64,000 nt of DNA from an uncultured Gammaproteobacteria bacterium (GTDB lineage Bacteria; Patescibacteriota; Patescibacteriia; Magasanikbacterales; GWA2-37-8). The stretch covers positions 53,018 through 117,017 of the forward strand of contig CAZHYJ010000001.1 in assembly GCA_964536725.1 (NCBI GenBank), in the 5' to 3' direction. This document shows, in pieces, positions 1 through 64,000 of this stretch (its first letter is position 1; the number at the start of each line of letters is the position of its first letter). The position numbers and the translations under genes are program-made. The notes beneath the pieces are model-generated. The model was given only the letters and a program-made list of their open reading frames with translations, searched no databases and had not been told where the DNA came from.

Positions 1-42
1 ACTGCATTGTGTGGTGGTGATGAAATCGTTTGTTGTAATTAA
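1..42 (+). CDS. 3' end of an upstream gene with a Cys-rich C-terminal tail (..TALCGGDEIVCCN*), probably another T4SS-pilin-like paralog
   Basis: Frame 1 reads TALCGGDEIVCCN then a stop. The Cys-rich tail resembles the C-terminus of the next gene (..CADKACCKAQ*). Partial at the window edge. Confidence 0.3.
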   Translation, partial: TALCGGDEIVCCN

Positions 43-48
43 TATTTA

Positions 49-549
49 TTGATTATTATGAAAAAATTTCTTTTATTACTATCATTTGGTCTCATTCTTC
101 TCCCTTTTGCTGTCTCTGCCCAATGGGGATCGGCGGGAAGCAAGTTACAAACAGTTGGCAATCAAACCGGTTTGCAGGCTAATCTAGAGACATCTGTTGG
201 TACAATTATCGCCAGCGTATTGGCTTTAGTTGGTACGATATTTTTAATACTCACTGTCTATGCTGGTATCTTGTGGATGACGGCGAGTGGTAGTGAAGAA
301 AAAGTAACTAAAGCAAAAAATATTATTACCGCAGCGATTATCGGTTTGGTAATTACAATGGCTGCTTATGCGATTACCAGTTTTGTAACTAATAGGTTGA
401 GTGGGGGTGGTTCTGTATCAGTGACTGACGCAGCTAGCTGTGCTGCTGCCGGCGGTGTTTGTAGTGTTAATTCTGGATGTACGGATGTATCACCAGATTT
501 AAAACAAATTGGCACTTGTGCTGATAAAGCCTGTTGTAAAGCTCAATAA
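49..549 (+). CDS. T4SS pilin-like protein (TrbC/VirB2-like topology), paralog 1, with a short Cys-rich C-terminal tail
   Basis: Signal peptide then two hydrophobic helices split by the conserved loop ..YAGILWMTASGSEEKVTKAK... The last 40 residues carry 8 Cys. Motif shared with the next three genes. Confidence 0.6.
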   Translation: MIIMKKFLLLLSFGLILLPFAVSAQWGSAGSKLQTVGNQTGLQANLETSVGTIIASVLALVGTIFLILTVYAGILWMTASGSEEKVTKAKNIITAAIIGLVITMAAYAITSFVTNRLSGGGSVSVTDAASCAAAGGVCSVNSGCTDVSPDLKQIGTCADKACCKAQ

Positions 550-566
550 GTTTTTTAATATTTTTT

Positions 567-974
567 ATGAAACTAATAAATAAAATAATATTAAGCATCC
601 TGTTTTCCGTGAGTGTCTTGTTTTTTGCCGCCCCAGTTTTTGCTCAGCCAAAAATCAACGAACTAACCCCTGGTGTGGCGGCTCAGGCGGGGTATAGTAA
701 AAGTGACGCCAGTGAAACTGCACTTTCAGAAAGAGTGGGTGGAATTATCAAAGTGGCGATGACTTTTGTTGGTACAATATTTTTGGTGTTAACTGTCTAC
801 GCTGGGTTTTTGTGGATGACGGCGAGTGGCAATGAAGAGCAAGTTAAAAAAGCAACCGGCATATTGAAAATGGCAGTTATTGGGTTGATTATAGTCTTGG
901 CGGCCTACGGCATTACGACTTTTGTGGTGAATTATATGGTGAGTAATGCACAGGGTACAGTAGTTGGAAAATAA
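567..974 (+). CDS. T4SS pilin-like protein (TrbC/VirB2-like), paralog 2
   Basis: Signal peptide and the conserved core ..LTVYAGFLWMTASGNEEQVKKA.. with two TM helices. Tandem with paralogs 1 and 3. Confidence 0.6.
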   Translation: MKLINKIILSILFSVSVLFFAAPVFAQPKINELTPGVAAQAGYSKSDASETALSERVGGIIKVAMTFVGTIFLVLTVYAGFLWMTASGNEEQVKKATGILKMAVIGLIIVLAAYGITTFVVNYMVSNAQGTVVGK

Positions 975-989
975 TTATCTTTTAATATT

Positions 990-1460
990 ATGCGAAAATT
1001 TTTTGTCTGTTTATCCGTTGCCTTAGTCTTTTTGGGAAGTGCGTTTTTTTTGACGATGGCACAAGCGCAATCTGACACTCAGTCTGAGATTACCAAGCAA
1101 CTGCAGGCAGCTGGCGGGGACAAAGGTGCTGGGTATGGGGTGGCGCAAGATCCACGCTTGATCGCTGCCAACATTGTGCGCACAGCGTTGGAATTTTTGG
1201 GAATAATATTTATCGTTTTGACAATGTATGCTGGGTTTTTGTGGATGACTGCTGGTGGTAATGAAGAAAAAGTAACCAAAGCAAAAACATTATTATTTCA
1301 AGCAGTTATCGGTTTGGCGATTATTCTTGCCGCCTATTCTATCACTTTGATGGTGGTTAGATTGGTCACTGGTAAATGGACAGATTTTGAGAATACGGAC
1401 TATATTATCCAGCAACCAAGAATAGAATGCGGGTTGCCCGGTCAACCACAGTGTCCTTAA
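990..1460 (+). CDS. T4SS pilin-like protein (TrbC/VirB2-like), paralog 3
   Basis: Signal peptide and the conserved core ..LTMYAGFLWMTAGGNEEKVTKAK... The C-terminus has CGLPGQPQCP. Confidence 0.6.
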   Translation: MRKFFVCLSVALVFLGSAFFLTMAQAQSDTQSEITKQLQAAGGDKGAGYGVAQDPRLIAANIVRTALEFLGIIFIVLTMYAGFLWMTAGGNEEKVTKAKTLLFQAVIGLAIILAAYSITLMVVRLVTGKWTDFENTDYIIQQPRIECGLPGQPQCP

Positions 1461-1467
1461 AAAATTA

Positions 1468-1490
1468 CCCTCCTTTAAAAGGAGGGTTTT
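1468..1490 (+). terminator. Rho-independent terminator after pilin paralog 3
   Basis: Hairpin CCCTCCTTTAAAAGGAGGG followed by TTTTGAATTTT. Confidence 0.5.
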
Positions 1491-2640
1491 GAATTTTAGT
1501 ATGTTGAAAAGAATTGGTATATTTTATGTCAACGCTGGTGGTGGTCATAGCGGTACGGCCAAGGCTTTAGCGCGTGAAATTACCGAAAAATATGCCGATA
1601 TTGCCGAGCCTGTTTTGGTTGATGCGGGTGCGAATAGTGGTAGATTTTCCCATTGGATATTGACCAAAGGATATGGGTTATGGACAAACAGCAGTCATTT
1701 TATTTTGCTCTGGTGGATTTTTTATTGGGCGAGCCAATTTTTGTGGGTCAGACGTATTTGGGTGAAAATGTTTCGCAATCAAAAGCATGTGAACAAATTA
1801 GTAAGAGATGGGCGTTTTGATATTGTGATTTCTCTATATTTTTTCATCACTCCACCGTTGGCAAAGGCGGTAAAAAGCATTAGTCCGCAGACGGAAGTTT
1901 GGTCGGTGGTGACCGATCCTTTTACAGTGCCAAAAATTTGGTTTTATGAAAAAAATGTTAAATATTTTGTTTTTTCCGAGTTGGCAAAAAAGATGGCATT
2001 GTCCGAATGTATTGTGGAAGAAAATATTTCAGTAGTGGCGCCGGTGATTAATAATAAATTTTTACAGGCACGTGGATTAGATAAAAATGTGGTGCGAGAA
2101 AAATTGGGTTTACCGTTGGATAAAAAAATAATTTTGGTGGCGGCGGGGGGTGACGGGTTGTTTAATGGAGGTAAGGTTGTTCGAGCGCTAACGAATTTGT
2201 CAGATGATTTTCGGTTGATTGTCGTGTGTGGGCGTGAGCAAAGTTTTCTTGATCAAGTAAATTCGTTAAAAGAAAAGTATCCTGATAAAATATTATGGGC
2301 AATGGGTTTTGCAGAAAATATGGAGGAATTAATGGTGGCAGCCGATCTGGTTGTGGGTAAAGCTGGGCCAGCAGTAGTGTTTGAATCTTTAACGATTGGG
2401 CGTCCATTAGTTTTGACCAATTATATCTGGGGACAAGAAAAAGGCAATCGTGATTTTGTGGTGGAAAACGGTGTGGGGAAGTATGAACCACATACCGACC
2501 GGCTGGCGCAGACGGTGAGTTATTTTTTTGCTAATGAGGCGGAGTACAAAAAAACTATGGAAAAAATTGGAGCACTATCATTCCCAATCGGGACGGATGA
2601 GATATTGGAAAAAATACTAAAAACAAAAGAGGCTGAATAA
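1489..2640 (+). CDS. Family 28 glycosyltransferase (MGDG synthase / UgtP-like diacylglycerol glycosyltransferase)
   Basis: N-terminal ..FYVNAGGGHSGTAKALAREI.. is typical of the MGDG-synthase N-domain. A C-terminal GT28-like domain follows (..VAAGGDGLFNGG.., ..VVGKAGPAVVFESL..). Confidence 0.55.
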   Translation: MNFSMLKRIGIFYVNAGGGHSGTAKALAREITEKYADIAEPVLVDAGANSGRFSHWILTKGYGLWTNSSHFILLWWIFYWASQFLWVRRIWVKMFRNQKHVNKLVRDGRFDIVISLYFFITPPLAKAVKSISPQTEVWSVVTDPFTVPKIWFYEKNVKYFVFSELAKKMALSECIVEENISVVAPVINNKFLQARGLDKNVVREKLGLPLDKKIILVAAGGDGLFNGGKVVRALTNLSDDFRLIVVCGREQSFLDQVNSLKEKYPDKILWAMGFAENMEELMVAADLVVGKAGPAVVFESLTIGRPLVLTNYIWGQEKGNRDFVVENGVGKYEPHTDRLAQTVSYFFANEAEYKKTMEKIGALSFPIGTDEILEKILKTKEAE

Positions 2641-2668
2641 AATCAGTCTCTTTTTTGAAAATCCGGGT

Positions 2669-2744
2669 GGGGGTGTCCTACGGGAGTTGAACCCGTTTTG
2701 TCGGTTCCACAAACCGACGTAATAACCGTTATACCAAGGACACC
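2669..2744 (-). tRNA. tRNA-His (anticodon GTG)
   Basis: Hand-folded cloverleaf. Extra G(-1) paired to discriminator C; anticodon loop TTGTGGA; T-arm ACGGG-TTCAACT-CCCGT; CCA encoded. Confidence 0.85.
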
Positions 2745-2838
2745 CCTACCAGGACTTTGTTGCAGTTCTGATTATATCGCATTATGTATTTTTTTTCAAC
2801 TGTCTGTGCTTCGCAGCGCCGTAGCTTTAGCGAAGGTG

Positions 2839-2910
2839 TGCCCCCAGTAGGAATCGAACCTACAACTCAACCTTAGAAGGGTCGTGTTTTATCCATTAAA
2901 CTATAAGGGC
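2839..2910 (-). tRNA. tRNA-Arg (anticodon TCT)
   Basis: Hand-folded. Acceptor GCCCTTA/TGGGGGC with G-U pairs; anticodon stem CGACC/GGTTG; loop CTTCTAA; T-arm GTAGG-TTCGATT-CCTAC. Confidence 0.85.
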
Positions 2911-2937
2911 AATTCAACAAGAGGATTATATTGTATT

Positions 2938-2966
2938 TTTACAAATAAATCAAGTTATGGTATTAT
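2938..2966 (+). promoter_or_regulatory. Sigma70-like promoter for pilin paralog 4 (-35 TTTACA, 17-nt spacer, extended -10 TGgTATTAT)
   Basis: The hexamers are seen directly; the start codon lies about 30 nt downstream. Confidence 0.45.
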
Positions 2967-2994
2967 TTAGAGGTAAATAAAAGTTATAACCTGT

Positions 2995-4071
2995 ATGAAA
3001 AAATGTTTTCTTCTAATTTTGCCGTTATTTTTATTGACGGTTTTTTTGTTTGGTTTAGCGCCGGTTAGTGCGCAAAATTTTGGATTAGAGGTGACGGGTG
3101 CTAAGGCAGGTTACAATAAAACCGACACGCCGGAGTCTATAACAACAACTGTTATAAATTCTGCACTGGCTTTGGTGTACATCGCTTTTTTTATCTTAGT
3201 ACTATACGCGGGTATTCGCTGGATGACGGCCCAGGGCAATGAAGAGCACGTTACTAAGGCAAAAAACATATTAGAAGCAGCGATTATTGGTGTAGTGATT
3301 ATCTCTGCGGCTTATGCGATTACGAATTTCATATTAGGCAAGGTAGGAGCGAATGGTGGAGGGGGTGGAGGTGGTGAGCCAACTATTCCTAGCGTATGTT
3401 CCGGTCCATCACTTGTTTGCTATGATTTGTCTCAGTGTGCTACGGCGGGCGGTGAAGAAGTATCAGGAAAAACCTGTGCTGGTTCTGATGAGATTTGTTG
3501 TGATATTGGTACTGGAGAAAGCACTGATATTTGTGAGTCTGATTCGGATTGTGGAGAGCAGCATTCCTGTTATTATAGTAAATGCAGACTGAAGTGTGGT
3601 AGTAATAATGATTGTGAAGATGATCAGGATTGTACAGGGGGTGTTTGTATAGAAAGTGTTGATAAGTGTGCGATAGCGAATTGTGATTCTAATCAAAATT
3701 GTGATCCAGAGACAGGCGCTTGTACTTACAAAACAGGTTGTTGCTTGACAGGTTGTACCGTGCAAACAAGTGATAAATGTTCAGGAAATTTTGCTCCAGA
3801 CAAACAGTGTTCCGAAGTGATAGGTTGTGGTTTGTCTAATTGTCAGCCAAATAATGCTGGATTAATTAGTTTTTGTAAAAAACAAGAAGTGAAAGACGAT
3901 TTTGGGCTTGTGGTATGTAAAACGGGCAATGAGACTTATTGTTTTTCTGGTATGCAAAAAGAGTGTTTACCAAATTCTTCGTTTAACCTAAATACTTTTT
4001 GTGCAGCGCGGGGACAGAGCACCTGTGATATTGGGTTTGGTGATCCTTCGATCTGTATTTGGAAATATTAA
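2995..4071 (+). CDS. T4SS pilin-like protein (paralog 4) fused to a roughly 230-aa hyper-cysteine-rich C-terminal domain
   Basis: The N-terminal 120 aa match paralogs 1-3 (..LYAGIRWMTAQGNEEHVTKAK..). A GGGGGGGG linker follows, then about 50 Cys in repeated 4-Cys units (C-x5-C-x5-C-x4-C). Confidence 0.6.
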   Translation: MKKCFLLILPLFLLTVFLFGLAPVSAQNFGLEVTGAKAGYNKTDTPESITTTVINSALALVYIAFFILVLYAGIRWMTAQGNEEHVTKAKNILEAAIIGVVIISAAYAITNFILGKVGANGGGGGGGEPTIPSVCSGPSLVCYDLSQCATAGGEEVSGKTCAGSDEICCDIGTGESTDICESDSDCGEQHSCYYSKCRLKCGSNNDCEDDQDCTGGVCIESVDKCAIANCDSNQNCDPETGACTYKTGCCLTGCTVQTSDKCSGNFAPDKQCSEVIGCGLSNCQPNNAGLISFCKKQEVKDDFGLVVCKTGNETYCFSGMQKECLPNSSFNLNTFCAARGQSTCDIGFGDPSICIWKY

Positions 4072-4088
4072 TTGTGTTGAGGTGCCCA

Positions 4089-4117
4089 TTGACACTTTCC
4101 CCATTTTCCGCTATAGT
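4089..4117 (+). promoter_or_regulatory. Near-consensus sigma70 promoter (TTGACA-17-TATAGT) upstream of rpsO
   Basis: TTGACA at 4089-4094, 17-nt spacer, TATAGT at 4112-4117. A GC-rich structured leader follows. Confidence 0.55.
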
Positions 4118-4199
4118 ATCCCCATAATTATTCCCGTTTAATCGGGGCCGAACCCTGCCGGACATGCCCGGAATGCGCTCGGTTAACAATATCGCATGT

Positions 4200-4568
4200 A
4201 TGTTAGACATCAAAAAGAAACAGCAAATTATCAAGAAATTCCAGACCCATGCTGGGGATACTGGTTCGAGCGAGGTTCAAATCGCCATTTTAACCTCAGA
4301 AATCGATGAATTGATCGAACACTTGAAGAGCCATCACAAAGATCATTCTTCTCGTCGTGGTTTACTTCGTAAGGTTAGTACTCGTCGTCGTCTGATGCGT
4401 TATCTAAAGAAAGATAACCCAGAAAGCTACGAAATTATCGCTAAAAAATTAAAAATCAAACAACCTCGTACAATTACCAAGTTAGATGCTTCTGGTAAAG
4501 AAGTCGCTGAAATTGAAGATTTAGAAGAGGTTGACATAGTGGAGGAAAAAGATGGAATTAAAGAATAA
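4200..4568 (+). CDS. rpsO: 30S ribosomal protein S15 with an acidic C-terminal extension
   Basis: MLDIKKKQQIIKKFQTHAGDTGSSEVQIAILT...HHKDHSSRRGLLRKVSTRRRLMRYL aligns with the S15 family. The ORF continues upstream to 4164, but the S15 alignment begins at M4200. Confidence 0.85.
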   Translation: MLDIKKKQQIIKKFQTHAGDTGSSEVQIAILTSEIDELIEHLKSHHKDHSSRRGLLRKVSTRRRLMRYLKKDNPESYEIIAKKLKIKQPRTITKLDASGKEVAEIEDLEEVDIVEEKDGIKE

Positions 4569-5166
4569 AAAAAATCATCCTTTAAAACACCCCGAACAAC
4601 GCGTTGGGGTGTTTATTGATGTACAAAATATGTACTATAGTGCCAAAAACTTGTTTGGTGCTAAAGTAAATTTTGGTAATATCGTGAAAGAGGCAATTGG
4701 TGGTCGGAAGCTTATCCGTGCCATTGCCTATGTGGTTCGAACTGAAGGTAAAGAAGAGCAACCTTTTTTTGACGCTCTCTACAACCTGGGTATCGAAACC
4801 AAAGAACGTCCACTGCAGATTTTCTACGGTGGCGAGAAGAAAGCCGACTGGGACGTGGGTTTGACAGTGGATGCGATTCGGCTGTCTTCCAGTTTAGATG
4901 CAGTGATTTTAGTATCGGGTGATGGTGACTATTTGCCGTTAGTCGAATATTTGAAATTTAATCAAGGCAAACAAGTAGAGGTATTGGCATTTGGCCAAAC
5001 TACTTCTGCGCGTTTGAAAGAGGCAGTGGATGACTTTGTGGATTTGGCTGAAGAAAAAGGCAAGTTTTTAATCTCTGACAGTCGTCCACAGGCAGTGCGT
5101 CCGATGGTGCGCCCAACAATGCCGCGCCCAATCGCTCGGCCGATGTTACGACCCAAGAAATTTTAA
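4552..5166 (+). CDS. NYN-domain (LabA-like, PIN-like) protein inserted between rpsO and pnp
   Basis: ..VGVFIDVQNMYYS.. and ..AVILVSGDGDYLPLVEYLK.. are characteristic NYN/LabA motifs. A Pro/Arg-rich tail follows. Confidence 0.7.
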   Translation: MELKNKKNHPLKHPEQRVGVFIDVQNMYYSAKNLFGAKVNFGNIVKEAIGGRKLIRAIAYVVRTEGKEEQPFFDALYNLGIETKERPLQIFYGGEKKADWDVGLTVDAIRLSSSLDAVILVSGDGDYLPLVEYLKFNQGKQVEVLAFGQTTSARLKEAVDDFVDLAEEKGKFLISDSRPQAVRPMVRPTMPRPIARPMLRPKKF

Positions 5167-5175
5167 GGATAGATC

Positions 5176-5211
5176 GCTAAACTTTTTAAAAAGAGTTTAG
5201 CACTTTATTTT
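5176..5211 (+). terminator. Perfect 8-bp hairpin (GCTAAACT-N10-AGTTTAGC) with a T-rich tail after the rpsO-NYN unit
   Basis: The hairpin is followed by ACTTTATTTTTAAG. It lies in the rpsO-pnp intergenic region, where E. coli has a terminator and an RNase III site. Confidence 0.45.
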
Positions 5212-5225
5212 TAAGCGAAGTGAGT

Positions 5226-5250
5226 GAAATGAAAATTTTATTTTCATTTC
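5226..5250 (+). promoter_or_regulatory. AT-rich perfect palindrome (GAAATGAAAAT-TTT-ATTTTCATTTC) in the pnp leader
   Basis: Seen directly. It lies about 115 nt upstream of the likely pnp start. Candidate RNase III or autoregulatory hairpin, by analogy only. Confidence 0.3.
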
Positions 5251-5365
5251 CGAACGAGCGCAAAAAATATAAACTTTAGTTTTTATTCTTAAGAAGATGG
5301 TTTGCGGACAAAGAGACCACTTATCTGGTCTTGTGCGCGCGAATCATCTTCAGGAAAGGACATTT

Positions 5366-7576
5366 ATGAATGTCAAAAATTGGTCAATGGAATGGGGCGG
5401 AAGAACCCTTTCTGTTGAGGTAGGAAAATTGGCTTTACAGACCAATTCTTCTTGTGTAGTGCGTTACGGCGACACGGTTATTTTGGCAACTGCCAATATG
5501 AGTCGTCAAACTCGTGATGGGATTGATTTTTTCCCACTCATGGTGAACTTTGAAGAAAAGTTATACGCTGCGGGAAAAATTAAAGGCAGTCGGTTTATCA
5601 AACGCGAAGGTCGACCAACGGAGGATGCAATTTTGTCCGCTCGTTTGGTTGATCGTTCAATTCGTCCGTTGTTTGACGAACGCATGCGTAATGACGTGCA
5701 GGTTATTTTGACTGCGCTGTCATATGATATGGAAAACGATCCACAGGTGCCAGCTTTGGTGGCGGCAGCTTTGGCGCTGACTATTTCCTCTATTCCTTGG
5801 AAGGGAAATTTGGCTGGTGCTCGCGTCGGTCGCATTGATGGTAAATTAATTTTAAACCCCAGTTTGTTGGAGCGTGCTAAAAGTGATTTCGATGTTGTCG
5901 TAGCGGGTAATCCAGACAAAGTGGTAATGGTAGAAGCAGCTTGTAATGATATTCCTGACGCCGAGGTTATTGCCGCAATGAAATTTGGTGCGGAGAACCT
6001 GCTTCCAGTTTTGGATTTTATTACCAAAATTCAAAAAGAGATTGGTCAAACAAAGATTGATATTGAAGAATTGTTAAAGAGTGAATTTGAAGTGGCAATC
6101 AATTTGTGGGAGAAGGATGTTGAAAGTTTTATCGCTAGTAAAGTAGATGAATGGATGTTTGATGCACCAAAAATTAACCGCGCAGAACGTGTGGTGATGG
6201 TAGATCGATTTACTGATGCTGCCAAAGAGCTAATGGTGGCTAAAGAAGCTGACGCCGCAGTGCAGAAGGTGATTTTGAGCCGCATAAAAATTTATGTGGA
6301 GAAATTTATCACTAAAAGAATTTTAGACAAAAAGCAGCGTTTGGATGGTCGTCGTTTAGACCAAGTACGTAATTTAGAAGTGGAGACTGGTTTGTTACCA
6401 CGCGTTCATGGTTCTGGTATGTTTATGCGTGGTGATACTCAAGTTTTATCGATCGTAACTTTGGGTGCTCCTGGTGATGTGCAAACTCTAGACTCAATGG
6501 AAGAAGAGGGCACAAAACGCTATATGCACCACTATAATGACACTCCCGCCACTTATGGTGAGACCGGTCCGTTACGTGGTCCAGGGAACCGTGCAATCGG
6601 CCACGGAGCGTTAGCGGAGAAGGCATTGGAGCCAGTGTTGCCTTCGGAGATTGATTTCCCTTATACGATTCGTATTGTATCTGAAGTATTAGGCTCGAAC
6701 GGTTCGAGTTCGATGGCCTCGACCTGTGGATCGTCCCTGGCTTTGATGGATGCTGGCGTGCCGCTTAAAAAAGCGGTGGCTGGTATTGCGATGGGTTTGG
6801 CCAGTGAACCAAATGGTCGCTATGAGATTATCACTGACTTACAAGATGTAGAAGACGGACCAGGTGGAATGGATTTCAAAATTACTGGTACTAAAGATGG
6901 CGTGACCGCAATACAGATGGACACCAAAACCGATGGTTTGTCTTGGGAGATTGTTGATACCACTTTCAGTCGTTCACGTACCGCCCGTTTGGAAATTTTA
7001 GAAGCGATGGGCAAAGTTATGCCAACACATCGTGCTGAATTGTCCAAATATGCCCCACGCATCGTGGTAATCAATATTGACCCAGAAAAGATCCGCGATG
7101 TTATCGGTCCAGGCGGCAAGATGATCAACAAGATTATCGCCGAGACTGGTGTGTCAATTGATATTGAACAAGATGGTCGAGTATTTGTTACTTCGAGTGA
7201 TGCGGTTGGAATGGAAAAGGCGATTAAATGGGTTAATGATTTAACTCGTGAGCCTGCAGCTGGTGAAATCTTTGAAGGCACAGTTGTTCGTATGGAGGAC
7301 TTTGGTGCTTTTATCAATATTTTGCCTGGTAAGGATGGTATGGTGCATGTGAGTGATATCGCTTGGGCACGTACTAACAAGCCAAGTGATGTGATGAAGC
7401 TTGGCGACAAAGTAAAAGTACAAGTAAAAGAAGTGGATAATTTAGGTCGGGTGAATTTGAGTATGAAATCTCTGTTGCCTCGTCCTGAAGGATACGTTGA
7501 GCAGCCACGTCCAGAGCGTAGTTCCGGCGGTAGCCGGGGTGGGTTTGGTGGACGCAGTGGAGGCGGACATCGTTAA
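5366..7576 (+). CDS. pnp: Polynucleotide phosphorylase (PNPase)
   Basis: Two RNase PH domains, then KH and S1 domains (..GPGGKMINKI.., ..GTVVRMEDFGAFINILPGKDGMVHVSDI..), and a Gly/Arg-rich tail. The ORF is open from 5297; the likely start is M5366 (MNVKNW..). Confidence 0.9.
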   Translation: MNVKNWSMEWGGRTLSVEVGKLALQTNSSCVVRYGDTVILATANMSRQTRDGIDFFPLMVNFEEKLYAAGKIKGSRFIKREGRPTEDAILSARLVDRSIRPLFDERMRNDVQVILTALSYDMENDPQVPALVAAALALTISSIPWKGNLAGARVGRIDGKLILNPSLLERAKSDFDVVVAGNPDKVVMVEAACNDIPDAEVIAAMKFGAENLLPVLDFITKIQKEIGQTKIDIEELLKSEFEVAINLWEKDVESFIASKVDEWMFDAPKINRAERVVMVDRFTDAAKELMVAKEADAAVQKVILSRIKIYVEKFITKRILDKKQRLDGRRLDQVRNLEVETGLLPRVHGSGMFMRGDTQVLSIVTLGAPGDVQTLDSMEEEGTKRYMHHYNDTPATYGETGPLRGPGNRAIGHGALAEKALEPVLPSEIDFPYTIRIVSEVLGSNGSSSMASTCGSSLALMDAGVPLKKAVAGIAMGLASEPNGRYEIITDLQDVEDGPGGMDFKITGTKDGVTAIQMDTKTDGLSWEIVDTTFSRSRTARLEILEAMGKVMPTHRAELSKYAPRIVVINIDPEKIRDVIGPGGKMINKIIAETGVSIDIEQDGRVFVTSSDAVGMEKAIKWVNDLTREPAAGEIFEGTVVRMEDFGAFINILPGKDGMVHVSDIAWARTNKPSDVMKLGDKVKVQVKEVDNLGRVNLSMKSLLPRPEGYVEQPRPERSSGGSRGGFGGRSGGGHR

Positions 7577-7592
7577 AAATATCTAAACAAAA

Positions 7593-7624
7593 ATATGCCG
7601 ATTAAAAACCGGCATATTTTTTAT
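7593..7624 (+). terminator. Rho-independent terminator after pnp
   Basis: ATATGCCG-ATTAAAAAC-CGGCATAT followed by TTTTTTATT. Confidence 0.6.
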
Positions 7625-7640
7625 TAACAGTCGAGTGGAG

Positions 7641-7668
7641 TTGACTTTTGGGGTGGATAATATATAAT
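7641..7668 (+). promoter_or_regulatory. Promoter for tRNA-Gly(TCC) (TTGACT-16-TATAAT)
   Basis: The hexamers are seen directly; the tRNA starts about 13 nt after the -10 element. Confidence 0.5.
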
Positions 7669-7680
7669 ACTAGCGCTTTT

Positions 7681-7752
7681 GCGGGTGTCGTATAATGGCT
7701 ATTATCCCAGTTTTCCAAACTGGTGACACGGGTTCGATTCCCGTTACCCGCT
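7681..7752 (+). tRNA. tRNA-Gly (anticodon TCC)
   Basis: Acceptor GCGGGTG/TACCCGC; anticodon stem CCAGT/ACTGG; loop TTTCCAA; T-arm ACGGG-TTCGATT-CCCGT. Confidence 0.85.
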
Positions 7753-7782
7753 CTTAGATGGCCAATAAACAGAGGGTCGACT

Positions 7783-7812
7783 TGACATTTTTGTTCAAAA
7801 AATATATATTAT
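7783..7812 (+). promoter_or_regulatory. Promoter for tRNA-Gly(GCC) (TTGACA, then TATTAT after about 18 nt)
   Basis: TTGACA at 7783-7788; an AT-rich -10 candidate at 7807-7812. Confidence 0.4.
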
Positions 7813-7832
7813 AAGTCGTCAAATAAAACTTG

Positions 7833-7906
7833 CGGGTATAGTATAACGGCTATTATGCGTCCTTGCCAAGGACGAGTCACGGGTTCGACTCCCGTTACCC
7901 GCTCCA
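7833..7906 (+). tRNA. tRNA-Gly (anticodon GCC), CCA encoded. Its 3' end overlaps the 3' end of the serine recombinase gene on the opposite strand.
   Basis: Acceptor GCGGGTA/TACCCGC; anticodon stem CGTCC/GGACG; loop TTGCCAA; T-arm ACGGG-TTCGACT-CCCGT; then TCCA. Confidence 0.85.
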
Positions 7907-9483
7907 ATGTGAATAAACAGCTTGAAAAGAGCTGTTTTTTCTTTTATCTTCGCAATAAATTGTCGGTTCTAACATGGCCTTTTGAAGGACTTCATCCTTT
8001 AAACCTTCACGCAAAGTTAAGTATGGTTTTTGCAGTTCAATATGCAGTTTTTTGTCCTTTAAATAAAAGTTCTGACCGAGCGTTCGTAAAATATCGGTTT
8101 TAATCTGTATGTCTCCGGCCTCAAATTTGATTTTGGCATAGGTGGCAAACTCAAAAGCACCTTCCGTTAATTCTACCCATTCATTGACCCCTGTCTCAAT
8201 TTCTCTTATCACACCCTCAATTCGCGCCTTCTCCGTCATTAAGGAATTTTTCTGTTCTCTATATTCGTTATCACTTAAAAATGTTCGGTCAGCGTTACTC
8301 GGTGATATAAACAAATTTATTAAATTATCTATGCTTTTAAGGCAGTTGTTATAATTTTCTTGTTGAGCCTTTAATACAATCTCCCGGTTCTTTTCCTCAA
8401 TAATATTTCTGTTCCTTAATATTTCAACAGCCCAATGCAAAAATTCTTCCGGTATAGTAATGGCATCTAGATAGGTAGAAATTTGTTTTAGAATTTCCTC
8501 ACTGGTTATTGATTTTTGGCTGCATGTCTTACCACATTTATTATGCGAGCAATGGTGGTAAAGATGTCTTTTAATACTTCCGTCCTTCATCTTTTTAAAT
8601 TTTTCTTCGGCAGTTATCATACCATCGCATTCAGCACAACGGATTATTCCATTAAAAGGTAACCTTTTATATTTAGGCCGTGGTTTTCCGCTCTGCCCTA
8701 ATATTTTTTGTGCCAAATCAAACTGTTCTTTCGTGATCATTGGTTCATGTTTGCCTTCGTATATTTTTCCATTATAAACAAATTCACCACAATAAAAAGA
8801 ATTGGTAAATATTTTATACATTGCACTTAAACATAATGGCTGGCCATCTTTGTTTCTCAATCCATACTCATTGCATACTATCTGATGAATTTGATTAACG
8901 GAGTAGTTGCCGGTTAGCAATAACCCCCAGGCTTTTTTTACCAACTCAAATTTTGATTCGTCTTTAAATAATCTTTTTTTACCTTTTTCTCCTGCTTTAT
9001 CGTTTAGATATCCGATAGCAGCAATGCCCGGTCTCCATCCTTTTTCAACTTTTGTATTCATTCCTCGCTTAACATCCTTGCTTAAGTCAAGGACATACTG
9101 GTTGGCCATGCCAAACTCAACAGCCATCATCAATATGTTGTCGGTGGGTAAGTATTCTCTACCAGGCGTAACAATTGATTTTATTATCCCTTGTTGTAAA
9201 AGCCATTGTATCTCACCGCCATCAATTGGATTTCTGGCTAGACGGTTTAATTTCCAACAAACCACACCATCTGCTTCGCCGCGTTTTATCATTTTCATCA
9301 TTTCATCATATTGTGGTCTACCTGGTTTCTTTGCCGACATTGATTCGCCAAATGTTTTGATAATATTTAAGCCTTTTCTTTTAACTTCATATCCTAACTC
9401 CTTTTTTTGATCATCAATAGATTGAACTTGACGATCTTCGGAATCAGTAGATTTTCTACAATACATGATATAGCGTAATGACA
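7895..9483 (-). CDS. Large serine recombinase (resolvase-type N-domain, recombinase domain and zinc-ribbon), integrase of an integrated element
   Basis: N-terminal ..YCRKSTDSEDRQVQSIDDQ.. holds the catalytic-Ser region. ..VVCWKLNRLARNPIDGGEI.. and a Cys cluster (..CAECDGM...HHCSHNKCGKTC..) follow. The ORF is open to 9541; the likely start is MSLRYIMYC at 9483. Confidence 0.8.
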
Positions 9484-9510
9484 TATAATTTAATTTTAAT
9501 AATAAATAAA

Positions 9511-9630
9511 AGGACGGTCTGGTTGACCCAACTCTATACATTCCGAAGGAATGATATCGCTGGCAGACCGCCCTTTTATGGCAGTGATATCAAAAAATAA
9601 AACCTTCGGATAGATTATAGGTTGGGTCAA
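9511..9630. repeat. Nested inverted repeats just upstream of the recombinase start: GTTGACCCAAC/GTTGGGTCAAC, CCGAAGG/CCTTCGG, GGACGGTCTGG/~GGCAGACCGCC
   Basis: Seen directly. Candidate operator or recombinase-binding site. Confidence 0.4.
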
Positions 9631-9706
9631 CGGATATATTATAGCATATGATTTTAGTTATTTCTATATTATCTGGACTTAAAAAAGTAAACCAAAGTAA
9701 ACAGAA

Positions 9707-10105
9707 TTATGGCGGTCTTTCAAACCCTTGAATCTCTCTCAACAGGCGATGTCCTTGTTGTTTTGCTGTTTTGGGACTAAATCCTGCCCGAATTGCCGCC
9801 TCTTTGGCATTGCCTAATGTTGCTATGTAGTTATGCAAAAAACGTAGTCTCCGCAAACAAGGCCCATTAAACGCTGGAAGGCGCTTCACAATTGTGTTGT
9901 TCATGACATAGTCTGCAATATAAAAAAATACTAATTTATTTGGTTTGCAAAAGATAAGATCCCTTATAAAACGTATCTCTTGAATATTAAACCTTGGTAG
10001 TTTTTTAGGTTTTTTAAAATCGTCTGATAGATATAATGTATTTAAACACTCTATAAGAAATTTGGTGCTATAAGTCGTTTCCTTCTTGGTGTGGGTTTGT
10101 TTCAT
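9707..10105 (-). CDS. Protein with a C-terminal terminase-small-subunit-like HTH
   Basis: ..IATLGNAKEAAIRAGFSPKTAKQQGHRLL.. resembles the Terminase_2 N-terminal DNA-binding motif. Confidence 0.4.
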   Translation of the reverse strand: MKQTHTKKETTYSTKFLIECLNTLYLSDDFKKPKKLPRFNIQEIRFIRDLIFCKPNKLVFFYIADYVMNNTIVKRLPAFNGPCLRRLRFLHNYIATLGNAKEAAIRAGFSPKTAKQQGHRLLREIQGFERPP

Positions 10106-10250
10106 AGAGATAGTTTTTAATAATTAAATTTAAAATATCCGTCATTACCGAACCTTTGGAGGCGGCAACAACTTTAAGTTCCTTATGCAACTCCTTATCA
10201 ATACGAACTTGTTTTGTATTGTTTTTATTATTTTGTAACTTTGTTGACAT
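10068..10250 (-). CDS. Ribbon-helix-helix (CopG/Arc-like) DNA-binding protein
   Basis: MSTKLQNNKNNTKQVRIDKELHKELKVVAASKGSVMTDILNLIIKNYL is an RHH-like beta-strand followed by two helices. The ORF is open upstream only because of the G/C-rich leader. Confidence 0.45.
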   Translation of the reverse strand: MSTKLQNNKNNTKQVRIDKELHKELKVVAASKGSVMTDILNLIIKNYLYETNPHQEGNDL

Positions 10251-10262
10251 ATTATTACCATC

Positions 10263-10334
10263 ACCCTTCCCTAGATAACCCTCTCCCTCCCTGCACTCCC
10301 TCAACCCGAATGTCCTACTTGTCCTGTCCCTCCC
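10263..10334 (-). promoter_or_regulatory. G-tract-rich leader (GGGAGGGAGAGGG..GGG..GGG on the minus strand) upstream of the RHH gene; potential G-quadruplex or i-motif
   Basis: There are at least six C3 tracts on the plus strand within 70 nt, in otherwise AT-rich DNA. Confidence 0.35.
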
Positions 10335-10548
10335 GTAAAGAGTCTCGTCTTTACTCAAAGGTTTGGTTAGTTTGGTCATTTTAAGTGAAAAATTTTTCAC
10401 TCATTCGGTATATCGGTCGTTTGGTCGGTCGCCCATAATCTCTGCTAAATTTTATTTTATATCGTTTTAGCCAGCGCTATGGGTGCGCCCTCATACGATA
10501 AGGTTCAAAGTCCTGATCTATTTCTTTGTTAGAAATAAGTCGGGGCTT

Positions 10549-10812
10549 TTAACTTTGGGATATGTTGTTAAGCCATTTTAAATTAGCCTGTGGCACAAAA
10601 TTTAAGATAGCATTCGGCATAGCAGCCCCTCCGCTCACAAACTCTCGGCCAGCTATTTTGTTCTTCTTGGTCTCTCTCATCCAGCGACATTTGTCTTGTG
10701 TGCTACCGCTTCTTAAATTTAAATCAGGATCCAGTGGACAAAGATTTTGAGAACAGGAGTTAAAATTTGGGCAATGACGTAAATTATCAACGGCGTTTAA
10801 TTCTTTTGTCAT
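10549..10812 (-). CDS. Hypothetical small Cys-containing protein (CPNFNSCSQNLCPLD...C)
   Basis: ORF only. Possible zinc-binding motif. Confidence 0.3.
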   Translation of the reverse strand: MTKELNAVDNLRHCPNFNSCSQNLCPLDPDLNLRSGSTQDKCRWMRETKKNKIAGREFVSGGAAMPNAILNFVPQANLKWLNNISQS

Positions 10813-10814
10813 AT

Positions 10815-11000
10815 TTATGTATTATTTTTTGGAGTTAAGCTATGTTTATTATGTTCTGCTTTGGTTATGGGTTGAAAAACTAACTCAACAAGCCGGAGAA
10901 GTTTGATCCCGATTTCACACGCTTCTTTCTTGGTTGTTTCTTTGCCATGTCGTTTGCAAAGAGTTTGAAATTCTAGGATTTCGTCCTCGGACAAGATCAT
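10815..11000 (-). CDS. Hypothetical small protein
   Basis: ORF only. Tightly spaced with its neighbours on the same strand. Confidence 0.3.
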   Translation of the reverse strand: MILSEDEILEFQTLCKRHGKETTKKEACEIGIKLLRLVELVFQPITKAEHNKHSLTPKNNT

Positions 11001-11082
11001 AATTAAAAATCACACTGGGTTATAGTGTGATTATATATGACTTAATTTTGAGTAGTGTGACGATAACTGGCACCAATTAAAA

Positions 11083-11856
11083 TCAGTCACCAAATAACAT
11101 TTTTCTCTTTTTTTGAATTACAGAGTAGATTTTTCTTACAAGTGAGGCTTTACTTGTTTTTTTAAAAAACTTTTTAGCTATTTCTTTACTGGTGTATTGC
11201 TCTAACTTTTTATCTACTTTATATCCATTTTTTTTCTTTATTTTTTCATATTCAGTTTCACTATACTGTTTTTTTAGTATTGATAGATACATACTGGGGT
11301 GTTCAACCCACTCTTTTTTTCTTTTCCGCATTTCCTCTTCAATTTTTATAGCTAAATCTATATCAATTTTGGGTCTTAAATCCAGCGTTACCTTTGATGG
11401 CAAAAATTCTTTTTGTAATTGTAGTAATTTTTTGGTCGCTGCTCTAATTTCTTCTTTTGTTAGCGATGCATATGCTTTAATTGATACCCACTTATTAGAT
11501 CTGTTTCCGCTAGGGTCTGGGCCAAGAGAAACAGCAAAGTTAATTTTAGGAGCATCTATTTTATTAGAAATAATAAAATTTTTTATATGAATCAAAAAAT
11601 TATACCGTAATTGATATTTTTTTGTTAAACTTTCTGCATTATAAAAAAGACCGCTCTCATCCAATAATGATCTTTTGTTTGGGGGAAGCGCGTTTAGGTT
11701 TTTGCCAAGCCAATGTTTTTTTAGTATTTCATTATCAAATCCATGTACAGGAATTTTTATTTTTTTTCTGATCTTTTTAACATCCTCCAAAAATTTTGGA
11801 TGACTTGCGAGCAGTTTCATTATAAACAAATTTTCTTTATATGTTTTTTCAAACAT
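11083..11856 (-). CDS. Hypothetical Lys-rich protein
   Basis: ORF with coherent composition. No recognised motif. Confidence 0.4.
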   Translation of the reverse strand: MFEKTYKENLFIMKLLASHPKFLEDVKKIRKKIKIPVHGFDNEILKKHWLGKNLNALPPNKRSLLDESGLFYNAESLTKKYQLRYNFLIHIKNFIISNKIDAPKINFAVSLGPDPSGNRSNKWVSIKAYASLTKEEIRAATKKLLQLQKEFLPSKVTLDLRPKIDIDLAIKIEEEMRKRKKEWVEHPSMYLSILKKQYSETEYEKIKKKNGYKVDKKLEQYTSKEIAKKFFKKTSKASLVRKIYSVIQKKRKMLFGD

Positions 11857-11883
11857 ATGGTAATTTTAAAAATTATACCTTTG

Positions 11884-11912
11884 TTGACTTGAGGGTAAAT
11901 AAGCTGTAATAT
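11884..11912 (+). promoter_or_regulatory. Promoter (TTGACT-17-TAATAT) reading into the structured RNA region and the first cassette
   Basis: The hexamers are seen directly. Confidence 0.45.
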
Positions 11913-12024
11913 TATGATATTATAATTTAGTATATATTAGCTTAACTACAAAGACAAATTACTAATTACAATACCTAACCCCTAGAGACTTCTGGCGATT
12001 CTTTTCTAGGATATGGTAATCAAA

Positions 12025-12137
12025 CCCTACGCGAATAAAGATGGTCTTCTGACCAGCACTTATTCGCGTAGGTTCACTCCCGAAAGGGGGCGAGGCAGGT
12101 CCGAAAGGATTTGTCGCTGTGTCGGGAGGCCTTTTTT
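12025..12137 (+). ncRNA. Candidate structured RNA: a 14-bp hairpin, then a helix with GAAA tetraloop carrying the SRP-RNA-like motif CAGGUCCGAAAGGA, then GCCUUUUUU
   Basis: The local sequence is GC-rich. Paired arms are CCCTACGCGAATAA/TTATTCGCGTAGG and CTCCCGA/TCGGGAG. A 10-nt direct repeat CCTACGCGAA lies at 12026 and 12167. SRP RNA identity is a guess. Confidence 0.25.
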
Positions 12138-12180
12138 GTTCTCTCGGCGAGCCCTAATTATTAAATCCTACGCGAAAAAT

Positions 12181-12903
12181 ATGAAGAAATATCTTCTAAT
12201 TTTATTCTTGGTAGCAATCATGTTTCCCTCGGTAGCTTTTGCTTCTTGGTGGAATCCTTTTTCTTGGAAAATTTTTAATTCCTCTCACAAAAAAGAAGTA
12301 GTGCTACAGGCACAGGCGGTTAATAATAAACCAGTAGTTAGTCCAACGGTAGAAAACAAAAAACTACAAAATCAAAATTTAAATTTAGAAAAAAAACCAA
12401 AAGAAATCGCTAATGATGAATGGTATAATGTTACAATTTTAACTCCTCCGAACAGAAAATCAGATGATCCACCTGGGGGAATGAAGTTTGAGGTTAAACT
12501 TAAAAATCTAAATGTAACCCCGTTTATTACAAATCTAGGTATCTGTGGATGTACTCTTTCTGATCTGAAAGGGAAAACCTACAGAACTGAATTTTCCGGT
12601 GAAGGTAGATTAAAAAAGGCTTTATTACCAGGAGAGGAAGCCAGCTTAAATTTTTTTAGTACGTTCAGTCATAGAGAATTTGTTAAAAATGGTGAAGTTG
12701 AGTGTCGCGGGGAAAATACTTTAGATTTTATTATGTTGGATTGGAGTAAAAATATAGTTAAGTGTATATATAATCAATCCGGTGAGTGTGCATGTGAAGA
12801 TCTTGGCCCAATGCATGTTGTGAATTGTGATTTCAGTATTTCAACAGATGGCAAGCAAGCTTCTTGCTGGGGCAAATATCCGACGACAGTAAAAATAGAT
12901 TAG
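12181..12903 (+). CDS. Secreted hypothetical protein (signal peptide MKKYLLILFLVAIMFPSVAFA)
   Basis: The ORF is open from 12013, but the N-terminal 56 codons overlap the structured RNA. The likely start is M12181. Confidence 0.5.
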   Translation: MKKYLLILFLVAIMFPSVAFASWWNPFSWKIFNSSHKKEVVLQAQAVNNKPVVSPTVENKKLQNQNLNLEKKPKEIANDEWYNVTILTPPNRKSDDPPGGMKFEVKLKNLNVTPFITNLGICGCTLSDLKGKTYRTEFSGEGRLKKALLPGEEASLNFFSTFSHREFVKNGEVECRGENTLDFIMLDWSKNIVKCIYNQSGECACEDLGPMHVVNCDFSISTDGKQASCWGKYPTTVKID

Positions 12904-12928
12904 GATTTATCCAAATTGCACCAAAATT

Positions 12929-13903
12929 ATGGATGTTAAACAAATCAATGAGTACGCTGAAAAATTGTGTAGTGTTATTAAACTCTATTACCTAAAGGAT
13001 TATTGTGATAATGATAAAAACTGGTTTAGTGCCTGCCAATTATCAATGCGTAATTTTGTTTTGTCTCGTAATGGGTGGCTTAAAAGTGATAAATCTGAAG
13101 ATACTTTGGTATTTGCTGGCAAACACCACTTAACGGTAAATATACTCTACAGCGGCTCACCGGGTGAGCTCATGCTAAATACAGCAATCGGTATTGCCAA
13201 AGCAGAGTTAATTGATAATTTTAACACCAATGGAAAAAATACGCTTGAAGACACTGTAACAAACATTGAAAAATGTGTTAGAGGTCAGGATTGGATAATA
13301 CCATTTGTGCGTAATAAACATTTTACCCAAAACAATAATAAAAATATGAACAAACACACCTCTATTCTTCGTTGGCTCTCAATAATACCAGTGGTTTTTA
13401 CAATTGTTTATTTATCGGATTGGATTGTAAGATTTATTTTATGGTTTTTGCGTTTACCAATAATTATATTTGAAAAGATTTTTGGTTTTGGTTCCGGCCC
13501 AATTGGAAAATTGTTTGATAATATAACAAATTTTCTTTTTGGACTTAATAGTATTGGCACTTTGACCGTAATTTTTTCTGGTCTACTAACAATGTCAGCA
13601 ATTGTTTATCTTTTGGCCATTATTATACCTAAAGACAATAAATCTACCGCACGAACATTGGCAATAATTTTATTGACTTTTTTCGCTATTAGTTTAGTTG
13701 CCACTTTTTTATCTAACAGAATGACAGGAGAAGTCATACTATATACAATCGTTTTAACAACGGGAGCTATTTTGGGGTGGAATTCAATTAAAAAAGAGAC
13801 AGAAAAAGAAAGGGAAAAACATGAGTATCTGGTTCAAAAATATATTAAGCGTATTTTTATTTTTACAACTCTGTTTACGGTATTTTTGTTATTTTTTTCT
13901 TGA
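12929..13903 (+). CDS. Hypothetical protein with a soluble N-domain and a C-terminal multi-TM region
   Basis: ORF. Several hydrophobic helices lie in the C-terminal half. Confidence 0.5.
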   Translation: MDVKQINEYAEKLCSVIKLYYLKDYCDNDKNWFSACQLSMRNFVLSRNGWLKSDKSEDTLVFAGKHHLTVNILYSGSPGELMLNTAIGIAKAELIDNFNTNGKNTLEDTVTNIEKCVRGQDWIIPFVRNKHFTQNNNKNMNKHTSILRWLSIIPVVFTIVYLSDWIVRFILWFLRLPIIIFEKIFGFGSGPIGKLFDNITNFLFGLNSIGTLTVIFSGLLTMSAIVYLLAIIIPKDNKSTARTLAIILLTFFAISLVATFLSNRMTGEVILYTIVLTTGAILGWNSIKKETEKEREKHEYLVQKYIKRIFIFTTLFTVFLLFFS

Positions 13904-13953
13904 GATAAGGTAGGTTCATTATTTGGAGTGTGTTATAGTGGTACATTAACTTT

Positions 13954-14445
13954 ATGAAAGGTAAGCACGAAAAATATATAGTATTATTCTTTTTCGGCGT
14001 TGTCGCAATAGCTGGTATTGTTATTTATAACAACAATAAAATAAACAGCTTTTCAAATTCACTTACCGTAAACGCACAAGCCAATAATAAAGCAGTAGAA
14101 CAACAAGTAAATAATGGCTGGGAAGACTGTGAAAATTATAAAGATATAGAAATTTTTAAAAAACCAAAACAGATTGTCTGGTTAGCCAAAATGAATGGTT
14201 GTCTAGAGAGTTGCCAAGGAGGGTCTTTTACCAGTATAGAAGCAGGAGTTGAATACCCAAGGTTTGCCGCCTATCTACCAGATGGCGAAAAAATACCCGA
14301 GGAGTATAAGGATAAAAATGATCTAGTTTTAAAGATAGTCGGCGAATGGATCGGCATTGGCGACGATTATTACAATACCGTTTTTAGTGGTCAATGCGTG
14401 CCTATAATTACAATTAAAAGCGTTACACCGGCAGCAAACATTTGA
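13954..14445 (+). CDS. Hypothetical membrane-anchored protein
   Basis: N-terminal TM helix; Cys-containing ectodomain. Confidence 0.45.
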   Translation: MKGKHEKYIVLFFFGVVAIAGIVIYNNNKINSFSNSLTVNAQANNKAVEQQVNNGWEDCENYKDIEIFKKPKQIVWLAKMNGCLESCQGGSFTSIEAGVEYPRFAAYLPDGEKIPEEYKDKNDLVLKIVGEWIGIGDDYYNTVFSGQCVPIITIKSVTPAANI

Positions 14446-14491
14446 TAGATTTGGATATCTGTATAATCGTAGTAACTAAAGCCTAAAAAAT

Positions 14492-14785
14492 GTGAAAAAA
14501 ATATTTCTCTATATATTTTGGACGATGATGCTAATATTTATCGCGGTAGCGCTAATTTATGGGTTTATAACTTATTCCATCTTTAAGGTAGATTCAAGTG
14601 GGCTGATTTATGATGGTCTTGGCAGACAACTTTATGAAGCGCCTCTTTGGGCGAAGTTTTTATTATTGAACGAACACCGGTGGCCTGGTTTATTTTGGAC
14701 AATATTTGATAGAGCAGCATGTGTTTGTTTTGGCAGTTTGGCATATATAATGCATAAACTTGCAACAAAAATGAGCATTGAATAA
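14492..14785 (+). CDS. Hypothetical small membrane protein
   Basis: Two predicted TM helices. Confidence 0.4.
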   Translation: MKKIFLYIFWTMMLIFIAVALIYGFITYSIFKVDSSGLIYDGLGRQLYEAPLWAKFLLLNEHRWPGLFWTIFDRAACVCFGSLAYIMHKLATKMSIE

Positions 14786-14803
14786 AAATTTGTATCAAGT
14801 ACT

Positions 14804-15289
14804 ATGCCCATCCTCTCAACGTTTTACACCATAGTAATTCCAATTGAAAACTTAAAAAGAGTCTTAACTGATGAGGAATTACAAAAAGCCTTGGCCGAAA
14901 AGAATTATCTGACCATGGTTAGGTTTGATGATAATTTATATAGTGAATCCACAATGGGCCCTTATGATAATGAAATTGTTATTAAGTATTGGGAAAGCAA
15001 GGGTTTAATTCCGACAGAAATAGTTAATGGAGAAGAGCGTTGGAAAGATCTGTGTCTGGTGGCTGCACCCGATAATCAGCCGACAGCACCTTGTGATTGG
15101 GTTGAAATCTTCTCTGTTGATGAATATAACAGCTATATTAACTTGAAAGGAAAACCAAGAGATCTTCTAGTAAAACAAACATCTTCGGTTGAAGAATTTG
15201 CGAAAGCATTAAAATACACGAAACAAGAATTGCAGCAACTCCTTCACAACAGGCCTATAACAAAAAAAGTCTGTTTTAGAGATTATTGA
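14804..15289 (+). CDS. Hypothetical cytoplasmic protein
   Basis: ORF only. Confidence 0.45.
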   Translation: MPILSTFYTIVIPIENLKRVLTDEELQKALAEKNYLTMVRFDDNLYSESTMGPYDNEIVIKYWESKGLIPTEIVNGEERWKDLCLVAAPDNQPTAPCDWVEIFSVDEYNSYINLKGKPRDLLVKQTSSVEEFAKALKYTKQELQQLLHNRPITKKVCFRDY

Positions 15290-15353
15290 GTGTCTTCTAA
15301 ATTAGGTTGACTTACCCATGTTGTTAGGCTAACATAAAGCCGTAAAACACTTT

Positions 15354-15749
15354 ATGAAAAAGGCCTATCTAACTTTTCTATTTTTATTCATTTTTCTTCC
15401 ATCGGTAACCTTGGCCCACCCCGGACGCACGGATTCTTCTGGTTGCCATACTTGTCGCACAAATTGTGCTAAATGGGGGCTTTCTACGGGCGAATATCAT
15501 TGTCATAGGGCAAAGACACTCCCGCAGCCAAAAGAGCCCATTAAAAGCCATTTTAGCGAGACTGGTGGGTATATCACGCCGGCACCGGAGTATAAACAAC
15601 CTGCCACTAATATTAAAAAGGCAGTTACGACAACCGCCGAAGTTAAGCCGGTAGTAAAACAGGTTGAAGTTAAATCAACTGCTAAACAAGCAGAGGTTAA
15701 AGTGAGCGAATCGTGGTTTACTAAGTTGGTTAGATTTTTGTTTAAATAA
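15354..15749 (+). CDS. Secreted protein with a Cys/His motif (..GRTDSSGCHTCRTNCAKWGLSTGEYHCH..) and a Lys/Val-rich repetitive tail
   Basis: Signal peptide; GxCHxC...YHCH metal-binding-like motif. Confidence 0.45.
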   Translation: MKKAYLTFLFLFIFLPSVTLAHPGRTDSSGCHTCRTNCAKWGLSTGEYHCHRAKTLPQPKEPIKSHFSETGGYITPAPEYKQPATNIKKAVTTTAEVKPVVKQVEVKSTAKQAEVKVSESWFTKLVRFLFK

Positions 15750-15750
15750 T

Positions 15751-16482
15751 ATGGAAAAAATTAGCCTTATAGCACAAGTATTCTTAGTTTTAATAACTAT
15801 AGCGGGCTGGTTTGCCGTCTACTACCTAAATTTAAAACAACAACGGAAAAATTTGGAAGATAACGCAAAATATAGGGTTTATGAAAAATTTTGGTCGTCA
15901 AGAGGACTTATATATAGCACACATAATCAATTAAGTAGCCAAATATTTGTGGGCCCGCCATTTATTCTAATGGATTCCACAAAAATTCTTGGGCAAGTCA
16001 CGAACAGGCAGGAAGATGTGTGGAAAGGACAACAGAACGCTATACAGATCTTTTTTGAATATCGGAATAAATTAGCGTCGTTAAATGAAAATTTTAATGA
16101 CACATATCTACAATTTTGGAGAGATGTTGAAATGTGGTTACATGTAATGCCAGACCTTGAACAATCGGCAAAGATTCTTTTTTCTGAATATACTATTACA
16201 AAAGATTTAGTTTACAAACATATTAGTTATTTACAGATTCTTGACGCTCAAAAATGGGAGACATTTAATCGCAACGATATCAAAGAAAGAGCAGAGACGG
16301 TATGGGGTAGTATGTCTAACCTCAGTGCTTACACGGAGGATTTTATGGCGTTAATTCACAACGAGCTTGTTGGTCCGTTATTTAAGTACAAAAAAACTGT
16401 CAGGGTCCCAATGGATCAGAGATATAAAGTGTTAACTAAAGATGGTTTGAAAATTATTGATAGTGCACATAGCATAAAATGA
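15751..16482 (+). CDS. Hypothetical protein with an N-terminal TM helix
   Basis: ORF only. Confidence 0.45.
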   Translation: MEKISLIAQVFLVLITIAGWFAVYYLNLKQQRKNLEDNAKYRVYEKFWSSRGLIYSTHNQLSSQIFVGPPFILMDSTKILGQVTNRQEDVWKGQQNAIQIFFEYRNKLASLNENFNDTYLQFWRDVEMWLHVMPDLEQSAKILFSEYTITKDLVYKHISYLQILDAQKWETFNRNDIKERAETVWGSMSNLSAYTEDFMALIHNELVGPLFKYKKTVRVPMDQRYKVLTKDGLKIIDSAHSIK

Positions 16483-16710
16483 TGATTAAAAGTTATCAAT
16501 ACAAAACTTCGTTTGAGTAGTGGTTATTTGGCACCATTTTTGCATGATGGATGATGGTGTTGCTTTAATGTAAAAAGGGTTGTATACTATAGATAGTGAA
16601 TATTCTTCAATTTTACATGATGTGTTATGTGGTGGGTTCTTTTTAGTGAGTAGGCTTTATAAATATTGACATTTTTTAGTAATTGTGTTTAAATGTTATA
16701 CTAAACTTAT

Positions 16711-17121
16711 ATGGGGAATTTGTCACCACTACAACATAGAATCAACGTAATATTAGCTAATCTCAGAGTGAAATTATTTCCGAGTAATAATTTGATAAAA
16801 GAGGTGCATGTTTGTTGTAACCAAAAATTACCAAAGGATGTTAAGGTGATTTGGAAAAGAGAAGATGATGGTTTTATAGTTGGCCATGTTAATGTAGATG
16901 GTTATGAGTTTACTACCCAAGGTAAAAATGCTAAAGATTTTATAAACATGGTAAATGATGCCATCTACGCTATTTACGAAATCCCCCCACAGTATATTCC
17001 TTATCTTGGTGGTTATCAAAGATATTTTCCTAAACCAGATCAGCTAGAACTGTTAAAAGATAAAAGCATTACAAATTCAACTCTTGGTTTCTATCAAAAC
17101 CAACATTGTCCAGCATCTTAA
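16711..17121 (+). CDS. hicB: HicB-like antitoxin (RNase H-like fold N-domain)
   Basis: ..WKREDDGFIVGHVNVDGYEFTTQGKNAKDFINMVNDAIYAIYE.. matches the HicB N-terminal pattern. It directly precedes the HicA-like gene. Confidence 0.5.
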   Translation: MGNLSPLQHRINVILANLRVKLFPSNNLIKEVHVCCNQKLPKDVKVIWKREDDGFIVGHVNVDGYEFTTQGKNAKDFINMVNDAIYAIYEIPPQYIPYLGGYQRYFPKPDQLELLKDKSITNSTLGFYQNQHCPAS

Positions 17122-17125
17122 GAAT

Positions 17126-17377
17126 ATGGGTGAATTTGCAGATGTAAAAAGAAAGAAAATTTTAAAGCTGCTGAAAAAGTTAGCTCAAATAAATGGCTTT
17201 ACAATCACTACTGGAGGTAATCATCAATGGGTAATTAGGTATACGAGCTGGCAGAGACCTTTCCCAATCCCATTTAAACAAAATAAGTTAAAAAAATGTT
17301 ATATTGAGGATCTTGCAAAGCTGGTCATTGCAACTGGAACATGCACAGAAGAAGTTTTTAAGGAATGGATAGGGTAA
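17126..17377 (+). CDS. hicA: HicA-like mRNA-interferase toxin
   Basis: ..KKILKLLKKLAQINGFTITTGGNHQWVIRYTSWQRPFPIPFKQNKL..DLAKL.. matches the HicA/YcfA pattern. The start is 4 nt after the hicB stop. Confidence 0.55.
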   Translation: MGEFADVKRKKILKLLKKLAQINGFTITTGGNHQWVIRYTSWQRPFPIPFKQNKLKKCYIEDLAKLVIATGTCTEEVFKEWIG

Positions 17378-17437
17378 AATAAAAATAAAATACACCTATT
17401 TTGTGAGTGTATTTTTTAATTTTGTATAAAAAATATA

Positions 17438-17590
17438 GTTCTAACATCCTCTACTAAGGAGCTCACTTTTCGTAAAACACCAAAACTCTGCTAAGTCTGG
17501 CAGAGTTTTTGGTTCTGATATTTGGCATAAGGTACATATATTTACTACCCCTTTGGAGAAAAAATGGCAAGAGTAGAACCGATTGAAAAA
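17438..17590 (+). repeat. Cassette-boundary repeat, copy 1 (long form): GTTCTAACATCCTCT..AAGGAGCTCA box, then hairpin AAAACTCTGC/GCAGAGTTTT with a T-run
   Basis: Near-identical over about 135 nt to the copy at 19598. It contains a tiny SD-ATG ORF (MARVEPIEK..). Confidence 0.6.
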
Positions 17591-17619
17591 GGATTATTTT
17601 TTTGGTATAGTTAATCATA

Positions 17620-18480
17620 ATGACTACTATTTTGAACCCCTGTTATTTTAACCTTTTTATGTATAGCATTCTTTTTCCGTTAATTTTGGTCTTTGTTATT
17701 TATTTTTTGGTAAAAGAATACAAAAGATACAGGTGGCCAAAGGTTTTTTCAAGAAAAATTACAAAAGAGCTGGGGAAACAGTTTGATAAATTGTGGAAAG
17801 CCAAAGATGACGGCCTCCTGGATTTGAAAATTTTTGATTCAGCCAAAAGAGTGTTTGAAAAATATTCTATTTACTTTTCTTCTTCTTTGGAATGGACACC
17901 ACTTCTTAAGAATGACGAAGGCCCAATCGACCCCGACCAGGCTGTGATTTTACGAAAGGAAATGGATAATTATTGGGTCATGGAAAAAAGTGTTATTTGC
18001 GATAATCATGTTTATAAATTTGAAGAAAAGCCCGATGGCGTTTTTATGCTTTTTAGGGATGGAGAATTAATAGGTGAAGTTAAAAGTGGAATTACGGATA
18101 GTAATAAAGTTTGTTTTATAAATCCACCAGACCCTAAATGTTTTTTTAATTCAACGCCATCTTGGGGAGAAGTTTTTGTCTGGAAAGATAACTATATTAT
18201 TAAAAGCTATACAGAGAATAGTGCCACCTTTAAAATCAATAATGACTTTTTAGAACTTCCAAAATCATGGGATGGAAAAATGAAAGCTCATGCTTTTGTT
18301 TTGGATAAAGATGGAGTTGTGGAATCTGCTGTTTTTGAAATCAAAGAAACATTAAATCCCCCGATTCCGCTGGATAATATTTATTGGTGCAAGTATCTTG
18401 GAAATGGAAAATTATCTCCACCAACATTGATTATTTCACAGGCTCATTTGGAAAGCGCGAGTATAAATGAGGTCAATTAA
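17620..18480 (+). CDS. Hypothetical protein with an N-terminal TM segment
   Basis: ORF only. Confidence 0.45.
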   Translation: MTTILNPCYFNLFMYSILFPLILVFVIYFLVKEYKRYRWPKVFSRKITKELGKQFDKLWKAKDDGLLDLKIFDSAKRVFEKYSIYFSSSLEWTPLLKNDEGPIDPDQAVILRKEMDNYWVMEKSVICDNHVYKFEEKPDGVFMLFRDGELIGEVKSGITDSNKVCFINPPDPKCFFNSTPSWGEVFVWKDNYIIKSYTENSATFKINNDFLELPKSWDGKMKAHAFVLDKDGVVESAVFEIKETLNPPIPLDNIYWCKYLGNGKLSPPTLIISQAHLESASINEVN

Positions 18481-18515
18481 ATTTATAGGTAGAAACCAAT
18501 TTATTTTGGTAAACC

Positions 18516-18577
18516 GTTCTAACATCCTCTATCAAGGAGCTCGCCGTAAACTTCGCTTAAACAGCGGGGTTTTTTGT
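18516..18577 (+). repeat. Cassette-boundary repeat, copy 2 (short form): conserved box, then G-U-containing hairpin AAACUUCGC/GCGGGGUUU with a T-run
   Basis: It shares the box and AAACTTCGCTTAAACAGCGGGGTT with the copies at 21124 and 22214. Confidence 0.6.
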
Positions 18578-18612
18578 TATACCCACAAGAAGAGTCGAAC
18601 TAAAACAAAAAA

Positions 18613-18638
18613 CACTCAGTAATTCTGAGAGTTTTTTA
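18613..18638 (+). terminator. Hairpin CTCAG-TAATT-CTGAG followed by AGTTTTTT
   Basis: Seen directly. Confidence 0.4.
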
Positions 18639-18790
18639 TTCCTCAATCACTTCTATAAATAAAAATGATAATCGGAGGGGAGGTCAAGACTTGCGTCACG
18701 ACCCCCGTTGCGAGTGCGTTCGTCAAACCTTGCGGTCTTCAGAACAGCACTGACACAGTTCCCCTCCGAGCGCGCCGGCCGTGTGACCGA

Positions 18791-19336
18791 CTACGCCGGC
18801 TTATCGGCCGACTTCTGCGCGCGCATGACCCGCACGTAGCCGAGCACGTCGGCCCAGCTCGAGACGAAGGCCGGGCCCATCACGTTCTCGTCGTGGACGA
18901 GGCCGTTCTGGGTCCAGAACTCGATCTCGGCGGCGTTGTTGTCGATGACGCCGGGGTCGTGGGGCTCGCGCGGGGCGCTGGGGCCGGGGAAGCTGGTGTA
19001 GAGCTGCCACGACGTGCCGTCGTCCGAGATGCCCGCGATGACCGTGAAGAGGGACGTCGGCTGCTTCTCGATCCCGACGAGGACGTGGCTCGGCACGTCG
19101 CGGCCCTTGCGGAACGCGAAGTACATCTGCCCGTTGTCCACGACGGGGAGGCAGCCGTTGAGGCCGACGATGCGCCCCATGTCGATGGTCGTCAGCAGGA
19201 ACCCCCCGCTCTCGGGCATGGTCACCATGCCGATCGCCTCCTCGAGGAGGGCCATCGCCTCGGGGTGCGCCTCGAGGTGCTTCTGGGTCTGGTCGGACAC
19301 GATGACCTTCTTGCCGCACTTGCTCTGGAATTCCAT
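18791..19336 (-). CDS. Hypothetical protein on a strongly GC-rich (foreign-composition) segment
   Basis: Of three overlapping long ORFs in this segment, only this frame has a balanced amino-acid composition. It also has a GGAGG Shine-Dalgarno 6 nt before the ATG. The segment, about 18.66-19.44 kb, is by eye roughly two-thirds G+C against AT-rich flanks. Confidence 0.55.
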   Translation of the reverse strand: MEFQSKCGKKVIVSDQTQKHLEAHPEAMALLEEAIGMVTMPESGGFLLTTIDMGRIVGLNGCLPVVDNGQMYFAFRKGRDVPSHVLVGIEKQPTSLFTVIAGISDDGTSWQLYTSFPGPSAPREPHDPGVIDNNAAEIEFWTQNGLVHDENVMGPAFVSSWADVLGYVRVMRAQKSADKPA

Positions 19337-19597
19337 CGGAAAACCTCCATTGTGGCCGGATTGGTTGCCGGCACTTGGTTCACTACCCGCCCTAAGAGCG
19401 CGGAATACTTAACGCCAGACTGACGTAAAATACACCGCGTTTTAGTGCAGATGATGTAAGGGAACTGTGTCTTGTAAAGAACAGCGTTCCATTATTAGGA
19501 ACCGAATGGTATAGCATAAAAAGGGATTTTTGTCAAGATTAAGGCTAAAAAATGGCTAATTTAACTGTTTGCACAAACTTCTCTATTTATCAAAGCA

Positions 19598-19731
19598 GTT
19601 CTAACATCATCTACTAAGCAGCTCAGATTTTCAAAAACCTCAAAACTCTGCTAAATCTGGCAGAGTTTTTGGTTCTGATATTTACTACCCCCTTTGGAGA
19701 AAAAATGGCAAGAGTAGAACCGATTGAAAAA
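19598..19731 (+). repeat. Cassette-boundary repeat, copy 3 (long form)
   Basis: Near-identical to copy 1, including the hairpin AAAACTCTGC/GCAGAGTTTT and the tiny ORF MARVEPIEK... Confidence 0.6.
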
Positions 19732-19892
19732 ACTGTAAATATCTGGTAATCTAATATGGTATATTATTTATATGGACAAACAAGAAGAGATTAAAAAAAT
19801 TAGAAAATTAGTTCAGAATAGAATTAAACTAAAAAAAGAACTGGCTAGCTTGCCAGAATTTAAGGAACGATTAAAAAAAGCAAAAGAAAAAT

Positions 19893-21068
19893 ATGAGGCC
19901 AAACAATGAGGGCATATCAATCGGTGCAACAGAACTTTCGCGTGAAAGGGTCCTTGAAATGTCACCAAAAGAATTGGTTGATTATTTTACTCACCTTGAA
20001 GAATCTGGGGGATTAGAAGCATACTTGCAAAGAGCTTCCAAGGATGATGCTTTGGTTGCTATGTTTAGTTATTGGGAAAAGTGGTTGACAAATGATCAGC
20101 GCGCGATGGTTGATGATATTGTAAGACAGAAAAAAGAGTTATATCCTGGAAACAGTGAGTCATTACCACTAGAATTGGAAAAAAGGTTTACTGGAGACGA
20201 ACTTGAAATTATTTTTTCAAATTTATTAGCTATACAACTTACTTTTGGTTGCTCCAAAGGTTGTCCGTTTTGCGGTTTTGATGCGGTTCCTGGCGTAAGA
20301 GAACACATACCTTATTCTCAATTGGCTAATATGTTTCAGAGGTTTGGTAAAGAGATTGGGGAAAGTAAGCCGTTGTTGTATTATGCTTCAGAACCAACCG
20401 ATTACCTCGACGAAGATAATACATACATGGATGTGCATCAGTTGGCAGTAGAGTATGCTAAGTATAAGCCACATGTAACGAGTAAAAATACTGATACTGA
20501 GTGGGTTGATTTTTTATCTAAAAAAGTAAATAAACCAAGAATAAGCTTGTTTGGTGTTCCAGAAGAATCAATATTAAATTTGGAAAGCTTGTCTGCAATC
20601 ACAGGTATTGAATTAGGGGGAAGACAAAAAAAACACTTTGAGGGTTTGGGAGTTTCAAGACAAAAGACAGAAGCGCCATTTAGTGTTGGGATAGGCTGTG
20701 GAAGTGGTATCTTAATTACACCACGAGGTTTGTATAATACTTTAACTTTATCAAGGACCAGCGATAGGTTTCCTCAGGGTATAGCAATTCAACCGTTTGA
20801 AAAAGAAGATGATAATTTTGATATAAAAATAGGGTCAGATGTTGTTGAAATAATGAAGAATACTTTAATAGGCAAGTTGCGTGCCATTACTGGTTTTTTC
20901 TTCGTAAGACAGCATGGTGTAAAAGTGTATGTAAAAGTTAATGACGCTGGTAAAGTTGTTGATTTTTACAAACAAAACGAACCTTGGAACCGGGCTGATC
21001 ACCAGCCATTTTTTGTGGAACTTGTTGATAGGCTCTTAGCGTCTGAGAAAGTAGCTGGTGTAAAATAA
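19893..21068 (+). CDS. Hypothetical protein with a CxxxCxxC motif (..TFGCSKGCPFCGFD..), possible radical SAM-like enzyme
   Basis: Only the CxxxCxxC motif was noted; the remaining radical-SAM signature was not checked. Confidence 0.4.
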   Translation: MRPNNEGISIGATELSRERVLEMSPKELVDYFTHLEESGGLEAYLQRASKDDALVAMFSYWEKWLTNDQRAMVDDIVRQKKELYPGNSESLPLELEKRFTGDELEIIFSNLLAIQLTFGCSKGCPFCGFDAVPGVREHIPYSQLANMFQRFGKEIGESKPLLYYASEPTDYLDEDNTYMDVHQLAVEYAKYKPHVTSKNTDTEWVDFLSKKVNKPRISLFGVPEESILNLESLSAITGIELGGRQKKHFEGLGVSRQKTEAPFSVGIGCGSGILITPRGLYNTLTLSRTSDRFPQGIAIQPFEKEDDNFDIKIGSDVVEIMKNTLIGKLRAITGFFFVRQHGVKVYVKVNDAGKVVDFYKQNEPWNRADHQPFFVELVDRLLASEKVAGVK

Positions 21069-21123
21069 ATAAATTTATTTTTATAAAAAATAGACAGATA
21101 ACAAATTAATTTATAATTAAATT

Positions 21124-21189
21124 GGTTCTAATATCCTCTGCCAAGGAGCTCAGATAAAAACTTCGCTTAAACAGTGGAGTTTTTTCTTA
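21124..21189 (+). repeat. Cassette-boundary repeat, copy 4 (short form)
   Basis: GGTTCTAATATCCTCTGCCAAGGAGCTCAGATAAAAACTTCGCTTAAACAGTGGAGTTTTTT. Confidence 0.6.
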
Positions 21190-21327
21190 ATATGGTATTA
21201 GAGAAGAGTCATATTTTATTGCTTTAAACCGTGAAAAAAGTAGTTTTTCTATATATTTTCACGGTTATATTGACAAAATAGTGAAAATATGCTATAATTG
21301 TATTAGATTCTACATTTAAGTTAGTAT

Positions 21328-22200
21328 ATGGCTAAAATATCTAATGTTTTCAATAAAATAAACGACTTACGTAAACGTTATTATTTAGCGGCTGTTGGCA
21401 GACAATCACTTTTGAAATTAATTAGCGAAACTGAAGTAGCTGAACAAGTTTACAATTCTAATGCTATAGAAAACAGCACTTTGTCCCTTGAAGAAACAGA
21501 AAAAATTCTACTGCAAATAGATCTGGACAGATATATTTCTGAGCGAGAAATTTTTGAAGCTAAAAATTTAGCACGTGTGGTCTCATATATAGATACCAAA
21601 GCTAAAGAAAAAGAACTCGATTTGGATGTTATTTTGATGTTACACAAAATGTTAATTAGTAATATTAGAGAAGACGTAGCGGGACGTTTTAGAAAAGAAA
21701 ATGAGTGGGTGCGAGTTGGTAATCATATAGCAGTTGATCCTAAAGAAATAATTGGTCGCTTAGAAAAAATGCTAGCTGAGTACAATGCCGAGAGCCAAGA
21801 AAATGTTATAAAAAGAATAGCACGTTTGCATTTAGCTTTTGAATACGTTCATCCTTTTGTCGATGGTAATGGTCGAATTGGTAGAGTGTTAAATAATTAT
21901 TTATTGATCAGAGAAGGGTTTGTGCCGATAAATATTAAATTTATTGATAGAAAAATGTATTATGAAGCATTCAAAGAGTTTGACACCAATGAAGCGACGG
22001 GTGTAATGGAGGAGATCGTCGGCCGTGCTTTGACCAATAGTTATCATAAGAGGTTGGCATATTTAGAGAGTAAAAATATTATTACCCTTAAAGAGTACGC
22101 ACAAAAAAATAAAATATCACATTCAAACGCTATCAACAAGGCTACTCGTCAAACTATTGAAGCTTTTTTGGAAAAGGGAATTTGGAAAATTGGAGAATAA
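21328..22200 (+). CDS. Fic/Doc-family protein (putative AMPylase)
   Basis: The canonical Fic motif HPFVDGNGRIGR is present. Confidence 0.8.
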   Translation: MAKISNVFNKINDLRKRYYLAAVGRQSLLKLISETEVAEQVYNSNAIENSTLSLEETEKILLQIDLDRYISEREIFEAKNLARVVSYIDTKAKEKELDLDVILMLHKMLISNIREDVAGRFRKENEWVRVGNHIAVDPKEIIGRLEKMLAEYNAESQENVIKRIARLHLAFEYVHPFVDGNGRIGRVLNNYLLIREGFVPINIKFIDRKMYYEAFKEFDTNEATGVMEEIVGRALTNSYHKRLAYLESKNIITLKEYAQKNKISHSNAINKATRQTIEAFLEKGIWKIGE

Positions 22201-22213
22201 TTTGTTGTAAGCA

Positions 22214-22278
22214 GGTTCTAACATCCTCCACCAAGCAGCTCACCGTAAAACTTCGCTTAAACAGCGGGGTTCTTTGTT
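22214..22278 (+). repeat. Cassette-boundary repeat, copy 5 (short form)
   Basis: GGTTCTAACATCCTCCACCAAGCAGCTCACCGTAAAACTTCGCTTAAACAGCGGGGTTCTTTG. Confidence 0.6.
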
Positions 22279-22333
22279 TGCTTAAAGATTTTTAATACTG
22301 TATACTTAAAACAGTATTTTTGTTTTAATTATT

Positions 22334-22687
22334 TTGATAATATTACTTAATTGTATGTCAGAGAACAATATTGTTCATAACATTGACTTGGACAAGCCCG
22401 TAACACCAGCTATGGCGCGTGATGCAATGGTGGAGTGTTTTTATGAAGCACATTGTACGGACACAGGTTTAGACGAAGGTGATCCTAATGTTAATAGAGA
22501 ATATATTTTGGATGTTATCAAAAAAGCTACTACTGATATTGGTGAAGATTTTGAAAACCCTACCAAAAAATCACTTTTAAAGACAGTGGAAAAATTAAAA
22601 GAGTTTGCTAAAAAATTTCGAGATCAATCTGTAATTCAGAAGCATGCCGCTGAGATGGTTAAAATAATAGAAAAAATAAAAGAGTAA
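22334..22687 (+). CDS. Hypothetical acidic protein
   Basis: ORF only. Confidence 0.4.
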   Translation: MIILLNCMSENNIVHNIDLDKPVTPAMARDAMVECFYEAHCTDTGLDEGDPNVNREYILDVIKKATTDIGEDFENPTKKSLLKTVEKLKEFAKKFRDQSVIQKHAAEMVKIIEKIKE

Positions 22688-22692
22688 CTAGG

Positions 22693-24441
22693 TTATTTAA
22701 AAAGCGATATAATAAAACAGTTTTTGGTAACGTGGGTTGACAAAGTATGAAATGCGAGTATAATAGGGGATAGATTACATCGCGGGGTAGAGCAACCAGG
22801 CAGCTCGCAAGGCCCATAACCTTGAGGTTCCCGGTTCAAATCCGGGCCCCGCAACAATGTTGGACTCTGGTCATATAAAGTGGCCAGAGTCCTTTTTGTT
22901 AAAGGGTCTTCCGGAGGTTCGAAGTTTTTTTTAATCTCTTTTACTTCTTTGGACGCCTCTTCTAAAAGCACGAGCGGTTTTTGCGCTTGGAAAAGCACTT
23001 TTCCGTCTTTAAGTAATAGGTTCGAACCGAGACCCGACAGAATACTGCGTTTTGTAAATATATTATTTTCTTGGAACTTTTCTCTGGCAATTTGGGCGAA
23101 TGAGAAAATCTTTCCCGCCCTTTCTTTAGACTTATCCTCTTGGTTATTTTTACCAGATAATATATATTCCAAATTTTCTTTCTCTTTATTAATTTCAGCC
23201 TTTTTTTCTTTGGCTACCGTTTCAGATATCTCGCCGTTAATACGCATGTCCACTATAGTATCTAGTTTTTTGAGACAAGATGCTAGGGATTTTTCTAAGT
23301 TGGATACTATAATATTTTGATCGTTTTCTTTTTGTTGAGTTTCGTTTTTTAATTTTTCCAAAGCCCAAACACAGAAATCATTCGGTATCTCTATTCTATT
23401 CAGGATGTCCGTAATTTGCTCCTCGATTTCTTTTTCTTGGACATACCTCTGTGAGCAGTTGGGATTCTTTTGTTTGGTACAATGATAATATGTATATACA
23501 TGGGTGTTACCATTTTTTTGTTTCTTAACTCTTAATTCAGCGGTTATCATTGCTCCACATTCGCCACAACGTAATGGCCCCCGAAAAGCGAAATCGAATT
23601 TTTTCGGTCGCGGTTTATTTCGACCAGATATAATATCTTGTATTTGATCAAATTCTTCTTTGGTTATCATCGCGGGATGCTTTCCGTCATACCAGTTTCC
23701 ACTACCTTGGGGGTATTCATATCTACCATAATAGAACGGCAGAGTGAACATGCGGTAAAAAGTACTACGACCGATCGGTTTTCCGTTATCCATACGGAAT
23801 CCCCACTTATGAGTTATTACACGCCATAATTCTTGGACAGTGTACTGTCCAGTTAACATCTCTCGGAACGCTCTTTGGATGATGGGGAAGCGCTCTTTAT
23901 CTATCAAGATACACCTTGATCCGCCGGTGAGATTTGGAGTGTTTAAGTACCCTGTGGGGGCGTGTGAGGGATATATACCCATTTCTGCTTTAGTACGTAA
24001 TCCTCTGGCCGTATTGTGGCGTAGGTCGATAATGTATTGGTTAGCCATGCCTAACTCTACAAACATCATTAGGACGTTGTCGGTGGGGTAATAATCGCGA
24101 TCATAAGCCCGTATGTGTTGGATAATACCTTGTTGGAGCATCCAGTTGATAATACCGCCGTCAACAGGGTTTCTGGCCAAACGATCTAGTTTCCAACAGA
24201 CGATGCCGTTGGCCTCACCTTTTTTTATTCGTTCCACCATTTCATTAAACTCAGGGCGTGCACCAGGTTCTTTGGCCGAGTGGGCTTCGGTGAATGTCTT
24301 AACGACTTTAAGGCCGTCACGTCCAACGAGTTTTTTCATTTCACTAATTTGGGAATCGATAGAGAGGGCTTGTCGTTCTTCGCCCTCACTACTTTTTCTG
24401 CAGTAGAGAAAATATCTTAGTGGTTTTTTGTTGCTTCGCAT
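22693..24441 (-). CDS. Large serine recombinase, paralog of the one at 7895-9483
   Basis: ..YCRKSSEGEERQALSIDSQ.., ..IVCWKLDRLARNPVDGG.., and a Cys cluster (..CGECGAM...HCTKQKNPNC..). The ORF is open from 24483; the likely start is MRSNKKP at 24441. The C-terminal roughly 55 codons read through the tRNA-fMet antisense. Confidence 0.8.
   Translation of the reverse strand: MRSNKKPLRYFLYCRKSSEGEERQALSIDSQISEMKKLVGRDGLKVVKTFTEAHSAKEPGARPEFNEMVERIKKGEANGIVCWKLDRLARNPVDGGIINWMLQQGIIQHIRAYDRDYYPTDNVLMMFVELGMANQYIIDLRHNTARGLRTKAEMGIYPSHAPTGYLNTPNLTGGSRCILIDKERFPIIQRAFREMLTGQYTVQELWRVITHKWGFRMDNGKPIGRSTFYRMFTLPFYYGRYEYPQGSGNWYDGKHPAMITKEEFDQIQDIISGRNKPRPKKFDFAFRGPLRCGECGAMITAELRVKKQKNGNTHVYTYYHCTKQKNPNCSQRYVQEKEIEEQITDILNRIEIPNDFCVWALEKLKNETQQKENDQNIIVSNLEKSLASCLKKLDTIVDMRINGEISETVAKEKKAEINKEKENLEYILSGKNNQEDKSKERAGKIFSFAQIAREKFQENNIFTKRSILSGLGSNLLLKDGKVLFQAQKPLVLLEEASKEVKEIKKNFEPPEDPLTKRTLATLYDQSPTLLRGPDLNREPQGYGPCELPGCSTPRCNLSPIILAFHTLSTHVTKNCFIISLFK
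22781..22854 (+). tRNA. Initiator tRNA-fMet (anticodon CAT)
   Basis: Near-identical to E. coli tRNA-fMet: CGCGGGG acceptor with a C1-A72 mismatch; anticodon loop CCCATAA; T-arm CCCGG-TTCAAAT-CCGGG. It lies entirely antisense inside the 3' end of the recombinase-2 ORF. Confidence 0.8.
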
Positions 24442-24512
24442 ATAAGAATAATTAAAAATTCCATTAAACCACGGTAATAACATGCCTTACAATATGGCGT
24501 CAATAATTATAA

Positions 24513-26060
24513 TTAAAATTGAATATCCTCCGCATTAAGAGAAGCTTCGTCTCCAGCGTCTCCGCCGTCGGTATTTCTAATCAGCTTTATATGTATAATC
24601 CGCTCTCTTTTTTCTTTGATTCTCCATATTTTAATACCCGCATCCTCGAGATTGTTTTTGAGGATATTTAATGACTTGCTTAATTTTGCCGCGGACTTAG
24701 GCCAAGCTTTTTCATGGTTCGTATCAGTTTTTAATTCCGCAGCCTTCTCGTTAAGGCAGTTCAACAAACTTGACGCCGTACCGATCCATTCGTTTGTGTC
24801 TTCTATAAAACGCACTAGTATGTTAGCTAACAAACTACCGTCAATAACTTCTTCATTTTGGCTTTTTTGGTTATTCGCATAAGCTGTCATAAAAGCTCCC
24901 TGTTCATATCCCAAGGCCTCGGCGATTGCGCAACCCCAACTGGCGAAGTCTGCCATTCTAGGCATTTTTGGTAATCTAATAGTTGGTTTAATCAGCAATG
25001 CTTTGGAGATCGTGTCAAAAACTCCACCCAGTATGGAGGGTTTTAACTCGGTAAGTTCGGTATATAATTCTTGTTCTGATCTTCGCCCTGCTCCATCATC
25101 AGAAATTCTGTCTAATTCGACAATGATGCTACGTTCCATGAGATCGGGTTTCCCAATAACCAAATTGATTCCATTGATCATGACGCATCGCTTGATTTTG
25201 AATATAAAATCATCATCATTAGTAAACAGTGACCGTTTTGCAAATCCCGCTCCAGTTATAGCCCGACACAGTGTGTCTGACGAGCTTTCAGATAAGTAGC
25301 TAACATTATCAAAACAGAGCAACCAGCTGTGAGCTAACATTTGTACAAGCTCTACTTCTTTATTTGGAAAACTAATTGCGTCTAATTGAGAAGGATCAAT
25401 TAAATCTTTTAATATCTTACACAAAGTAGATTTAGAAGATCCTTGCGGACCATGTATACACAGAATGGGGTGGGGGAAGTCAGGGATGAAACATGATACC
25501 ACCCAGACCAACAAGAGTAGCTGCTTTTCTGGATCAGAAACATTTATAAATTTAAGCAATTCTTTTATATCTCCTTTTTTAATTGGGATTGTTTGTTGTT
25601 TTTGGTGGTTAAAATTTCGGAACATGATTGGTGGTTGTTCAACAATCTGCCACCCATTTCTATCGGTTTTAATAGCAGATCCGTTGCCTATGTCATACCA
25701 CAGGTTATTGTCACCCCATGCAATTCGAATATTAAGGGGGATAGTACCGTTATCAGAGCAGGCCCGAGCTTCTAGGATTGAGATGATATTCGATCTGACT
25801 TCACCTCTAGGAGCCTTGTGCATTTTGTCCCAAATTAATTTAGACATCCAACGATTAAATCGTGTGCTTCCAATCCGCATAGTTTGGGAACCACTTCCCT
25901 GGGGGATGTTAGCGTAAGGTTCTCCCAATTCGTCGTGAAAAAGTTCTACACCACAATTTTCAATCAGTTTTAAAATCTTCGAGACCTCTTGATTGTTTTC
26001 TGGAAATTGTTGTTTTTCCTCAACCTCAATTAATTTTTTTTCTAGAATATCGTTTTCCAT
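24513..26060 (-). CDS. P4-family phage/plasmid primase-helicase-like protein (SF3 / VirE-like P-loop NTPase)
   Basis: Walker A ..ILCIHGPQGSSKSTLCKIL.. and a Walker B-like ..LLCFDNV... The size and layout fit the primase C-terminal/D5 family. Confidence 0.6.
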   Translation of the reverse strand: MENDILEKKLIEVEEKQQFPENNQEVSKILKLIENCGVELFHDELGEPYANIPQGSGSQTMRIGSTRFNRWMSKLIWDKMHKAPRGEVRSNIISILEARACSDNGTIPLNIRIAWGDNNLWYDIGNGSAIKTDRNGWQIVEQPPIMFRNFNHQKQQTIPIKKGDIKELLKFINVSDPEKQLLLLVWVVSCFIPDFPHPILCIHGPQGSSKSTLCKILKDLIDPSQLDAISFPNKEVELVQMLAHSWLLCFDNVSYLSESSSDTLCRAITGAGFAKRSLFTNDDDFIFKIKRCVMINGINLVIGKPDLMERSIIVELDRISDDGAGRRSEQELYTELTELKPSILGGVFDTISKALLIKPTIRLPKMPRMADFASWGCAIAEALGYEQGAFMTAYANNQKSQNEEVIDGSLLANILVRFIEDTNEWIGTASSLLNCLNEKAAELKTDTNHEKAWPKSAAKLSKSLNILKNNLEDAGIKIWRIKEKRERIIHIKLIRNTDGGDAGDEASLNAEDIQF

Positions 26061-26063
26061 ATA

Positions 26064-26687
26064 TTAATAGTTATTGATTAAATTTTTTACTGCTTCCTTA
26101 AAGTTGTAATTATAGAGTAATTGAATAAGCTTTATACTATTCCCACCTTGTTGGCAACCAAAGCACTTAAAAGTATTTGTTTTGGTGAATACCGTGAAGG
26201 ATGGGGTTTTTTCTTTGTGTAGAGGACACAGGCACACTAGGTTCCTGCTCGATTTCCTAAATGGCCCAGGCAACAAAGCTTGTATTGGGACAGTGTTAGC
26301 TTGGTCGATTTGTTCTTGTGTTATTAAACCATCTCTTGGTTTTTTACCATGAAGAAAATTATGTTGACGATGGAGACGGAACAAATGCTTATCAATTTCA
26401 ACCAGTTCCGGAATAAATAAATATTTTACGCAGTCTCTGTTGAACTGTTTAGAAAAAGCGTTCATCGGGGACTCATTAATGCGAACGAGTATTTCATTAA
26501 TGTGCTTTGTTAATAATATTCGTTTTTCTTTCCACTCATTAATTTTTAATTGGATGACCGCTCGCGCTTCTGGAAACCAGCTGAACAACTCCGCGTCTGT
26601 GGGGTGGGGCAGCATCTCTCGTTCCTTTTCGATATCTAATGCGTTAAACAAGAATTCTATTTCTTCATTTGTTGGCAGATTATCCAT
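26064..26687 (-). CDS. DnaG-type CHC2 zinc-finger (primase zinc-binding domain) protein
   Basis: ..CLCPLHKEKTPSFTVFTKTNTFKCFGCQQGGNSIKL.. matches the zf-CHC2 pattern CPxHxEKTPSFxV...CFGCxxGG. Confidence 0.6.
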   Translation of the reverse strand: MDNLPTNEEIEFLFNALDIEKEREMLPHPTDAELFSWFPEARAVIQLKINEWKEKRILLTKHINEILVRINESPMNAFSKQFNRDCVKYLFIPELVEIDKHLFRLHRQHNFLHGKKPRDGLITQEQIDQANTVPIQALLPGPFRKSSRNLVCLCPLHKEKTPSFTVFTKTNTFKCFGCQQGGNSIKLIQLLYNYNFKEAVKNLINNY

Positions 26688-26926
26688 ATTATTTGTTTTT
26701 AAAGTAAGTTAAAGCCTGGTCGATTTTGTCGCCATATATTAAGTCCATAAACTGAATAAACTTGGTCGCTAGCTCAGAAGCCTCGGAAGATGTGATTGGC
26801 GAACCAAAGTGTTTCAGATATAGATTTTGGAATTCAGTTGTTTCTTTCTCGGGAAACATAAGAGCCACGGGTAACGTGGCTCAATTATAAAATAATCGTT
26901 TTGGTTTGTATAAGTAAAAAGCGATA

Positions 26927-27715
26927 TCACTTTTTGTCGTATTTTTTTGATAAGGAGATGATTTTGCCGATGCCGCCAATATCAACTGGTGGCCAGCCTT
27001 TTCCTTCAGAAATAAGGTTCAGCATTTCGCTGATTTTTTTATATGGACGACCCCTTTTTTGTATTATGAATTCGTCTCTTTCGGAAATTTTTTCATTTTT
27101 TGGACGGATATGATGAATAAGGGTATCTTTTTTCCGATAATGGCTTTGGTATAATTTGATAATTTTTTCTTTCTTTTGTAAGAAATTTTTTATGTCATTT
27201 ATCGATGCGTAGGGGCTTATTCTTATGGCAATTGGGAACTCTAAATCAATGTCGTGGTCTATTTTTTGTTCGAGTCGTTTTAGTGTTTTGTCTGAAGGGT
27301 AAGTATATTTTTTTTGCATCAATAAATCATCTAATCTACAAAGGTCATAATCATAAAGCCAATGGTGTAGATCAGAATCGGTGTGATTGTATATAATAAA
27401 ATCCCACAGAATTTCTTTCCAACACTGGTTGTAAAGATAATATTTCTTACAAAGTTTGTCGATGTCTTTGATTAAATTATCTAAGCTTTTGAGAGTTTCC
27501 TTGTGTTGCCAGCCGTCTGGTAATATTGGATAATGGTAATTTTCTTTTTTAGTATATCCTGTCAGTGGTATCTTATACTTTTTTCTCAATTTTTTTGCAA
27601 TATTTTGGAATGAATCCATTTTTTTTATATCGCACCAGTAAGCATACAACCATTCGAAACCGTTGGTTGTGTTCTTTTTAGATTCTAATAGTACTTCATC
27701 TTTTTCTTTGTTCAT
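26927..27715 (-). CDS. Hypothetical protein
   Basis: ORF only. Confidence 0.4.
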   Translation of the reverse strand: MNKEKDEVLLESKKNTTNGFEWLYAYWCDIKKMDSFQNIAKKLRKKYKIPLTGYTKKENYHYPILPDGWQHKETLKSLDNLIKDIDKLCKKYYLYNQCWKEILWDFIIYNHTDSDLHHWLYDYDLCRLDDLLMQKKYTYPSDKTLKRLEQKIDHDIDLEFPIAIRISPYASINDIKNFLQKKEKIIKLYQSHYRKKDTLIHHIRPKNEKISERDEFIIQKRGRPYKKISEMLNLISEGKGWPPVDIGGIGKIISLSKKYDKK

Positions 27716-27901
27716 ATTGTGAATTAAACTACATAATTGACGCAGTATATATCGGTATGATAAACTAAAAAGCGTGAAACAACAATACTTATAAGTCCGA
27801 AGCTGAAAAAGCTATATTTTTAGCTTCTTGTGTATTGGAACGGGCGTTCCGATCAACACAAGAAGCATCTTCGGACGCTGATTGTTGTTTCACAGGTCGG
27901 G

Positions 27902-27926
27902 CGTCCGTTTTTGTTTTTTAAATTAT
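27902..27926 (+). repeat. Direct repeat CGTCCGTTTTTGTTTT(T)TAAATTAT, copy 1, immediately upstream of a small membrane-protein gene
   Basis: Second copy at 28164-28187. Each lies about 27 nt before an ATG. Confidence 0.5.
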
Positions 27927-27930
27927 TCAT

Positions 27931-28158
27931 ATGCGTTGGATAAAAGAAAACTGGTTCAAAATTTTAGCATCCGTACTTTTGGTTTGGGTAACGTTTTTTT
28001 GGACATACACAAAAATAAAAGACAATGACAGGCTGATAGAGATAAGCTTTATTTCTGTTTGTGCCGAACTTGGAGAGCAGGATGCCGCAGATTGTGCCAA
28101 GAATATTTTTAGATCCAACTATTTTTCAAGATTTCGTTATCCGCAACTTTTTAAATAA
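27931..28158 (+). CDS. Small membrane protein (75 aa)
   Basis: One TM helix. Preceded by the duplicated 25-nt element. Confidence 0.4.
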   Translation: MRWIKENWFKILASVLLVWVTFFWTYTKIKDNDRLIEISFISVCAELGEQDAADCAKNIFRSNYFSRFRYPQLFK

Positions 28159-28163
28159 TTAAT

Positions 28164-28187
28164 CGTCCGTTTTTGTTTTTAAATTAT
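28164..28187 (+). repeat. Direct repeat copy 2 (CGTCCGTTTTTGTTTTTAAATTAT)
   Basis: See the copy at 27902. Confidence 0.5.
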
Positions 28188-28192
28188 AGAGT

Positions 28193-28495
28193 ATGTGGGA
28201 ATTTAAATGGGGGTTGTTTAAGAGTCATACTTGGCCAAAATGGGAGAAGGGGTTAAAATTCTTTGCGATTTGTTTGGTCGTTGCGTTGCTTTTAAGTTTT
28301 TTTTCTACCAGTGAGGAAGATTATATTTGTGAATCAGAACCACTTTTTGGTCAGAACTGCGGATTGGGCAAATCTTTTAACGGTGATTGGGCCGGTGTTT
28401 TGGTCAAGGGTGTTGGCCTTTGTATGTTTGGTACTTTTTCGCAGATTTATCTGAACAGTTTTAAAAAAGACAAAAATAAGGAATTGAGACCATAG
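28193..28495 (+). CDS. Small membrane protein (100 aa)
   Basis: One TM helix. Preceded by the duplicated element. Confidence 0.4.
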   Translation: MWEFKWGLFKSHTWPKWEKGLKFFAICLVVALLLSFFSTSEEDYICESEPLFGQNCGLGKSFNGDWAGVLVKGVGLCMFGTFSQIYLNSFKKDKNKELRP

Positions 28496-28645
28496 CATAT
28501 TCCCTTGCCCTCCCACGGTATCTTTCTTGCGCCAGAGAGTATCTGGGGTTGTCTAAATAGCATGAACACCGCAAAGAGCAAAAGAAAAACAAAGGAAACG
28601 GTAGAGACGATTAAGACGGTATAAAAACAAATTTTATATATTTAT

Positions 28646-29098
28646 ATGGAAATCACTATATCTAAAAAAAATCTAATAGTTGTACTCTGTACAATAATAA
28701 TCGCATTGGTTGTCGGTGTCGGTTATTTTTTGAGGACGAGTCGGTCTAATGATAGGGTTGATAGAGAAGTTGAAGAAATGTTCAGGAGAATAGAGAGCGG
28801 GGAGAAGACCAAAGGAGAGAAGCTCTTGCTGAACTACTATAATAAAAAAAATCAACATGATATTCTAATATCAGAAGATTACGCTTCGGTTGTGCTTAAC
28901 ACCGAAAAGTGTTTTATGGTTGACCCGAAAGATCCAGAATGTTGGTTTGCTCGCGCGGTGGCTTTAGATCAGCTTGGAAAATCAGAGGAGGCACTGACGG
29001 CATTATGGAATGTGGCTGAATATGCCACCGGCACACGTAAAGATCAAGCTTTAAGTATTCTCGCCTCAAGACTAATGGCATCATCTACTAAGGAATAA
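28646..29098 (+). CDS. Membrane-anchored protein with a TPR-like C-terminal region
   Basis: N-terminal TM; ..CWFARAVALDQLGKSEEALTALWNVAEYA.. looks helical-repeat-like. Confidence 0.4.
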   Translation: MEITISKKNLIVVLCTIIIALVVGVGYFLRTSRSNDRVDREVEEMFRRIESGEKTKGEKLLLNYYNKKNQHDILISEDYASVVLNTEKCFMVDPKDPECWFARAVALDQLGKSEEALTALWNVAEYATGTRKDQALSILASRLMASSTKE

Positions 29099-29255
29099 AT
29101 TAGGATGTGACATTTCGGACAATTCGGACAGTTTGGACGAGCTCGGGTCATACTGAGCGGCTATTCAAGAGTTTATTTGATTACTTAGTTGTTTACACGT
29201 TAAGCAATAACAGGCCTGTTAAGGGTGTTTTTTTAATTGACTTTAAAAAAAACAA

Positions 29256-30851
29256 ATGATAAAGTATATTTTAATATTATTTATTTTAATTATGATACGA
29301 GCAGAGGAGTACAAAGATCTTATTGAGTCGTTAACGATAGGCGCGAATGTTGCCGAACAGGATTCTTTTTTGGAAGCAGCCAAAGTAGAGACGCCAATAC
29401 TGAACGATTTTCTTGCGGATAAAGTGGATTTTATCTTAGGATCAAAGGGGTCTGGCAAAACCTCTATATTTAGGTTGACTCAAGCATTAAGAGACCCTCT
29501 ATTATCTAAGGCACGTCTTCATTTAATTACGGGGGTAGAGCCTCAGGGCAATGCCGTTTTTGATTTATTTAAAAGAGACTTTGAATCTTTTTCAGAGTCG
29601 GAATTTGAAAATTTTTGGAAAATTTATTTTATTAATTTGGTTTATAATGATTTCATAACTAATGATTCGTTTACTGCGCAATTAAAATCCTGTAAATCAG
29701 AAATAGAGGAACTGATAAAAGAATGTGCGAGAATAGGGGTGCCTCAGATTACCCGTAATTCTAGCCTGTCTGAGATAGTGCAAAAAACAATTGCTGCGAT
29801 AAATTCAAAAAGAATCAAGAAAATAAAAGTAAGTGCAATTACTGATGCTAACCAGCCTTCGTTGTTTACATCAACAGCCGAAATGGAGTTTGAACACAAA
29901 GACAACAATGTTTACAAAGAAAAAAATGATCTTCCTGTTTATGTAAATAAGATAGGACTTATTCTGGAGGGGTTACTTAAAAAAACCAACATCAGAATCT
30001 GGGTCCTTTTAGATCGCCTCGATGTTGTGTTCGAGCATGGTAGTCGGCTCGAATTTTTTGCGTTAAGGGGATTGTTAAGAGCGTATGAGAGTTTTCAAGT
30101 CAGTGCGGGTAGTCCGTTTAAATTTTTAAGAATTAAGATTTTTTTGCGTGATGATATCTTTGAGTTTCTTTTAAATCCAAATCAATTCAAGAGAATCTCA
30201 ACTTACAAGGTCGCTAAAAGCTTACCGGCTTTAACCCATATAACTTCTAGAGCAACTAAAACACCCCTGAGATGGACTAAAGGAGAAATTCAGCAACTAA
30301 TGCTTAAACGGTTATTTATCTCTCCCTTGTTGCGGACTTATTTTAAAACGAGTATTGCGGAGTTGAATAATGAAAAAACTAGAAATGATGTTTGGGATAC
30401 GTTGTTTGGTAAAAAAATTGAACCAGGAGATAAAAAACCCGATTCCTTATCTTGGATTTACGCGAGATTAAGTGATGCACGACAAGTTACCCCACGATCA
30501 GCAATAGATTTTTTAGAGGGTGTTATATTCGAACAAAATAGGTTATTTAAGCTCGACAGTATAGAACAAGAGAGGTTTTTTTCTCCTTCCGCCGTTAAAC
30601 ATGGAATAGTTACAGCATCTAAAGAAAAGTACGGCAAGGAAACAAAAAATGAATACATAAAGATTGTTCCATATATAGAAAAAATAAGGGGGAGTAGCGC
30701 TCAGATAAGTAATCCAGATAAAATATTTGGAGATAATTATCTTGAGATTATGACAGAATTGGAAAAAATTGGCTTATTGTATAAGGTTGGTGATAATTAC
30801 AAAGTTTCATTTATTTTTCGTGCCGCTTTGGATGTTCACCCGCAATTTTAA
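29256..30851 (+). CDS. Uncharacterised P-loop NTPase (Walker A ..ILGSKGSGKTSIF.., Walker B ..IWVLLDRLD..)
   Basis: Motifs are seen directly; the family was not recognised. Possible defence-type ATPase given the accessory context. Confidence 0.5.
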   Translation: MIKYILILFILIMIRAEEYKDLIESLTIGANVAEQDSFLEAAKVETPILNDFLADKVDFILGSKGSGKTSIFRLTQALRDPLLSKARLHLITGVEPQGNAVFDLFKRDFESFSESEFENFWKIYFINLVYNDFITNDSFTAQLKSCKSEIEELIKECARIGVPQITRNSSLSEIVQKTIAAINSKRIKKIKVSAITDANQPSLFTSTAEMEFEHKDNNVYKEKNDLPVYVNKIGLILEGLLKKTNIRIWVLLDRLDVVFEHGSRLEFFALRGLLRAYESFQVSAGSPFKFLRIKIFLRDDIFEFLLNPNQFKRISTYKVAKSLPALTHITSRATKTPLRWTKGEIQQLMLKRLFISPLLRTYFKTSIAELNNEKTRNDVWDTLFGKKIEPGDKKPDSLSWIYARLSDARQVTPRSAIDFLEGVIFEQNRLFKLDSIEQERFFSPSAVKHGIVTASKEKYGKETKNEYIKIVPYIEKIRGSSAQISNPDKIFGDNYLEIMTELEKIGLLYKVGDNYKVSFIFRAALDVHPQF

Positions 30852-30949
30852 GTAATCGGCCGAAGTCTCCATTTTAGTAGAGTTAAAAGAATTTATCTTA
30901 ATCGATCTCTGAAGCAAGTTCGAATGTCATCTAACACCCGCAACAAATA

Positions 30950-30976
30950 AAAAATGACCTAATGGCCATTTTTTAT
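30950..30976. terminator. Bidirectional hairpin terminator between convergent genes (AAAAATGACC-TAAT-GGCCATTTTT)
   Basis: Seen directly. A/T runs lie on both sides. Confidence 0.45.
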
Positions 30977-30994
30977 TTTTATATATTTTTTGTT

Positions 30995-32047
30995 TTAGTT
31001 GTTATTTAACTCATTGTGGTAGTACTGCTCATACATATCCCAAAAAGCCATAAATAGAGCGGCGATGATTGGGCCGATGATAAAACCAGAAGCGCCAAAT
31101 ACAACGATACCGCCTAGTGTGGAGAATAGGACTAATAAAGGATGTATTTGGATATCTTTTCCAACCAACACGGGTCGTAAGAAATTATCAATAGTGCTGA
31201 TAAGCAAAGCCCCTACCACCAAGATTGTTATTCCTTGCCAAGTGCTGCCGGTTAGAAGAACAATCATTCCAGTCGGAAACCAGACGATAAACGAACCAAG
31301 ACCTGGAATCACGCAGAACAACATCATAATTATACCCCAGATAAGCGCACCGGGTATGCCGGTAAGGGTAAACAATATTACACCCAGTCCTCCTTGTATT
31401 GCACCCAAGATTAAATTACCTTTAATAGTGGCGCGAGCAGTAGAAGTAAAACGATTGTAAAGTTGTTGTTCGTAGTTATCACCAAGTGGACAGAGATGCA
31501 TTAGTTTGCGTAAAAGTTTTTCGCCATCACGCAATAAAAAGAACAATGCGTAGAACATGACGATAAACATTATTATGAAAGTAACCGAATCTTGGGTGAA
31601 AGCAGTGGCTGATTCAATCAAGAAGGTAGTCGTTTTTTGTGCCACTTCAGAAAATTTTTCTACCCAAAAAGTGTCGTTAAAATTGATCTGTCTGGTCAGT
31701 GGGTTGTTTTGTATCCAGTGGGTAATATTTTGAGCAGTTTGGGTTATCTGTTCACGATTTCCATTGATTGATGAGTATAGATCAACAGATTGTTTGAGTA
31801 CCAATGTTCCAAGTACACTAAAAGGAATGACGATCACCAAAAAAACTGCTGCCAAAGTGATAATAGAGCTTAGGTCGGGGTGTTTTAATTTGGTGTTTAA
31901 CCAGCGATACACGGGATAAAAAATCGCGGCAATTACCATTGCCCAAAAAATTGGGTAGACAAACACTTTGATGGTAGATAAAAATGCGATAGTGATAGCG
32001 GCAAGTAACAGTAAAAAAAGATAGTTGCGAACTTTAGAAAAATCCAT
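30995..32047 (-). CDS. AI-2E family transporter (PerM/YhhT-like)
   Basis: About 350 aa with 8 predicted TM helices. The N-terminal region resembles the AI-2E family. Confidence 0.6.
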   Translation of the reverse strand: MDFSKVRNYLFLLLLAAITIAFLSTIKVFVYPIFWAMVIAAIFYPVYRWLNTKLKHPDLSSIITLAAVFLVIVIPFSVLGTLVLKQSVDLYSSINGNREQITQTAQNITHWIQNNPLTRQINFNDTFWVEKFSEVAQKTTTFLIESATAFTQDSVTFIIMFIVMFYALFFLLRDGEKLLRKLMHLCPLGDNYEQQLYNRFTSTARATIKGNLILGAIQGGLGVILFTLTGIPGALIWGIIMMLFCVIPGLGSFIVWFPTGMIVLLTGSTWQGITILVVGALLISTIDNFLRPVLVGKDIQIHPLLVLFSTLGGIVVFGASGFIIGPIIAALFMAFWDMYEQYYHNELNNN

Positions 32048-32075
32048 ATATTTTTTATTTAAAAATCTTTTACTA

Positions 32076-33515
32076 TTATACCTTATTTATGCCTTCTTCG
32101 GCAACCACATTTGGCGACAAAATCATTTTTAGTGTATTCCACGAGATTATTCTCAGTCCTAAAACAAGTAATGTGTAGGATAAAATACCAACGGCGGTAC
32201 TAATCAGCAAAGAGTTAGCGGGAAATTTAACTACAACCACCCCCATTAACACACTGGCCAAAGTAATTTTTGCCAGGGTGAGAATCTTGGGCAATGTTTT
32301 ACTAGCGTGGGTTACAAGGATAAACAGTAAAAGACTGGAATATATTTCGGAAAAAATTGTCACGCCGACTGCACCCCAAACTCCAAAGCGAGGGATGAAG
32401 ATAAAATAGCCGATGATACTTAAAATGGCGTTACTGCCATAAATCCAGAGGGCTTGGCGTTGGCGGTTTAAGGCGAGAGCGGTATAACCGAAAGTAACAC
32501 CAAAACAGATGCCGAGAATGGAAAGGGCAAGGTAGCGCAAGATGTTACCGGAGCCAATAAATTTTTCGCTAGCAACGAAACTCATAATTGGTTCGGCTTT
32601 GATGACAATGCCAACTAAGAGAGGAAACAGTACTAGGGCAGTTAGGTTGATTGCCAAGCGATAGCGTTCTTTAAATTCTTCGGTTTGTTCGCGTGACCAG
32701 GCGAAAGTGATGAGCGGTAACATTATTCCCATTATCAAAGTGGCGATTTGGATAACAATGTCTAAAACACGATAGGCGGCACCGTAGAGTCCGACCAAAG
32801 TTTGGGAGACGAATAGCGGTAGGATCACGCGATCACCCTGGAGATAAAAAGAGTTGAAAATAACCGCCGTGGCATTGGGCCATATTTTTTTGTAAATTGC
32901 TTTGGATATTTCTCGGTCAAGAGAAAATCGTACGGGTTCGCTTTTGTACCAGAGATAAAAAAAGTTCAGGATTGACCCAAGAGCAACAATCGCCATGATC
33001 CAGAGGAAGCCCCAGTTGAAGCTGAAAGCGAGTACCACACCAACTAGCAAAGCGATACGGCCGATGATTTCTCCGATGGCCACAAAATTGGTTTTGATTT
33101 TCGCTTGATAGTAGCCGATGAAGGATTGATTAAGAGCAAGGGCAAAGAAAGAGACGGCGGCAATTAGTACGGCGATCTTTACTTGGGGTGGATAAGGAAA
33201 GAAAAAAATCGAAAGTGGAGCGAGGCCATTAAATATTAGGGCAGTCAAAAACCGCCAGGTGAAGAGAGTGTTAAATAGTTTTCTTTTATCAAATGTCGGT
33301 TCGGATAACATGTTGGCGGTGGTGACGGTAAAGCCGAAATCAGACAGTAGGCCAATGAATTGCAAAAAGCCGACAGCAGTGGTGTACCAACCAAATTGTT
33401 CCACACCCAAATAGCGGGTCATTACCATGACGGCCGCGATGCCAAGAACGGTGCTGATTATTTTTCCACCAATTTGGAAACTAGTGTTTAAAGCGATTTT
33501 TCGTAGTGTTTGCAT
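32076..33515 (-). CDS. MOP-superfamily flippase (Wzx / polysaccharide biosynthesis protein-like)
   Basis: About 480 aa with 12 or more TM helices. N-terminal ..ISTVLGIAAVMVMTRYLGVEQFGWY.. is typical of this family. Confidence 0.6.
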   Translation of the reverse strand: MQTLRKIALNTSFQIGGKIISTVLGIAAVMVMTRYLGVEQFGWYTTAVGFLQFIGLLSDFGFTVTTANMLSEPTFDKRKLFNTLFTWRFLTALIFNGLAPLSIFFFPYPPQVKIAVLIAAVSFFALALNQSFIGYYQAKIKTNFVAIGEIIGRIALLVGVVLAFSFNWGFLWIMAIVALGSILNFFYLWYKSEPVRFSLDREISKAIYKKIWPNATAVIFNSFYLQGDRVILPLFVSQTLVGLYGAAYRVLDIVIQIATLIMGIMLPLITFAWSREQTEEFKERYRLAINLTALVLFPLLVGIVIKAEPIMSFVASEKFIGSGNILRYLALSILGICFGVTFGYTALALNRQRQALWIYGSNAILSIIGYFIFIPRFGVWGAVGVTIFSEIYSSLLLFILVTHASKTLPKILTLAKITLASVLMGVVVVKFPANSLLISTAVGILSYTLLVLGLRIISWNTLKMILSPNVVAEEGINKV

Positions 33516-33612
33516 ACTTTATGAAGTTAAGTATAGCTGATAAACCGTTTTTTTTCAATAAAAAGGCCAATTTAAAAAGTGTGGTATAATATACAGGTAA
33601 CATATATTACTT

Positions 33613-35697
33613 ATGCAAAGATTTTTTTTGGCCCTTATCATCTTTCTCTCAGTTTTTTCCTTTACTTCAGTCGCCTCGGCGGCGGAGTTTAAAATACCAA
33701 CTTTTCGGGACAAAAGCTACGCGGGCAAGTATGTGAGCCAATCGATCGCCGATCCGGTTGCGATGGAGGCGGGTAGTACCAAAGAGGTGATTTTGAAAAT
33801 TAAAAATACTGGTCAGACCACTTGGAAGGCAACGGGTGCTAATTATGTTTCAGTTTATACCGTTGATCCCAATTATCGCGCTAGTGTTTTTTATGACAGC
33901 AACAGTTGGGTACACAACGATCAGCCGGCAAAATTAAAAGCCGATACTAAGCCGGGAGCAATTGGTGAGTTTCGGATAAAGTTAAAAGCACCGACCAAGT
34001 TGGGAGATTATCAGGAGAGATTTTATCTAGTCGCAGAAAACAAAACCTGGATTCAGGGATCATATTTTTTCTTAAAAATTAAAGTGACGAAAGGTACGAG
34101 CGCAGTAGTGGTAAAATTCACCAAGACATTAAGTTTGGGTATGTCTGATAGTATGGTCGCTGAATTGCAAAAATTTTTAAAAAATTTAGGATATTTTAAT
34201 CATCCATATATCACCAACTATTTTGGTTCAGTGACCAAAGCGGCATTGGTGCAATATCAAAACGAAAACAAACTCAGCCCTACCGGTATCTTGGATTTGG
34301 CAACCAGGGAAAAAATGAATGGAGTGGAAAAAGACACTACTGTTACAACAGGAAATGAATCTAGTACTGGTGGTAACTCGGCTGGTGAAGAGGTGGCGGC
34401 GGACACCGGGGAATATGTTTCACATTTGCTAGCTTTTTCGGCGCGCAGTTTGGAAATATCCCGCGGCGGTGATAGTGTTAATTTTATCGTACGTTATACC
34501 AATGATGGCACCAAAGAATGGAACAAATACACTTGGCAGGAAGCGGGTAGTGTTGCGCTAAACAATTCTTCAGCACCAAATATCTCTGATCCCAGTTGGC
34601 AATCGCGCAAATTGATTGAATCAGGCAGCAACGTGATTAAGTTGGGCGCTCCGCTAGAATTTGGTTTCGCTTTCCGTGCTCCGCGTTTGGCTGGTGACTA
34701 CATCTTACGTTTTCAATTGATAGCGAATGATCACACGACGTCAGGTGGTACTTTGGAATTGCCAGTTAAAGTTTTGGCGGATGCACCCAGTGATTTTCAA
34801 GAAACTGTGTGGCAGACAGCGCGTACTTTGATCAGTGAACCGAATGTTCGGGTGGGTTTGTATAAAACAGATGAGGCAGTAAAGTTTAAAGCCAATTTTC
34901 GTTATGAAGTATTAGCAGATGGTGTGTCGAAGGGTTGGTTGGAACCAAATGAAACAGCGACCTTGTCATATACCCAAGGGGTGTACAGCTTCCTGGGTGG
35001 CGCAGTAGAGTTCTCCGGGCATGGTTTTATCCGACTTGTTCCCGAAGACAAAGGAGCGTATTTTACTTTAACAAACTACAATCGTCCGGTTTCTTGGAAA
35101 GGTAATAAAAATTTTAATATCTATCGTGGTACTTTAGAATATGTCTATTCTCCCAAAAGTGCTCTGCCGTATATAATCAACGAATTACCATTAGATGCAT
35201 ATATTGCCGGTATTGGTGAAACATCTAATGGCGCAGCGATGGAATATATCAAAGCCGTTTTGGTGGCAGCGCGCAGTTATGCATATAATAGTATCCGAGC
35301 GGGTGTCTCTTCAGCTCAACCTAGTTTTGATGTTTTTCCCACGACAGTTGATCAACTGTATTTGGGTTACAATTCGGAAGTGTTGATGCCACGGGTGGTG
35401 CAGGCGGCACAGGCAACATATGGTGAGATGGTAACCTACAACAATAACCCAGTCACTACACCATATTTCGGCAACTCCAACGGTAAAACTCGGGGGTGGA
35501 AAGAAGTTTGGGGTGGGACAGACAAACCGTGGTTACAACCAGTTGATTGTATCTATGATGTGGGCAAAAGTATGTTCGGCCATGGTGTGGGCATGAGTGC
35601 CTATGACGCTTCGCGTCGTGCAGCCGAAGATGGTTGGACGTATGATCAGATTTTAAAATATTATTATACCGGTGTGGGGGTGGAGCGGGTGTATTAA
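33613..35697 (+). CDS. Secreted SpoIID/LytB-domain protein with a peptidoglycan-binding (PG_binding_1) domain
   Basis: Signal peptide. ..LQKFLKNLGYFNHPYITNYFGSVTKAALVQYQNENKLSPTGIL.. is a PG-binding motif. A C-terminal SpoIID/LytB-like region follows (..YFGNSNGKTRGWKEVWGG..). Confidence 0.65.
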   Translation: MQRFFLALIIFLSVFSFTSVASAAEFKIPTFRDKSYAGKYVSQSIADPVAMEAGSTKEVILKIKNTGQTTWKATGANYVSVYTVDPNYRASVFYDSNSWVHNDQPAKLKADTKPGAIGEFRIKLKAPTKLGDYQERFYLVAENKTWIQGSYFFLKIKVTKGTSAVVVKFTKTLSLGMSDSMVAELQKFLKNLGYFNHPYITNYFGSVTKAALVQYQNENKLSPTGILDLATREKMNGVEKDTTVTTGNESSTGGNSAGEEVAADTGEYVSHLLAFSARSLEISRGGDSVNFIVRYTNDGTKEWNKYTWQEAGSVALNNSSAPNISDPSWQSRKLIESGSNVIKLGAPLEFGFAFRAPRLAGDYILRFQLIANDHTTSGGTLELPVKVLADAPSDFQETVWQTARTLISEPNVRVGLYKTDEAVKFKANFRYEVLADGVSKGWLEPNETATLSYTQGVYSFLGGAVEFSGHGFIRLVPEDKGAYFTLTNYNRPVSWKGNKNFNIYRGTLEYVYSPKSALPYIINELPLDAYIAGIGETSNGAAMEYIKAVLVAARSYAYNSIRAGVSSAQPSFDVFPTTVDQLYLGYNSEVLMPRVVQAAQATYGEMVTYNNNPVTTPYFGNSNGKTRGWKEVWGGTDKPWLQPVDCIYDVGKSMFGHGVGMSAYDASRRAAEDGWTYDQILKYYYTGVGVERVY

Positions 35698-35710
35698 AAT
35701 ATTGGGTAAT

Positions 35711-35739
35711 AAAAAACAGAGATTAGTCTCTGTTTTTTT
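35711..35739. terminator. Bidirectional terminator (AAAAAACAGAGA-TTAG-TCTCTGTTTTTTT) between convergent genes
   Basis: Perfect stem flanked by A and T runs. Confidence 0.6.
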
Positions 35740-35744
35740 GTCTG

Positions 35745-36290
35745 TTATTTCCCTTGCCCTGCATGATACCGCTTGTCTGCACTGGATAAATCTAGAAGCA
35801 GTTGGCGTAATTCGTGTGGATTAGGGGTGTTGTGAATAATAAATTTTGGGACTGGTCCAGCGGTTTGTAAAGTAAGTGTGCCATAGTTAAAAATGGACGG
35901 AAAGAATCCCTCTATTTCAGAGGTAGCATCTTGAATTTGGTAAAGATCCAACTCAGAAATCGATTTGGCGAACAAACTGATTTGACGTATGTCAACCAAA
36001 CGATCGTTGGTGATCACCCACATGTCTAAATAGAAAGCGACAAAATATGAATAGAAAAAAAGGCAGATACAGAGGTAGTATGTACTACCAAACAAGACCA
36101 TAATAGGATAAAAAATGTTTCCAGATATTAATGTTGGAAACATAGTGTTGATTAACCAAAAAACACCCACTGGCATCGCGGCTAGAATTATGAACACCGC
36201 AACATAGGGAATAAATGTAACCGGTGAACGGCGCACAGTTTTGATGATTTGTTCGTAGGATTTTTTATGGATAAATTCTATTAAGTTCAT
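35745..36290 (-). CDS. Membrane protein with a bacterial PH (bPH_2/YdbT-like) domain
   Basis: Two TM helices followed by a domain pattern similar to bPH_2 (..MWVITNDRLVDIRQISLF..). Confidence 0.4.
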   Translation of the reverse strand: MNLIEFIHKKSYEQIIKTVRRSPVTFIPYVAVFIILAAMPVGVFWLINTMFPTLISGNIFYPIMVLFGSTYYLCICLFFYSYFVAFYLDMWVITNDRLVDIRQISLFAKSISELDLYQIQDATSEIEGFFPSIFNYGTLTLQTAGPVPKFIIHNTPNPHELRQLLLDLSSADKRYHAGQGK

Positions 36291-36330
36291 ATTAGCGAAT
36301 ATATATTTAGGTTTATCTTTTTTAAAACAT

Positions 36331-36378
36331 TTGTTTCGGTGCCGCGGTCGCTGTGACGCTTCCTAGGCACCTCAACAA
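36331..36378. terminator. Palindromic element TTGTTTCGGTGCC-N22-GGCACCTCAACAA, family copy A; likely bidirectional terminator
   Basis: A near-identical copy lies at 60396-60443. There are 13-nt inverted arms, and the flanks are A/T-rich. Confidence 0.45.
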
Positions 36379-36394
36379 AAATTTTAAAAAATCT

Positions 36395-36655
36395 TTAGTA
36401 TATTATTGACGCGTCGCTTTTAAACCAGTTGGTAATTTCCCAAGTGTCAGTCCAGTTTACATTCTGCAGTAAAAACCAAGTGGCAAATAATATGAAAACG
36501 GTGAAAACAAGGATGATGGCAGTTACGATAAAACTAACAAAAGTAATACTGCCAGTTTGAAAAATGTGAGTAAAGTTAATGATTGAGAAGGTGAGGAAGA
36601 TTAGTAAAAAGAAAAAATAGGCAAAGAGGAAAACGTAAATAGGGATGGAAATCAT
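36395..36655 (-). CDS. Small hydrophobic membrane protein
   Basis: Three predicted TM helices. Confidence 0.35.
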   Translation of the reverse strand: MISIPIYVFLFAYFFFLLIFLTFSIINFTHIFQTGSITFVSFIVTAIILVFTVFILFATWFLLQNVNWTDTWEITNWFKSDASIIY

Positions 36656-36664
36656 AGTGTGTTT

Positions 36665-37705
36665 TTAAACGTTAATGTTGGTTTGTGTAGGTGGAACAAT
36701 ATGTCCCAAATGTTTGTAAGCAGCAGGAGAAGCTTTGCGACCACGTGGGGTACGTTCCAAAAATCCCAACTGTAACAGATAGGGCTCGTAAACAGTTTCG
36801 ATGGTGTCCATTTCTTCGGCGACCGATGCGGCTAGGGTATTTAAGCCAGTTGGTCCGCCATTAAATTTTTCGATTAGGGTATTTAAAAGCTGGCGATCAA
36901 TTTCGTCTAATCCCAGTTCGTCAATTGCCAACATTTCTAAAGCACTGTCGGCGGCGTGTTGGTTGATAACCGCATCGGTGTGCACTTCGGCATAATCGCG
37001 GACACGTTTTAAAAGGCGATTAGCGATGCGGGGAGTGCGGCGAGCGCGAGTGGAGATCAATTTGACTGCCACTGGTTCAATTTCGATCTGTAACAAGCGG
37101 GCACTACGATTGACAATCGTCTCAATCTCCTCTGGTTCGTAAAAATTTAGATGATAGACATGGCCGAAGCGATCGCGTAGTGGTCCGGGGAGCATGCTCA
37201 TTTTGGTAGTGGCACCAATTAAAGTAAAAGGTGCAATCGGCATACGAATGGTGCGGGCCGCCGGTCCTTGGCCGATGACGATGTCCAGGACAAAGTCTTC
37301 GAGTGCGGGATAGAGCACCTCGGCGATAGTTTTGTTTAAACGGTGAATTTCGTCGATAAAAAGAATGTCGCCCTGTTGGAGGTTGGACAATATTGCGGCC
37401 AAGTCACCAACCTTTTCTAAGGTTGGCCCAGCGATAATTTTAATATTGCTTCCCATCTCACGGGCGATAATATGAGCGAGGGTGGTTTTGCCTAAACCAG
37501 GGTTGCCATAGAGCATAATGTGCTCTAAAACATCGCCACGTTTTTTGGCAGCGGCAAGAGCGATGTCTAAATTCTTTTTGATGTTGTTTTGGCCAACAAA
37601 ATCAGCCAAGGTTTCAGGACGAAGCGCTCGGTCTAAAATATTTTCTTCTGGGCTTTCCTCTGCCGCCACTAAACGGTCGTCAGTATTTGGATTTTTTTCT
37701 TCCAT
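36665..37705 (-). CDS. ruvB: Holliday junction branch-migration helicase RuvB
   Basis: ..LYGNPGLGKTTLAHIIAREMG.. (Walker A), ..LFIDEIHRL.., and a C-terminal winged-helix region. High similarity to RuvB. Confidence 0.9.
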   Translation of the reverse strand: MEEKNPNTDDRLVAAEESPEENILDRALRPETLADFVGQNNIKKNLDIALAAAKKRGDVLEHIMLYGNPGLGKTTLAHIIAREMGSNIKIIAGPTLEKVGDLAAILSNLQQGDILFIDEIHRLNKTIAEVLYPALEDFVLDIVIGQGPAARTIRMPIAPFTLIGATTKMSMLPGPLRDRFGHVYHLNFYEPEEIETIVNRSARLLQIEIEPVAVKLISTRARRTPRIANRLLKRVRDYAEVHTDAVINQHAADSALEMLAIDELGLDEIDRQLLNTLIEKFNGGPTGLNTLAASVAEEMDTIETVYEPYLLQLGFLERTPRGRKASPAAYKHLGHIVPPTQTNINV

Positions 37706-37754
37706 ATGTTATATTTTATATGTAATTAGATTATTAGTCAAAAAGTGTAGTCCT

Positions 37755-38234
37755 ATGAATGACTTAGAAAATCGCCAGGAAGGTCTATTTCGTAAAACTG
37801 GAGCCGAAGCGCGTGATGTAGGGGTGGAAGGACGCGAAAAACAGGCAGAAGAACAAGAAAAAAAGATGGCCGCCAAGGAGCGGGCCGAGTTGGTGTCAAA
37901 AGAGGTAAAAAGCACCAAACAACAGATGCAGAATATTTTGGCGAACATGCAGGCAGTGGTGAAAGCCGTGCAAGCTATCCGGGCACAGTTGGCAATTAGT
38001 GCCAACGGGTTAATTCCTTCAGTAGAACAGGATCAAAAGACGATGGAAAACTTGCAAAAGAAGTTGGCAGGCTTACGCGGCGAGCTTTCGGGCTTGCGCC
38101 AAGCACTGTTAATCGAAGAAATCGCTCGTTTGGAAGAAGAGGGGCGAATTAGCGACCATCAAACGTTGGAAATTGAAGCCGAAAAGAGTGTTGTAACGAT
38201 GTTAAAGTCGCTCGGAGTAGAAGAAGAGGGATAA
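37755..38234 (+). CDS. Coiled-coil hypothetical protein
   Basis: The ORF is open from 37518 antisense to ruvB; a sensible start is MNDLENRQ at 37755. It is Lys/Glu/Ala-rich with heptad-like repeats. Confidence 0.4.
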   Translation: MNDLENRQEGLFRKTGAEARDVGVEGREKQAEEQEKKMAAKERAELVSKEVKSTKQQMQNILANMQAVVKAVQAIRAQLAISANGLIPSVEQDQKTMENLQKKLAGLRGELSGLRQALLIEEIARLEEEGRISDHQTLEIEAEKSVVTMLKSLGVEEEG

Positions 38235-38381
38235 ATTTTGGCGAAGGTGTGCTTCGCAACGCCAAAACGACGGCACGCTTCGCATTGCCATAGCCCAAAG
38301 GGCGACGGCTTGTGGATAACTTTGACAAGGGGGAACAGCCGCCTTGTTTTTTTCTCTCAAAATACACCAAAAAACGACTTG

Positions 38382-38411
38382 TTGGTAGTGGTTTGACGGG
38401 TGTGATATAAT
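38382..38411 (+). promoter_or_regulatory. Promoter for nrdJ (-35 TTGGTA, 18-nt spacer, extended -10 TGaTATAAT)
   Basis: The hexamers are seen directly. A leader of about 120 nt follows. Confidence 0.45.
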
Positions 38412-38541
38412 GTATGAGCTTTACCTGATTTACAACATGTTGTGGTCAAAAAAGGTTTTAAGCACAAGTTGTAGTTTTTGTTCAGGTGTGCAGATAATTT
38501 AATTAATAAAAAATAATTTTTTACAAATTCATCTTACTCAT

Positions 38542-41500
38542 ATGCATACTGCCACGGCCACGCGAACTTTCAAAGTCGATAATGATTTTAAATATTCTCC
38601 GGAAAATGGTTTGCGTTTCAAGCGTCACTTCACGCAAGATGGAGTAAGTCCGTATGATTTGTTTCAGTATGAGTTACGCGCTTCAGTTATTCGTGAAACG
38701 AGTGGTCGGGTAATTTTTGAAATGAACGATGTTGAAGTTCCAACTGTTTGGTCGCAAGTGGCGACTGATATTTTGGCACAAAAATATTTTCGTAAAGCCG
38801 GTGTCCCGCAATATGATGCCGATGGTCATGCTAAGCTTAATACTGACGGGACTCCCGTGCTTGGTCCTGAGAAAAGTGTTAAACAAGTTGCCCATCGGCT
38901 AGCTGGTACTTGGCGTTATTGGGGAGAGAAGTTTGGCTATTTCGCTTCCGTTGGTGACGCACAAGTTTTTTATGATGAACTAGTTTACACTTTGATCAAA
39001 CAGATGACTGCACCGAATTCTCCGCAGTGGTTTAATACTGGCTTATATTGGGCGTATGGAATTAACGGTCCTTCGCAAGGTCATCATTACGTTGATCCAA
39101 CTACCGGAGTGTTGATGGCGGCTACTGATTCATATTCTCACCCTCAGCCGCATGCTTGTGGTCGTTATGATACAAAATTATTTACCGATCGCGGCATAAT
39201 GAATTTGGGAGATGTGGTGGAAAACAATATGGCGGGTATAAAAGTATTCGATGGAGAAAATTATGTTGTCGTGAAGGCGGTAAAGAACAATGGTGTCAAG
39301 AAAATTTATCGTGCCAATTTAAAAAATGGAAATTATTTGGATTTTACTGACGATCATTTGGTGTGGTCAGCGGACAAACGTCTAAAAGATGGTGGCCAAT
39401 ATGATTGGAGTGAGTTGTCCACAATCTTAGGAAAAAAAGTGCAACAATTCTCTTTGCCTGCAGAGGTAAGTAATGTGGCTAAAGAAAATGATTTAGATTT
39501 GTTCCAAGCAGAGTTGGCAGGTTGGGTTTTGGGTGATGGGTATTATGGAAAATATGGTAAAAACAAGAAGAGTACGGTATTTGGGGTGATAACAATCAAC
39601 GATGATGAGTTTAATAGCGTAACCAATTTATTCAACAACGTTTTCGGGCGTTATACAGTAAGGATAAAACGTTCAGTGGATGACTTGTATCGGACAATTT
39701 GTTGTGATTCTAAGCAAGTAGACGAATATGTGCAGAATTTTGAATTGGAAAAAAATGTCTATACAGCGTCTGTGCCAGAAAAGATTTGGCAGGGCAGTAA
39801 CAGGGTGAAGGCAGTCTTCTTGCGTGGTCTGTTTCAGGCTGACGGTAGTGTACGTTTGAGAAAAGATGATGATCGAAATAGCGGAGATGTGGTTTTGACT
39901 ACTGTGTCAGAAGAGTTGGCACATGGAGCACAAATGTTGTTGTTACAATTAGGAATATATTCTCGAATCGTACCTTGTCATGATAGTCGCGAAGATCGAC
40001 ACGAATGTTATCAGGTGGTTATTGCTTTTTATTCAGAAAGAAAGAGATACGAGGAGTTAATTGGTTTTGTTTCGCAAGATAAACAGGAGAAATTGAAATT
40101 GTTAAACAGCATAGTGGAAGGGAAAAACAAAGAAAATTTATCAGAGGAGACAGTCGTGTCAGTTGACTATATCGGTGAGGAAGAGGTTTATGATATTCAG
40201 ACGGAATCCAGCAAATTTTTGGCCAATGGCGTGGTGGTACACAACTGTTTCATTCAATCCGTGCGCGATGATTTGGTGAACGAGGGTGGTATTATGGATC
40301 TGTGGATTCGTGAGGCACGATTGTTTAAATATGGATCAGGTACGGGCACTAACTTTTCTAATTTGCGTGGCAAGGGAGAAAAATTATCAGGTGGTGGAAC
40401 GACTTCGGGTTTAATGAGCTGGTTGAAGATTGGTGATCGTGCAGCTGGTGCGATTAAATCTGGCGGCACCACTCGTCGAGCAGCCAAGATGGTAATTTTA
40501 AATATTGATCATCCGGATATCGAGGAGTTTATCAACTGGAAAGTTTTGGAAGAGAAAAAAGTGGCGGCTTTGATTGCTGCTGGTTATGATTCCTCCTATG
40601 AAAGTGAGGCCTATCAAACTGTTTCGGGGCAGAACTCTAATAATTCAGTGCGTGTTAATCAAGCATTTTTGGAAGCAGTGGAAAGTGGTATTGATTGGAA
40701 TTTGACTTGGCGCACTGATGGTAAGGTTTGTAAAACGTTGCCGGCGCGTAATCTTTGGGATCAAATCGCACACGCTGCTTGGGCTTGTGCTGATCCTGGT
40801 ATTCAATTTGATTCGACCATTAACGAGTGGCACACCTGTCCGCAGTCGGGCACGATTAACGGCTCCAATCCTTGTAGTGAGTACATGTTCTTAGATGACA
40901 CAGCCTGCAATTTAGCGTCAATAAACTTGGCTCATCTTTATGATTCAGAAACTGCGACCTTTGATATTTCTGGATTTACTTATGTCACTCGTCTGTGGAC
41001 GGTAGTTTTGGAGATTAGTGTTTTGATGGCGCAATATCCAAGCGCTGAAATTGCCCAAGGTAGCTATGACTATCGCACGCTTGGTTTAGGTTATGCCAAC
41101 ATTGGTTCGCTGTTGATGACAGCAGGCGTGCCATATGATTCGCCAACCGCCTTGGCTTTTGCTGGCAGTGTGACAGCTTTAATGACTGCTGAATCCTATG
41201 CCACCTCAGCTGAAATGGCGCGACTACATGGTCCATTTCCTAAATACGAAGAGAATCGCGCCGATATGCTGCGTGTGATTCGCAACCATCGCCGTGCTGC
41301 CTTTGGTGTTTCAGATGATGAGTATGAAGGGTTGTCTGTAATGCCGTTATCTATTGATCCACAATATGCTCCAGCTTATCTTTTGGCGGCAGCGCGTGAA
41401 AGTTGGAACAAAGCTTTAGAGATGGGGGAGAAATATGGTTTTAGAAATGCCCAAACTACCTTGCTTGCTCCAACTGGTACAATTGGTTTGTTGATGGACT

Positions 41501-43077
41501 GTGCAACTACCGGTGTAGAACCAGATTTTTCTTTAGTGAAGTTTAAAAAATTGGCCGGTGGCGGATATTTTAAGATTGTAAATGAATCGGTACCGATGGC
41601 GTTAAAAACTTTAGGGTATAACGATACACAGATTAGTGGTGTAATTGATTATCTTAAGGGTCGTGCGACTTTGCACAACTGTCCAGAGATCAACTTTGAG
41701 TCTTTAAAAGCAAAAGGTTTTACTGAAGAAGATATTAACAAAGTAGAAAAAGGTTTAGCGGGGGTTTTTGAACTACCATTTACTTTTAATGTTTGGACTT
41801 TGGGTGAGGAGTGTTTGAAACGTTTAGGGTTTACCAGCGAACAATACAATGATCAGAATTTTGATCTACTGACCGCGCTTGGATTTACACGCGAGCAAAT
41901 TAATATTGCTAACGAATTTGTTTGTGGTGCTATGACAATTGAAGGTGCGCCACACTTACGTCAGGAGCACTATGCTGTATTTGATACGGCTAATAAAAAC
42001 GGAAGAAAAGGTGAGCGTTATATCCACTACCTCGGTCATATCCGAATGATGGCGGCAGTACAACCGTTTTTATCGGGCGCAATTTCCAAAACCATCAACA
42101 TGCCAAACGAGGCAACTGAAGAAGATATTAAGATTGCTTACAACGCTTCGTGGAAGTTGGCTTTGAAAGCGATCGCGATTTATCGTGATGGTTGTAAATT
42201 GTCTCAGCCATTGTCGAGTAAGAGTGTTGATAAAAAAGAAAAGAAAGAAGAAGTTGTGTCAGTAGAAAAAGAAATTATGTCAACGCCAGTTGCCAGTGCT
42301 ATGCCAGCACATTCTGACAGCCAGATGCAGGTTAGTTATGCGCACGATGGATCGGAAAATGGTAAACAGATATATATACATGGCGAGCAGCGTAAGATGC
42401 CTTACAAACGCAGTGGCTTAACAATTAAAGCAAAAGTGGGTGGGCAAAAATTATTCTTGCGCACGGGTGAATATCCAGATGGGAAATTGGGTGAAGTATT
42501 CATCGATATGTACAAGGAGGGGGCGTCGTTCAGAAGTCTGCTTAATTTGTTTGCTATTTCCATTTCTACTGGCTTGCAATACGGCGTGCCATTGGAGGAA
42601 TATGTCGACAAGTTTATCTTTACTCGTTTTGAGCCGAGCGGCATGACGGATCATCCAAATATTAAGCTTTCAACTTCGATCGTTGATTTCATTTTCCGGG
42701 TACTTGGTATGGAATATTTGGGACGGACCGATTTTGTTCAGGTTAAACCAGCGGGCATTCAAAAAAATCGTGTGGAGCAATTGGCAAAATTAATGGCGGA
42801 AGCGGCTGGGCAAAAAACAATGGAATTGCCGGAGATAAAAGAAGACACTGAAGACGAAGTGGAAAAAGAAAAAATAATTTTGAAAGATCCAGAGGCAACG
42901 AAGGACCAGATGGAATTGTTTAAAAAAGAGGTCGCTGCAGCAACAGCTAGTGTTGATCAGCAGTTGGCAGGAATGATGGGTGATGCACCGCCATGTTCAA
43001 CTTGTGGACATACTACAGTGCGTAGCGGAACCTGTTATAAATGTTTGAATTGTGGTGGAACCACGGGTTGTAGCTAA
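38542..43077 (+). CDS. nrdJ: Class II (adenosylcobalamin-dependent) ribonucleotide reductase NrdJ interrupted by an intein
   Basis: RNR motifs are ..GSNPCSEYMFLDD..CNLASINL.. and a C-terminal Cys4 finger (CSTCGHT...CYKCLNCGG). An in-frame 363-aa insertion sits at the conserved ..PHA|C..HN|CFIQS site. Confidence 0.85.
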   Translation: MHTATATRTFKVDNDFKYSPENGLRFKRHFTQDGVSPYDLFQYELRASVIRETSGRVIFEMNDVEVPTVWSQVATDILAQKYFRKAGVPQYDADGHAKLNTDGTPVLGPEKSVKQVAHRLAGTWRYWGEKFGYFASVGDAQVFYDELVYTLIKQMTAPNSPQWFNTGLYWAYGINGPSQGHHYVDPTTGVLMAATDSYSHPQPHACGRYDTKLFTDRGIMNLGDVVENNMAGIKVFDGENYVVVKAVKNNGVKKIYRANLKNGNYLDFTDDHLVWSADKRLKDGGQYDWSELSTILGKKVQQFSLPAEVSNVAKENDLDLFQAELAGWVLGDGYYGKYGKNKKSTVFGVITINDDEFNSVTNLFNNVFGRYTVRIKRSVDDLYRTICCDSKQVDEYVQNFELEKNVYTASVPEKIWQGSNRVKAVFLRGLFQADGSVRLRKDDDRNSGDVVLTTVSEELAHGAQMLLLQLGIYSRIVPCHDSREDRHECYQVVIAFYSERKRYEELIGFVSQDKQEKLKLLNSIVEGKNKENLSEETVVSVDYIGEEEVYDIQTESSKFLANGVVVHNCFIQSVRDDLVNEGGIMDLWIREARLFKYGSGTGTNFSNLRGKGEKLSGGGTTSGLMSWLKIGDRAAGAIKSGGTTRRAAKMVILNIDHPDIEEFINWKVLEEKKVAALIAAGYDSSYESEAYQTVSGQNSNNSVRVNQAFLEAVESGIDWNLTWRTDGKVCKTLPARNLWDQIAHAAWACADPGIQFDSTINEWHTCPQSGTINGSNPCSEYMFLDDTACNLASINLAHLYDSETATFDISGFTYVTRLWTVVLEISVLMAQYPSAEIAQGSYDYRTLGLGYANIGSLLMTAGVPYDSPTALAFAGSVTALMTAESYATSAEMARLHGPFPKYEENRADMLRVIRNHRRAAFGVSDDEYEGLSVMPLSIDPQYAPAYLLAAARESWNKALEMGEKYGFRNAQTTLLAPTGTIGLLMDCATTGVEPDFSLVKFKKLAGGGYFKIVNESVPMALKTLGYNDTQISGVIDYLKGRATLHNCPEINFESLKAKGFTEEDINKVEKGLAGVFELPFTFNVWTLGEECLKRLGFTSEQYNDQNFDLLTALGFTREQINIANEFVCGAMTIEGAPHLRQEHYAVFDTANKNGRKGERYIHYLGHIRMMAAVQPFLSGAISKTINMPNEATEEDIKIAYNASWKLALKAIAIYRDGCKLSQPLSSKSVDKKEKKEEVVSVEKEIMSTPVASAMPAHSDSQMQVSYAHDGSENGKQIYIHGEQRKMPYKRSGLTIKAKVGGQKLFLRTGEYPDGKLGEVFIDMYKEGASFRSLLNLFAISISTGLQYGVPLEEYVDKFIFTRFEPSGMTDHPNIKLSTSIVDFIFRVLGMEYLGRTDFVQVKPAGIQKNRVEQLAKLMAEAAGQKTMELPEIKEDTEDEVEKEKIILKDPEATKDQMELFKKEVAAATASVDQQLAGMMGDAPPCSTCGHTTVRSGTCYKCLNCGGTTGCS
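39157..40245 (+). other. Intein with a LAGLIDADG homing-endonuclease domain inside nrdJ
   Basis: It starts with Cys (CGRYDTKLFTDRG..) and ends ..VVVHN before extein CFIQS. The motif ..LAGWVLGDGYYGK.. is present. Splicing would restore the conserved ACF active-site region. Confidence 0.7.
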
Positions 43078-43085
43078 AATATATA

Positions 43086-43118
43086 ATGCCACTCTAATCA
43101 GGAGTGGCATTTGATGTG
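43086..43118 (+). terminator. Hairpin ATGCCACTC-TAATCAG-GAGTGGCAT with a T-containing tail after nrdJ
   Basis: Perfect 9-bp stem. Confidence 0.45.
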
Positions 43119-43168
43119 TACTTTAAATATCAAATGTTCAGGTTCTAATTCTAAGTTATTTATTTTCT

Positions 43169-44611
43169 ATGGAAAATTCTATTCCTTGGGCATTAACATA
43201 CGATGATGTGCTGATTGTTCCCAAACGATCCTCTTTTGTTTCGCGTAGTGAAGCAAGCACACGTACGCGGTTAACAAAAAAGATTAGTATTAATGTGCCG
43301 ATTGTGAGTGCGAATATGGATACGGTGACTGAGGCAGAAATGGCAATCGCCTTGGCGCGAATTGGTGGCTTTGGATTTTTGCATCGCTTCATGAGTATTG
43401 AGGAAAATGTGGAACAGGTGAAACGAGTAAAACGAGCACAGAATTTTATCGTGGAAGATCCATATACTATCGCACCCAATTGTACAGTAAGAGAGGCAAG
43501 AAAGTATGCCTCCGAGGTTGGTGTCACCGGTCTGTTGGTAGCCAACGGTGATCATCGGTTGCGCGGTATGCTTACTCAGCGGTCCTTTATGTTTGTTGAT
43601 GGCGACGAAGATGTTTTGTTGGTGCAAGATATTATGACACCAAAAGAAAAAATGGTGATCGCTAGTTCGCAAACAACTTTTGAAGAAGCCAAGAAAATAT
43701 TTGCTGATTGTAAAATAGACAAATTGCCTTTAATAAATGACGATGGTGTTATCACTGGTTTGATTACTCTTTCTGATATTAAACATGTCATGCAATATCC
43801 TTTGGCCAACCTAGATAGTGATGGTCAGTTGTTGGTCGGTGGTTCAGTAGGTGTACACGGTGATTTTATCGAGCGCGCAACTGCCCTGGTCAATGCGGGG
43901 GCGGATGCATTGGTGATAGACATTGCACATGGACATTCGGATTTAATGATTCGGGCGATTGAGCAGATTCGTGCTGCAGTCGGTGATGCGCAAATAGTAG
44001 CTGGGAATATTGCAACGGCAACAGCTGCACGTGATTTGTGTGAAGCGGGAGTAGATGCAGTGAAAGTGGGTGTGGGGCCAGGAACGACTTGTATTACGCG
44101 TCTGGTAACTGGTTGTGGTATGCCACAACTAACTGCGGTAATGGAGGTGGCGCGGGTGGCGAAGCGCTATGGTGTACCAGTGATTGCAGACGGAGGAGTA
44201 CAGCGTTCGGGTGATATTGTGAAAGCGATTGGAGCGGGGGCGGATACAATAATGTCGGGTGGGATGTTGGCTGGTACAGAAGAGTCGCCAGGTGTATTAA
44301 TGAAGAGGGGAGATAAGAAATTTAAATTGTGTCGTGGGAGTGCAAGCTTTTCTGTTAGCCACAAGCGTAAATCAATTAATTTGGAAAAGAAAGATTTGAG
44401 TGATGTGGTGCCAGAAGGAGTGGAATCGCTTGTACCATACAAGGGGCCAGTGATTGATCTTGTTTCACAATGGGTAGGGGGATTAAAGTCAGGGATGAGT
44501 TATACCAATTCACACACGATCGCTGAGTTGCAAGAGAATGTTTCGTTTGTGCGGTTAACTGCTGCTGGTCAACATGAGAGTGGGGCGCATGATATTGATG
44601 TGATGGGGTGA
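43169..44611 (+). CDS. guaB: IMP dehydrogenase (with CBS pair)
   Basis: ..[10 protein letters not shown].., a CBS region, then ..[26 protein letters not shown].. with the catalytic Cys loop. Confidence 0.85.
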
Positions 44612-44632
44612 AGTTGTATATTATAAAATCAT

Positions 44633-45175
44633 ATGACCAAAATATATACTAAAACCGGCGACACTGGCGAAACGTCACTCTTAGGTGGTGAGCGTGTCAC
44701 CAAAGATTGTATTACCTTGCAGGTGGTGGGGGAGATTGATGAATTAAATTCTACGATTGGCGAAGTGGTGGCGCATTTGTTTGGTGCTTTGCCAACGGAA
44801 TTTTTGGTTAAAATTCAACACGACTTATTTAAAGTCGGAGCGGAGGTCGTTTCGTTGCAAGCTAAATTGGGAGATGGTTTGGTTAAGATCGGTGAAGAAG
44901 AAATAAAAGAGTTGGAAGAAAATATTGATAACTATTGGAAAGATCTACCGGAATTAAAAAATTTCATTTTACCTGGTGGGTGTTTGTCAGGCGCACATTT
45001 GCATCACGCCCGCACAATTTGTCGACGCGTGGAGCGAGAGTTGGTAACATTTGGTAAAGAACAAAACGTACGACCAGAATTGTATAAATATTTAAATCGT
45101 TTGAGCGATTATCTGTTTACTGCAGCGCGCTGGGTGAATTTTCAAGAGGGTGTAGAAGAAGTGAAAATAATTTAA
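44633..45175 (+). CDS. ATP:cob(I)alamin adenosyltransferase, PduO-type
   Basis: MTKIYTKTGDTGETSLLGGERVTKD...VGEIDELNSTIG matches the PduO/MMAB N-terminus. Confidence 0.75.
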   Translation: MTKIYTKTGDTGETSLLGGERVTKDCITLQVVGEIDELNSTIGEVVAHLFGALPTEFLVKIQHDLFKVGAEVVSLQAKLGDGLVKIGEEEIKELEENIDNYWKDLPELKNFILPGGCLSGAHLHHARTICRRVERELVTFGKEQNVRPELYKYLNRLSDYLFTAARWVNFQEGVEEVKII

Positions 45176-45440
45176 TTGTAATTTTTAGTTATCAACAGGC
45201 AGCTTCACTTGACGGTGAGCGTGAATCAGATATAATGTTTGAGTGCTTTTCTTTAAAGAGCTGCGGTAGAGTTGATGTTTCAACCGAATCGGATTTTAAA
45301 AACAATCTCTCTCTCTTTTTCCTTACATTAAGTTGTCTGGATTAAGCGTTTTCATAATTTGATTCGTTAGCTAAAACATGCAATTCTTCTCGCAGCTCCT
45401 TGGAGGAAAGTATTTTTGTTTAAAAAGAATAATAGGATCA

Positions 45441-45546
45441 GGATTTACACGTTTGATAATTTTTTCGCTTTCCTCGGCCACGAGGCCTCAGGGATGAAGT
45501 CTGTGGACTTCATAACCCGCTCAAAAAATATCAAACGTGTAAATCC
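45441..45546. mobile_element. MITE-like palindromic element with perfect 18-bp terminal inverted repeats (GGATTTACACGTTTGATA); second copy at 56158-56254
   Basis: The TIRs are seen directly. Two internal hairpins differ between the copies by compensatory base changes. Confidence 0.5.
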
Positions 45547-45553
45547 TGGGGTA

Positions 45554-45582
45554 TTGAATTTTTTTAATAGACGTGATAATAT
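45554..45582 (+). promoter_or_regulatory. Promoter for tRNA-Leu (TTGAAT-17-TAATAT)
   Basis: The hexamers are seen directly; the tRNA begins 13 nt downstream. Confidence 0.5.
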
Positions 45583-45594
45583 TTTCTTGGTTTT

Positions 45595-45679
45595 GCCCAG
45601 GTGGTGAAATTGGTAGACACAAGAGACTTAAAATCTCTCGCCGCAAGGCTTGCGGGTTCGATTCCCGCCCTGGGCACCA
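45595..45679 (+). tRNA. tRNA-Leu (anticodon TAA), long variable arm, CCA encoded
   Basis: Acceptor GCCCAGG/CCTGGGC; anticodon stem AGAGA/TCTCT; loop CTTAAAA; variable arm CGCCGCAAGGCTTGCGG; T-arm CGGG-TTCGATT-CCCG. Confidence 0.85.
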
Positions 45680-45681
45680 GT

Positions 45682-45710
45682 AGAACGCTTTTTTAAAGGC
45701 GTTCTTTTGT
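45682..45710 (+). terminator. Terminator after tRNA-Leu (AGAACGC-loop-GCGTTCT with a T-run)
   Basis: Seen directly. Confidence 0.5.
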
Positions 45711-46048
45711 TGTGAGAAAGGGGAGGAGTTATAGGCAAATTTTTGTTTTCTTGACTTATCCACCGCTAAAATTTGACTTTTCTTGGCAAATAATATAAAA
45801 TCTATGTGCTTCTTGATTTAGGAGAAAAAATAGCTGTTTTTCTGCTTAATCAAGCGAAAAATGCGGCTTCAACCTATTCCAACGGTTGGGCTGCGTGCAA
45901 GGACATTAAGACAAAAATCATGTTAACCTTGCGTGTTTTGGCTAAATTATAAGGAAATTTTATCTAAAAGCCTCTTTTTTTGGCCGTTTTTTTGCGTTAT
46001 TACCTCTTTTTTTAAAAATAAATAAAAAATTAAATAATTTAATTTTCT

Positions 46049-49000
46049 ATGTCTCTCTTTAAACGCCTCCCGCTCAAGACTTTGGAAAGAAAATTCTTTA
46101 CCACCGCCCTTGATGCCATGCCTTTGCCCGACTTGATCGAGGTTCAAAAGGATTCGTATAATTGGTTTTTAAAATTTGGTATCAAAGAATTGTTTGAGGA
46201 GATTTCTCCGATCACAGACTTTTCTGGTCGGGATTTGGAATTATATTTGGAGGACTATTATCTAGACGAACCACGTTTTGATGAAGTGGTTTGTCGTCAG
46301 CGCAATGTTACCTTCGAAGCGCCACTGCGCATTACTGCGCGCATGGTGAACAAGCGTACCAACCAAACAAAATCACAAGAGATTTATTTGGGTGATGTGC
46401 CAGTAATGACTGATCGTGGTACTTTTATTGTGAATGGTATTGAACGTGTAGTTGTTTCTCAGTTGATCCGTTCCGCTGGTGTGTTCTTCACTGCTGAAAA
46501 TGTTCGTGGTCGCAAATATTATGGTGCCAAAATTATTCCGAATCGTGGCGCTTGGATTGAAGTAGAAACTGATGCTAACAATGCTCTTTGGATCAAAGTT
46601 GATCGCAAACGTAAGGTGGCTGCTACATCGTTGCTTCGTGCTTTTGGTTATGAGGATGATGAAAAAATGAAAGAACTTTTTAAAGATGTAAACAATCATC
46701 CGAACATTGATTTCTTGGATGCCACTATCAAAAAAGATTTAGCAAAAAATCAGAGCGAAGGTTTTATCGAAGTATATAAAAGAATTCGTCCAGGTGATTT
46801 GGCCACGGCCGACAATGCTAAGAGTCTGATCGAGGCGATGTTTTTCAATTTTGAAAGATATGATTTGGGCCGCGTGGGTGTTTACAAATTTAATAGTAAA
46901 TTTGATATCGCTTGTGATCCGTCCGCTTACGATCAAAAAGAAAATCGTGTTTTATCCGCGGATAAATTATTAGCAGTTTTGAAAGAAGTAATTCGTTTGA
47001 ATGTTACCCAAGAAGAGCCTGATGATGTTGATCATTTGGGCAATCGTCGTGTCCGTGCAGTGGGTGAATTAGTACAGAATCGTTTCCGCGTTGGTTTAGC
47101 GCGTATGGAGCGTGTCGCTAAAGATCGCATGAGTACCTACGACATGGAACAGGTGACACCAAATCGTTTGATCAACTCTCGTCCCGTGACCAGTGCCATC
47201 CGTGAATTCTTTATGAGTTCTCAGATGTCCCAGTTCATGGATCAGCATAATCCACTGTCTGAGTTGGAACACAAACGTCGTTTGTCCGCTATGGGTCCAG
47301 GTGGTTTGTCACGTGATCGTGCCAGTTTTGAAGTTCGCGATGTGCATACCACTCACTATGGCCGCATCTGTCCAGTAGCTACTCCAGAAGGACCGAACAT
47401 TGGTTTGGTCAACCACTTATCCAGTTTTGCTCGGATCAATGAATTTGGTTTTATCGAAACCCCTTATCGTAAAATTTTACGTGAGGTGGAAAACAAACCA
47501 GAATTATTGGAAGGCGAAATTTTGCGCGGTGAAATTGAAGGGGTAAAAGATGGCACCAAAATTACTCGTGAAGTAGCGGCTAAATTAGCCAAAGCAAAAT
47601 TAAAAAAGATTCCAGTACGTTCACGCGTGACTAATGAAATTGTTTATTTATCTGCATTTAAAGAAGAAAAAGTTTTGACCGCTTCCGCCAAAACGCGCAC
47701 TGATGAAAATGGATATTTCATGGATGAAATGACCCCAGCGCGTGTACACGGTAACGCTGGTACCGCTCCAACTGCCGATTTAGATTATTTGGATGTTTCT
47801 TCCAGTCAAATTGTCAGTGTGGCAACCGCTTGTATTCCTTTCATGGAACACGACGATGGTCAGCGTGCTTTGATGGGTACAAACATGCAACGTCAGGCTG
47901 TGCCTTGTATTCGTCCTGAACCACCACTAGTTGGTACGGGTGTAGAAAAAGCGGCCGCTAATTATTCCGGCCACATGGTTATCGCCGAAGAAGATGGCGA
48001 GATTGTAGAAGCTGATGGTGGTCACGTCGTTTTGAAAGGTAAAAAAGGTGATTTGCATACTTATCATTTAAATAAATTTGTTCGTTCGAATGCTGCTACT
48101 TGTATCAATCAGCATTTGCAAACCAAAGTAGGCGACAAAGTTAAAAAAGGACAATACCTCTCTGATGGTCCAAGTATTCATGATGGTGAATTGGCATTGG
48201 GTCAGAATGTATTAGTGGCTTACATGGTGTGGGATGGTTTCAACTACGAAGATGCGGTAATTTTTTCTGAGAACTTGGTGCAGAGTGATCGCTATACCTC
48301 TATCCATATTGAGGACTATACAATTGATGTACGCGAGACCAAGCTTGGCCCAGAGTTAGTTACATCTGACATCCCGAATGTTAGTGAAGAAAAATTAAAG
48401 AATTTGGATTCTGAAGGTATCGTTCGTATCGGCGCTGAGGTAAAATCCGGTGATATTTTGGTGGGTAAAATTACCCCAAAGGGTGAAACTGAATTGTCTG
48501 CTGAGGAAAGATTGTTGCGTGCTATCTTTGGTGAGAAGGCGCGCGATGTTCGTGACTCTTCATTATATCTTGAACATGGTGAACACGGAAAAGTTATTGG
48601 TGTACAGGTATTTTCCGAAGCTGCTGGCGACAAATTGGAACCAGGGGTAATCAAACAAGTGCAGATCAAAGTGGCCGACATGCGCAAGATTCAGGTAGGT
48701 GACAAAATGGCCGGTCGTCATGGTAACAAAGGTGTGATCTCACGCGTGGTGCCAATGGCCGATATGCCTTTCCTTGAAGACGGTACGCCAATTGACATCA
48801 TTCTTTCACCGCTTGGTGTTATCTCACGTATGAACTTGGGTCAGATTTTGGAAACCCACTTAGGTTTGGCAGCGAATGCCTTGGGTTACAAGATTGCCAC
48901 TCCAGTTTTAAATGGTTTAACTGAAGATCAAATTCGTGATGAATTAATTAAAGCCGGTTTGCCAGTAGATGGCCAAGTACGTTTGTTTGATGGTCGCACC

Positions 49001-49480
49001 GGTGAACCGTTTGATCACAAAATTACTGTTGGTTACAACTACATGTTGAAGTTGAACCATATGGTTGAAGACAAGATCCACCAGCGCTCAATCGGTCCAT
49101 ACTCTTTGATCACTCAACAGCCATTGGGTGGTAAAGCGCAGTTCGGTGGCCAGCGTTTTGGTGAGATGGAAGTTTGGGCGCTCGAAGCATACGGCGCTGC
49201 TCATACTTTGCAAGAAATTTTAACAATCAAATCCGATGATGTACCTGGTCGCTCTAAGGCGTATGAGGCCATCGTTAAAGGTGAGCAAATTAGCCGCGTC
49301 AACATTCCTGAGTCTTTCAATGTGTTGGTACGCGAACTTAAAGGTCTAGGCTTGGAAGTAGAGTTGTTGAAACGGTCTGAATCGGGTGAATACACAGTGG
49401 CAAAAGAAGTGATTGAAAACGAAAACGAGAACAAGGGTGATATGCAAAGCGGTGGTCCAGTTCCACCACCGGTAGCTTAA
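46049..49480 (+). CDS. rpoB: DNA-directed RNA polymerase subunit beta
   Basis: Full-length RpoB with all conserved blocks (for example ..GDKMAGRHGNKGV..). Confidence 0.95.
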   Translation: MSLFKRLPLKTLERKFFTTALDAMPLPDLIEVQKDSYNWFLKFGIKELFEEISPITDFSGRDLELYLEDYYLDEPRFDEVVCRQRNVTFEAPLRITARMVNKRTNQTKSQEIYLGDVPVMTDRGTFIVNGIERVVVSQLIRSAGVFFTAENVRGRKYYGAKIIPNRGAWIEVETDANNALWIKVDRKRKVAATSLLRAFGYEDDEKMKELFKDVNNHPNIDFLDATIKKDLAKNQSEGFIEVYKRIRPGDLATADNAKSLIEAMFFNFERYDLGRVGVYKFNSKFDIACDPSAYDQKENRVLSADKLLAVLKEVIRLNVTQEEPDDVDHLGNRRVRAVGELVQNRFRVGLARMERVAKDRMSTYDMEQVTPNRLINSRPVTSAIREFFMSSQMSQFMDQHNPLSELEHKRRLSAMGPGGLSRDRASFEVRDVHTTHYGRICPVATPEGPNIGLVNHLSSFARINEFGFIETPYRKILREVENKPELLEGEILRGEIEGVKDGTKITREVAAKLAKAKLKKIPVRSRVTNEIVYLSAFKEEKVLTASAKTRTDENGYFMDEMTPARVHGNAGTAPTADLDYLDVSSSQIVSVATACIPFMEHDDGQRALMGTNMQRQAVPCIRPEPPLVGTGVEKAAANYSGHMVIAEEDGEIVEADGGHVVLKGKKGDLHTYHLNKFVRSNAATCINQHLQTKVGDKVKKGQYLSDGPSIHDGELALGQNVLVAYMVWDGFNYEDAVIFSENLVQSDRYTSIHIEDYTIDVRETKLGPELVTSDIPNVSEEKLKNLDSEGIVRIGAEVKSGDILVGKITPKGETELSAEERLLRAIFGEKARDVRDSSLYLEHGEHGKVIGVQVFSEAAGDKLEPGVIKQVQIKVADMRKIQVGDKMAGRHGNKGVISRVVPMADMPFLEDGTPIDIILSPLGVISRMNLGQILETHLGLAANALGYKIATPVLNGLTEDQIRDELIKAGLPVDGQVRLFDGRTGEPFDHKITVGYNYMLKLNHMVEDKIHQRSIGPYSLITQQPLGGKAQFGGQRFGEMEVWALEAYGAAHTLQEILTIKSDDVPGRSKAYEAIVKGEQISRVNIPESFNVLVRELKGLGLEVELLKRSESGEYTVAKEVIENENENKGDMQSGGPVPPPVA

Positions 49481-49504
49481 ATCATCTAATAACCTCTTAA
49501 TAAT

Positions 49505-52500
49505 ATGAAAGACCTTATTCGCACTATAGACTTTGATGCCATTCGCTTGCGCTTGGCTTCTCCTGAAACAATTCGGGAATGGTCTTATGGTGAAGTAAAC
49601 AAACCAGAGACTATTAACTACCGTACGCAAAAACCAGAAAAAGGCGGTTTGTTTGCGGAAGAAATTTTTGGCCCAACCAAAGATTGGGAATGTTATTGTG
49701 GAAAATATAAAAAGATCCGTTACAAGGGAATCGTGTGTGATAAGTGTGGTGTAGAAGTAACTACTTCACTCGTGCGTCGTGAACGCATGGGTCACATCGA
49801 ACTCTCAGCACCGGTGTCACATATTTGGTTCTTACGCTCAGTGCCTTCCAAGGTTGGTTTGGTTTTGGATTTGTCGGTACAGGCCTTGGAAAAGGTTATT
49901 TACTTTGCCGCTTTCATCATCATGCACGTGGACGATAATGCTAAGAAACAGACAGTGGATTTGTTGCGTCAAGAGTACAAGACAAAAAAGAAACAGATCG
50001 AGCGTGAGCACGAGACCGCTATTAAAAATGCTAACGACCAAAAATTAGGTAAGGAAGCTTTGAGTGCGGTGCAGGAAGAAACTGAACGCAAGAACAAATC
50101 TTTGGATGAGGACTTCCAACAAGCCGATAAAGATTTGAAAGAGATTCAGATGATGAAAGTGATTTCGGAAAATAAATACCAAGATCTTTCTTTGCGCTTC
50201 GGTCATTTATTTGAAGCCGCAATTGGTGCGGAAGGTGTCTATCGTTTGCTCGAAAGAATTAATTTGGAAGAAACAATTAAACAAATTACCGCAGAACAGG
50301 AAAAATCCAAGGGTGCTAAACTAGAACGTCTAGTTCGTCGCAAGAAATTGTTGCGTAGTTTGGCTATCAATGGTATTCGTCCTGAGTGGATGATTATGCG
50401 TTGTATCCCAGTGATTCCACCAGATTTGCGCCCGATGGTTGCATTGGACGGTGGTCGTTTTGCCACTTCCGATTTGAATGATTTATATCGTCGTGTTATT
50501 AACCGCAACAATCGTTTGCGTCGGTTGCTTGAGCTTGATGCTCCAGAAGTTATCTGCCGCAACGAAAAGCGTATGTTGCAGGAAGCCGTTGATGCTTTGA
50601 TTGATAACAATGCGCGTCACTCCAAAACTGTTATTGCTGCTACCGGTCAGAAACGTCAGTTGCGTTCTCTTGCTGATATTTTAAAAGGTAAACAAGGCCG
50701 TTTCCGTCAGAACTTGCTTGGTAAGCGTGTGGACTATTCTGGTCGTTCGGTAATTGTGGTTGGTCCAACTTTAAATATTGATGAATGTGGTTTACCAAAA
50801 CGCATGGCTTTGGAATTGTTCAAACCGTTTATCATCGGTGAAATTATCAAACGTGAATTGGCACACAATGTTCGTTCTGCTTCGCGTTTTATCGAAGGCG
50901 AGCATGATGAAGTGTGGGATATTTTGGAAGAATTAACCAAAACCACGCGCGTGTTTTTAAACCGTGCTCCGACTTTGCATCGTCTTGGTATTCAAGCTTT
51001 TCACCCTCGTTTGGTGGAAGGTAAAGCTATTCATTTACATCCATTGGTTTGTACCGCTTTCAACGCGGACTTCGATGGCGATCAGATGGCTGTGCACTTA
51101 CCTTTGACTGTGGAAGCGCGCTGGGAAGCAGACAATTTAATGGCGGCAGAGAAAAATCTTTTGAAACCAGCTACAGGTCAGCCGGTAATTACTCCTAAAC
51201 AAGATATCGCTCTTGGTTGTTATTACCTCACTCGCATCGATAGTACCGACACTGCGGAAGTGAAAAAGTTTTTCTATTCCGAACGTGACGCCAAGTTGGC
51301 TTACAAAGTTCGCCGCGTGTCTTTACATGAACGTATCAAGGTGAAAATGGTGGAAACGATCAACAAGTTCCCTGAAGGGGAAAAATTATTGATCGAAACT
51401 ACAATCGGCCGCATCTTGTTCAATGAAATTTTGCCGGAAAAATTAAAATATTACAATGAGATTATCAACACCAAAAAGTTGGCTGAGATTATCCGTTATT
51501 GTTTGGAGTTCTACGACCAACAAGAGACCGCTTACTTCTTGGATGAATTGAAAAATCTTGGTTTCCGCTATGTTACCAAATCTGGTTACTCCTTGGGTTA
51601 TGCCGATTTCCCTTCAGTAAAAGAAAAGCCAGCGATTTTGGAAGGCGCGGATAAACAAGTGCGTGATTTGGAAGAGCAGTATCAAGAAGGTTTGTTAACA
51701 CAAGCCGAACGTTACGCTAAGATTTTGGAAATCTGGACAACTGCTAAAGAGAAAATTTTGGCACACAATCAAGAGATCTTGGACAAAAATGGTCCAGTAT
51801 TCGCCATGATCGATTCCGGTGCGCGTGGTACTTGGGGCCAGTTGGGTCAGGTGATCGGTATGAAAGGTATGGTGGTGTCACCTTCCGGTGATGTTATCGA
51901 GTTGCCAGTAAAGGGTAACTACAAAGACGGCTTTGATGTGTTGGAATACTTCATTTCTTCCCACGGTACCAGAAAAGGTTTGTCTGATACGGCCTTGCGT
52001 ACTGCCAACGCTGGTTACTTAACTCGTCGTTTGGTGGATGTGTCACAAGACGTGGTGGTGTTGGAAGAAGATTGTGGCGATACTACTGGTGAGGTGTTCA
52101 CCACGGAACAATCCAAACAGATGGGTGAAAAATTGTCCGATCGTGTTTGGGGTCGCTATGCTATGGCGGATGTGGTGGCTAATGGTAATGTCCTGGTCAA
52201 AGCCGGTGAGGTTATCGATGACAAGATTGCGCGTTTGATTGATGAGAACAATCTTGAATCTGTTCATGTACACAGTGTTTTACAATGTAAGTTGCCTAAG
52301 GGTGTTTGTCGCAAATGTTACGGCAACGACTTGGCACACAACCGTCCCGTAGAATTTGGTACGGCCGTTGGTACCATCGCCGCACAATCAATCGGTGAAC
52401 CAGGTACTCAGTTGACCTTGCGTACCTTCCACGCCGGTGGTGTGGCTGGTGGTGGTGATATTACCCAAGGTTTGCCACGCGTAGAAGAATTGTTTGAAAA

Positions 52501-53380
52501 TCGCATGCCAAAGCACAAGGCTATTTTATCTGAAGTAGCGGGCAAAGTAGAAGTGGAAGATGCCGACGGTAAGATTGTTACTTCGCCGACTGGTAAAAAG
52601 ATTTTTGAAGGCCGTCGTGGTCAGAAAATCTTGCGTGTGCACTTTGAAGGTATGGATGAGACCAAGATCAAAGTAACTGCTGAAGATGAAGTGATGGTCA
52701 AAGAAGGTACTACTGTTCAGAAAGATCAGGTGGTAGTAGTACGCGGTGCAACCGGTGAAGAAATTACTGCAAAATATTTGAGTGAGGTAAAGATTGTGAA
52801 GAACAATATCACCTTGTCTTACGTTGGTCCAAAGATTCGCGAATATATCGTACCGGCGGGGTATAAGATATTGGTTAGTGATGGTGATGTAATGGTAAAG
52901 GGACAACGCATGACCAATGGTAGTATTAGTTTGCAAGAATTGTTTGAACTTTCTGGTCGTCCAGCAGTACAACGCTATGTCTTGGAAGAAATTCAGAACA
53001 TCTACTCTTCTCAAGGTCAGAAAGTTAACGACAAACACGTCGAGCTTTTGATCAAACAAATGTTCTCACGTGTGTACGTAGAAGATGCGGGCGAAACTGA
53101 TTTGTTACCAGGTGAGGTAGTAGAAAAATCACAGTTGGAATTTGCCAATCGGTTGGCAAAGAAGAACGGTAGCAACTTGGCTACCGCACGCGAATTGCTT
53201 TTGGGCATCTCTCGTGTGGCGCTCTCTACTCAGAGCTTCTTGTCTTCTGCTTCGTTCCAAGAAACTGCCAAGGTTTTGATCAACAGCGCCATCACTGGTA
53301 AAGTTGACTACTTGGAAGGTTTGAAAGAGAATGTGATTATCGGTCGTTTGATCCCAGCGGGTACTGGGTTTAAACAATAG
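49505..53380 (+). CDS. rpoC: DNA-directed RNA polymerase subunit beta'
   Basis: ..NADFDGDQMAVH.. catalytic motif; zinc-binding Cys; full length. Confidence 0.95.
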   Translation: MKDLIRTIDFDAIRLRLASPETIREWSYGEVNKPETINYRTQKPEKGGLFAEEIFGPTKDWECYCGKYKKIRYKGIVCDKCGVEVTTSLVRRERMGHIELSAPVSHIWFLRSVPSKVGLVLDLSVQALEKVIYFAAFIIMHVDDNAKKQTVDLLRQEYKTKKKQIEREHETAIKNANDQKLGKEALSAVQEETERKNKSLDEDFQQADKDLKEIQMMKVISENKYQDLSLRFGHLFEAAIGAEGVYRLLERINLEETIKQITAEQEKSKGAKLERLVRRKKLLRSLAINGIRPEWMIMRCIPVIPPDLRPMVALDGGRFATSDLNDLYRRVINRNNRLRRLLELDAPEVICRNEKRMLQEAVDALIDNNARHSKTVIAATGQKRQLRSLADILKGKQGRFRQNLLGKRVDYSGRSVIVVGPTLNIDECGLPKRMALELFKPFIIGEIIKRELAHNVRSASRFIEGEHDEVWDILEELTKTTRVFLNRAPTLHRLGIQAFHPRLVEGKAIHLHPLVCTAFNADFDGDQMAVHLPLTVEARWEADNLMAAEKNLLKPATGQPVITPKQDIALGCYYLTRIDSTDTAEVKKFFYSERDAKLAYKVRRVSLHERIKVKMVETINKFPEGEKLLIETTIGRILFNEILPEKLKYYNEIINTKKLAEIIRYCLEFYDQQETAYFLDELKNLGFRYVTKSGYSLGYADFPSVKEKPAILEGADKQVRDLEEQYQEGLLTQAERYAKILEIWTTAKEKILAHNQEILDKNGPVFAMIDSGARGTWGQLGQVIGMKGMVVSPSGDVIELPVKGNYKDGFDVLEYFISSHGTRKGLSDTALRTANAGYLTRRLVDVSQDVVVLEEDCGDTTGEVFTTEQSKQMGEKLSDRVWGRYAMADVVANGNVLVKAGEVIDDKIARLIDENNLESVHVHSVLQCKLPKGVCRKCYGNDLAHNRPVEFGTAVGTIAAQSIGEPGTQLTLRTFHAGGVAGGGDITQGLPRVEELFENRMPKHKAILSEVAGKVEVEDADGKIVTSPTGKKIFEGRRGQKILRVHFEGMDETKIKVTAEDEVMVKEGTTVQKDQVVVVRGATGEEITAKYLSEVKIVKNNITLSYVGPKIREYIVPAGYKILVSDGDVMVKGQRMTNGSISLQELFELSGRPAVQRYVLEEIQNIYSSQGQKVNDKHVELLIKQMFSRVYVEDAGETDLLPGEVVEKSQLEFANRLAKKNGSNLATARELLLGISRVALSTQSFLSSASFQETAKVLINSAITGKVDYLEGLKENVIIGRLIPAGTGFKQ

Positions 53381-53403
53381 GGAACATACAAAACAGTGAA
53401 AGG

Positions 53404-53429
53404 CCTCGACGTAAGTCGGGGTCTTTTTT
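53404..53429 (+). terminator. Terminator after rpoC (CCTCGAC-GTAA-GTCGGGG with a T-run)
   Basis: Seen directly; one G-U pair. Confidence 0.55.
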
Positions 53430-53521
53430 AATCTTGATATTTTTTTGATTTTGTGATAAAACGTGAATAGTTAATTGGACTTCAGTTGGTTATCTAAACC
53501 ATTGGAAGTTGGGAGGAAGGT

Positions 53522-54232
53522 GTGAAGGTACGAAACTTGGTATCAAAGGTTACTGAATGGGGAACATGGAGTGGACTGCGTGAATGGACGCGCGGTATCC
53601 TGCACTTCTATGTGGGATTGGCTGCGTGGGCCGTTCTGCACCCACTTTACCGAGACGACGAGACGGTGACGTGGTCGCTTATCGTCGTTGGCGGCGCATT
53701 CTCGCTCGCGGAAGGAGCGAGGATTGCTGTGTCGAAAAGTCGGGGGACGGTGTGGTTCACTCGTTTTCTCAAATGGCTCAATCACGGATTTGCCGAAAGG
53801 CTGTTCGTGCGTGAGTCAGAGAAGTTCGGGTTCACCACCACTTTCCAGACCATTCTGGGCTGCACACTGGCGTGGATGTTGTGTCCGCGCTGGATCTGTG
53901 CCCTGAGCGGTCTGCTGCTCGGACTCTGCGATCCGCTCGCGAAGTTCGGCAAACACTGCCAGATCTATCAGTTTCCAAACAGAAAGTCGCTCGGTGGAGC
54001 ACTGTTTGGATTGGCTGGTGGTGCAGCTGGCTGTGCTCTGATTGTGGTGGTTCAGAGTTTCATCCCGCTATTTCCCGCCCATTTGGGTGCTGGACACATC
54101 GCTGCGGTATATGCCGTGGGGTTGGTGTTTGCACCCGTGCTCGAGCTGATCGGTGGCAAATGGGACAACTTCCTGATTGTCAGCGGATCAGCGTTCCTCA
54201 TGACCCTCGCCTCGTTGTACATTCCCATCTAG
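53522..54232 (+). CDS. Integral membrane protein on a GC-enriched segment; possible CTP-transferase-1 family member (CdsA / dolichol-kinase-like)
   Basis: GTG start after a GGGAGGAAGG SD. Multi-TM. ..CDPLAKFGKHCQIYQFPNRKSLGGALFGLAGG.. resembles the DxxAxxxGK..K(T/S)xEG signature. Visibly higher G+C than its flanks. Confidence 0.4.
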   Translation: MKVRNLVSKVTEWGTWSGLREWTRGILHFYVGLAAWAVLHPLYRDDETVTWSLIVVGGAFSLAEGARIAVSKSRGTVWFTRFLKWLNHGFAERLFVRESEKFGFTTTFQTILGCTLAWMLCPRWICALSGLLLGLCDPLAKFGKHCQIYQFPNRKSLGGALFGLAGGAAGCALIVVVQSFIPLFPAHLGAGHIAAVYAVGLVFAPVLELIGGKWDNFLIVSGSAFLMTLASLYIPI

Positions 54233-54310
54233 ATACGCCGTGGTTTCGACCGCGGCGTTCCTGTTTTTAAGCTTGTTTTTTATCTTTTTTTAGGGTAAGA
54301 TTAGGGTTGT

Positions 54311-56152
54311 ATGCGTATTAAACAAACTATCTTTTTGGTATTAAGCGGATGCTTGGCTCTAGGGGCCGGATTGCTTGGTTTTTGGTTTGGTCCGGAGGTT
54401 GGGAAATATACCCAAAATTTGCCGGAGCCAGCTTTAGCGGAAACGACTGGCCCAAACTCCGCCAACGTAATTTCCACCGTCTTTGCTTCGGAAGAAATGT
54501 ACAAAGACTTTTTTGCTTACCCGCGCTCGATTGTTGCTCCAACAAATACAGTAATGTCATTGGTTCTGCCCCATCATTTGGTGGCTGGTAGTTATGTTGC
54601 CGGTGTTTTTGAAGGGGTAAAAAATTCTCGTCCACCGGTGGTAGTGGTGATTGGTCCAAACCATCAACAAGCCGGTGGTAGTTTTGTTTTATCTACCAAA
54701 TTAGGGTGGCAGACAATGGGCGGTGTGCTTTCATCCAATTCTCAAGTTATCGACTCATTAGTGGCGAGTAATTTAGTTGGTATTGATGATGCGGTTTTAA
54801 CCAACGAACACAGCGTGGGTGCTTTGGCGCCGTTTATCAAAAACACCTGGCCTAGTACAAAAATCGTACCGCTGGTAATTAAAAATATTAAAAATGATGA
54901 ATTAGCGGATGGACTAGCTTCAAAGTTGTATGAAGTTTTACCGGTTGGCAGTTTGGTAATTGCCAGTGTAGATTTTTCCCACTATCTACCCAAAACAGTC
55001 GCGAATTTTCATGATGATTTGTCGATCAATGTTTTGAGTACTGGTGATATGGGGCGAATTAAAAAAATGGAGATTGATAGTCAAAACAGTATTCGTGCTT
55101 TGTTAAAATACAACAGTATTGTCGGGGCACAAAGATTTACTTTGGCATATCACACCAACAGCGCGGATATTATGAATAGTGACCTGGCCGAAACCACCTC
55201 GCATGTGTTGGGATATTTTACTCGTGAGACTCGTGCGGAACAGCCAATGATTTCTTTGCAGTTGTTTGGTGATATGATGATAGAGCGAAGTGTGGAAAGG
55301 AATTTTGGTAAGAGTGGTTTGGATTATGTTTTTAAAAATTTAAAGGGTCAAGAAAACAGATTCTTTTATGGCGTGGATTTGTTGTTGGCCAACTTAGAAG
55401 GTCCATTTGCCCCCGCGCGTGTTCCGACCACCAAGTCAATCGCTTTTCGTTTTAATCCGGATTTAGCACCACAGTTAAAGCGTTACGGTTTTACCGGTTT
55501 TTCTTTGTCCAACAACCATGGGTTAGATATGGGTTTCAAAAATTACGATTTTACGAAGAAAATTTTAACCGATAATGGTTTGACATATTTTGGTCATCAG
55601 ACTAAAGAGGGAGCGGAATACACTTGGGTTGCCGGTGAAAAAGAAGGGTTACCAGAAAAGGTGGCGTTTATTGGTATCAACAATACTGACCATCCGCTAA
55701 ATATGGCCAAGGTAAAAAGTGCAATTGATGCGGCCAAAAAAGAAGCGCGGTATGTTATCGTCTACGCGCATTGGGGCAATGAATATCAGCGCATTTCTCA
55801 CCAGACCCAAAGAGATCTAGGTCATTGGTTGATTGATAACGGGGTGACGGCAGTGGTTGGTATGCATCCGCATGTTATTCAAGAGATGGAAATTTACAAA
55901 GGCCAGCCAATTTTTTACTCTTTAGGCAACTTTGTTTTTGATCAATATTTTTCCAAAGATACTCAAGAAGGCGTGAGCGTTGGGTTGAATTTGCAAGACG
56001 GGCAGGTGAAGGATGTATATGTTTTTCCTTTTTACGGCGTTAAGTCACAGGACAGTTTAATGAGTGGAAAACGTCAAACGGATTTCTTTACCTGGTGGAA
56101 TAAAAACAGCCGACTGGGTGAGAAGACTTTTGAAAATAATAAATTAAAATAA
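54311..56152 (+). CDS. Fusion protein: N-terminal TM, Memo-like (AmmeMemoRadiSam system protein B-like) domain, then CapA/PGA_cap metallophosphatase-like domain
   Basis: Memo-like region ..LVLPHHLVAGSYVAGVFEG..VVVIGPNHQ... CapA-like region ..SLSNNHGLDMGF.. and ..YAHWGNEYQRISHQTQRDLGHWLIDNGVTAVVGMHPHVIQ..SLGNFVFDQ... Confidence 0.55.
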   Translation: MRIKQTIFLVLSGCLALGAGLLGFWFGPEVGKYTQNLPEPALAETTGPNSANVISTVFASEEMYKDFFAYPRSIVAPTNTVMSLVLPHHLVAGSYVAGVFEGVKNSRPPVVVVIGPNHQQAGGSFVLSTKLGWQTMGGVLSSNSQVIDSLVASNLVGIDDAVLTNEHSVGALAPFIKNTWPSTKIVPLVIKNIKNDELADGLASKLYEVLPVGSLVIASVDFSHYLPKTVANFHDDLSINVLSTGDMGRIKKMEIDSQNSIRALLKYNSIVGAQRFTLAYHTNSADIMNSDLAETTSHVLGYFTRETRAEQPMISLQLFGDMMIERSVERNFGKSGLDYVFKNLKGQENRFFYGVDLLLANLEGPFAPARVPTTKSIAFRFNPDLAPQLKRYGFTGFSLSNNHGLDMGFKNYDFTKKILTDNGLTYFGHQTKEGAEYTWVAGEKEGLPEKVAFIGINNTDHPLNMAKVKSAIDAAKKEARYVIVYAHWGNEYQRISHQTQRDLGHWLIDNGVTAVVGMHPHVIQEMEIYKGQPIFYSLGNFVFDQYFSKDTQEGVSVGLNLQDGQVKDVYVFPFYGVKSQDSLMSGKRQTDFFTWWNKNSRLGEKTFENNKLK

Positions 56153-56157
56153 AGAAA

Positions 56158-56254
56158 TTATACGTTTGATATTTTTTGAGCGGGTTATGAGGCCAAGGCC
56201 TCATCCCTGAGGCTTCGCAGCCGAGGAAAGCGAAAAAATTATCAGACGTATAAT
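56158..56254. mobile_element. Second copy (inverted orientation) of the MITE-like palindromic element
   Basis: TIR of about 14 bp (ATTATACGTTTGATAT/TATCAGACGTATAAT). Internal hairpins are GGCT-GCGA-AGCC and ATGAGGCC-TT-GGCCTCAT, against GGCC-ACGA-GGCC and ATGAAGTC-TGTG-GACTTCAT in copy 1. Confidence 0.5.
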
Positions 56255-56271
56255 TTCTAAAACATTATTCT

Positions 56272-57006
56272 ATGTCCGGACATTCTAAATGGCACAATAT
56301 CCAAGCGCGCAAAGGAAAGCAAGATGCCAAACGAGGTAACATCTTTTCTTTGTATGCCAAGAAAATCACTATTGCCACCAAAAGTGGCGGCGGTGATCCA
56401 ACGATGAATTTTTCTTTACGGATTTTAATTGATAAGGCTAAGGAGGCGGGGATGCCAAAAGACGGGATTGATCGCGCCATCAAGCGCGGAACAGGTGAAT
56501 CAGGAGAGAGTGCCCAAATCGAAGAGTGTTTGTATGAGGGTTATGCTCCAGGTGGAGTGGCGATTTTGGTTAAGACTTTGAGTGATAACAAGAATCGAAC
56601 AGTGGCGGATATTAAACATATTTTAAGTACACGCGGCGGTTCGATGGGCGGGTCTGGGAGTGTTGCTTGGATGTTTAATGAGTGGGGTTTGATCACGGTG
56701 GCAAGTGAAAAATTTAAAAATGATAAATTAAATCGTGAAGAATTAGAATTGGCTTTGATTGAAGTCGGAGCGGAAGATATTACGGAAGAGGACGAGGAAG
56801 TGGAGATAAAAACAAAGGTGGAAAATTTACAAAAGGTAGTTAACAAATTAAAAGAACTGGGTGTTGAGCCGGACGAAGATGGTTTAGGTTGGGTAGCTAA
56901 AGACAAAGTGCCAGTGTCGAAAGAAAACCAGGCCAAGTTGTCCGCGCTTTTTACGGCGTTAGAGGAAAACGATGATGTGGAAGAATATTTTACTAACGCA
57001 GAGTGA
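56272..57006 (+). CDS. yebC: YebC/PmpR-family transcriptional regulator
   Basis: MSGHSKWHNIQARKGKQDAKRGNIF... is the canonical YebC N-terminus. Confidence 0.85.
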   Translation: MSGHSKWHNIQARKGKQDAKRGNIFSLYAKKITIATKSGGGDPTMNFSLRILIDKAKEAGMPKDGIDRAIKRGTGESGESAQIEECLYEGYAPGGVAILVKTLSDNKNRTVADIKHILSTRGGSMGGSGSVAWMFNEWGLITVASEKFKNDKLNREELELALIEVGAEDITEEDEEVEIKTKVENLQKVVNKLKELGVEPDEDGLGWVAKDKVPVSKENQAKLSALFTALEENDDVEEYFTNAE

Positions 57007-57034
57007 TATATTAAGATATATTTTCATTCATTCG

Positions 57035-57058
57035 GAAAAGCAAACAAGTTTGCTTTTC
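57035..57058 (+). terminator. Hairpin GAAAAGCAAAC-AA-GTTTGCTTTTC after yebC
   Basis: Perfect 11-bp stem; the U-tail is weak. Confidence 0.4.
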
Positions 57059-57075
57059 ACTCATTCATTTTAAAT

Positions 57076-57585
57076 ATGAAATTGCCCGAAATAATTTTGG
57101 GAGTTGATCCGGGTTTTGGGCGCATGGGTTGGGGGGTAATAAAACAGGAAAAAAATAATACCTGGCGGGCATTGGATTGGGGTTGTGTAAAAACAACACC
57201 CAATAGTGTGTTGTCTGATCGGTTGATGATTTTACGTGATGAATTAAAAGCAGTGATTAAAAAATATCAGCCAACTAGTGCTGCCGTGGAACAGTTGTTT
57301 TTCTTTAATAACGCCAAGACGGCGATGGATGTAGGACAGGCACGAGGGGTAATATTGTTAACGATAATTGATGCAGGTATGAAAGTGGCAGAGTTTACAC
57401 CATTGCAGGTAAAGCAGGCGACTACAGGGTATGGTCGAGCGGAGAAAGGGCAGATGCAAAAGATGGTGGCAGTAATTTTAGGACTAAAAGAAAAGATAAA
57501 ATCCGACGACGCGGCCGATGCGCTCGCTATTGCCTTGTGTGCCGCGCAAAGTCAAAAATGGAATTTAATGTGTGGAAAAAAATAA
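57076..57585 (+). CDS. ruvC: Holliday junction resolvase RuvC
   Basis: MKLPEIILGVDPGFGRMGWGVI.. with the catalytic Asp in DPG, and the ..DAADALAIALC.. motif. Confidence 0.85.
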   Translation: MKLPEIILGVDPGFGRMGWGVIKQEKNNTWRALDWGCVKTTPNSVLSDRLMILRDELKAVIKKYQPTSAAVEQLFFFNNAKTAMDVGQARGVILLTIIDAGMKVAEFTPLQVKQATTGYGRAEKGQMQKMVAVILGLKEKIKSDDAADALAIALCAAQSQKWNLMCGKK

Positions 57586-58033
57586 TTTTGTAATTTTACT
57601 TCCGAGTATTCGTAGTGCCCACAATGTTGGTGCTATGTTTCGGACTGCCGACGGCGCCGGGGTTGATAAATTGTATCTAACCGGATTCACACCGACACCA
57701 CCCCATCCCCGCTTGGACAAAGTTTCTTTAGGGGCAGAAAAATGGATGGCTTGGGAGTATGTAAAACAGCCAGTACGGTTGTTAAAAAAATTAAAAGCGG
57801 AGGGGTATGAAATTGTCGCTTTGGAGCAAACCAAAAAAAGTGTTAATATATATGAGTGGCAACCAAAGTTTCCGACAGTGTTGATTGTGGGAAATGAAAA
57901 AACCGGTGTGACAAAAAATATGTTAAAATATTGTGACACGGAAGTCGAACTACCAATGCGCGGGAAAAAGAATAGTTTGAACGTCAGTGTTGCTGCTGGT
58001 ATTGCCATGTATTATATTAGTAATTTTAAATAA
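57572..58033 (+). CDS. SpoU/TrmH-family RNA 2'-O-methyltransferase (TrmL-like, 153 aa)
   Basis: ..SAHNVGAMFRTADGAGV.. and ..LIVGNEKTGV.. ..LPMRGKKNSLNVSVAAGIAMY.. are SPOUT motifs. Confidence 0.7.
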   Translation: MEKNNFVILLPSIRSAHNVGAMFRTADGAGVDKLYLTGFTPTPPHPRLDKVSLGAEKWMAWEYVKQPVRLLKKLKAEGYEIVALEQTKKSVNIYEWQPKFPTVLIVGNEKTGVTKNMLKYCDTEVELPMRGKKNSLNVSVAAGIAMYYISNFK

Positions 58034-58038
58034 TTTTT

Positions 58039-58758
58039 ATGCAATCAACCATTTCACTATTCCGTTATCTTTATGAACATTTGCCTCCGCTTTTTCTCGA
58101 AGAGGACAAGGCAAAGATGAAGCACGCTTTGGAGCATTTAGAAAATGATCCAACGGTGCCGATAGATTCGTTGGAAGATATGATGGTGGCCTTTGGATAT
58201 TTGGTTTGGCCATGGACACAAGCACACCAAGAATTTCTAGCGTTAGCTGAAGGTGAAGTGGGGGAACACTTTTTGTTGCCACGGTTATCACCAGGTTTAC
58301 AGGAGAAATATATTGAGTTCAAAGCTTATGGCGGAACACTGCGTGATATGCATTCGGGTCGGTCAGCAGAGTATTTTGAAAGCGAAGAACGCAACGAGTT
58401 GTGTGTAGCTTTCGTTGGTATGCAAAACGACCTGCGTGATTTTGTTGATCGTAAAGTGGTAGGAATGGAAAAGAAAAAATATTTACAACGCGTGGAAGAT
58501 TTTAAAAAGGTGTTGAAAGAGATTAGGGGGAAGCTAGATGAAATGGTAGTGTTGTCCGAGCGCGAACAGGATCACCCAAATTTGGCTAACGAAATTAGAG
58601 AGCGGGTACGGATGTTTGAACATGGCTTGTGTCATTTAGCACCTTCACCTGATCACGAGGCAGTGTGCCGGTCGGTAGATTTTTTTCACGAAAGAAAAAA
58701 AGATTTGAATCGTATGCGTGGGACACATTTGGTTCCGGAGATTGATTTTTACACTTAA
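58039..58758 (+). CDS. Hypothetical protein
   Basis: ORF only. Confidence 0.4.
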   Translation: MQSTISLFRYLYEHLPPLFLEEDKAKMKHALEHLENDPTVPIDSLEDMMVAFGYLVWPWTQAHQEFLALAEGEVGEHFLLPRLSPGLQEKYIEFKAYGGTLRDMHSGRSAEYFESEERNELCVAFVGMQNDLRDFVDRKVVGMEKKKYLQRVEDFKKVLKEIRGKLDEMVVLSEREQDHPNLANEIRERVRMFEHGLCHLAPSPDHEAVCRSVDFFHERKKDLNRMRGTHLVPEIDFYT

Positions 58759-58762
58759 TTAT

Positions 58763-59281
58763 ATGAAACCGATACTCCTAGTTATTGCCCATGAAGGTTT
58801 TCAACCGGTGGAATATGATGTGCCAAAGAGAGCGTTGCTCACTTCTGGTTTTGAGGTTAAAACCGCTAGCGATTTGCTCGGCACGGCAATTTCAGCGATT
58901 GATCAAGAAGAGGCTGAAGTGGATCTAACTTTGGATAGTGTAGCGGTTAGTGATTACGATGGTATTTTTTTTATCGGCGGTCCAGGCGCCTTGGAGTTTT
59001 TAAATAACGAAAAATCATATCGAGTAATTCAAGAGGCGGCTAAGGAGTGTAAGGTGTGGGGAGCAATTTGTATCTCTCCGCGTATTTTGGCTGAAGCAGG
59101 TGTCCTGAAAGGAAGAAAAGCCACTGGTTGGGATGATGATGGCGAGTTGGTCGGAATATTGTCTGGTGTTGGTGCAGAATATATTAAGGAACCAGTAGTA
59201 GTTGATGGAAATTTAATTACTGCTAGTGGTCCAGCTGCGGCGGAGGAATTTGGAAGAGAAATTGTAAGAGTATTAAAATAA
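58763..59281 (+). CDS. DJ-1/PfpI-family protein
   Basis: ..DGIFFIGGPGA.. and ..GAICISPRILAEAGVLKGRKATG.. include the nucleophile-elbow Cys. The likely start is M58763, within the ORF open from 58718. Confidence 0.65.
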   Translation: MKPILLVIAHEGFQPVEYDVPKRALLTSGFEVKTASDLLGTAISAIDQEEAEVDLTLDSVAVSDYDGIFFIGGPGALEFLNNEKSYRVIQEAAKECKVWGAICISPRILAEAGVLKGRKATGWDDDGELVGILSGVGAEYIKEPVVVDGNLITASGPAAAEEFGREIVRVLK

Positions 59282-59285
59282 CGAT

Positions 59286-60320
59286 ATGGTTACTTGGAAA
59301 GAAATCAAAGACGATAGTAGTGCCCGTTGGCGCATTGAGAAAAAAGCGGAGATAATAAAATCTATCCGCGAGTTTTTTTGGTCACAAGATTTTATCGAAC
59401 CTACCACACCGGTGGCAGTTTACAAAATGATCCAGGAAAAATATCTCCAACCCGTGCCGATTAAATTTCATAATCCAAACGGAAAGGAGTTTCCCTTTGT
59501 TTTAGTTACGTCACCTGAGATTGGTTTGAAAAAATTGTTAGGTGCTGGTCTATCAAAAATTTTTCAAGTGTGTCCGGTCTTTCGTGATTATGAAGATTTT
59601 GGCCATACGCATAATCCAGAATTTTTAATGTTAGAATGGTATCGTTCGCCGGGTGGTCTAACAGCAATTATGGATGACACGGAAAACATGGTGAAGTTTA
59701 TCGCCCAGAAAATTGGGGTAGAGAAAATTAAAGTGGGTGACAAGGAAGTCAACTTGTTGATCGAATGGGAGAGAATTAGTATGAAAGATTTGTGGAAGAA
59801 ACTTTTGGATGTAAATTTGGATGATTATCTAACCGATGAGACAATGGCCGAACTGGCTAGATCTTTAGGATACAATGTCAAAGTAGGTGAGGCCTATGAA
59901 AACAGTTTTTACGAAATATTTTTAAACAAAGTTGAGCCATTTTTGGGTGCTGAGCGACCGGTGATGATTTACGACTACCCTTTACCAATGTCAGCGTTGT
60001 GTAGGCCCAACCCAAGCGATCCACGCTATGTAGAGCGTTCGGAGTGTTATATCGCCGGCCTGGAGCTTTCCAACGCCTATGGCGAGCTGGTGGACGTTGT
60101 GGAACAGTCTAAGAGGATGCAAGAGAGCTACGATTGTCGGATAAAAAACAATTTGGCATTAACACCAATAGACGAAGATTTCAATGTGGCGGTGGGGGAG
60201 ATAAAATCAGCGGGTGGGATTGCTTTGGGGGTAGATCGGTTAGTGATGCTCCTTACTGAAGCCAAAGATATTAACGATGTAATTTTTGAATCAGTAGCAG
60301 ATCAGGTGGAGAGAGAATAA
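59286..60320 (+). CDS. epmA: EpmA/GenX-like class II aaRS-core paralog (elongation factor P lysylation enzyme, LysRS-like)
   Basis: Class II motifs are ..KIFQVCPVFRDYEDFGHTHNPEFLMLEWY.. and ..AGGIALGVDRLVMLL... Its length of 344 aa is too short for a full LysRS. Confidence 0.55.
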   Translation: MVTWKEIKDDSSARWRIEKKAEIIKSIREFFWSQDFIEPTTPVAVYKMIQEKYLQPVPIKFHNPNGKEFPFVLVTSPEIGLKKLLGAGLSKIFQVCPVFRDYEDFGHTHNPEFLMLEWYRSPGGLTAIMDDTENMVKFIAQKIGVEKIKVGDKEVNLLIEWERISMKDLWKKLLDVNLDDYLTDETMAELARSLGYNVKVGEAYENSFYEIFLNKVEPFLGAERPVMIYDYPLPMSALCRPNPSDPRYVERSECYIAGLELSNAYGELVDVVEQSKRMQESYDCRIKNNLALTPIDEDFNVAVGEIKSAGGIALGVDRLVMLLTEAKDINDVIFESVADQVERE

Positions 60321-60395
60321 AAGTACTATAATAAAATATCCCAGACTAAGCTAGCTGGGATATTTTATTTACAGTCATTATCGTCTTAAAAATAC

Positions 60396-60443
60396 TTGTT
60401 TCGGTGCCGCGGTCGTCGCGAGTCTTCCTAGGCACCTCAACAA
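60396..60443. terminator. Palindromic element, family copy B, between convergent epmA-like and pfkB genes
   Basis: Same arms as the copy at 36331-36378; the central 9 nt differ. Confidence 0.5.
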
Positions 60444-60543
60444 TTATTTTTAAAACTCATATTTTTTAAAATTTTTATTGAGAAGCCTAGGGAGCTTCGC
60501 AGCGACCGGGGCTTCGAAATAAATGTTTTAAAAAATTAAATCA

Positions 60544-61533
60544 CTAGAAAACTTTTATTGGTTTGGTGCCAGGAAAAGTATTAATCATCTTTTTCATACC
60601 CATCGGTCGGAGTAGCCCAAGGTGTGAGCTTGGTTGCTGAATCACGGAACAGCTATTTGCAATCCCCCAAACCAAACAAGTGGTAATATCGTTACCAGTA
60701 ATTTTTGCTGCTAGATATCCGGAAGAAAAAGCATCGCCTGCACCAGTCTTGGCAACTACCTTTACCGGATAGCTTTCCATCTTGTAGACATTTTCTTCAT
60801 CACCCGCCATTGCTCCGCTCGCGGCGTCAGTGATTACCACTTCCTGCGCGCCCAAATTTATCAATTCGTGAATTAACGCTCGTGCACTTTTTTCTTTCTT
60901 TAGAGTTGTGCCCAGTATTTTTTCTGCTTCTTGGCGATTAACAATTAGCAGATCAGTAATTTTTAACATTTCGCGGACAGTTTCCAAAGAGTTTTTTAAT
61001 TGGAATGATCCAGGGTTGTAAGCTAGACGAACAGTGGGGTGTTTTCTTAAATATTTTTCTAGTGATTCCAATAAATTTTCGAAACCTTCAGACAAGCCGG
61101 TAAAATATATCCAATCAACTTCCGGTTCGTTTTTTGGCCAAACATATTGGCGTTTGTGGTGATAGACCAAGATTGTTCGTTCGCCTTTAAAATTTAAAAC
61201 GGTGGAATAGCGGGTGGGTGTTTTTATGTCGATAGTTATCAGGTTGGTTTCGACACCATTGTTTTTTAGTTCGTTAATAACCAACTCACCACTGCTGTCA
61301 TTACCAATCGAGGTGAGGATTGAGGTGGAGACATCAAGTTTAGCGGTGCCGATGGCGACATTGGCGCCATTACCGCCCACTGCCTGAAAACTTTCTTTTA
61401 CTGGAATCTTGGCTGCATAATCTAAACAGAGCTTGCAGTTGGTATGATCAAAATCACACTCCAAAGAAGCATCGTCGATCATTAATTGTGTGTCGATGGT
61501 CGCGTCGCCGATAACCAAGAGTTGTTTGATCAT
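60544..61533 (-). CDS. PfkB-family carbohydrate/nucleoside kinase (ribokinase-like)
   Basis: ..GGNGANVAIG.. and the C-terminal ..GAGDAFSSGYLAA.. signature. Confidence 0.75.
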   Translation of the reverse strand: MIKQLLVIGDATIDTQLMIDDASLECDFDHTNCKLCLDYAAKIPVKESFQAVGGNGANVAIGTAKLDVSTSILTSIGNDSSGELVINELKNNGVETNLITIDIKTPTRYSTVLNFKGERTILVYHHKRQYVWPKNEPEVDWIYFTGLSEGFENLLESLEKYLRKHPTVRLAYNPGSFQLKNSLETVREMLKITDLLIVNRQEAEKILGTTLKKEKSARALIHELINLGAQEVVITDAASGAMAGDEENVYKMESYPVKVVAKTGAGDAFSSGYLAAKITGNDITTCLVWGIANSCSVIQQPSSHLGLLRPMGMKKMINTFPGTKPIKVF

Positions 61534-61536
61534 ATA

Positions 61537-61872
61537 TTATCTTTTTATCTCATGCGGACAATTACCACTAGGACATTTGTATTTGGACACCATCTCTTCG
61601 CTGTGCACGTGGCGTCCGATCAATATTTCGATGAGTTCGATAAAAGCACCCACTGTTAAGCCAGCCATTGCAACAGAAAATATTGTGTTACCAATCCATA
61701 GGGCGTACACCAAAAGACAGCCTGCGCCAATGGTAAAGACGGCGTCTTGGCGACGTTCGGCTTCTAAGAAGATGGCATAGGTAATTAAAATTGCTCCGAG
61801 TCCAGCAGCTACATTCATAATGATATCAATGAGTGGCCAGGGGAGCGTAGGAAGAAAACCGGCGAATGGCAT
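61537..61872 (-). CDS. Small membrane protein
   Basis: Three TM helices; C-terminal ..KCPSGNCPHE... Confidence 0.35.
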   Translation of the reverse strand: MPFAGFLPTLPWPLIDIIMNVAAGLGAILITYAIFLEAERRQDAVFTIGAGCLLVYALWIGNTIFSVAMAGLTVGAFIELIEILIGRHVHSEEMVSKYKCPSGNCPHEIKR

Positions 61873-61893
61873 ATAATTAATTTAAAAGTTAAA

Positions 61894-62115
61894 TTATTTT
61901 TTCTTTAATAAAAAAACTTCGTAAACACTGGCGATGGTAAATATTATCTGTAGTGGGATAAATACCGGATCTCTTAGATACGCGCTGTAGCAAAACAATA
62001 ATATGCCGCCGATAATAAAATAATAATTTCTCGGCAGTGCCTTCTTTGTGATCACGCCAACAGTGATAAAAATTAGTCCAAGTGAGCCGAGTATTTTAAA
62101 TATAAGCGGTAACAT
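61894..62115 (-). CDS. Small membrane protein
   Basis: Two TM helices. Confidence 0.3.
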   Translation of the reverse strand: MLPLIFKILGSLGLIFITVGVITKKALPRNYYFIIGGILLFCYSAYLRDPVFIPLQIIFTIASVYEVFLLKKK

Positions 62116-62121
62116 ATATTT

Positions 62122-63069
62122 TTATTCCTCAAACCGATTGAGATATTCAATCGCAGCGAGCGCGGCGATGATACCTTGTCCAGCAGAGATGCCGATTTGT
62201 TTGTAGGGGATATTAGTAACATCACCAGCGGCCAAGATACCAGGCATAGTGGTGTTGCATTTGGCGTCCACCACAATTTCTCCAGTGCGAGTTTTTTCTA
62301 CATTGTCGATAAATTGTGAATTAGGAATCTGGCCCGCGTGCACCATTACACCTTGTACTTCAATAGTTTTTTCTGCGCCAGCTTCGTCGGTATATTTTAG
62401 TCCGCTCACTCGATCGGTGCCCAGCACCTCGGTAGTTTTGGCGCCATAGATTATCTCTACATTTGGTAGTTGTTTTATCTTATCAACCAAAATATTTTCT
62501 CCTTTAGGGAAGCCGCCGTTGTTTTCTGGAGTGTTGGTATATTTACTGATTAAATATACCTTGGTGGCTATAGTGGCCATCATCAGAGCGGATTCTAAGG
62601 CTGCATTACCTGAGCCGATTGTAGCGGTAACTTTGTTGCGGAAAAGTGGACCGTCACAAACTGTGCAATAGGTTACACCTTTTTGGTACATCTCTTTTTC
62701 GTTGGGTATATCCAAGCGACGGGGATGAATACCAGTAGCGATAATTATCGTCTTAGTTTCGTAAGTTTTAACCTCGCCGACTGCGTTTTTGGCGGTGATT
62801 AAATAGTGTTTTTTTACTGGTTCAATTTTTTCTACACGCCAACCCTCGTCGGTTTTTACATCATAAGATTTTACGTGCTTGGCGAAATTTTGTGCCAATT
62901 CGTATCCTTGAATTTCAATAGTCCCGGGCCAGTTGTTCACCACCCCAGATAAGGCTACTTCACCCCCAATATTGTCGCTCACCATAACAAAATCCAGTTT
63001 TCTGCGGGCGGCATAGATAGCGGCGGCAGATCCAGCGGCAGCACCTCCGATAATAACAAGGTCCAACAT
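62122..63069 (-). CDS. trxB: Thioredoxin reductase
   Basis: ..VIIGGAAAGSAAAIYAAR.. (FAD GxGxxG) and the redox-active CTVCDG. Confidence 0.85.
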   Translation of the reverse strand: MLDLVIIGGAAAGSAAAIYAARRKLDFVMVSDNIGGEVALSGVVNNWPGTIEIQGYELAQNFAKHVKSYDVKTDEGWRVEKIEPVKKHYLITAKNAVGEVKTYETKTIIIATGIHPRRLDIPNEKEMYQKGVTYCTVCDGPLFRNKVTATIGSGNAALESALMMATIATKVYLISKYTNTPENNGGFPKGENILVDKIKQLPNVEIIYGAKTTEVLGTDRVSGLKYTDEAGAEKTIEVQGVMVHAGQIPNSQFIDNVEKTRTGEIVVDAKCNTTMPGILAAGDVTNIPYKQIGISAGQGIIAALAAIEYLNRFEE

Positions 63070-63072
63070 ATT

Positions 63073-63726
63073 TTAAAAAGTTTCTAATGATTTAACTAAT
63101 TTTTCGTATGCCAATTTAATATCTGGTTGTTTTACCAAAGCACTGCCAACACAGAAATAGTCAGTGCCCCAGCTGCTGATCAAAGCAATATTTTCTGGAG
63201 TAACGCCGCCGTCTACTGAGCAGGTCATGTGAGGATATAGTTCTTTAAATTTTTTAATTTTTTCACCCACTGCTGGAATGAAAGGGTTGCCTTGTGCGCC
63301 CGGGGTGACAGTCAAAAACAATACAGAGTCAACGTGGTCCATATATTGATCAATCTTTTCCAAGGATGTTTCGGGATTAACAGACAGTCCAACTGCCCAA
63401 TCAAGTTCACGTGTCAGTTTTATCGCTGCCATTATATCTTCCTGGCTTTCCACCGCAATGACCGCTTTTTTGACCGTTAGTACTTCTGCCCAAGTTTTAA
63501 TTTCTTCTAAAGGGTGTGCCACCATCAAATGTAATTCTAAATCAAGATTGTGGGGGACGGAGTTGATTTCTTTTCTTTCAGAAAAAGATTTGTTTGGTAC
63601 GAATACGCCGTCCATAACATCAATTTGCACGAAAGGGAATATTATTTCTGTAGCAGAAAGGTTGTTCAAAATATTTTTAAACTCAAAGAAGTCGGAAGTT
63701 AAAATTGCAGGGATAATAATATTCAT
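63073..63726 (-). CDS. rpe: Ribulose-phosphate 3-epimerase
   Basis: ..IIIPAILTSDF.., ..DVMDGVFVPN.. and ..HLMV.. motifs. The ORF is open to 63744; the likely start is MNIII at 63726. Confidence 0.75.
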   Translation of the reverse strand: MNIIIPAILTSDFFEFKNILNNLSATEIIFPFVQIDVMDGVFVPNKSFSERKEINSVPHNLDLELHLMVAHPLEEIKTWAEVLTVKKAVIAVESQEDIMAAIKLTRELDWAVGLSVNPETSLEKIDQYMDHVDSVLFLTVTPGAQGNPFIPAVGEKIKKFKELYPHMTCSVDGGVTPENIALISSWGTDYFCVGSALVKQPDIKLAYEKLVKSLETF

Positions 63727-63727
63727 A

Positions 63728-64000
63728 TTATTTACTTTCTTCAATTTCTTTAATTTTCTCCAGACGACGTGTGTAGCGGATGCTGTCGGTGCGCAATTCG
63801 GTTTCTAAAAACTTCTTTACAATGGCGGCGGCATGTTCTTCGGACAAGATCCGACCAGCTAAACAAAGTACATTCACATCATCATCACGTCGGGCGAGTT
63901 CAGCACCTTCAATGCTGTAGCCAATGGACGCACGCACTCCTTTTATTTTGTTGGCGGTGATGCACATTCCGTGGCCAGAGCCACAAATGAGGATGCCAAG
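63728..64000 (-). CDS. rpiB: Ribose-5-phosphate isomerase B (partial; N-terminus beyond the window end)
   Basis: ..LGILICGSGHGMCITANKIKGVRASIG.. and ..VLCLAGR.. are RpiB/LacAB motifs. The ORF runs off the window edge. Confidence 0.7.
   Translation of the reverse strand, partial: LGILICGSGHGMCITANKIKGVRASIGYSIEGAELARRDDDVNVLCLAGRILSEEHAAAIVKKFLETELRTDSIRYTRRLEKIKEIEESK

What the first reader, a model, noticed from the sequence alone, without database searches (positions are those of the whole stretch)
1..4071. Tandem array of at least four T4SS-pilin-like paralogs with a conserved core and divergent Cys-rich C-terminal tips
Four complete genes, plus the tail of a fifth at the window edge, share an almost invariant loop (YAG(I/F)(L/R)WMTA(S/G/Q)GNEE(K/Q/H)V(T/K)KAK) between two hydrophobic helices. 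This is the TrbC/VirB2 conjugative-pilin topology. No conjugation ATPase or coupling protein lies in the window. The mature C-termini differ sharply: an 8-Cys tail, none, a 2-Cys tail, and a 230-aa Cys-rich domain. This pattern fits a pilus or fibre whose variable tips mediate attachment, under diversifying selection.
Basis: partly seen in the sequence, partly recalled or inferred. Interest (0 to 1): 0.7.

Follow-up and report, generated by a model that had tools for sequence, protein, structure and literature searches.

The report
VirB2-like pilin gene array, Patescibacteria
The window holds the last part of a nine-gene array of VirB2-like (T4SS_pilin family) membrane-hairpin proteins from an ultra-small Patescibacteria bacterium; such arrays are already published, but here most copies carry fast-evolving, disulfide-rich outer domains and the nine copies keep the same order across many species.

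Summary
Window ORFs 58-549, 567-974, 990-1460 and 2995-4071 all pass the Pfam gathering score for PF18895 T4SS_pilin. Bases 1-42 are the end of a fifth copy, shown by an identical overlapping contig. That contig shows the array really has nine paralogs.

The kind is already published: arrays of 2-11 VirB2-like pilin genes in Patescibacteria (Wang 2023; Quinonero-Coronel 2025).

What I add:
- The nine paralogs are positional orthologues, in the order 1-9, across dozens of Magasanikbacteria-type genomes.
- The plain paralog 4, which lies outside the window, is the most conserved and the most TrbC-like.
- The outer domains have about 8% Cys, and the count is even in 170 of 173 Cys-bearing tails. 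They are only 11-44% identical to the nearest relative, against 70-94% for the cores.
- A diglucosyl-DAG-synthase-like glycosyltransferase sits inside the array in most loci.
- No VirB4 or coupling protein lies in the window or within 10 kb of 80 related arrays. However, 6 of 7 related genomes carry VirB4 elsewhere.

Homology to true VirB2 is supported only below threshold, and fold searches could not discriminate. Diversifying selection is not shown.

Verdict: a new variant of a known kind, of moderate interest.

The parts
1..42 (+). 3' end of paralog 5 (215 aa; the rest lies upstream of the window, at L001 4598-5245). It has a C-terminal tail of 91 aa with 8 Cys that ends ...CGGDEIVCCN.
   Evidence: PF18895 26.9 bits
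58..549 (+). Paralog 6 (163 aa from the ATG at 58; the ORF opens at a TTG at 49). It has a signal peptide, a hairpin core, a Gly/Ser linker and a 6-Cys module (C-x6-C-x5-C-x12-C-x4-CC).
   Evidence: (38.3 bits)
567..974 (+). Paralog 7 (135 aa), core only with no Cys. In the AlphaFold model helices 45-85 and 90-129 form the hairpin.
   Evidence: (41.0 bits)
990..1460 (+). Paralog 8 (156 aa), with a short C-terminal tail of 30 aa holding 2 Cys.
   Evidence: (27.1 bits)
1467..1487 (+). Terminator-like G+C hairpin followed by a T-run, directly after paralog 8. Its 3' arm holds the AGGAGG ribosome-binding site of the glycosyltransferase gene.
   Evidence: sequence
1501..2640 (+). Glycosyltransferase (379 aa) with MGDG_synth and Glyco_tran_28_C domains. 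Its best NCBIfam match is diglucosyl diacylglycerol synthase, far below the equivalog cut-off. A homologue lies within the span of the pilin genes in 31 of the 43 related loci that have one.
2668..2744 (-). tRNA-His(GTG), lying between the glycosyltransferase and paralog 9. It is part of the locus but not of the system.
2838..2910 (-). tRNA-Arg(TCT), likewise part of the locus but not of the system.
2938..2966 (+). Promoter-like site (TTTACA-17-TATTAT with an upstream TG), 29 nt before paralog 9.
   Evidence: consensus match only
2995..4071 (+). Paralog 9 (358 aa), the core plus a 241-aa C-terminal domain with 32 Cys. The first module repeats the 6-Cys pattern of paralog 6. Codons 83-166 form a recombination patch when compared with a second strain.
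   Evidence: (34.1 bits)

Best explanation
This region is the downstream part of a chromosomal nine-gene array of VirB2-like pilin-family proteins (Pfam PF18895). The organism is a Patescibacteria (CPR) bacterium of the Magasanikbacteria/ABY1 lineage.

Shown or predicted from sequence:
- Each protein has a cleavable Sec-type signal peptide.
- Each then has two long hydrophobic helices joined by a short loop (xGNEEKVxKAK).
- Extra domains lie before helix 1 (paralogs 1-3) or after helix 2 (paralogs 5, 6, 8, 9).
- These domains are about ten times richer in Cys than other proteins, almost always carry an even number of Cys, and evolve much faster than the core.

Inferred by analogy with VirB2/TraA:
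- The hairpin inserts with both ends outside the cell and the loop inside, so every extra domain is extracytoplasmic and disulfide-bonded.
- The subunits are extracted from the membrane and assembled by a VirB4-type (MPF-FATA-like) type IV secretion machine encoded elsewhere in the genome.
- The product is a pilus-like fibre or conduit. The plain, most conserved paralog 4 would be the main building block. The domain-bearing paralogs would be specialised minor subunits that present variable, disulfide-stabilised surfaces to the host cell.

The fixed 1-9 gene order across species argues that the paralogs have distinct, non-redundant roles in one assembly. The embedded diglucosyl-DAG-synthase-like glycosyltransferase may make a glycolipid partner of the fibre or modify the subunits. 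That last point is speculation.
For: Family:
- PF18895 is passed by all four window proteins, and by four of the five upstream paralogs; paralog 2 scores 20.5 bits, below the 26.6-bit cut-off.
- The family has 41,507 cluster representatives at E<=1e-3.
- The nearest loci are Magasanikbacteria MAGs.

Link to VirB2:
- The Pfam TrbC model gives E 3.8e-5 for paralog 4 and E 0.011 for paralog 9, both nearly full length.
- hhalign of the family profile against 120 VirB2 sequences gives P 2.7e-4 and probability 41%. The core aligns to mature VirB2 residues 53-121 with the WM motif in register. A reversed control gives P 0.02.
- All nine orthogroup profiles hit the same VirB2 region and each beats its reversed control.
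- The NCBIfam model for a Mycoplasma ICE pilin-like conjugal transfer protein gives E down to 4e-9.

Fold: a hairpin with pLDDT above 90.

Outside location of the extra domains:
- C-terminal tails have 7.8% Cys against a background of 0.77% and 0.18% in the cores.
- The Cys count is even in 170 tails, odd in 3 and zero in 33.
- All nine proteins of this organism have even counts in the mature outer parts.
- The loop has 2-3 K/R residues.

One assembly of distinct subunits:
- The order 1-9 recurs in dozens of species.
- Natural single chains exist with 2-11 hairpins behind one signal peptide. By the Rosetta-stone argument this suggests the hairpins sit side by side.

Paralog 4 as main subunit: it has the highest conservation (median 65%, up to 84%), no large extra domain, and the only strong Shine-Dalgarno sequence.

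Fast-evolving outer domains: 11-44% identity to the closest relative, against 70-94% for the cores and 86-92% for neighbouring housekeeping genes.

VirB4 in the lineage: 6 of 7 related genomes are VirB4-positive in published Table S1. In one of them VirB4-TrsD-VirB3 are genes 794-796.

Literature: VirB2-like pilin arrays are essential in Southlakia and widespread in Patescibacteria.
Against: - No pilus has been seen in any Patescibacterium carrying these genes. The reviews call it a possibility.
- Similarity to true VirB2/TrbC stays below curated thresholds.
- Searching the family profile against PDB sequences found no pilin.
- No VirB4, VirB6 or coupling protein lies in the 64 kb window or within 10 kb of the arrays in 80 related loci.
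- Whether the source genome itself has VirB4 is unknown.
- Large domains on most subunits may be hard to fit into a tightly packed T4SS-type pilus.
- Covalently fused multi-hairpin chains fit a static membrane or tube structure as well as a dynamic pilus.
Confidence: 0.55

Rival explanations
1. Surface-display anchors rather than a polymer. The VirB2-like hairpin serves only as a two-helix membrane anchor. It holds disulfide-rich adhesin or coat domains on the cell surface of the epibiont, and no T4SS-driven extraction or pilus is involved.
For: - The array is never next to VirB4 in this lineage.
- Most paralogs carry sizeable outer domains.
- The conserved neighbours are envelope genes: a lipoprotein-like solute-binding protein 4 nt upstream of paralog 1, a nucleotidyl transferase and glycosyltransferases.
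- Multi-hairpin fusions would be ordinary polytopic membrane proteins.
Against: - The core is far more conserved than a mere anchor needs: 70-94% identity to the closest relative, with an invariant YAG-WMT-G-EE-V-KA motif.
- About half of the family members in these arrays (345 of 645) have no extra domain to display.
- In other Patescibacteria the same family sits inside T4SS clusters and is essential.
Confidence: 0.2
2. A T4SS-independent membrane complex. The nine hairpin proteins form a hetero-oligomeric channel or scaffold in the cell membrane. It would be linked functionally to the co-operonic solute-binding protein and the glycolipid synthase, for example for uptake or handling of host-derived sugars or lipids.
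For: - The synteny SBP - paralogs 1-8 - glycosyltransferase - paralog 9 is conserved.
- No permease genes lie beside the SBP in L088.
- Fused chains with 12-22 transmembrane helices exist.
- Positional orthology implies a fixed stoichiometric complex.
Against: - There is no precedent for such a complex.
- The family's only detectable relatives are conjugative pilins or pilin-like proteins.
- Synteny with rpsO and pnp shows that neighbourhood here is not always functional.
Confidence: 0.12
3. An antigenic or host-range variation system. The copies would be interchangeable alternatives of one pilin, as proposed for Bartonella and Anaplasma VirB2 paralogs. They would be diversified by duplication and gene conversion so that the cell can switch surfaces.
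For: - The published interpretation of Patescibacteria arrays mentions this.
- The outer domains are hypervariable between species.
- A 250-bp recombination patch in paralog 9 changes the linker and one Cys loop between two strains.
Against: - Each position in the array is an old orthogroup kept in the same order across many species, the opposite of recent duplication and turnover.
- Every copy has its own start codon and signal peptide, and the copies are tightly spaced as in one operon.
- Copies 6-8 are under purifying selection between strains.
- There are no silent or truncated cassettes.
Confidence: 0.06

Closest known systems
VirB2-like pilin arrays of Patescibacteria. Examples are the essential pilin series in the Southlakia epibionticum ML1 T4SS cluster (Wang et al. 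2023, PMC10633639) and the 441 arrays of 2-11 genes surveyed by Quinonero-Coronel et al. 2025 (PMC12102498).
   Same: - Same phylum-level group and same Pfam family (PF18895/PF04956).
- Tandem paralogs, sometimes interrupted by a non-pilin gene.
- Low identity within the array.
- Monoderm host with an MPF-FATA-like VirB4 and no relaxase.
   Different: - This array is not in or near a T4SS cluster. In Southlakia it is inside the cluster.
- It has nine positionally conserved orthogroups.
- Five to seven of the nine carry Cys-rich outer domains of 30-240 aa. I found no mention of such domains in those papers.
- A diglucosyl-DAG-synthase-like glycosyltransferase is embedded.
- In the stored copy of the published Table S3, Magasanikbacteria genomes are listed with only 1-3 VirB2 genes, none flagged as near VirB4.
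Agrobacterium VirB2 / RP4 TrbC conjugative pilins (Pfam PF04956)
   Same: - Signal peptide, two hydrophobic helices and a short loop.
- A G-x-x-W-M motif at the end of helix 1, in the same register.
- Both termini are expected on the outer face.
   Different: - Similarity is below the threshold (best 24.3 bits against a cut-off of 27.9).
- True VirB2 is a single small gene next to virB3/virB4, has no fused domains, and is often cyclised.
- It occurs in a diderm host with an outer-membrane core complex.
Mbov_0395 family pilin-like conjugal transfer protein of Mycoplasma ICEs (NCBIfam NF045849)
   Same: - Monoderm, MPF-FATA-type conjugation context.
- An 80-residue hairpin profile aligns over its full length to the cores (E 4e-9 to 2e-3).
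   Different: - Scores are 18-36.6 bits, below the 40-bit cut-off.
- It is a single gene on a mobile element, not a chromosomal nine-gene array, and has no outer domains.
VirB2 paralog clusters of Bartonella and Anaplasma
   Same: Several tandem VirB2 copies, thought to vary the exposed surface (cited).
   Different: - These are intracellular diderm pathogens with small pilins.
- The paralogs are regarded as variants of one subunit. Here the copies are old, ordered orthogroups.
Type IV pilus major and minor pilin sets (analogy only)
   Same: One abundant plain subunit plus a conserved set of specialised, larger subunits encoded together.
   Different: - The fold and machinery are unrelated.
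- None of the nine proteins has an N-terminal methylation motif.
- A separate N_methyl protein lies upstream of the array in 19 related loci.

Membership tests
Pfam PF18895 T4SS_pilin | Whole-protein HMM score at or above the gathering score of 26.6 bits | tested here: met
   38.3, 41.0, 27.1 and 34.1 bits for the four window proteins; upstream paralogs score 30.6, 20.5 (below the cut-off), 40.1, 44.9 and 26.9 bits.
Pfam PF18895 T4SS_pilin | Signal peptide followed by two hydrophobic helices joined by a short loop | tested here: met
   AlphaFold model with helices 45-85 and 90-129, pLDDT 87-95 in the core; signal peptides with AxA-type sites in all nine.
TrbC/VirB2 conjugative pilins (Pfam PF04956) | HMM score at or above the gathering score of 27.9 bits | tested here: not met
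   the best window protein scores 16.3 bits (E 0.011); paralog 4 scores 24.3 bits (E 3.8e-5).
TrbC/VirB2 conjugative pilins (Pfam PF04956) | Profile-profile homology to authentic VirB2 | tested here: inconclusive
   hhalign P 2.7e-4 and probability 41%, against P 0.02 for the reversed control; the nine orthogroups give P 1e-4 to 0.017, all in the same register. The query VirB2 sequence was validated at 100% identity to an annotated virB2 gene.
TrbC/VirB2 conjugative pilins (Pfam PF04956) | Structural match to solved T4SS pilins | tested here: inconclusive
TrbC/VirB2 conjugative pilins (Pfam PF04956) | Gene lies within or beside a T4SS cluster (virB3/virB4/virB6) | tested here: not met
   None in the 64 kb window. 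None within 10 kb of the arrays in 80 related loci. VirB4 is present elsewhere in 6 of 7 related genomes.
TrbC/VirB2 conjugative pilins (Pfam PF04956) | Polymerises into an extracellular pilus with bound phospholipid | not testable with these tools
   Needs imaging or biochemistry.
Patescibacteria VirB2-like pilin arrays (PMC12102498) | Two or more PF18895/PF04956 genes in tandem, or separated by one non-pilin gene, in a Patescibacteria genome | tested here: met
   eight tandem genes, then the glycosyltransferase and two tRNA genes, then the ninth; the closest loci are Magasanikbacteria (Patescibacteria group).
Patescibacteria VirB2-like pilin arrays (PMC12102498) | High divergence within the array (published mean 25%, maximum 54% identity) | tested here: met
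   40-47% whole-protein identity among the four window copies; 25-61% identity in the 69-aa core among paralogs 2-9.
NCBIfam NF045849 Mbov_0395 family pilin-like conjugal transfer protein | Score at or above the 40-bit cut-off | tested here: not met
   the best scores are 36.6 and 36.0 bits (E 3e-9 and 4e-9).
Type IV pilins (T4P; N_methyl PF07963) | N-terminal prepilin methylation motif | tested here: not met
   No N_methyl hit for any of the nine.

The most novel reading that the evidence does not exclude
A monoderm, ultra-small bacterium builds a heteromeric, 'decorated' T4SS-type fibre from nine positionally conserved VirB2-like subunits. One plain major subunit (paralog 4) forms the shaft. 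The others carry disulfide-knotted outer domains fused to either end of the hairpin and supply a fast-evolving host-contact surface. The embedded diglucosyl-DAG-synthase-like enzyme would provide the lipid partner of the fibre. Natural single-chain fusions of 2-11 hairpins would then be covalent versions of the same polymer. This would be the first T4SS pilus with fused adhesin-like domains and a defined multi-subunit composition.
Probability: 0.25. Interest if true: 0.75.

Novelty: new variant of a known kind. Interest (0 to 1): 0.42.

Why it matters
The function of the Patescibacteria T4SS is an open question. It is essential for epibiotic growth in the one species tested (PMC10633639). Whether its VirB2-like proteins form a pilus is unknown (PMC12857230).

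This locus adds concrete, testable features:
- A fixed set of nine subunit types argues for a composite structure rather than antigenic variants.
- The disulfide-rich outer domains are the obvious candidates for host recognition and for antibody or nanobody tagging.
- The plain paralog 4 is the subunit to look for in filaments.
- The embedded glycolipid-synthase-like gene suggests a lipid to look for.

It also shows that surveys centred on virB4 neighbourhoods under-count such arrays in the ABY1/Magasanikbacteria lineage.

Tried and rejected
Searches that gave nothing useful:
- A profile search against PDB sequences gave only spurious repeats in designed 'Pizza' propellers.
- The afdb50 fold library was not available.
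- The AlphaFold model of the 358-aa protein has mean pLDDT 54.7. Only the hairpin and two short Cys modules (about 139-172 and 200-245) reach about 70-76. It was not used for fold search.
- Pfam found no known domain in any Cys-rich tail, in this organism or in four orthologues. The beta-defensin hit (E 0.088) is not significant.
- A Tandem Repeats Finder run found no DNA-level tandem repeat, so the paralogy is old.
- A scan of 2.9 million viral contigs found no relatives, so the family is not phage-borne.

Search for VirB4 near the arrays:
- Recurrent neighbour families and ten large singleton ORFs were checked. None is VirB4 or a coupling protein. One locus has a PilB-type T2SSE ATPase.

Ideas rejected:
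- Recent duplication under diversifying selection is rejected for copies 6-8 and by the positional orthology.
- The multi-hairpin database proteins are not read-through artefacts. They have one signal peptide and no internal ones.


Full report
**What is in the sequence**

Bases 1-4071 carry four complete + strand genes: 58-549, 567-974, 990-1460 and 2995-4071. Each protein has an N-terminal signal peptide, two long hydrophobic stretches, and the shared motif YAG(I/F)(L/R)WMTAxG(N/S)EExV(T/K)KA(K/T).

Between the third and fourth genes lie a 379-aa glycosyltransferase (1501-2640) and two minus-strand tRNA genes, His and Arg. Downstream come rpsO, a NYN-domain gene and pnp.

Bases 1-42 encode ...TALCGGDEIVCCN*. 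An independent contig from a public run (L001) is identical to the window over 2760 bp. It shows that this is the end of a 215-aa fifth paralog.

Four more paralogs precede it (214, 312, 306 and 154 aa). They follow directly after a lipoprotein-like solute-binding protein gene. The array therefore has nine members, which I call p1 to p9. The window holds the end of p5, then p6, p7 and p8, the glycosyltransferase, and p9.

- The first tail has 6 Cys, not 8.
- The real loop is about 4 residues.
- The array is larger than was visible from the window.

**Family**

All four window proteins pass the gathering score of Pfam PF18895 'T4SS_pilin'. Four of the five upstream paralogs pass as well; p2 scores 20.5 bits.

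A profile of the four finds 41,507 cluster representatives at E<=1e-3 among 1.84 billion proteins, so this is a very large family. In species-representative genomes the closest loci are Candidatus Magasanikbacteria and related Patescibacteria MAGs.

An AlphaFold model of p7 built on 78 sequences gives mean pLDDT 80.6, with values in the 90s in the core. It shows a hairpin of helices 45-85 and 90-129.

**Is it really VirB2-like?**

Direct tests give sub-threshold but consistent support:
- The Pfam TrbC/VirB2 model matches p4 at E 3.8e-5 (24.3 bits; cut-off 27.9) and p9 at E 0.011, both nearly full length.
- I validated an Agrobacterium VirB2 sequence against annotated plasmids and collected 120 relatives.
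- hhalign of the family profile against them gives P 2.7e-4 and probability 41%. The core aligns to mature VirB2 residues 53-121 with the G-x-x-W-M motif in register. A reversed control gives P 0.02.
- Each of the nine orthogroup profiles hits the same VirB2 region and beats its reversed control.
- NCBIfam's model for a Mycoplasma ICE 'pilin-like conjugal transfer protein' matches at E down to 4e-9, again below its cut-off.

Fold searches were not informative, because a helical hairpin matches thousands of chains. The PDB sequence search found nothing real.

**What is already known**

Wang et al. [quoted passage not shown]

Quinonero-Coronel et al. 2025 surveyed 3,035 Patescibacteria genomes using PF04956 and PF18895. 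They reported 441 arrays of 2-11 VirB2-like genes, in tandem or split by a non-pilin gene, with about 25% mean identity.

A 2025 review calls a pilus in these monoderms an 'intriguing possibility'. The kind of feature is therefore published.

**What this locus adds**

*(a) Positional orthology.* With a core HMM I found 8-14 family members in most of the 80 related loci whose contig holds the whole region. Assigning each to its best reference paralog gives the order 1-2-3-4-5-6-7-8-9 in dozens of different species.

p4 is the best conserved, with a median of 65% and up to 84% identity in the core. It is also plain, with no large extra domain, the closest to TrbC, and the only gene with a strong Shine-Dalgarno sequence.

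*(b) Outer domains.* p1-p3 carry their extra domain before helix 1. p5, p6, p8 and p9 carry it after helix 2. The two positions are equivalent if both termini face outward, as in VirB2 (established topology of VirB2/TraA pilins; inference here).

Across 645 family ORFs:
- The 206 C-terminal tails of at least 25 aa have 7.8% Cys, against 0.77% in neighbouring genes and 0.18% in the cores.
- The Cys count is even in 170 tails, odd in 3 and zero in 33.

This is strong indirect evidence for paired disulfides and an extracytoplasmic location. A 6-Cys module (C-x-C-x-C-x-C-x-CC) recurs in p6, p9 and orthologues: 26 tails match, against a mean of 6.5 after shuffling.

*(c) Rate of change.* I compared this organism with its closest sequenced relative (L088).

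| Sequence class | Identity |
|---|---|
| Housekeeping neighbours | 86-92% |
| Pilin cores | 70-94% |
| Outer domains | 11-44%, with large length changes |

Orthologues of p9 with 60-80% identical cores have unalignable tails of 100-340 aa.

*(d) Selection between strains.*
- Copies p6-p8 show 26 synonymous against 3-4 non-synonymous codon differences, none in the tails.
- In p9, all 31 differing codons and one indel against a second strain fall in codons 83-166. This looks like a recombination patch. Its amino-acid changes sit in the linker and one Cys loop.

*(e) Context.* The conserved synteny is nucleotidyl transferase, solute-binding protein, p1-p8, glycosyltransferase, p9, rpsO, NYN, pnp. 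The best named match of the glycosyltransferase is diglucosyl diacylglycerol synthase. The alignment is full length but scores 136 bits against a 500-bit cut-off.

*(f) No T4SS ATPase nearby.* None lies in the window or within 10 kb of the arrays.

Published tables list VirB4 in 6 of the 7 Magasanikbacteria genomes that are also in my locus set. In GW2011_GWA2_37_8, VirB4, TrsD and VirB3 are genes 794-796, while a single 'VirB2' is gene 380. The stored copy of that table lists only 1-3 VirB2 genes for such genomes, so these remote arrays seem to be under-recorded.

*(g) Fusions.* The database holds natural single chains with 2-11 hairpins behind one signal peptide. This suggests that the hairpins sit side by side in one assembly.

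**Most likely mechanism**

Shown or predicted from sequence:
- Sec-type signal peptides.
- Hairpin cores.
- Even-numbered, Cys-rich domains at the ends of the hairpin.
- Ordered orthogroups.

Inferred:
- The hairpins insert with the loop in the cytoplasm.
- A VirB4-type machine encoded elsewhere extracts them and assembles them into a fibre or conduit.
- p4 is the main subunit, and the domain-bearing paralogs are specialised subunits that present a fast-changing, disulfide-stabilised surface to the host cell.

Speculative: the glycosyltransferase may supply a glycolipid partner. T4SS pili are protein-phospholipid polymers (established for the F pilus and the T pilus).

I put about 0.55 on this overall. 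I put about 0.9 on the narrower statement that these are PF18895-family paralogs of the published kind.

**Rivals**
- The hairpin is only a membrane anchor for surface-displayed domains (0.2).
- The proteins form a T4SS-independent membrane complex tied to the solute-binding protein and the glycolipid synthase (0.12).
- The array is an antigenic-variation set (0.06). This is disfavoured by the positional orthology and by purifying selection.

**Verdict**

The finding is real and its family assignment is right. The array as such is a known kind. The new aspects are the fused disulfide-rich outer domains, the nine-fold positional orthology, the separation from virB4 and the embedded glycolipid-synthase-like gene. 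They make it a new variant of moderate interest. Diversifying selection and an actual pilus remain unproven.

Noticed in passing
L001 49-1443 (immediately upstream of the window): A solute-binding protein gene (SBP_bac_1, with a lipoprotein-like signal ending ...LGFGC) stops 4 nt before paralog 1. A homologue occurs in 52 related loci, upstream of or among the pilin genes. In L088 no ABC permease genes lie next to it. It may be a functional partner of the array.
   Followed up: partly
window 1501-2640: The glycosyltransferase embedded in the array is only 68% identical to that of the closest relative, while neighbouring housekeeping genes are 86-92% identical. Its best named match is diglucosyl diacylglycerol synthase. 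A GT2 glycosyltransferase, a DUF2079 membrane protein and a nucleotidyl transferase recur near related arrays.
   Followed up: partly
window 3241-3492 (codons 83-166 of the gene at 2995-4071) compared with L087: All 20 synonymous and 11 non-synonymous codon differences and one indel between two strains fall in this 84-codon patch. The rest of the gene is identical and the glycosyltransferase differs at only 2 codons. This is the signature of a recombination import across helix 2, the linker and the first Cys module.
   Followed up: partly
proteins P0112 (1147 aa), P0038, P0027 (555 aa), P0025 (232 aa): These are natural single chains with 11, 8, 6 and 2 pilin-like hairpins. The three whose sequences I read (P0112, P0027, P0025) have one signal peptide and no internal ones. 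About 43 of the top 150 family hits have two or more cores.
   Followed up: partly
L001 4006-4025 (upstream of paralog 4): Only paralog 4 has a strong Shine-Dalgarno sequence (AAAGGGGGTGA). The other eight have AT-rich leaders without one.
   Followed up: no
window 7832-22700: This is a low-GC island (33-37% against about 42%). It begins with a large serine recombinase gene (7895-9541, minus strand) that abuts tRNA-Gly(GCC), and it holds a small-terminase-like gene (9707-10105). It is absent after pnp in the close relative L088 and is probably an integrated mobile element or prophage.
   Followed up: partly
window 17437, 18515, 19597, 21124, 22214 (+ strand): Five copies of an intergenic repeat (A/G)GTTCTAACATCCTCT..AAGGAGCTCA occur here; the two longest copies also contain a hairpin. 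They separate single genes (two of unknown function, a radical SAM gene and a Fic gene) in a cassette-like layout.
   Followed up: no
window 22693-30900: A second large serine recombinase gene (22693-24483, minus strand) overlaps tRNA-Met (22781-22855, plus strand). It is followed by a CHC2 primase zinc-finger gene and several ORFs with no family match. This looks like a second mobile island.
   Followed up: no
window 38542-43077: A class II (B12-dependent) ribonucleotide reductase gene is interrupted by an intein with a LAGLIDADG homing endonuclease domain.
   Followed up: no
loci L009, L011-L013, L023-L025 and others: Many MAG records titled 'uncultured Gammaproteobacteria bacterium' carry the same Magasanikbacteria-type array and synteny. 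Those titles look like placeholder or wrong taxonomy.
   Followed up: no
supplement Table S3 of PMC12102498; L021: The stored copy of the table lists one VirB2 gene for Magasanikbacteria GW2011_GWA2_37_8. Its contig LBTN01000021 carries eight family members by my HMM. PF18895 hits in the rows I saw are all flagged as near virB4.
   Followed up: partly
related loci such as L044 550-2349: A 599-aa protein with a type IV pilin N-methylation motif and a CarboxypepD_reg domain recurs upstream of the array in 19 loci. One locus (L047) has a PilB-type ATPase downstream.
   Followed up: no

Follow-up and report, generated by a model that had tools for sequence, protein, structure and literature searches.

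A large part of bacterial diversity belongs to the Patescibacteria, which are apparently host-attached, and how they recognise their hosts is largely unexplained. Arrays of VirB2-like pilin genes are established in this group and, according to the accessible text of three reports, are essential in Ca. Southlakia, the one species tested (PMC10633639, PMC12102498, PMC12857230). The role of the Patescibacteria type IV secretion system (T4SS) and its pilin arrays has been termed 'completely unknown' (PMC11665869). [quoted passage not shown] Multiple paralogues of virB2 in Anaplasma and Bartonella differ mainly in hypervariable regions exposed at the surface, including one close to the C-terminus, and this has been read as antigenic or host-interaction variation (PMC3556328). 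Cys-rich, strain-variable extracellular proteins of Peregrinibacteria have been proposed to serve in attachment (PMC4736985).

The gene considered here lies in a 64-kb stretch of DNA (the window), and its product would be a modular VirB2-like (PF18895) pilin of a Patescibacteria (Magasanikbacteria-like) bacterium. It shares with the pilins of the three array reports (PMC10633639, PMC12102498, PMC12857230) the PF18895 domain, the phylum-level group, the occurrence in arrays of divergent paralogues and the combination of a signal peptide with a hairpin. The reported pilins are small proteins, and the text searched in those papers mentions neither Cys-rich extensions nor allele-specific tails; more broadly, the literature searched yielded no description of a Cys-rich exchangeable tail for PF18895 pilins in the portions of text it covered. 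Unlike in those reports, the array is not next to virB4 within the DNA examined.

The tailed pilin gene (2995..4071, +; stop codon 4069–4071) is a single unbroken ORF of 358 codons in the ORF list and in translation, and the same architecture is present in P0001, a 97%-identical protein of 357 residues. A promoter-like site, TTTACA-17-TATTAT with a TG extension (2938..2966, +; 10 of 12 matches in a consensus scan), lies 29 nt 5′ of the start codon, and the consensus match alone suggests that the gene may have its own promoter. Residues 1–26 (2995..3072, +; MKKCFLLILPLFLLTVFLFGLAPVSA, followed by QNF) form a predicted Sec-type signal peptide under a hydropathy peak over residues 1–29. The sequence contains an A-x-A-like site that is kept in orthologues, and cleavage would fall between VSA and Q. 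The pilin core is marked by a Pfam match to PF18895 (T4SS_pilin) over residues 43–113 (3121..3333, +), which comprises two hydrophobic helices. These are placed by AF2 at residues 47–78 and 83–118 (pLDDT 74–83), and the hydropathy segments of the protein are 1–29, 48–79 and 91–118. The helices are joined by the loop YAG-x-x-WMTAQGNE-x-VTKAK, whose named positions are invariant alignment columns. The final conserved codons of the core encode K-V-G-A (3340..3351, +), beginning with codon K116 at position 3340; blastn and the junction alignment place the left border of the cassette described below at these codons. A linker of seven glycines follows (G121–G127; 3355..3375, +), identified in translation and by Tandem Repeats Finder as a codon run of 2.4 copies of GGTGGAGGG; its length is not equal in the sister strain L082. 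Beyond it lies the Cys-rich tail, residues 129–358 (3379..4068, +), with 230 residues, an acidic composition (32 D+E versus 15 K+R) and no hydrophobic segment; its GC3 is 0.25 versus 0.40 for the core. An earlier note on this DNA had put the linker at eight glycines and the cysteines of the tail at about 50, where we count 32.

The PF18895 match scores 34.1 bits against a cut-off of 26.6 and covers profile positions 2–71 of 71. With one continuous ORF, this upholds the earlier proposal that a pilin-type core is fused to a Cys-rich domain. Two related models fall below threshold: PF04956 (TrbC/VirB2; 16.3 bits, cut-off 27.9) and the NCBIfam Mbov_0395 pilin-like family (22.9, cut-off 40). A profile of 33 pilin cores retrieved from PDB sequences only spurious multi-repeat matches to designed 'Pizza' propellers, and a Foldseek search of the PDB gave no significant match to solved VirB2/TraA-type pilins. 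At the level of sequence, PF18895 and canonical VirB2/TrbC are only weakly connected. By family membership, the core is assigned as a type IV secretion (VirB2/TrbC-like, PF18895) pilin. It is under strong purifying selection that is shared with tail-less paralogues, as expected for co-assembling subunits. A type IV pilus pilin was considered and rejected: its signal peptide, of 26 residues, is of the Sec type and not of class III, and Pfam and NCBIfam returned no T4P pilin family for this protein. A class III peptide would be a short leader with a final Gly, ahead of a hydrophobic N-terminal helix that has Glu5, and would be cut by prepilin peptidase.

The 32 cysteines make up 13.9% of residues 129–358 versus 1.05% in the 26 long ORFs of the window (binomial P about 9e-26), and their spacing is non-random, far more regular than chance. 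The CV of the Cys gaps is 0.49 versus 1.03 in shuffles, with none of 20,000 shuffles as low; 12 consecutive gaps are of 3–6 residues, where the shuffle maximum is 9; and C-x4-6-C-x4-6-C-x4-6-C units number three against 0.19 expected from shuffles (P = 0.00035). No gap of 1 or 2 is present in the Cys gap list, so there is no C-x1-2-C motif anywhere in the tail, and the tail has a single His. These two features disfavour zinc-ribbon, metallothionein or Fe–S sites. The high Cys content is what would speak for a metal-binding or redox domain of metallothionein-, zinc-ribbon- or Fe–S-like type, but such a domain is very improbable, given also the even Cys parity, the predicted extracytoplasmic location and a failure of any such family to match in Pfam or NCBIfam. 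The signal peptide, the two helices, the even Cys numbers of related tails and the lack of C-x1-2-C argue instead for an extracytoplasmic, disulfide-type domain, as had been supposed at the outset.

Three parts of the tail can be distinguished: (i) a membrane-proximal 6-Cys segment, C135–C169 (3397..3501, +), with Cys gaps of 6, 5, 12, 6 and 0; (ii) three 4-Cys hairpin-like units (3532..3723, +), recognised in translation and by AF2 and (iii) the C-terminal half, C249–C354 (3739..4056, +), with 14 Cys, no recognisable repeat and AF2 pLDDT below 50. The spacing of the first part falls within the range of 13 of the short 6-Cys tails that are common among sister pilins (P = 0.001 in shuffles for this fit of the first six tail cysteines), but a profile HMM of those short tails scores it no better than shuffles, so the likeness is one of spacing only. 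The units of the second part have the pattern C-x5-C-x5-C-x4-C at residues 180–197 and 201–218 and C-x4-C-x5-C-x6-C at residues 225–243. The three peptides that the earlier note quoted as recurring units are therefore all present, with the spacing it gave in two of them; because together they cover 55 of the 230 tail residues, its description of the tail as repeat-built is true for about a quarter and fails for the rest. This region is the sole part of the tail with pLDDT 70–84, and AF2 draws it as β-hairpins. At the DNA level, Tandem Repeats Finder reported only the Gly-codon run, and self-BLAST between the 4-Cys units gave only similarities of 27–33 nt at 70–74%.

Searches with the tail against Pfam (E ≤ 10), NCBIfam, PHROGs, PADLOC and PDB sequences (phmmer) returned no match. 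Neither a disulfide-rich family, for which the earlier note had suggested a profile search, nor a domain with a known intracellular role was found in Pfam or NCBIfam, and no toxin, peptidase or inhibitor family matched in the Pfam, NCBIfam and PHROGs/PADLOC searches. By phmmer against 1.84 billion representatives, the sole homologue of the tail is the 97%-identical P0001; four other matches (E about 4e-4) reflect brief, generic Cys motifs in proteins unrelated to it. The large tail with its 230 residues thus appears to be a unique allele apart from its 97% sister. Pfam identified no domain in ten other long tails, and one sister allele, P0004, has a sub-threshold match to DPY. For the window tail, EGF, DPY, knottin, Dickkopf and the Myxococcus Cys-rich repeat TIGR02232 gave no HMM or fold match. 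The mean pLDDT of the AF2 models is 49 for the tail alone and 51 for the full protein; moderate confidence is confined to the core helices and the two 4-Cys units with the exact spacing. Neither model had a Foldseek match in the PDB at E ≤ 1e-3; the best E-value, 0.44, comes from a low-confidence model (Dkk4 at the top, non-significant). Structure prediction of this kind, which the earlier note had recommended, thus delivers, within the tail, β-hairpins for the 4-Cys units and little else, and the disulfide-knotted (knottin) topology envisaged there finds no backing in the low-confidence models or in fold searches that lack a significant match.

The tail belongs to a wider family. Among 553 related pilin paralogues, 76 have a tail of at least 30 residues with at least 4 Cys, and more than half are tail-less. 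The Cys count is even in 91 of the 92 Cys-bearing tails of this set (P about 2e-26). Ranked among tails of at least 100 residues, the window protein is fourth by Cys number and first by Cys density, and its tail is the large end of a continuum. The combination of a core and a Cys-rich tail is common in the Magasanikbacteria-like lineage. Since every positional orthologue also has a Cys-rich tail, placing such a domain on a pilin is not the unusual arrangement it was first taken for.

To define the borders of the tail at the DNA level, the locus was compared by blastn with eight diverged syntenic loci from seven lineages (L001/L088, L081, L083, L084, L085, L086/L087). Positions 3352..4083 (+) have no DNA homology in any of these loci, by blastn and in alignments. 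Homology breaks on the left at about 3350, after K-V-G-A (range 3325–3377 across loci), and returns at 4084–4089, at the rpsO promoter; a promoter-like site there, TTGACA-17-TATAGT (4089..4117, +; consensus scan and alignment), forms the right border. The same breakpoints are found in all eight loci, with flanks that are 70–94% identical. With a conserved core and conserved sequence on either side, the tail has the behaviour of an allelic cassette. The cores of the syntenic alleles are 65–99% identical, and their tails, of 58–343 residues, are unrelated or mosaic. In each of the ten syntenic proteins the number of Cys is even and lies between 8 and 38. A further allele, L090, with 6 Cys, was added by a protein-based rescan of metagenome contigs; an exact-pattern scan of such contigs with the rpsO-promoter sequence had given 0 matches. 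The clearest single case is P0002, with a core that is 97% identical and downstream DNA that is 94% identical, yet an unrelated tail of 86 residues. The tails of P0004 and P0009 are likewise unrelated. Some alleles have a tail in common, for example P0008 and P0009, and an 8-Cys tail type recurs in P0013, P0019, P0020, P0021 and P0023. The sharing of tail modules among alleles is incongruent with core similarity. On these alignments, the tail is best described as a sharply bounded, strain-specific replaceable cassette that is exchanged whole or in modules, presumably by homologous recombination in the conserved flanks. The check suggested in the earlier note, whether related pilins carry different modules or none, thus finds both: unrelated tails at eight diverged loci and a tail-less majority of paralogues.

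A diversity-generating (DGR) mode of variation was rejected. No second copy of any tail segment, whether as template, silent or orphan cassette, exists in the 64-kb window, where the best tail self-matches are 11–13 nt exact or 24–28 nt at about 80% (E ≥ 0.37); no reverse transcriptase was seen among the window ORFs scanned; and the alleles swap wholesale, not by A-site substitutions. Note that ORF interruptions do occur at this locus, since the L083 tail is broken into two ORFs (277 and 155 residues), where L085 has one ORF of 460 residues. This is what could be cited for an artefact, in which a pilin gene and a separate downstream Cys-rich gene have been joined by a frameshift or mis-assembly. 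Such an origin is exceedingly improbable: the ORF is continuous in the window, all alleles are fusions, P0001 and every positional orthologue have core and Cys-rich tail in one ORF and the tails have neither their own start codon nor their own ribosome-binding context. Moreover, L082, an independent assembly from another sample, has the same fused gene of 357 codons, with identical DNA over codons 167–358.

A conserved N-terminal part, a sharp border and unrelated C-termini at one locus are also the features that would be expected if the gene encoded the pro-protein of a secreted effector. In that case the hairpin would serve as an export leader, and the tail, cleaved near K-V-G-A or the Gly linker, would act on the host as a toxin, inhibitor or signal. 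Propilins of the TrbC/VirB2 type (RP4 TrbC, Ti VirB2) are known to be processed at the C-terminus, and the top non-significant fold matches of the tail are secreted Cys-rich inhibitors and knottins. We nevertheless judge this quite unlikely. No immunity-like gene follows the tailed pilin in any allele, rpsO being the next gene in every one of them with its start 93 nt downstream; K-V-G-A is the only conserved motif near which cleavage might be placed; and the fold matches have E ≥ 0.4 and derive from a low-confidence model. Of the adhesin- or toxin-like character ascribed to the tail by the earlier note, the adhesin-like role is plausible, and the toxin-like one finds no matching family.

The order of genes around the cassette is conserved: pilin array, glycosyltransferase, tRNA-His/Arg, tailed pilin and rpsO. 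The array is represented in the window by three tandem pilin paralogues (49..1460, +; core phmmer E 2e-23 to 4e-20, and translations), at 49–549 (short tail with 6 Cys), 567–974 (no tail) and 990–1460 (2 Cys), and extends past the window start. L088 and L083 each have six PF18895-annotated pilins at the array position, and related loci of roughly 12 kb average 6.9 pilin-core ORFs. The array is followed, ahead of the tailed pilin, by an MGDG-synthase/GT28-type glycosyltransferase (1489..2640, +; Pfam) that is syntenic in all relatives. Immediately 5′ of the tailed pilin are tRNA-His(gtg) and tRNA-Arg(tct) (2668..2910, −; ARAGORN); tRNA-Arg exists as two alleles that are swapped between lineages, and Rfam on 2600–4400 found nothing besides the two tRNAs. 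Envelope genes also neighbour the tailed pilin, and a prophage-like element lies nearby in the window. No disulfide-forming enzyme was seen among the window ORFs scanned.

The 40 larger ORFs of the 64-kb window include no recognisable virB4, virB6, virB3 or virB8, and in L088, the closest long relative, no T4SS machinery is present within 10 kb on either side of the array. Linkage to T4SS genes does not appear to be obligatory, since the accessible literature text reports it for PF18895 pilin arrays in only 1,135 of 1,948 assemblies. The missing machinery, the adjoining glycosyltransferase and envelope genes and the estimate that a bulky tail is hard to fit in a VirB2-type filament would all be in keeping with a non-polymerising envelope protein, whose PF18895 hairpin is a membrane anchor and whose tail is structural or associated with the cell wall or S-layer. 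A structural role, however, does not predict that tails are swapped, allele by allele, in near-identical strains, and selection on the core follows the pattern of co-assembling subunits; we therefore consider an envelope protein of this type quite improbable.

Variation on a finer scale is evident in the comparison with L082. Astride the core/tail junction is a mosaic patch (3241..3492, +) with 41 differences in 250 nt between otherwise identical sequences. Its core part differs by 1 non-synonymous and 12 synonymous codon changes and its tail part by 10 and 8 (Fisher P = 0.008, core versus tail). None of the 10 non-synonymous tail changes alters a Cys; it is the loops between cysteines that vary. 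Recombination tracts between the two strains are found at this junction and at the upstream tRNA-Arg, and none of the sampled lineages is the donor of the L082 patch.

Cassette replacement combined with loop-biased non-synonymous change and conserved cysteines could also mean that the exposed tail is a variable shield or decoy. Its diversity would then reflect escape, under negative frequency-dependent selection, from phages or predators whose receptor is the pilus or the cell surface. The accessible text of two reports reads T4SS pilin arrays elsewhere as antigenic variation (PMC3556328, PMC12102498), and the nearby prophage-like element indicates that phage pressure exists in this genome. 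As the principal explanation, a shield or decoy is nonetheless unlikely: escape alone leaves tails of 230–343 residues with 32–38 Cys unexplained, as well as the fact that over half of the paralogues have no tail. Such a function is, moreover, compatible with an adhesin role.

The reading that we prefer, and to which we give about as much belief as doubt, is that of a modular VirB2-like pilin with an exchangeable disulfide-bonded surface module for strain-specific recognition. Following Sec export and cleavage of the signal peptide, the two hydrophobic helices would form a hairpin in the membrane or filament, whose conserved basic loop would face the cytoplasm or the lumen; given that arrangement, the C-terminus would face outward. 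There, the flexible Gly7 linker would carry the acidic domain of 230 residues, whose 32 Cys could form about 16 predicted disulfides and so give a compact, protease-resistant extracellular module. From the membrane outward, its order would be the 6-Cys segment, the three 4-Cys β-hairpin units and the unique 14-Cys region. With the tail replaced whole or module by module in the interval from K-V-G-A to the rpsO promoter, each strain would come to display a different one, and this strain-specific surface may bind the host cell or a substrate for an epibiotic cell. By an estimate from published F-pilus geometry, a VirB2-type filament would be crowded if each of its subunits bore a domain of 25 kDa. 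We assume display as a minor or tip subunit on a pilus built from the neighbouring tail-less paralogues; if the tailed pilin does not polymerise, the module would be presented at the cell membrane. Surface location, pilus incorporation and a binding function are each inferred, and the tail probably has an adhesin or host-recognition role.

A more far-reaching and tentative possibility, on the doubtful side in our estimation, is that the locus is a host-range determinant, with the VirB2-type pilus as a recognition organelle whose receptor-binding module is swapped, much like the receptor-binding tips of phage tail fibres. If true, this would give the T4SS 'pilin arrays' of CPR bacteria a concrete role. 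Carried on a conserved core for polymerisation or anchoring, the strain-replaced, disulfide-rich tail is a candidate for the part that determines specificity. The homology break after K-V-G-A and the return at rpsO are easy to recognise and could serve as a genomic marker for strain-level host specificity in metagenomes, and as a means of picking tails for expression and binding tests.

Polymorphic toxins (CdiA-CT, Rhs, MafB) have a conserved N-terminal delivery part and unrelated C-terminal cassettes that are swapped by recombination. The tailed pilin resembles them in its sharp demarcation and in having unrelated C-terminal cassettes at one locus; unlike them, it has no immunity gene, known toxin domain or orphan cassette in the 64-kb window, and tails rich in disulfides suggest a protein that is stable outside the cell, not one delivered into a cytoplasm. 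The 4-Cys units recall the Dumpy DPY (PF21164) and Dickkopf/EGF-like modules, where C-x5-C-x5-C-x4-C occurs with similar acidic or Gly-rich loops, but whatever the threshold, the window protein has no match to these models, and we take the likeness as convergent spacing. With the Peregrinibacteria proteins (PMC4736985), it has in common the CPR affiliation, high Cys content, signal peptides, strain variation and a proposal of attachment. Those proteins, however, are of about 1,655 residues with about 7% Cys, are not fused to pilins and have a weak likeness to the Myxococcus Cys-rich repeat that NCBIfam does not detect in the window tail. The variable regions of the Anaplasma and Bartonella pilins are short stretches in proteins of normal size, whereas here whole Cys-rich domains of 58–343 residues are exchanged. 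In design logic, the tailed pilin is like the modular type IV pilins of S. sanguinis (PMC8179133). These belong to another filament superfamily and have a class III signal peptide, a single N-terminal helix and T4P machinery, whereas the tailed pilin has a Sec signal peptide, a VirB2-type hairpin and a hypervariable module that belongs to no defined family. Should the preferred reading be correct, the 'modular pilin' principle of type IV pili would hold for type IV secretion pilins as well.

Both the pilin core and the Cys-rich tail are read in a single unbroken ORF of 358 codons (2995..4071, + strand). The fusion described in an earlier note is therefore real, and the alternative that the tailed pilin is an assembly or frameshift artefact is contradicted. 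Position 3340, where that note began the feature, is codon K116. A Sec-type signal peptide occupies residues 1–26 (…APVSA, followed by QNF), and residues 43–113 match PF18895 ('T4SS_pilin') in Pfam at 34.1 bits, compared with a curated cut-off of 26.6. In an AlphaFold2 model of the full-length protein, with 27 sequences as input, the core contains two long hydrophobic helices (47–78 and 83–118; pLDDT 74–83) that agree with the hydropathy profile and are connected by the loop RWMTAQGNEEHVTKAK, whose W-M-T-A-x-G centre is invariant across the family. The protein thus has a PF18895 core with a signal peptide and a hairpin and, judged from its sequence by the Pfam criterion, belongs to the Patescibacteria VirB2-like pilin family. 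Canonical VirB2/TrbC identity is not demonstrable, since PF04956 scores below threshold and there is no PDB match by sequence or fold; identity as a type IV pilus pilin is rejected because there is no class III signal peptide. The core helices are followed by K-V-G-A, N, seven glycines (nt 3355–3375, rather than the Gly8 linker first reported), E and a 230-residue tail (residues 129–358).

The tail contains 32 cysteines, not the ~50 originally counted (13.9% Cys; the figure for 26 long ORFs in the window is 1.05%, P ~9e-26). It is acidic (D+E 32, K+R 15) and hydropathy reveals no hydrophobic segment within it. The coefficient of variation of the Cys gaps is 0.49, compared with 1.03 in shuffled sequences (0 of 20,000 shuffles as low), and 12 consecutive gaps measure 3–6 residues, where the shuffle maximum is 9. 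A metal-binding domain could also be rich in cysteine, but this reading is contradicted; C-x1-2-C is absent throughout the tail and the Cys number is even. The three peptides quoted as C-x5-C-x5-C-x4-C units are all present, but the spacing is exact only at residues 180–197 and 201–218, the third (225–243) being C-x4-C-x5-C-x6-C. The three units cover 55 of 230 residues, and at the DNA level no repeats occur beyond the Gly codons. The observation was therefore real but overstated in the Cys number and in the description 'repeat-built': the tail is Cys-rich with highly ordered Cys spacing and even Cys parity. GC3 is 0.25 in the tail (3352–4068), whereas the core of the same gene has 0.40 (P = 0.005) and neighbouring genes 0.36–0.43; no comparable fall is seen in six other tail alleles, and the low value hints weakly at a foreign donor.

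Searches with the tail gave no match in Pfam or NCBIfam (E <= 10), and so assigned it to no disulfide-rich family; PHROGs and PADLOC (E <= 1) and PDB sequences were also without a match. An exhaustive phmmer search of 1.84 billion cluster representatives returned one homologue, P0001, a 97% identical protein from another sample; four further matches at E ~4e-4 reflect short generic Cys motifs. No score below E = 0.1 was obtained against ~130 other pilin tails gathered here. Structure prediction gave low-confidence models of the tail (mean pLDDT 49 when it was modelled by itself, 51 in the full-length protein), in which only the two exact 4-Cys units, modelled as beta-hairpins, reach pLDDT 70–84. 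Foldseek found no PDB match at E <= 1e-3 with either model; the top fold matches of the tail (Dkk4, antistasin-type inhibitor, EGF arrays and knottin) are non-significant and are not evidence. The full-length search behaved differently from the tail search, returning 24 proteins, of which 23 (E <= 1e-12) align through the pilin core only, and all of these but P0001 continue into a different Cys-rich C-terminus.

The window opens with an array of at least three tandem pilin paralogues (49–549, 567–974 and 990–1460), followed by an MGDG-synthase-type glycosyltransferase gene (1489–2640), tRNA-His and tRNA-Arg genes on the minus strand, the tailed pilin, rpsO (4164–4568), an NYN-domain gene and pnp. 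This order recurs in L001/L088, L081, L082, L083, L084, L085, L086/L087 and L090, related loci from other assemblies, and the tailed pilins at these loci are positional orthologues. The related loci belong to MAGs of Patescibacteria, for the most part Candidatus Magasanikbacteria. The public records of several of the closest are mislabelled 'uncultured Gammaproteobacteria'; dozens of TPA MAG records titled 'uncultured Gammaproteobacteria bacterium' (L001, L002, L004 and many more) have Patescibacteria-type pilin arrays and synteny, and their organism labels look wrong. No VirB4, VirB6 or VirD4-like genes were recognised in the window, nor in L088 up to 10 kb from the array; according to PMC12102498, pilin arrays are linked to T4SS genes in only ~60% of assemblies. 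A rival reading takes the tailed pilin for a non-polymerising envelope protein. A conserved hairpin (4133–4147) lies between the rpsO promoter (4089–4117) and the rpsO start (4164). Its variants, CCCGTTTAATCGGGG, CCCACTTCAAGTGGG and CCCGACTTGATCGGGG, carry compensatory changes between lineages; it has no match in Rfam and is a candidate S15 autoregulatory leader.

Farther downstream, 7681–28000 is probably an integrated mobile element or prophage remnant, with two tRNA-Gly genes (7681–7906) and ORFs at 7895..9541(-), 9707..10105(-), 19893..21068, 21328..22200, 22693..24483(-) and 26064..26687(-). Two large serine recombinases are encoded there, the first of them adjoining tRNA-Gly(gcc), together with a small-terminase-like ORF, a DnaG-type zinc finger and genes of the radical-SAM and Fic types; the relative L088 has the two tRNA-Gly genes ~3 kb past pnp and no recombinase in the DNA compared. 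A tRNA-Met gene (22781–22855, +) lies inside the 3' end of the second recombinase ORF (22693..24483, -); this ORF may have been called too long at its end, or the tRNA was the site where the element integrated. The class II (B12-dependent) ribonucleotide reductase at 38542–43077 (+) contains an intein that bears a LAGLIDADG homing endonuclease.

The main new result is that the tail behaves as a strain-specific cassette with sharp borders at a conserved locus. In blastn comparisons of syntenic loci with the window, 70–94% identity stops at ~3350 (range 3325–3377) and homology restarts at 4084–4089 in all eight diverged loci, which represent seven lineages. Junction alignments place the left border immediately 3' of the K-V-G-A codons; the right border falls on the rpsO promoter, at its -35 box (TTGACA, 4089), 18 nt past the stop codon. 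Ten syntenic proteins have core identities of 65–99% and tails of 86–343 aa with 8, 12, 14, 18, 20, 22, 32, 32, 34 and 38 cysteines; a further allele, at L090, has a 58-aa tail with six. The sharpest case is P0002, where the core is 97% identical to that of the window and the downstream DNA 94%, but the 86-aa tail is unrelated. Point mutation cannot erase all similarity at such low divergence, and this tail must therefore have been replaced. The locus combines conserved flanks with wholesale tail replacement.

Tail-module sharing is incongruent with core relatedness. The window protein and P0002 (97% core identity) share no tail sequence despite their close cores, nor do P0004 and P0006 (89%), whereas tail modules are common to P0004 and P0007 (72%) and to P0007 and P0009 (65%) despite distant cores. 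The module C-x-(D/N)-G-x-K-(D/N)-G-x-E-(S/T)-D-V-D-C-G-G-x-C is found in the tails of P0004, P0007, P0008 and P0009 (loci L084, L083 and L085), twice in P0009, and no Pfam family matched it in the scans made here. Its recurrence marks the tails as mosaics in which Cys modules have been shuffled. At L083 (4001–5298) the tailed pilin is broken into overlapping ORFs of 277 and 155 aa, whereas L085 (282–1664) has one 460-aa gene; the split is a premature stop or frameshift within the tail, reflecting pseudogenisation, phase variation or sequencing error. A diversity-generating retroelement (DGR) is rejected, since the window has neither a reverse transcriptase nor any silent copy or template repeat.

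Recombination is directly visible in L082, whose DNA equals that of the window except for two patches and five scattered upstream substitutions. The first patch, 250 nt across the core/tail junction (3241–3492), has 41 differences. Its core part contains 1 non-synonymous and 12 synonymous codon changes, and the corresponding counts in its tail part, where every cysteine is kept, are 10 and 8 (Fisher P = 0.008). The second spans the tRNA-Arg region, where L082 also lacks 79 nt (2758–2836) between the two tRNAs. Among the window, L081, L082, L084, L086 and L088, tRNA-Arg(tct) (2838–2910, -) exists as two alleles with a mere 74% identity that cut across strain relatedness: the window matches L081, and L082, though near-identical to the window, matches the distant L086 lineage (73/73 positions, versus 54/73 to the window).

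How common are such tails? A core profile run against all ORFs of 80 related loci and the window identified 553 complete pilin-core ORFs (~7 per locus). More than half (53%) stop no more than 10 residues past the core, whereas a tail of 30 aa or longer is present in 104, including 76 with at least four cysteines and 58 with at least 8% Cys. Homologues thus carry different tails or almost none, and a Cys-rich module on a pilin, which the earlier note considered unusual, is not so for this lineage. Only nine tails exceed 200 aa. The window pilin ranks fourth by Cys number, behind L006 (52 in 413 aa), L005 (48 in 373) and L003 (36 in 309), and first by Cys density among tails of at least 100 aa. 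The Cys number is even in 91 of 92 tails with at least two cysteines (P ~2e-26), a pattern that marks an exported domain whose cysteines are all paired in disulfides. A frequent short tail of ~35–50 aa has six cysteines (C-x5-10-C-x2-8-C-x8-12-C-x4-10-CC, often with GG before the second) and is an undescribed mini-domain of the pilin family; it occurs in the window paralogue at 49–549 and in 13 related loci (e.g. L028 6357–6863, L029 6447–6959 and L042 6206–6904). The first six cysteines of the window tail (gaps 6, 5, 12, 6, 0) fit this spacing (P = 0.001, shuffles), but a profile of the short tails gives no significant score against it and we take the likeness as one of spacing only.

In VirB2-type pilins such as those of F and T pili, both termini lie on the outer face and a basic loop points toward the cytoplasm or lumen. 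With this topology the tail would be extracellular, tethered by the flexible Gly linker, and ~16 disulfides could make it a compact, stable module. It may provide a strain-specific binding surface, displayed on a minor or tip subunit of a pilus made mainly from tail-less paralogues, or on the membrane. A rival is that the tail is cleaved off and acts as a secreted effector. Variation driven by phage or predator escape is compatible with the same anatomy. New alleles of a binding tail could spread via homologous recombination in the conserved core and rpsO promoter, a route made plausible in the wider group by natural competence in Saccharibacteria (PMC10633639, as summarised in the review PMC12857230). 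The tailed pilin offers a candidate, open to testing, for what sets host or surface specificity in this uncultivated lineage of epibionts.

VirB2-like pilin arrays are known in Patescibacteria and essential in Ca. Southlakia (PMC10633639, PMC12102498, PMC12857230), and CPR pilins are described as small and variable (PMC10633639, PMC12102498); the papers searched make no mention of Cys-rich C-terminal domains or allele-specific tails on them, although descriptions may exist elsewhere in the literature. The functional reading has two precedents: Peregrinibacteria have extracellular proteins that are Cys-rich and vary between strains, with a proposed role in attachment (PMC4736985), and some type IV pilins are modular, a pilin carrying a grafted adhesive module (PMC8179133). 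We rate the present case as the modular-pilin principle extended to pilins of the T4SS type, here bearing a disulfide-rich, hypervariable cassette.

What the first reader, a model, noticed from the sequence alone, without database searches (positions are those of the whole stretch)
7833..9640. Large serine recombinase gene terminating inside tRNA-Gly(GCC), with a nested inverted-repeat site at its 5' end
The 3' end of the recombinase ORF overlaps the tRNA 3' end by 12 nt on the opposite strand. That is the classic geometry of a tRNA-targeting integrative element that reconstitutes the tRNA end. Upstream of the start codon lie three nested inverted repeats at 9511-9630: GTTGACCCAAC/GTTGGGTCAAC, CCGAAGG/CCTTCGG and GGACGGTCTGG/GGCAGACCGCC. 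These may be a recombinase or regulator binding site. The right-hand att repeat could not be located by eye, so the element boundary is open.
Basis: partly seen in the sequence, partly recalled or inferred. Interest (0 to 1): 0.55.

Follow-up and report, generated by a model that had tools for sequence, protein, structure and literature searches.

The report
Serine-integrase islands inserted at tRNA ends
The recombinase gene marks the left end of a mobile island, inserted by a large serine integrase at the last bases of a tRNA-Gly gene, in a little-studied integrase clade that targets tRNA ends and carries its own conserved RNA leader.

Summary
LSR1 (7895-9484, minus strand) is a large serine recombinase whose last 12 nt lie antisense in tRNA-Gly(GCC). 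A 99.3%-identical metagenome contig lacks window 7905-18542. This 10,638-bp insertion is flanked only by a 4-nt core (GCTC). Its right end (18515-18543) imitates the tRNA T-loop plus acceptor end, with the T-loop motif exactly 5 bp further from the core. That spacing is the published attP-versus-attB signature of serine integrases. A 40%-identical paralogue sits the same way at tRNA-fMet; it bounds an 8,089-bp insertion that also has an empty-site allele. In 41 of 82 relatives, mostly Patescibacteria, the stop codon lies inside an antisense tRNA. The attP site lies inside the integrase reading frame, so integration swaps the protein's C-terminal tail. The upstream inverted repeats are not three nested DNA repeats. 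They form a conserved, covarying RNA leader with a promoter at its 5' end and a terminator-like helix that crosses the hairpin; it has no Rfam match. Four further attP-arm copies downstream indicate stacked cassettes. Recombination itself is inferred, not shown.

The parts
7832..7906 (+). tRNA-Gly(GCC). Its 3' half is the host (B) arm of the attachment site: T-loop motif GTTCGAC at 7883-7889, core GCTC at 7901-7904.
   Evidence: ARAGORN; Rfam tRNA 61.5 bits; sequence; junction with empty allele L088.
7881..7940 (+). attL of element E1: tRNA arm (7881-7904) joined to the element's P' arm (7905-7940). The P' arm contains an element-supplied terminator hairpin for the tRNA (7915-7937 plus a T run) and encodes the last conserved residues of the integrase on the other strand.
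   Evidence: L088 alignment ends at 7904; terminator-like site.
7895..9484 (-). LSR1, a 529-aa large serine recombinase (resolvase catalytic domain, recombinase domain, zinc ribbon). Its last three codons and stop are antisense tRNA sequence.
   Evidence: PHROG integrase 1.4e-62; residues 226-341 match the A118 integrase C-terminal domain, PDB 4KIS.
9498..9631 (-). Conserved structured 5' leader RNA of LSR1. Hairpin P1 (9631-9621 with 9532-9522), P2 (9609-9603 with 9549-9543) and an inner stem. A terminator-like helix (9579-9564 with 9521-9506) followed by a U-tract crosses P1.
   Evidence: No Rfam family.
9638..9666 (-). Promoter-like site (TAGAAA, 17 nt, TG-TATAAT). It places the transcription start at about 9631, the first base of P1. 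A TATAAT-like box in the same position was seen by eye in most related leaders.
   Evidence: upstream sequences listed.
9707..11856 (-). Leftward module of E1: 132-aa protein with a terminase-small-subunit-type helix-turn-helix (9707-10105), an Arc/ParG-like ribbon-helix-helix protein (10068-10400), and three proteins without matches (10549-10812, 10815-11000, 11083-11856).
11972..12115 (+). LOOT RNA (Rfam RF03000), lying between the leftward module and the rightward cargo genes.
   Evidence: 63.6 bits against a gathering score of 46.4. Similar RNAs lie in related elements.
12013..17377 (+). Rightward cargo genes of E1, mostly small membrane or secreted-looking proteins without family matches.
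17437..17465 (+). Internal attP-arm copy 1 (GTTCTAAC, 15 nt, GCTC), followed by a terminator hairpin. It starts a 170-nt repeat shared with 19597-19748.
18515..18543 (+). attR of the 10,638-bp insertion: P arm CGTTCTAACATCCTCTATCAAGGAGCTCG. GTTC to GCTC is 23 nt here against 18 nt in the tRNA. The core GCTC is at 18539-18542.
18543..22242 (+). Older stacked modules, each ending in a P-arm copy plus a terminator. M2 has a G+C-rich ORF at 18791-19336 (minus strand) and ends at 19597-19625. M3 carries a radical-SAM protein (19893-21068) and ends at 21124-21152. M4 carries a Fic protein (21328-22200) and ends at 22214-22242.
   Evidence: M2 is only 75% identical in the otherwise 99.3% identical L088.
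22781..22857 (+). tRNA-Met(CAT), read here as initiator type, with the attL core of the second element E2 (CCCGCAACAA at 22848-22857). T-loop motif GTTCAAAT at 22834-22841.
22693..24483 (-). LSR2, a paralogue of LSR1 (40% identity). Its ORF reads antisense through the whole tRNA-Met.
22858..30946 (.). Element E2, an 8,089-bp insertion: LSR2, a 515-aa protein without family match (24513-26060), a CHC2 zinc-finger primase-like protein (26064-26687), and cargo.
   Evidence: Empty-site allele L085.
30916..30946 (+). attR P arm of E2: GTTCGAAT (30918-25), an 11-nt spacer, then CCCGCAACAA (30937-46). The spacer in the tRNA is 6 nt. The host terminator follows.

Best explanation
Element and attachment sites.
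- LSR1 is the integrase of a mobile island (E1) that inserted at the last bases of tRNA-Gly(GCC) by serine-recombinase site-specific recombination.
- The host site (attB) is the tRNA 3' half plus whatever lies downstream.
- The element's site (attP) straddles the 3' end of the integrase gene.
- The P' arm of attP encodes the last conserved residues and carries a replacement terminator for the tRNA.
- The P arm, at the far end of the integrated element, imitates the tRNA T-loop and acceptor end, with the T-loop-like motif 5 bp further from the crossover.
- That shift is how serine integrases tell attP from attB, through placement of the zinc-ribbon domain.

Consequences of integration.
- Strand exchange occurs within GCTC (discriminator/C74), so the tRNA body stays intact.
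- The integrase ORF then runs a few codons into antisense tRNA sequence, which explains the overlap.
- After excision the ORF would instead run into the P arm. The predicted tail is ...YSHWSSLIEDVRT... for the P arm at 18515-18543 that bounds the insertion. All five P-arm copies read in frame as WS(S/C)L(V/I/A)(E/D)D(V/I)RT.

Leader RNA.
- The inverted repeats upstream are the template of a roughly 130-nt structured leader transcribed from its own promoter.
- A long hairpin competes with, or is knotted to, a terminator-like helix.
- I infer that this limits integrase expression by attenuation.

Shown versus inferred.
- Shown: insertion boundaries, empty alleles, the att architecture, the family-wide geometry and the RNA covariation.
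- Inferred: catalysis by LSR1, the exact crossover dinucleotide, the regulatory role of the leader, and any function of the tail swap.
For: Integrase identity.
- Domain architecture and invariant catalytic and zinc-binding residues.

Empty-site alleles.
- L088 is 99.3% identical over pnp and both tRNA-Gly genes, then jumps from 7904 to 18539 with a 4-nt overlap.
- L085 does the same for E2, joining 22857 to 30937 with a 10-nt overlap.
- Three other public-assembly contigs break exactly at the E2 cores.

The 5-bp shift.
- In all five E1 P-arm copies, GTTC to GCTC is 23 nt against 18 nt in the tRNA (coordinates).
- In E2 the spacer is 11 nt against 6 nt.
- A shift of +5 gave the best match in 10 of 13 comparisons, including the elements in L076, L048, L056, L009, L013 and L046.
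- The same rule is published for the A118-type integrase (PMC3783163).

Reading frame across attP.
- Predicted excised-form ORFs stay in frame and encode the motif (D/E)D(V/I)RT.
- The same motif ends relatives that have no tRNA next to them: L082, L052 and L073; L050 and L069 carry weaker variants (for L082, L052, L073).

Family-wide geometry.
- 41 of 82 copies stop inside an antisense tRNA of five amino-acid specificities. Another 17 have an antisense T-loop-like tail without a called tRNA.

Composition.
- G+C drops from 0.43 to 0.34 at about 8 kb.

Leader RNA.
- A covariance model finds it 24 times directly upstream of integrase genes in 1.3 Mb, and only once elsewhere, as a fragment.
- P1 has compensatory changes at 9 of 11 pairs, and the crossing helix at 8 of 13. 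None of 500 shuffles reached the observed score.
- One G.U pair is conserved in 19 of 25 sequences.
- A promoter-like site ends 7 nt before P1.
Against: - No recombination, excised circle or attP junction was observed.
- The empty allele for E1 is followed by a 75%-identical version of module M2 rather than by clearly ancestral host DNA. The true host flank is therefore uncertain.
- The right-hand half-sites (B', P') show no convincing symmetric T-loop-like motif, so the att model rests on the left arms.
- No recombination directionality factor was identified.
- Several relatives carry an attP-form tail inside large chromosomal contigs (for example L073), which the simple model does not explain.
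- The leader alignment used for the crossing helix was fitted to that helix, which inflates its pair counts. P1 was not part of the model.
- Terminator function of the leader is not demonstrated.
Confidence: 0.8

Rival explanations
1. It is a classic tRNA-reconstituting island. The crossover lies well inside the tRNA gene, the element carries a true copy of the tRNA 3' end, and a displaced tRNA fragment marks the far end, as with tyrosine integrases.
For: The integrase gene sits next to the tRNA 3' end. The right ends do contain T-loop-like and acceptor-like sequence. One related locus, L076, has a 22-nt exact tRNA-Asn 3' fragment about 190 nt beyond its P arm.
Against: - There is no tyrosine recombinase; the enzyme is a serine recombinase.
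- Apart from the neighbouring tRNA-Gly(TCC), the longest repeats of the tRNA-Gly 3' region elsewhere in the window are chance-level matches (E >= 0.12).
- Identity between the element ends is 4 nt (E1) and 10 nt (E2).
- The tRNA-like right ends carry a 5-nt insertion, so they are not displaced tRNA ends.
Confidence: 0.03
2. The island is a fossil: a once-mobile element now fixed, with a domesticated or decaying recombinase.
For: No excised form was seen. Only three contigs carry exactly this protein. The region downstream is a pile of P-arm scars. Modules M1 to M4 have no integrase of their own.
Against: - Strains 99.3% identical in the flanks differ by presence or absence of E1 and of E2.
- LSR1 is full length, with all invariant family residues.
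- attL, attR, promoter and leader are intact.
- Assembly breaks exactly at the E2 cores suggest mixed alleles within samples.
Confidence: 0.1
3. The inverted repeats act at the DNA level, as a binding site for the integrase or a regulator, a cruciform, or a replication or transfer origin, rather than as RNA.
For: Both strands fold about equally well. Covariation of Watson-Crick pairs fits DNA hairpins as well as RNA. An Arc-like repressor gene lies just upstream.
Against: - One G.U pair is conserved, and about 38 G.U cells in the alignment would be A.C mismatches on the other strand.
- A promoter-like site sits in a fixed position just 5' of P1, and a U-tract follows the crossing helix.
- The motif always lies on the integrase sense strand directly before the start codon.
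- It has no similarity to the att arms.
Confidence: 0.12
4. The ORF/tRNA overlap is a chance read-through with no biological meaning, and the gene merely happens to lie next to a tRNA.
For: The overlapping codons carry no conserved function in the integrated state. Tail lengths vary from 3 to more than 50 codons.
Against: The same geometry occurs in 41 of 82 relatives at five tRNA specificities, and in the paralogue in this window. The insertion boundaries coincide with the overlap.
Confidence: 0.01

Closest known systems
Phage large serine integrases (A118/LI, Bxb1, phiC31, SPbeta)
   Same: Three-domain architecture. Short att sites without long direct repeats. The same outer motif sits 5 bp closer to the centre in attB than in attP (PMC3783163).
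   Different: - Only 21-28% identical to any phage integrase in the collection searched.
- The target is the 3' end of tRNA genes, with the universal T-loop as the outer motif. Serine integrases were described in 2020 as 'not known for targeting tRNA genes' (PMC7192596).
- attP lies inside the integrase ORF.
- The elements carry no phage structural genes.
- The hosts are mostly Patescibacteria.
tRNA-targeting genomic islands and prophages that use tyrosine integrases
   Same: Insertion at a tRNA 3' end, the integrase gene next to the tRNA, preservation of the tRNA, and tandem accumulation of elements at one tRNA.
   Different: A different recombinase family. There is no 15-50 nt direct repeat; 4-10 nt are shared. 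The crossover is at the discriminator/CCA end. The far end is a spacing-shifted imitation of the tRNA arm, not a displaced tRNA end.
phiRSM-type small serine recombinase integrases
   Same: A serine recombinase acting as a site-specific integrase (PMC7192596). From memory, phiRSM uses a tRNA gene as attB.
   Different: Those enzymes lack the recombinase and zinc-ribbon domains. LSR1 has both.
Integration-dependent gene truncation in mycobacteriophages (attP inside the repressor gene; from memory, Broussard et al. 2013)
   Same: attP lies inside a coding sequence, so integration changes the C-terminus of the encoded protein.
   Different: There the recombinase is a tyrosine integrase and the altered protein is the repressor, with a demonstrated regulatory effect. 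Here the altered protein is the serine integrase itself, and no effect has been shown.
Attenuator and riboswitch-type 5' leaders with intrinsic terminators
   Same: A promoter-proximal structured RNA, a G+C-rich helix followed by a U-tract, and helices that cannot easily coexist.
   Different: No Rfam family matches. No ligand or partner is known. The terminator's 5' strand lies in the apical loop of the hairpin, so a pseudoknot is an equally open reading.

Membership tests
Large serine recombinase (serine integrase) | N-terminal resolvase-type catalytic domain with the catalytic serine | tested here: met
   Pfam Resolvase, E = 5e-18, residues 6-149. R10, K11 and S12 are invariant in 32 family members.
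Large serine recombinase (serine integrase) | Recombinase domain followed by a zinc-ribbon domain with four cysteines | tested here: met
   PF07508 (2.3e-10) and PF13408 (2.7e-6). C283, C286, C312 and C321 are invariant. Residues 226-341 match the A118 integrase C-terminal domain.
Large serine recombinase (serine integrase) | Coiled-coil insertion in the zinc-ribbon domain that controls directionality | not tested
   A conserved region of about 130 residues follows the zinc ribbon. No structure prediction or coiled-coil analysis was run.
Large serine recombinase (serine integrase) | Short attP/attB sites, only a few shared bases at the crossover, and the outer recognition motif 5 bp closer to the centre in attB | tested here: met
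   Shared core of 4 nt (E1) and 10 nt (E2). A +5 spacing in all five E1 P-arm copies, in E2 and in six other elements. The rule is from PMC3783163. It is met for the left arms only; the right arms are unclear.
Large serine recombinase (serine integrase) | Catalyses attP x attB recombination; excision needs a directionality factor | not testable with these tools
   This needs an enzyme assay. No directionality factor was identified.
Mobile integrative element | Presence/absence polymorphism with precise boundaries in near-identical genomes | tested here: met
   L088 lacks 7905-18542. L085 lacks 22858-30946.
Classic tRNA-reconstituting island (tyrosine-integrase type) | Tyrosine recombinase | tested here: not met
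   The only recombinases in the islands belong to the serine family.
Classic tRNA-reconstituting island (tyrosine-integrase type) | Direct repeat of about 15 nt or more of the tRNA 3' end at the far boundary | tested here: not met
   Apart from the neighbouring tRNA-Gly(TCC), only chance-level matches (E >= 0.12) to the tRNA-Gly 3' region occur elsewhere in the window. The boundary cores are 4 and 10 nt.
Known RNA families (Rfam 15) | Match of the leader to a curated covariance model | tested here: not met
   No hit at E <= 1 in 7000-12500. Only chance-level hits at E <= 10 in 9440-9720.
Intrinsic-terminator-based attenuator leader | G+C-rich helix followed by a U-tract, downstream of a promoter and upstream of the regulated ORF | tested here: met
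   Helix 9579-9564 with 9521-9506, then UUUUAUUU. It is conserved with covariation in 25 sequences. Promoter-like site.
Intrinsic-terminator-based attenuator leader | Mutually exclusive alternative structure that responds to a signal | tested here: inconclusive
   P1 and the terminator-like helix cross, and an extension of the latter overlaps the P1 3' strand. Whether they alternate or form a pseudoknot cannot be decided from sequence.
Integron | IntI tyrosine integrase and attC-bounded cassettes | tested here: not met
   There is no tyrosine recombinase. The cassette-like modules end in serine-integrase P-arm copies.

The most novel reading that the evidence does not exclude
These integrases may recognise essentially only the tRNA half of attB (the universal T-loop plus the acceptor end) and tolerate any right-hand arm. 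An occupied site would then remain a target. Elements and integrase-less cassettes could stack at one tRNA, each bringing its own tRNA terminator and P arm. The integrase could excise or reshuffle sub-arrays, giving an integron-like cassette system built on a serine recombinase. Because attP lies inside the integrase ORF, the enzyme made from the integrated copy differs in its C-terminal tail from the one made by the free circle (antisense-tRNA residues against a conserved ...DDVRT... tail). That difference could act as a built-in state sensor for directionality or stability. A new leader RNA class would gate expression on top of this.
Probability: 0.25. Interest if true: 0.8.

Novelty: new variant of a known kind. 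Interest (0 to 1): 0.66.

Why it matters
- tRNA genes are the textbook landing sites of tyrosine integrases. A 2020 survey stated that tRNA use by a large serine integrase had not been reported and that its 14 candidate cases needed experimental proof (PMC7192596).
- Here a whole clade, widespread in the poorly known Patescibacteria and a few other phyla, does exactly that. Its att sites can be read directly from the sequence.
- The design uses the near-universal T-loop as the zinc-ribbon motif and the acceptor end as the specificity determinant. This suggests how target switching between tRNAs evolves.
- It also offers compact, possibly retargetable integrases whose natural attB sequence is present in nearly every bacterium.
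- The work gives a genomic context to the orphan LOOT RNA.
- It adds one apparently undescribed structured RNA associated with integrase genes.

Tried and rejected
- A BLAST search for a direct repeat of the tRNA-Gly or tRNA-Met 3' region in the window found only the neighbouring tRNA-Gly(TCC). The 10-nt E2 core was too short to rank.
- A strict search for the last 10 nt of each tRNA, and a scored T-loop plus core scan, found P arms in only a few loci and missed E1 itself. The conserved motif GTTC[GT]AAC[AG]TC worked better.
- Exact-protein look-ups of pnp (two start codons) and of the 110-aa ORF gave no empty E1 site. The DNA pattern scan of metagenomes did.
- The viral collection holds only one relative. 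Annotated phages hold nothing closer than 28% identity.
- Rfam has no family for the leader.
- MAFFT alignments were not structurally consistent for the middle helix P2. I did not count P2 covariation formally and relied on inspection and single-sequence folds.
- I looked for a symmetric T-loop-like motif in the right-hand arms (B', P') and found none convincing.
- I considered and dropped the idea that the leader resembles the att arms; no GTTCGAA-type motif occurs in it.
- I could not work out how the five-site array in E1 arose.
Full report
**1. The observation**

ARAGORN finds tRNA-Gly(TCC) at 7681-7753 and tRNA-Gly(GCC) at 7832-7906, both on the plus strand. A minus-strand ORF runs from 9541 or 9484 down to a stop codon at 7895-7897. 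Its last codons, TGG AGC GGG TAA, are the reverse complement of the tRNA end TTACCCGCTCCA. The 12-nt overlap is therefore exact.

The 529-aa version starting at 9484 is the one on record as a called gene. It carries the Resolvase, Recombinase and Zn_ribbon_recom domains.

The upstream inverted repeats exist:
- 11 of 11 complementary at 9522-9532 and 9621-9631;
- 7 of 7 at 9543-9549 and 9603-9609;
- a 16-nt pair at 94% complementarity, 9506-9521 with 9564-9579.

The third pair crosses the other two rather than nesting inside them. The hairpin is far more stable than shuffled sequence, with z about -5.5 on either strand.

**2. A second copy of the same arrangement in the window**

A paralogue, LSR2 (22693-24483, minus strand), is 40% identical to LSR1. 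It reads antisense straight through tRNA-Met(CAT) at 22781-22855. G+C falls from about 0.43 to 0.28-0.38 between about 8 kb and 31 kb. This suggested two adjacent islands, E1 at tRNA-Gly and E2 at tRNA-Met.

**3. The geometry is a property of the family**

A protein search returns more than 4,000 homologues. The sources that name them call them Moranbacteria, Parcubacteria or Patescibacteria.

In an alignment of 32 members almost all end in ...FSxWSG*, or continue as WSGQGESNP.... These endings are antisense translations of a tRNA-Gly acceptor end and T-loop.

I fetched 80 genomic loci and one viral contig. I then scored all 82 integrase copies, including the two in the window:
- 41 have their stop codon inside an ARAGORN-called antisense tRNA. 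The overlap is 10-64 nt, median 13. The tRNAs are Gly 16, Asn 12, His 6, Gln 4 and Trp 3.
- A few more, such as LSR2, read right through the tRNA.
- 17 have an antisense T-loop-like tail but no called tRNA.
- 5 ORFs run off the contig end.

Some of the 'no tRNA' cases have an explanation. A group I intron lies directly beside the stop codon in L029 and L072. This matches the published intron-containing tRNA-Asn genes of Patescibacteria that standard tools miss (abstract of PMC13011429, listed).

**4. The right ends and the att architecture**

No long repeat of either tRNA end exists in the window. Translating the minus strand at the expected right ends revealed a shared motif:
- LVEDVRTCL near 22.2 kb;
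- LLRVLDDIRTCF near 30.9 kb.

The same motif ends relatives that lack a tRNA: L082, L052 and L073, with weaker variants in L050 and L069.

At the DNA level the right end of E2 reads:
- AAGTTCGAATGTCATCTAACACCCGCAACAA|ATAAAAAATGACC...

The tRNA-Met end reads:
- GGTTCAAATCCGGGCCCCGCAACAA|TGTTGG...

Both share the 10-nt core CCCGCAACAA. Both have a T-loop motif, but the spacer is 11 nt in the element arm and 6 nt in the tRNA.

For E1, the distance from GTTC to the shared GCTC is 18 nt in the tRNA. It is 23 nt in every one of five element-arm copies, at 17437, 18515, 19597, 21124 and 22214.

A shift of +5 was also the best fit in the elements of L076, L048, L056, L009, L013 and L046.

[quoted passage not shown] LSR1 residues 226-341 match that very protein.

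I therefore read the tRNA 3' half as the B arm and the imitation as the P arm.

**5. Empty-site alleles**

For E2, the public-assembly contig L085 (SRR16642447) matches window 32255-30937 at 99.5%. It then continues directly at 22857-22564 (99.3%) with a 10-nt overlap.
- E2 is therefore an 8,089-bp insertion (22858-30946).
- Three further contigs stop exactly at 22857 or 30937. This is what an assembler does when both alleles are present.

For E1, a pattern scan of metagenome contigs for tRNA end plus flank found L088.
- It matches window 5820-7904 at 99.3%.
- It then continues at 18539-19507 with a 4-nt overlap (GCTC).
- The window therefore carries a 10,638-bp insertion (7905-18542) whose right end is the P-arm copy at 18515-18543.
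- The empty allele reads ...ACCCGCTC|ACCGTAAAAC... and the occupied one ...ACCCGCTC|CAATG.... The element thus supplies the CA that completes an encoded CCA.
- The element also brings a new terminator hairpin at 7915-7937.

**6. attP lies inside the integrase ORF**

Joining each P arm to the P' arm keeps the frame open.
- For the P arm at 18515-18543 that bounds the insertion, the predicted excised tail is ...VYSHWSSLIEDVRTVYQNKLVSTYKFN*. For the copy at 22214 it is ...YSHWSCLVEDVRTCLQQ....
- For E2 the predicted excised tail is ...QSPTLLRVLDDIRTCFRDRLR* (sequence).

Integration therefore replaces this tail with a few antisense-tRNA codons.

Variation among P arms falls largely on synonymous or conservative positions of the DDVRT reading. 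For example, GTTCGAAC versus GTTCTAAC corresponds to CGA versus AGA, both arginine. This hints that the tail may matter as protein. I did not test it.

**7. What kind of element**

E1 and E2 have no phage structural genes.
- E1 has a helix-turn-helix protein of terminase-small-subunit type, an Arc-like repressor and many orphan genes.
- E2 has a CHC2 primase-like protein and a 515-aa protein without family match.

They look like small integrative, possibly mobilisable or satellite-like, elements. One relative sits in an IMG/VR viral contig in the attP form (L082).

**8. The stack downstream of E1**

Beyond 18543 lie three further modules. Each ends in a P-arm copy plus a terminator hairpin.
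- M2 holds a G+C-rich ORF.
- M3 holds a radical-SAM protein.
- M4 holds a Fic protein.

Inside E1 there is one more P-arm copy at 17437. A 170-nt repeat links 17437-17607 and 19597-19748.

M2 is only 75% identical in L088 although the flanks are 99.3% identical. These modules are therefore variable cassettes themselves.

L076 and L024 also carry multiple P arms.

How such stacks form with a serine integrase is unresolved. One possibility is that only the tRNA arm of attB matters, so an occupied site stays a target.

**9. The inverted repeats are an RNA leader**

The upstream regions of many relatives show the same layout with different sequences:
- a TATAAT-like box;
- 6-8 nt later an outer helix P1, for example GTTGACCCAAC/GTTGGGTCAAC or GCTTACCTAA/TTAGGTAAGC;
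- a middle helix P2;
- often an inner helix;
- an apical AAAGGGCGGUCUGCC whose GGGCGGUCUG pairs with CAGACCGUCC placed right after P1, followed by UUUU.

RNAalifold picks the last helix as the consensus, with 13 of 21 pairs showing double changes.

A covariance model finds the motif in 25 of 82 sources. Twenty-four hits lie directly 5' of the integrase on the same strand, and one fragment lies elsewhere.

On that alignment P1, which was not in the model, has double changes at 9 of 11 pairs. The crossing helix has them at 8 of 13. The observed score was reached in 0 of 500 shuffles, and slid registers collapse.

One pair is G.U in 19 of 25 sequences. This fits RNA on the integrase sense strand, not the opposite strand.

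In 23 of 25 leaders the P1-closed hairpin is the minimum-energy fold.

A TG-extended -10 element ends at 9638, 7 nt before P1. No Rfam family matches.

P1 and the terminator-like helix cross each other, so they form either a pseudoknot or alternatives. Given the U-tract, I favour an attenuator that keeps integrase expression low. This is inference.

**10. Comparison with what is known**

The enzyme passes the sequence tests for a large serine integrase, and the sites pass the spacing test. The classic tyrosine-type tRNA island fails on both of its defining features.

[quoted passage not shown] It found 14 of 297 candidates and called for experimental proof (PMC7192596). The large 2022 catalogue of serine recombinases does not contain the word tRNA. 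I found no paper describing this clade, but the library is incomplete.

I therefore rate it a new variant of a known kind. The chemistry is known. The target class is new, attP is embedded in the ORF, there is a new leader RNA, and the elements form cassette-like stacks.

**11. Limits**

Everything about catalysis, the crossover position within the core, directionality, leader function and tail function is inferred from sequence. The right-hand half-sites are not understood. Several chromosomal relatives carry attP-form tails and remain unexplained.

Noticed in passing
window 22693-30946: A second, independent element (E2) with a paralogous serine integrase sits at the tRNA-Met 3' end. It is an 8,089-bp insertion with a 10-nt core and has an empty-site allele in another sample (L085).
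   Followed up: yes
window 11972-12115 (+); also L024 7571-7685 and weaker matches in L025, L014, L009, L005, L006: LOOT RNA (Rfam RF03000, an orphan motif) lies inside the element, 2.5 kb upstream of the integrase on the opposite strand. Similar sequences recur inside related elements, so LOOT appears to belong to this element family.
   Followed up: partly
window 17437, 18515, 19597, 21124, 22214: Five copies of the attP left arm occur, each followed by a terminator hairpin of one of two types. A 170-nt repeat links 17437-17607 with 19597-19748. A (G/A)TAAAAC motif sits 8-14 nt after the core in one flank type and 4-10 nt after it in the other. How the array formed is unexplained.
   Followed up: partly
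window 18600-19500: A G+C-rich patch (0.44-0.46 against about 0.33 around it) has long ORFs open in several frames on both strands. The most protein-like is 18791-19336 on the minus strand, with no family match. The region is 75% identical in L088 although the flanks are 99.3% identical.
   Followed up: partly
L083, L084, L086 (public-assembly contigs of SRR11845624/5): These contigs end exactly at window positions 22857 and 30937, the two copies of the E2 core. This is as expected if occupied and empty alleles coexist in the samples.
   Followed up: partly
L029 11606-11880 (-), L072 11648-11911 (-): Group I introns lie directly beside the integrase stop codon where no tRNA was called. These are probably intron-containing tRNA-Asn genes serving as targets.
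   Followed up: partly
L076, about 188 nt beyond the first P arm (locus position about 3790) and at about 675: A 22-nt exact copy of the tRNA-Asn 3' end with its own hairpin lies here. A second P arm lies 3.1 kb further on. This looks like the remnant of an older element with part of its attL.
   Followed up: no
L063 4443-4514 (-): An orphan 3' half of the leader RNA motif lies on the opposite strand 5.5 kb from the integrase. It may be a relic of a decayed element.
   Followed up: no
L073, L052, L020, L022, L079, L059 (integrase 3' ends): These relatives, listed under phyla such as Verrucomicrobia and Aminicenantes, sit inside large chromosomal contigs. Their ORFs run on into longer, non-tRNA tails; four (L052, L059, L073, L079) carry a DDVR-type tail, and L052, L059 and L079 continue into a conserved AAALIYAHF(K/R/Q)(K/S)EF stretch. 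No tRNA is nearby. Their integration state is unclear.
   Followed up: no
window 7901-7906 compared with L088 2082-2088: The empty allele encodes ...GCTCACC, without a CCA. The occupied allele encodes ...GCTCCAA, so the insertion creates a genomically encoded CCA end for tRNA-Gly(GCC).
   Followed up: partly
window 7727-7753 and 7878-7904: The two adjacent tRNA-Gly genes share their last 27 nt (26 of 27 identical), including the whole B arm. tRNA-Gly(TCC) should therefore be an equally good target, yet it is unoccupied. A public-assembly contig (L087) breaks at this repeat.
   Followed up: no
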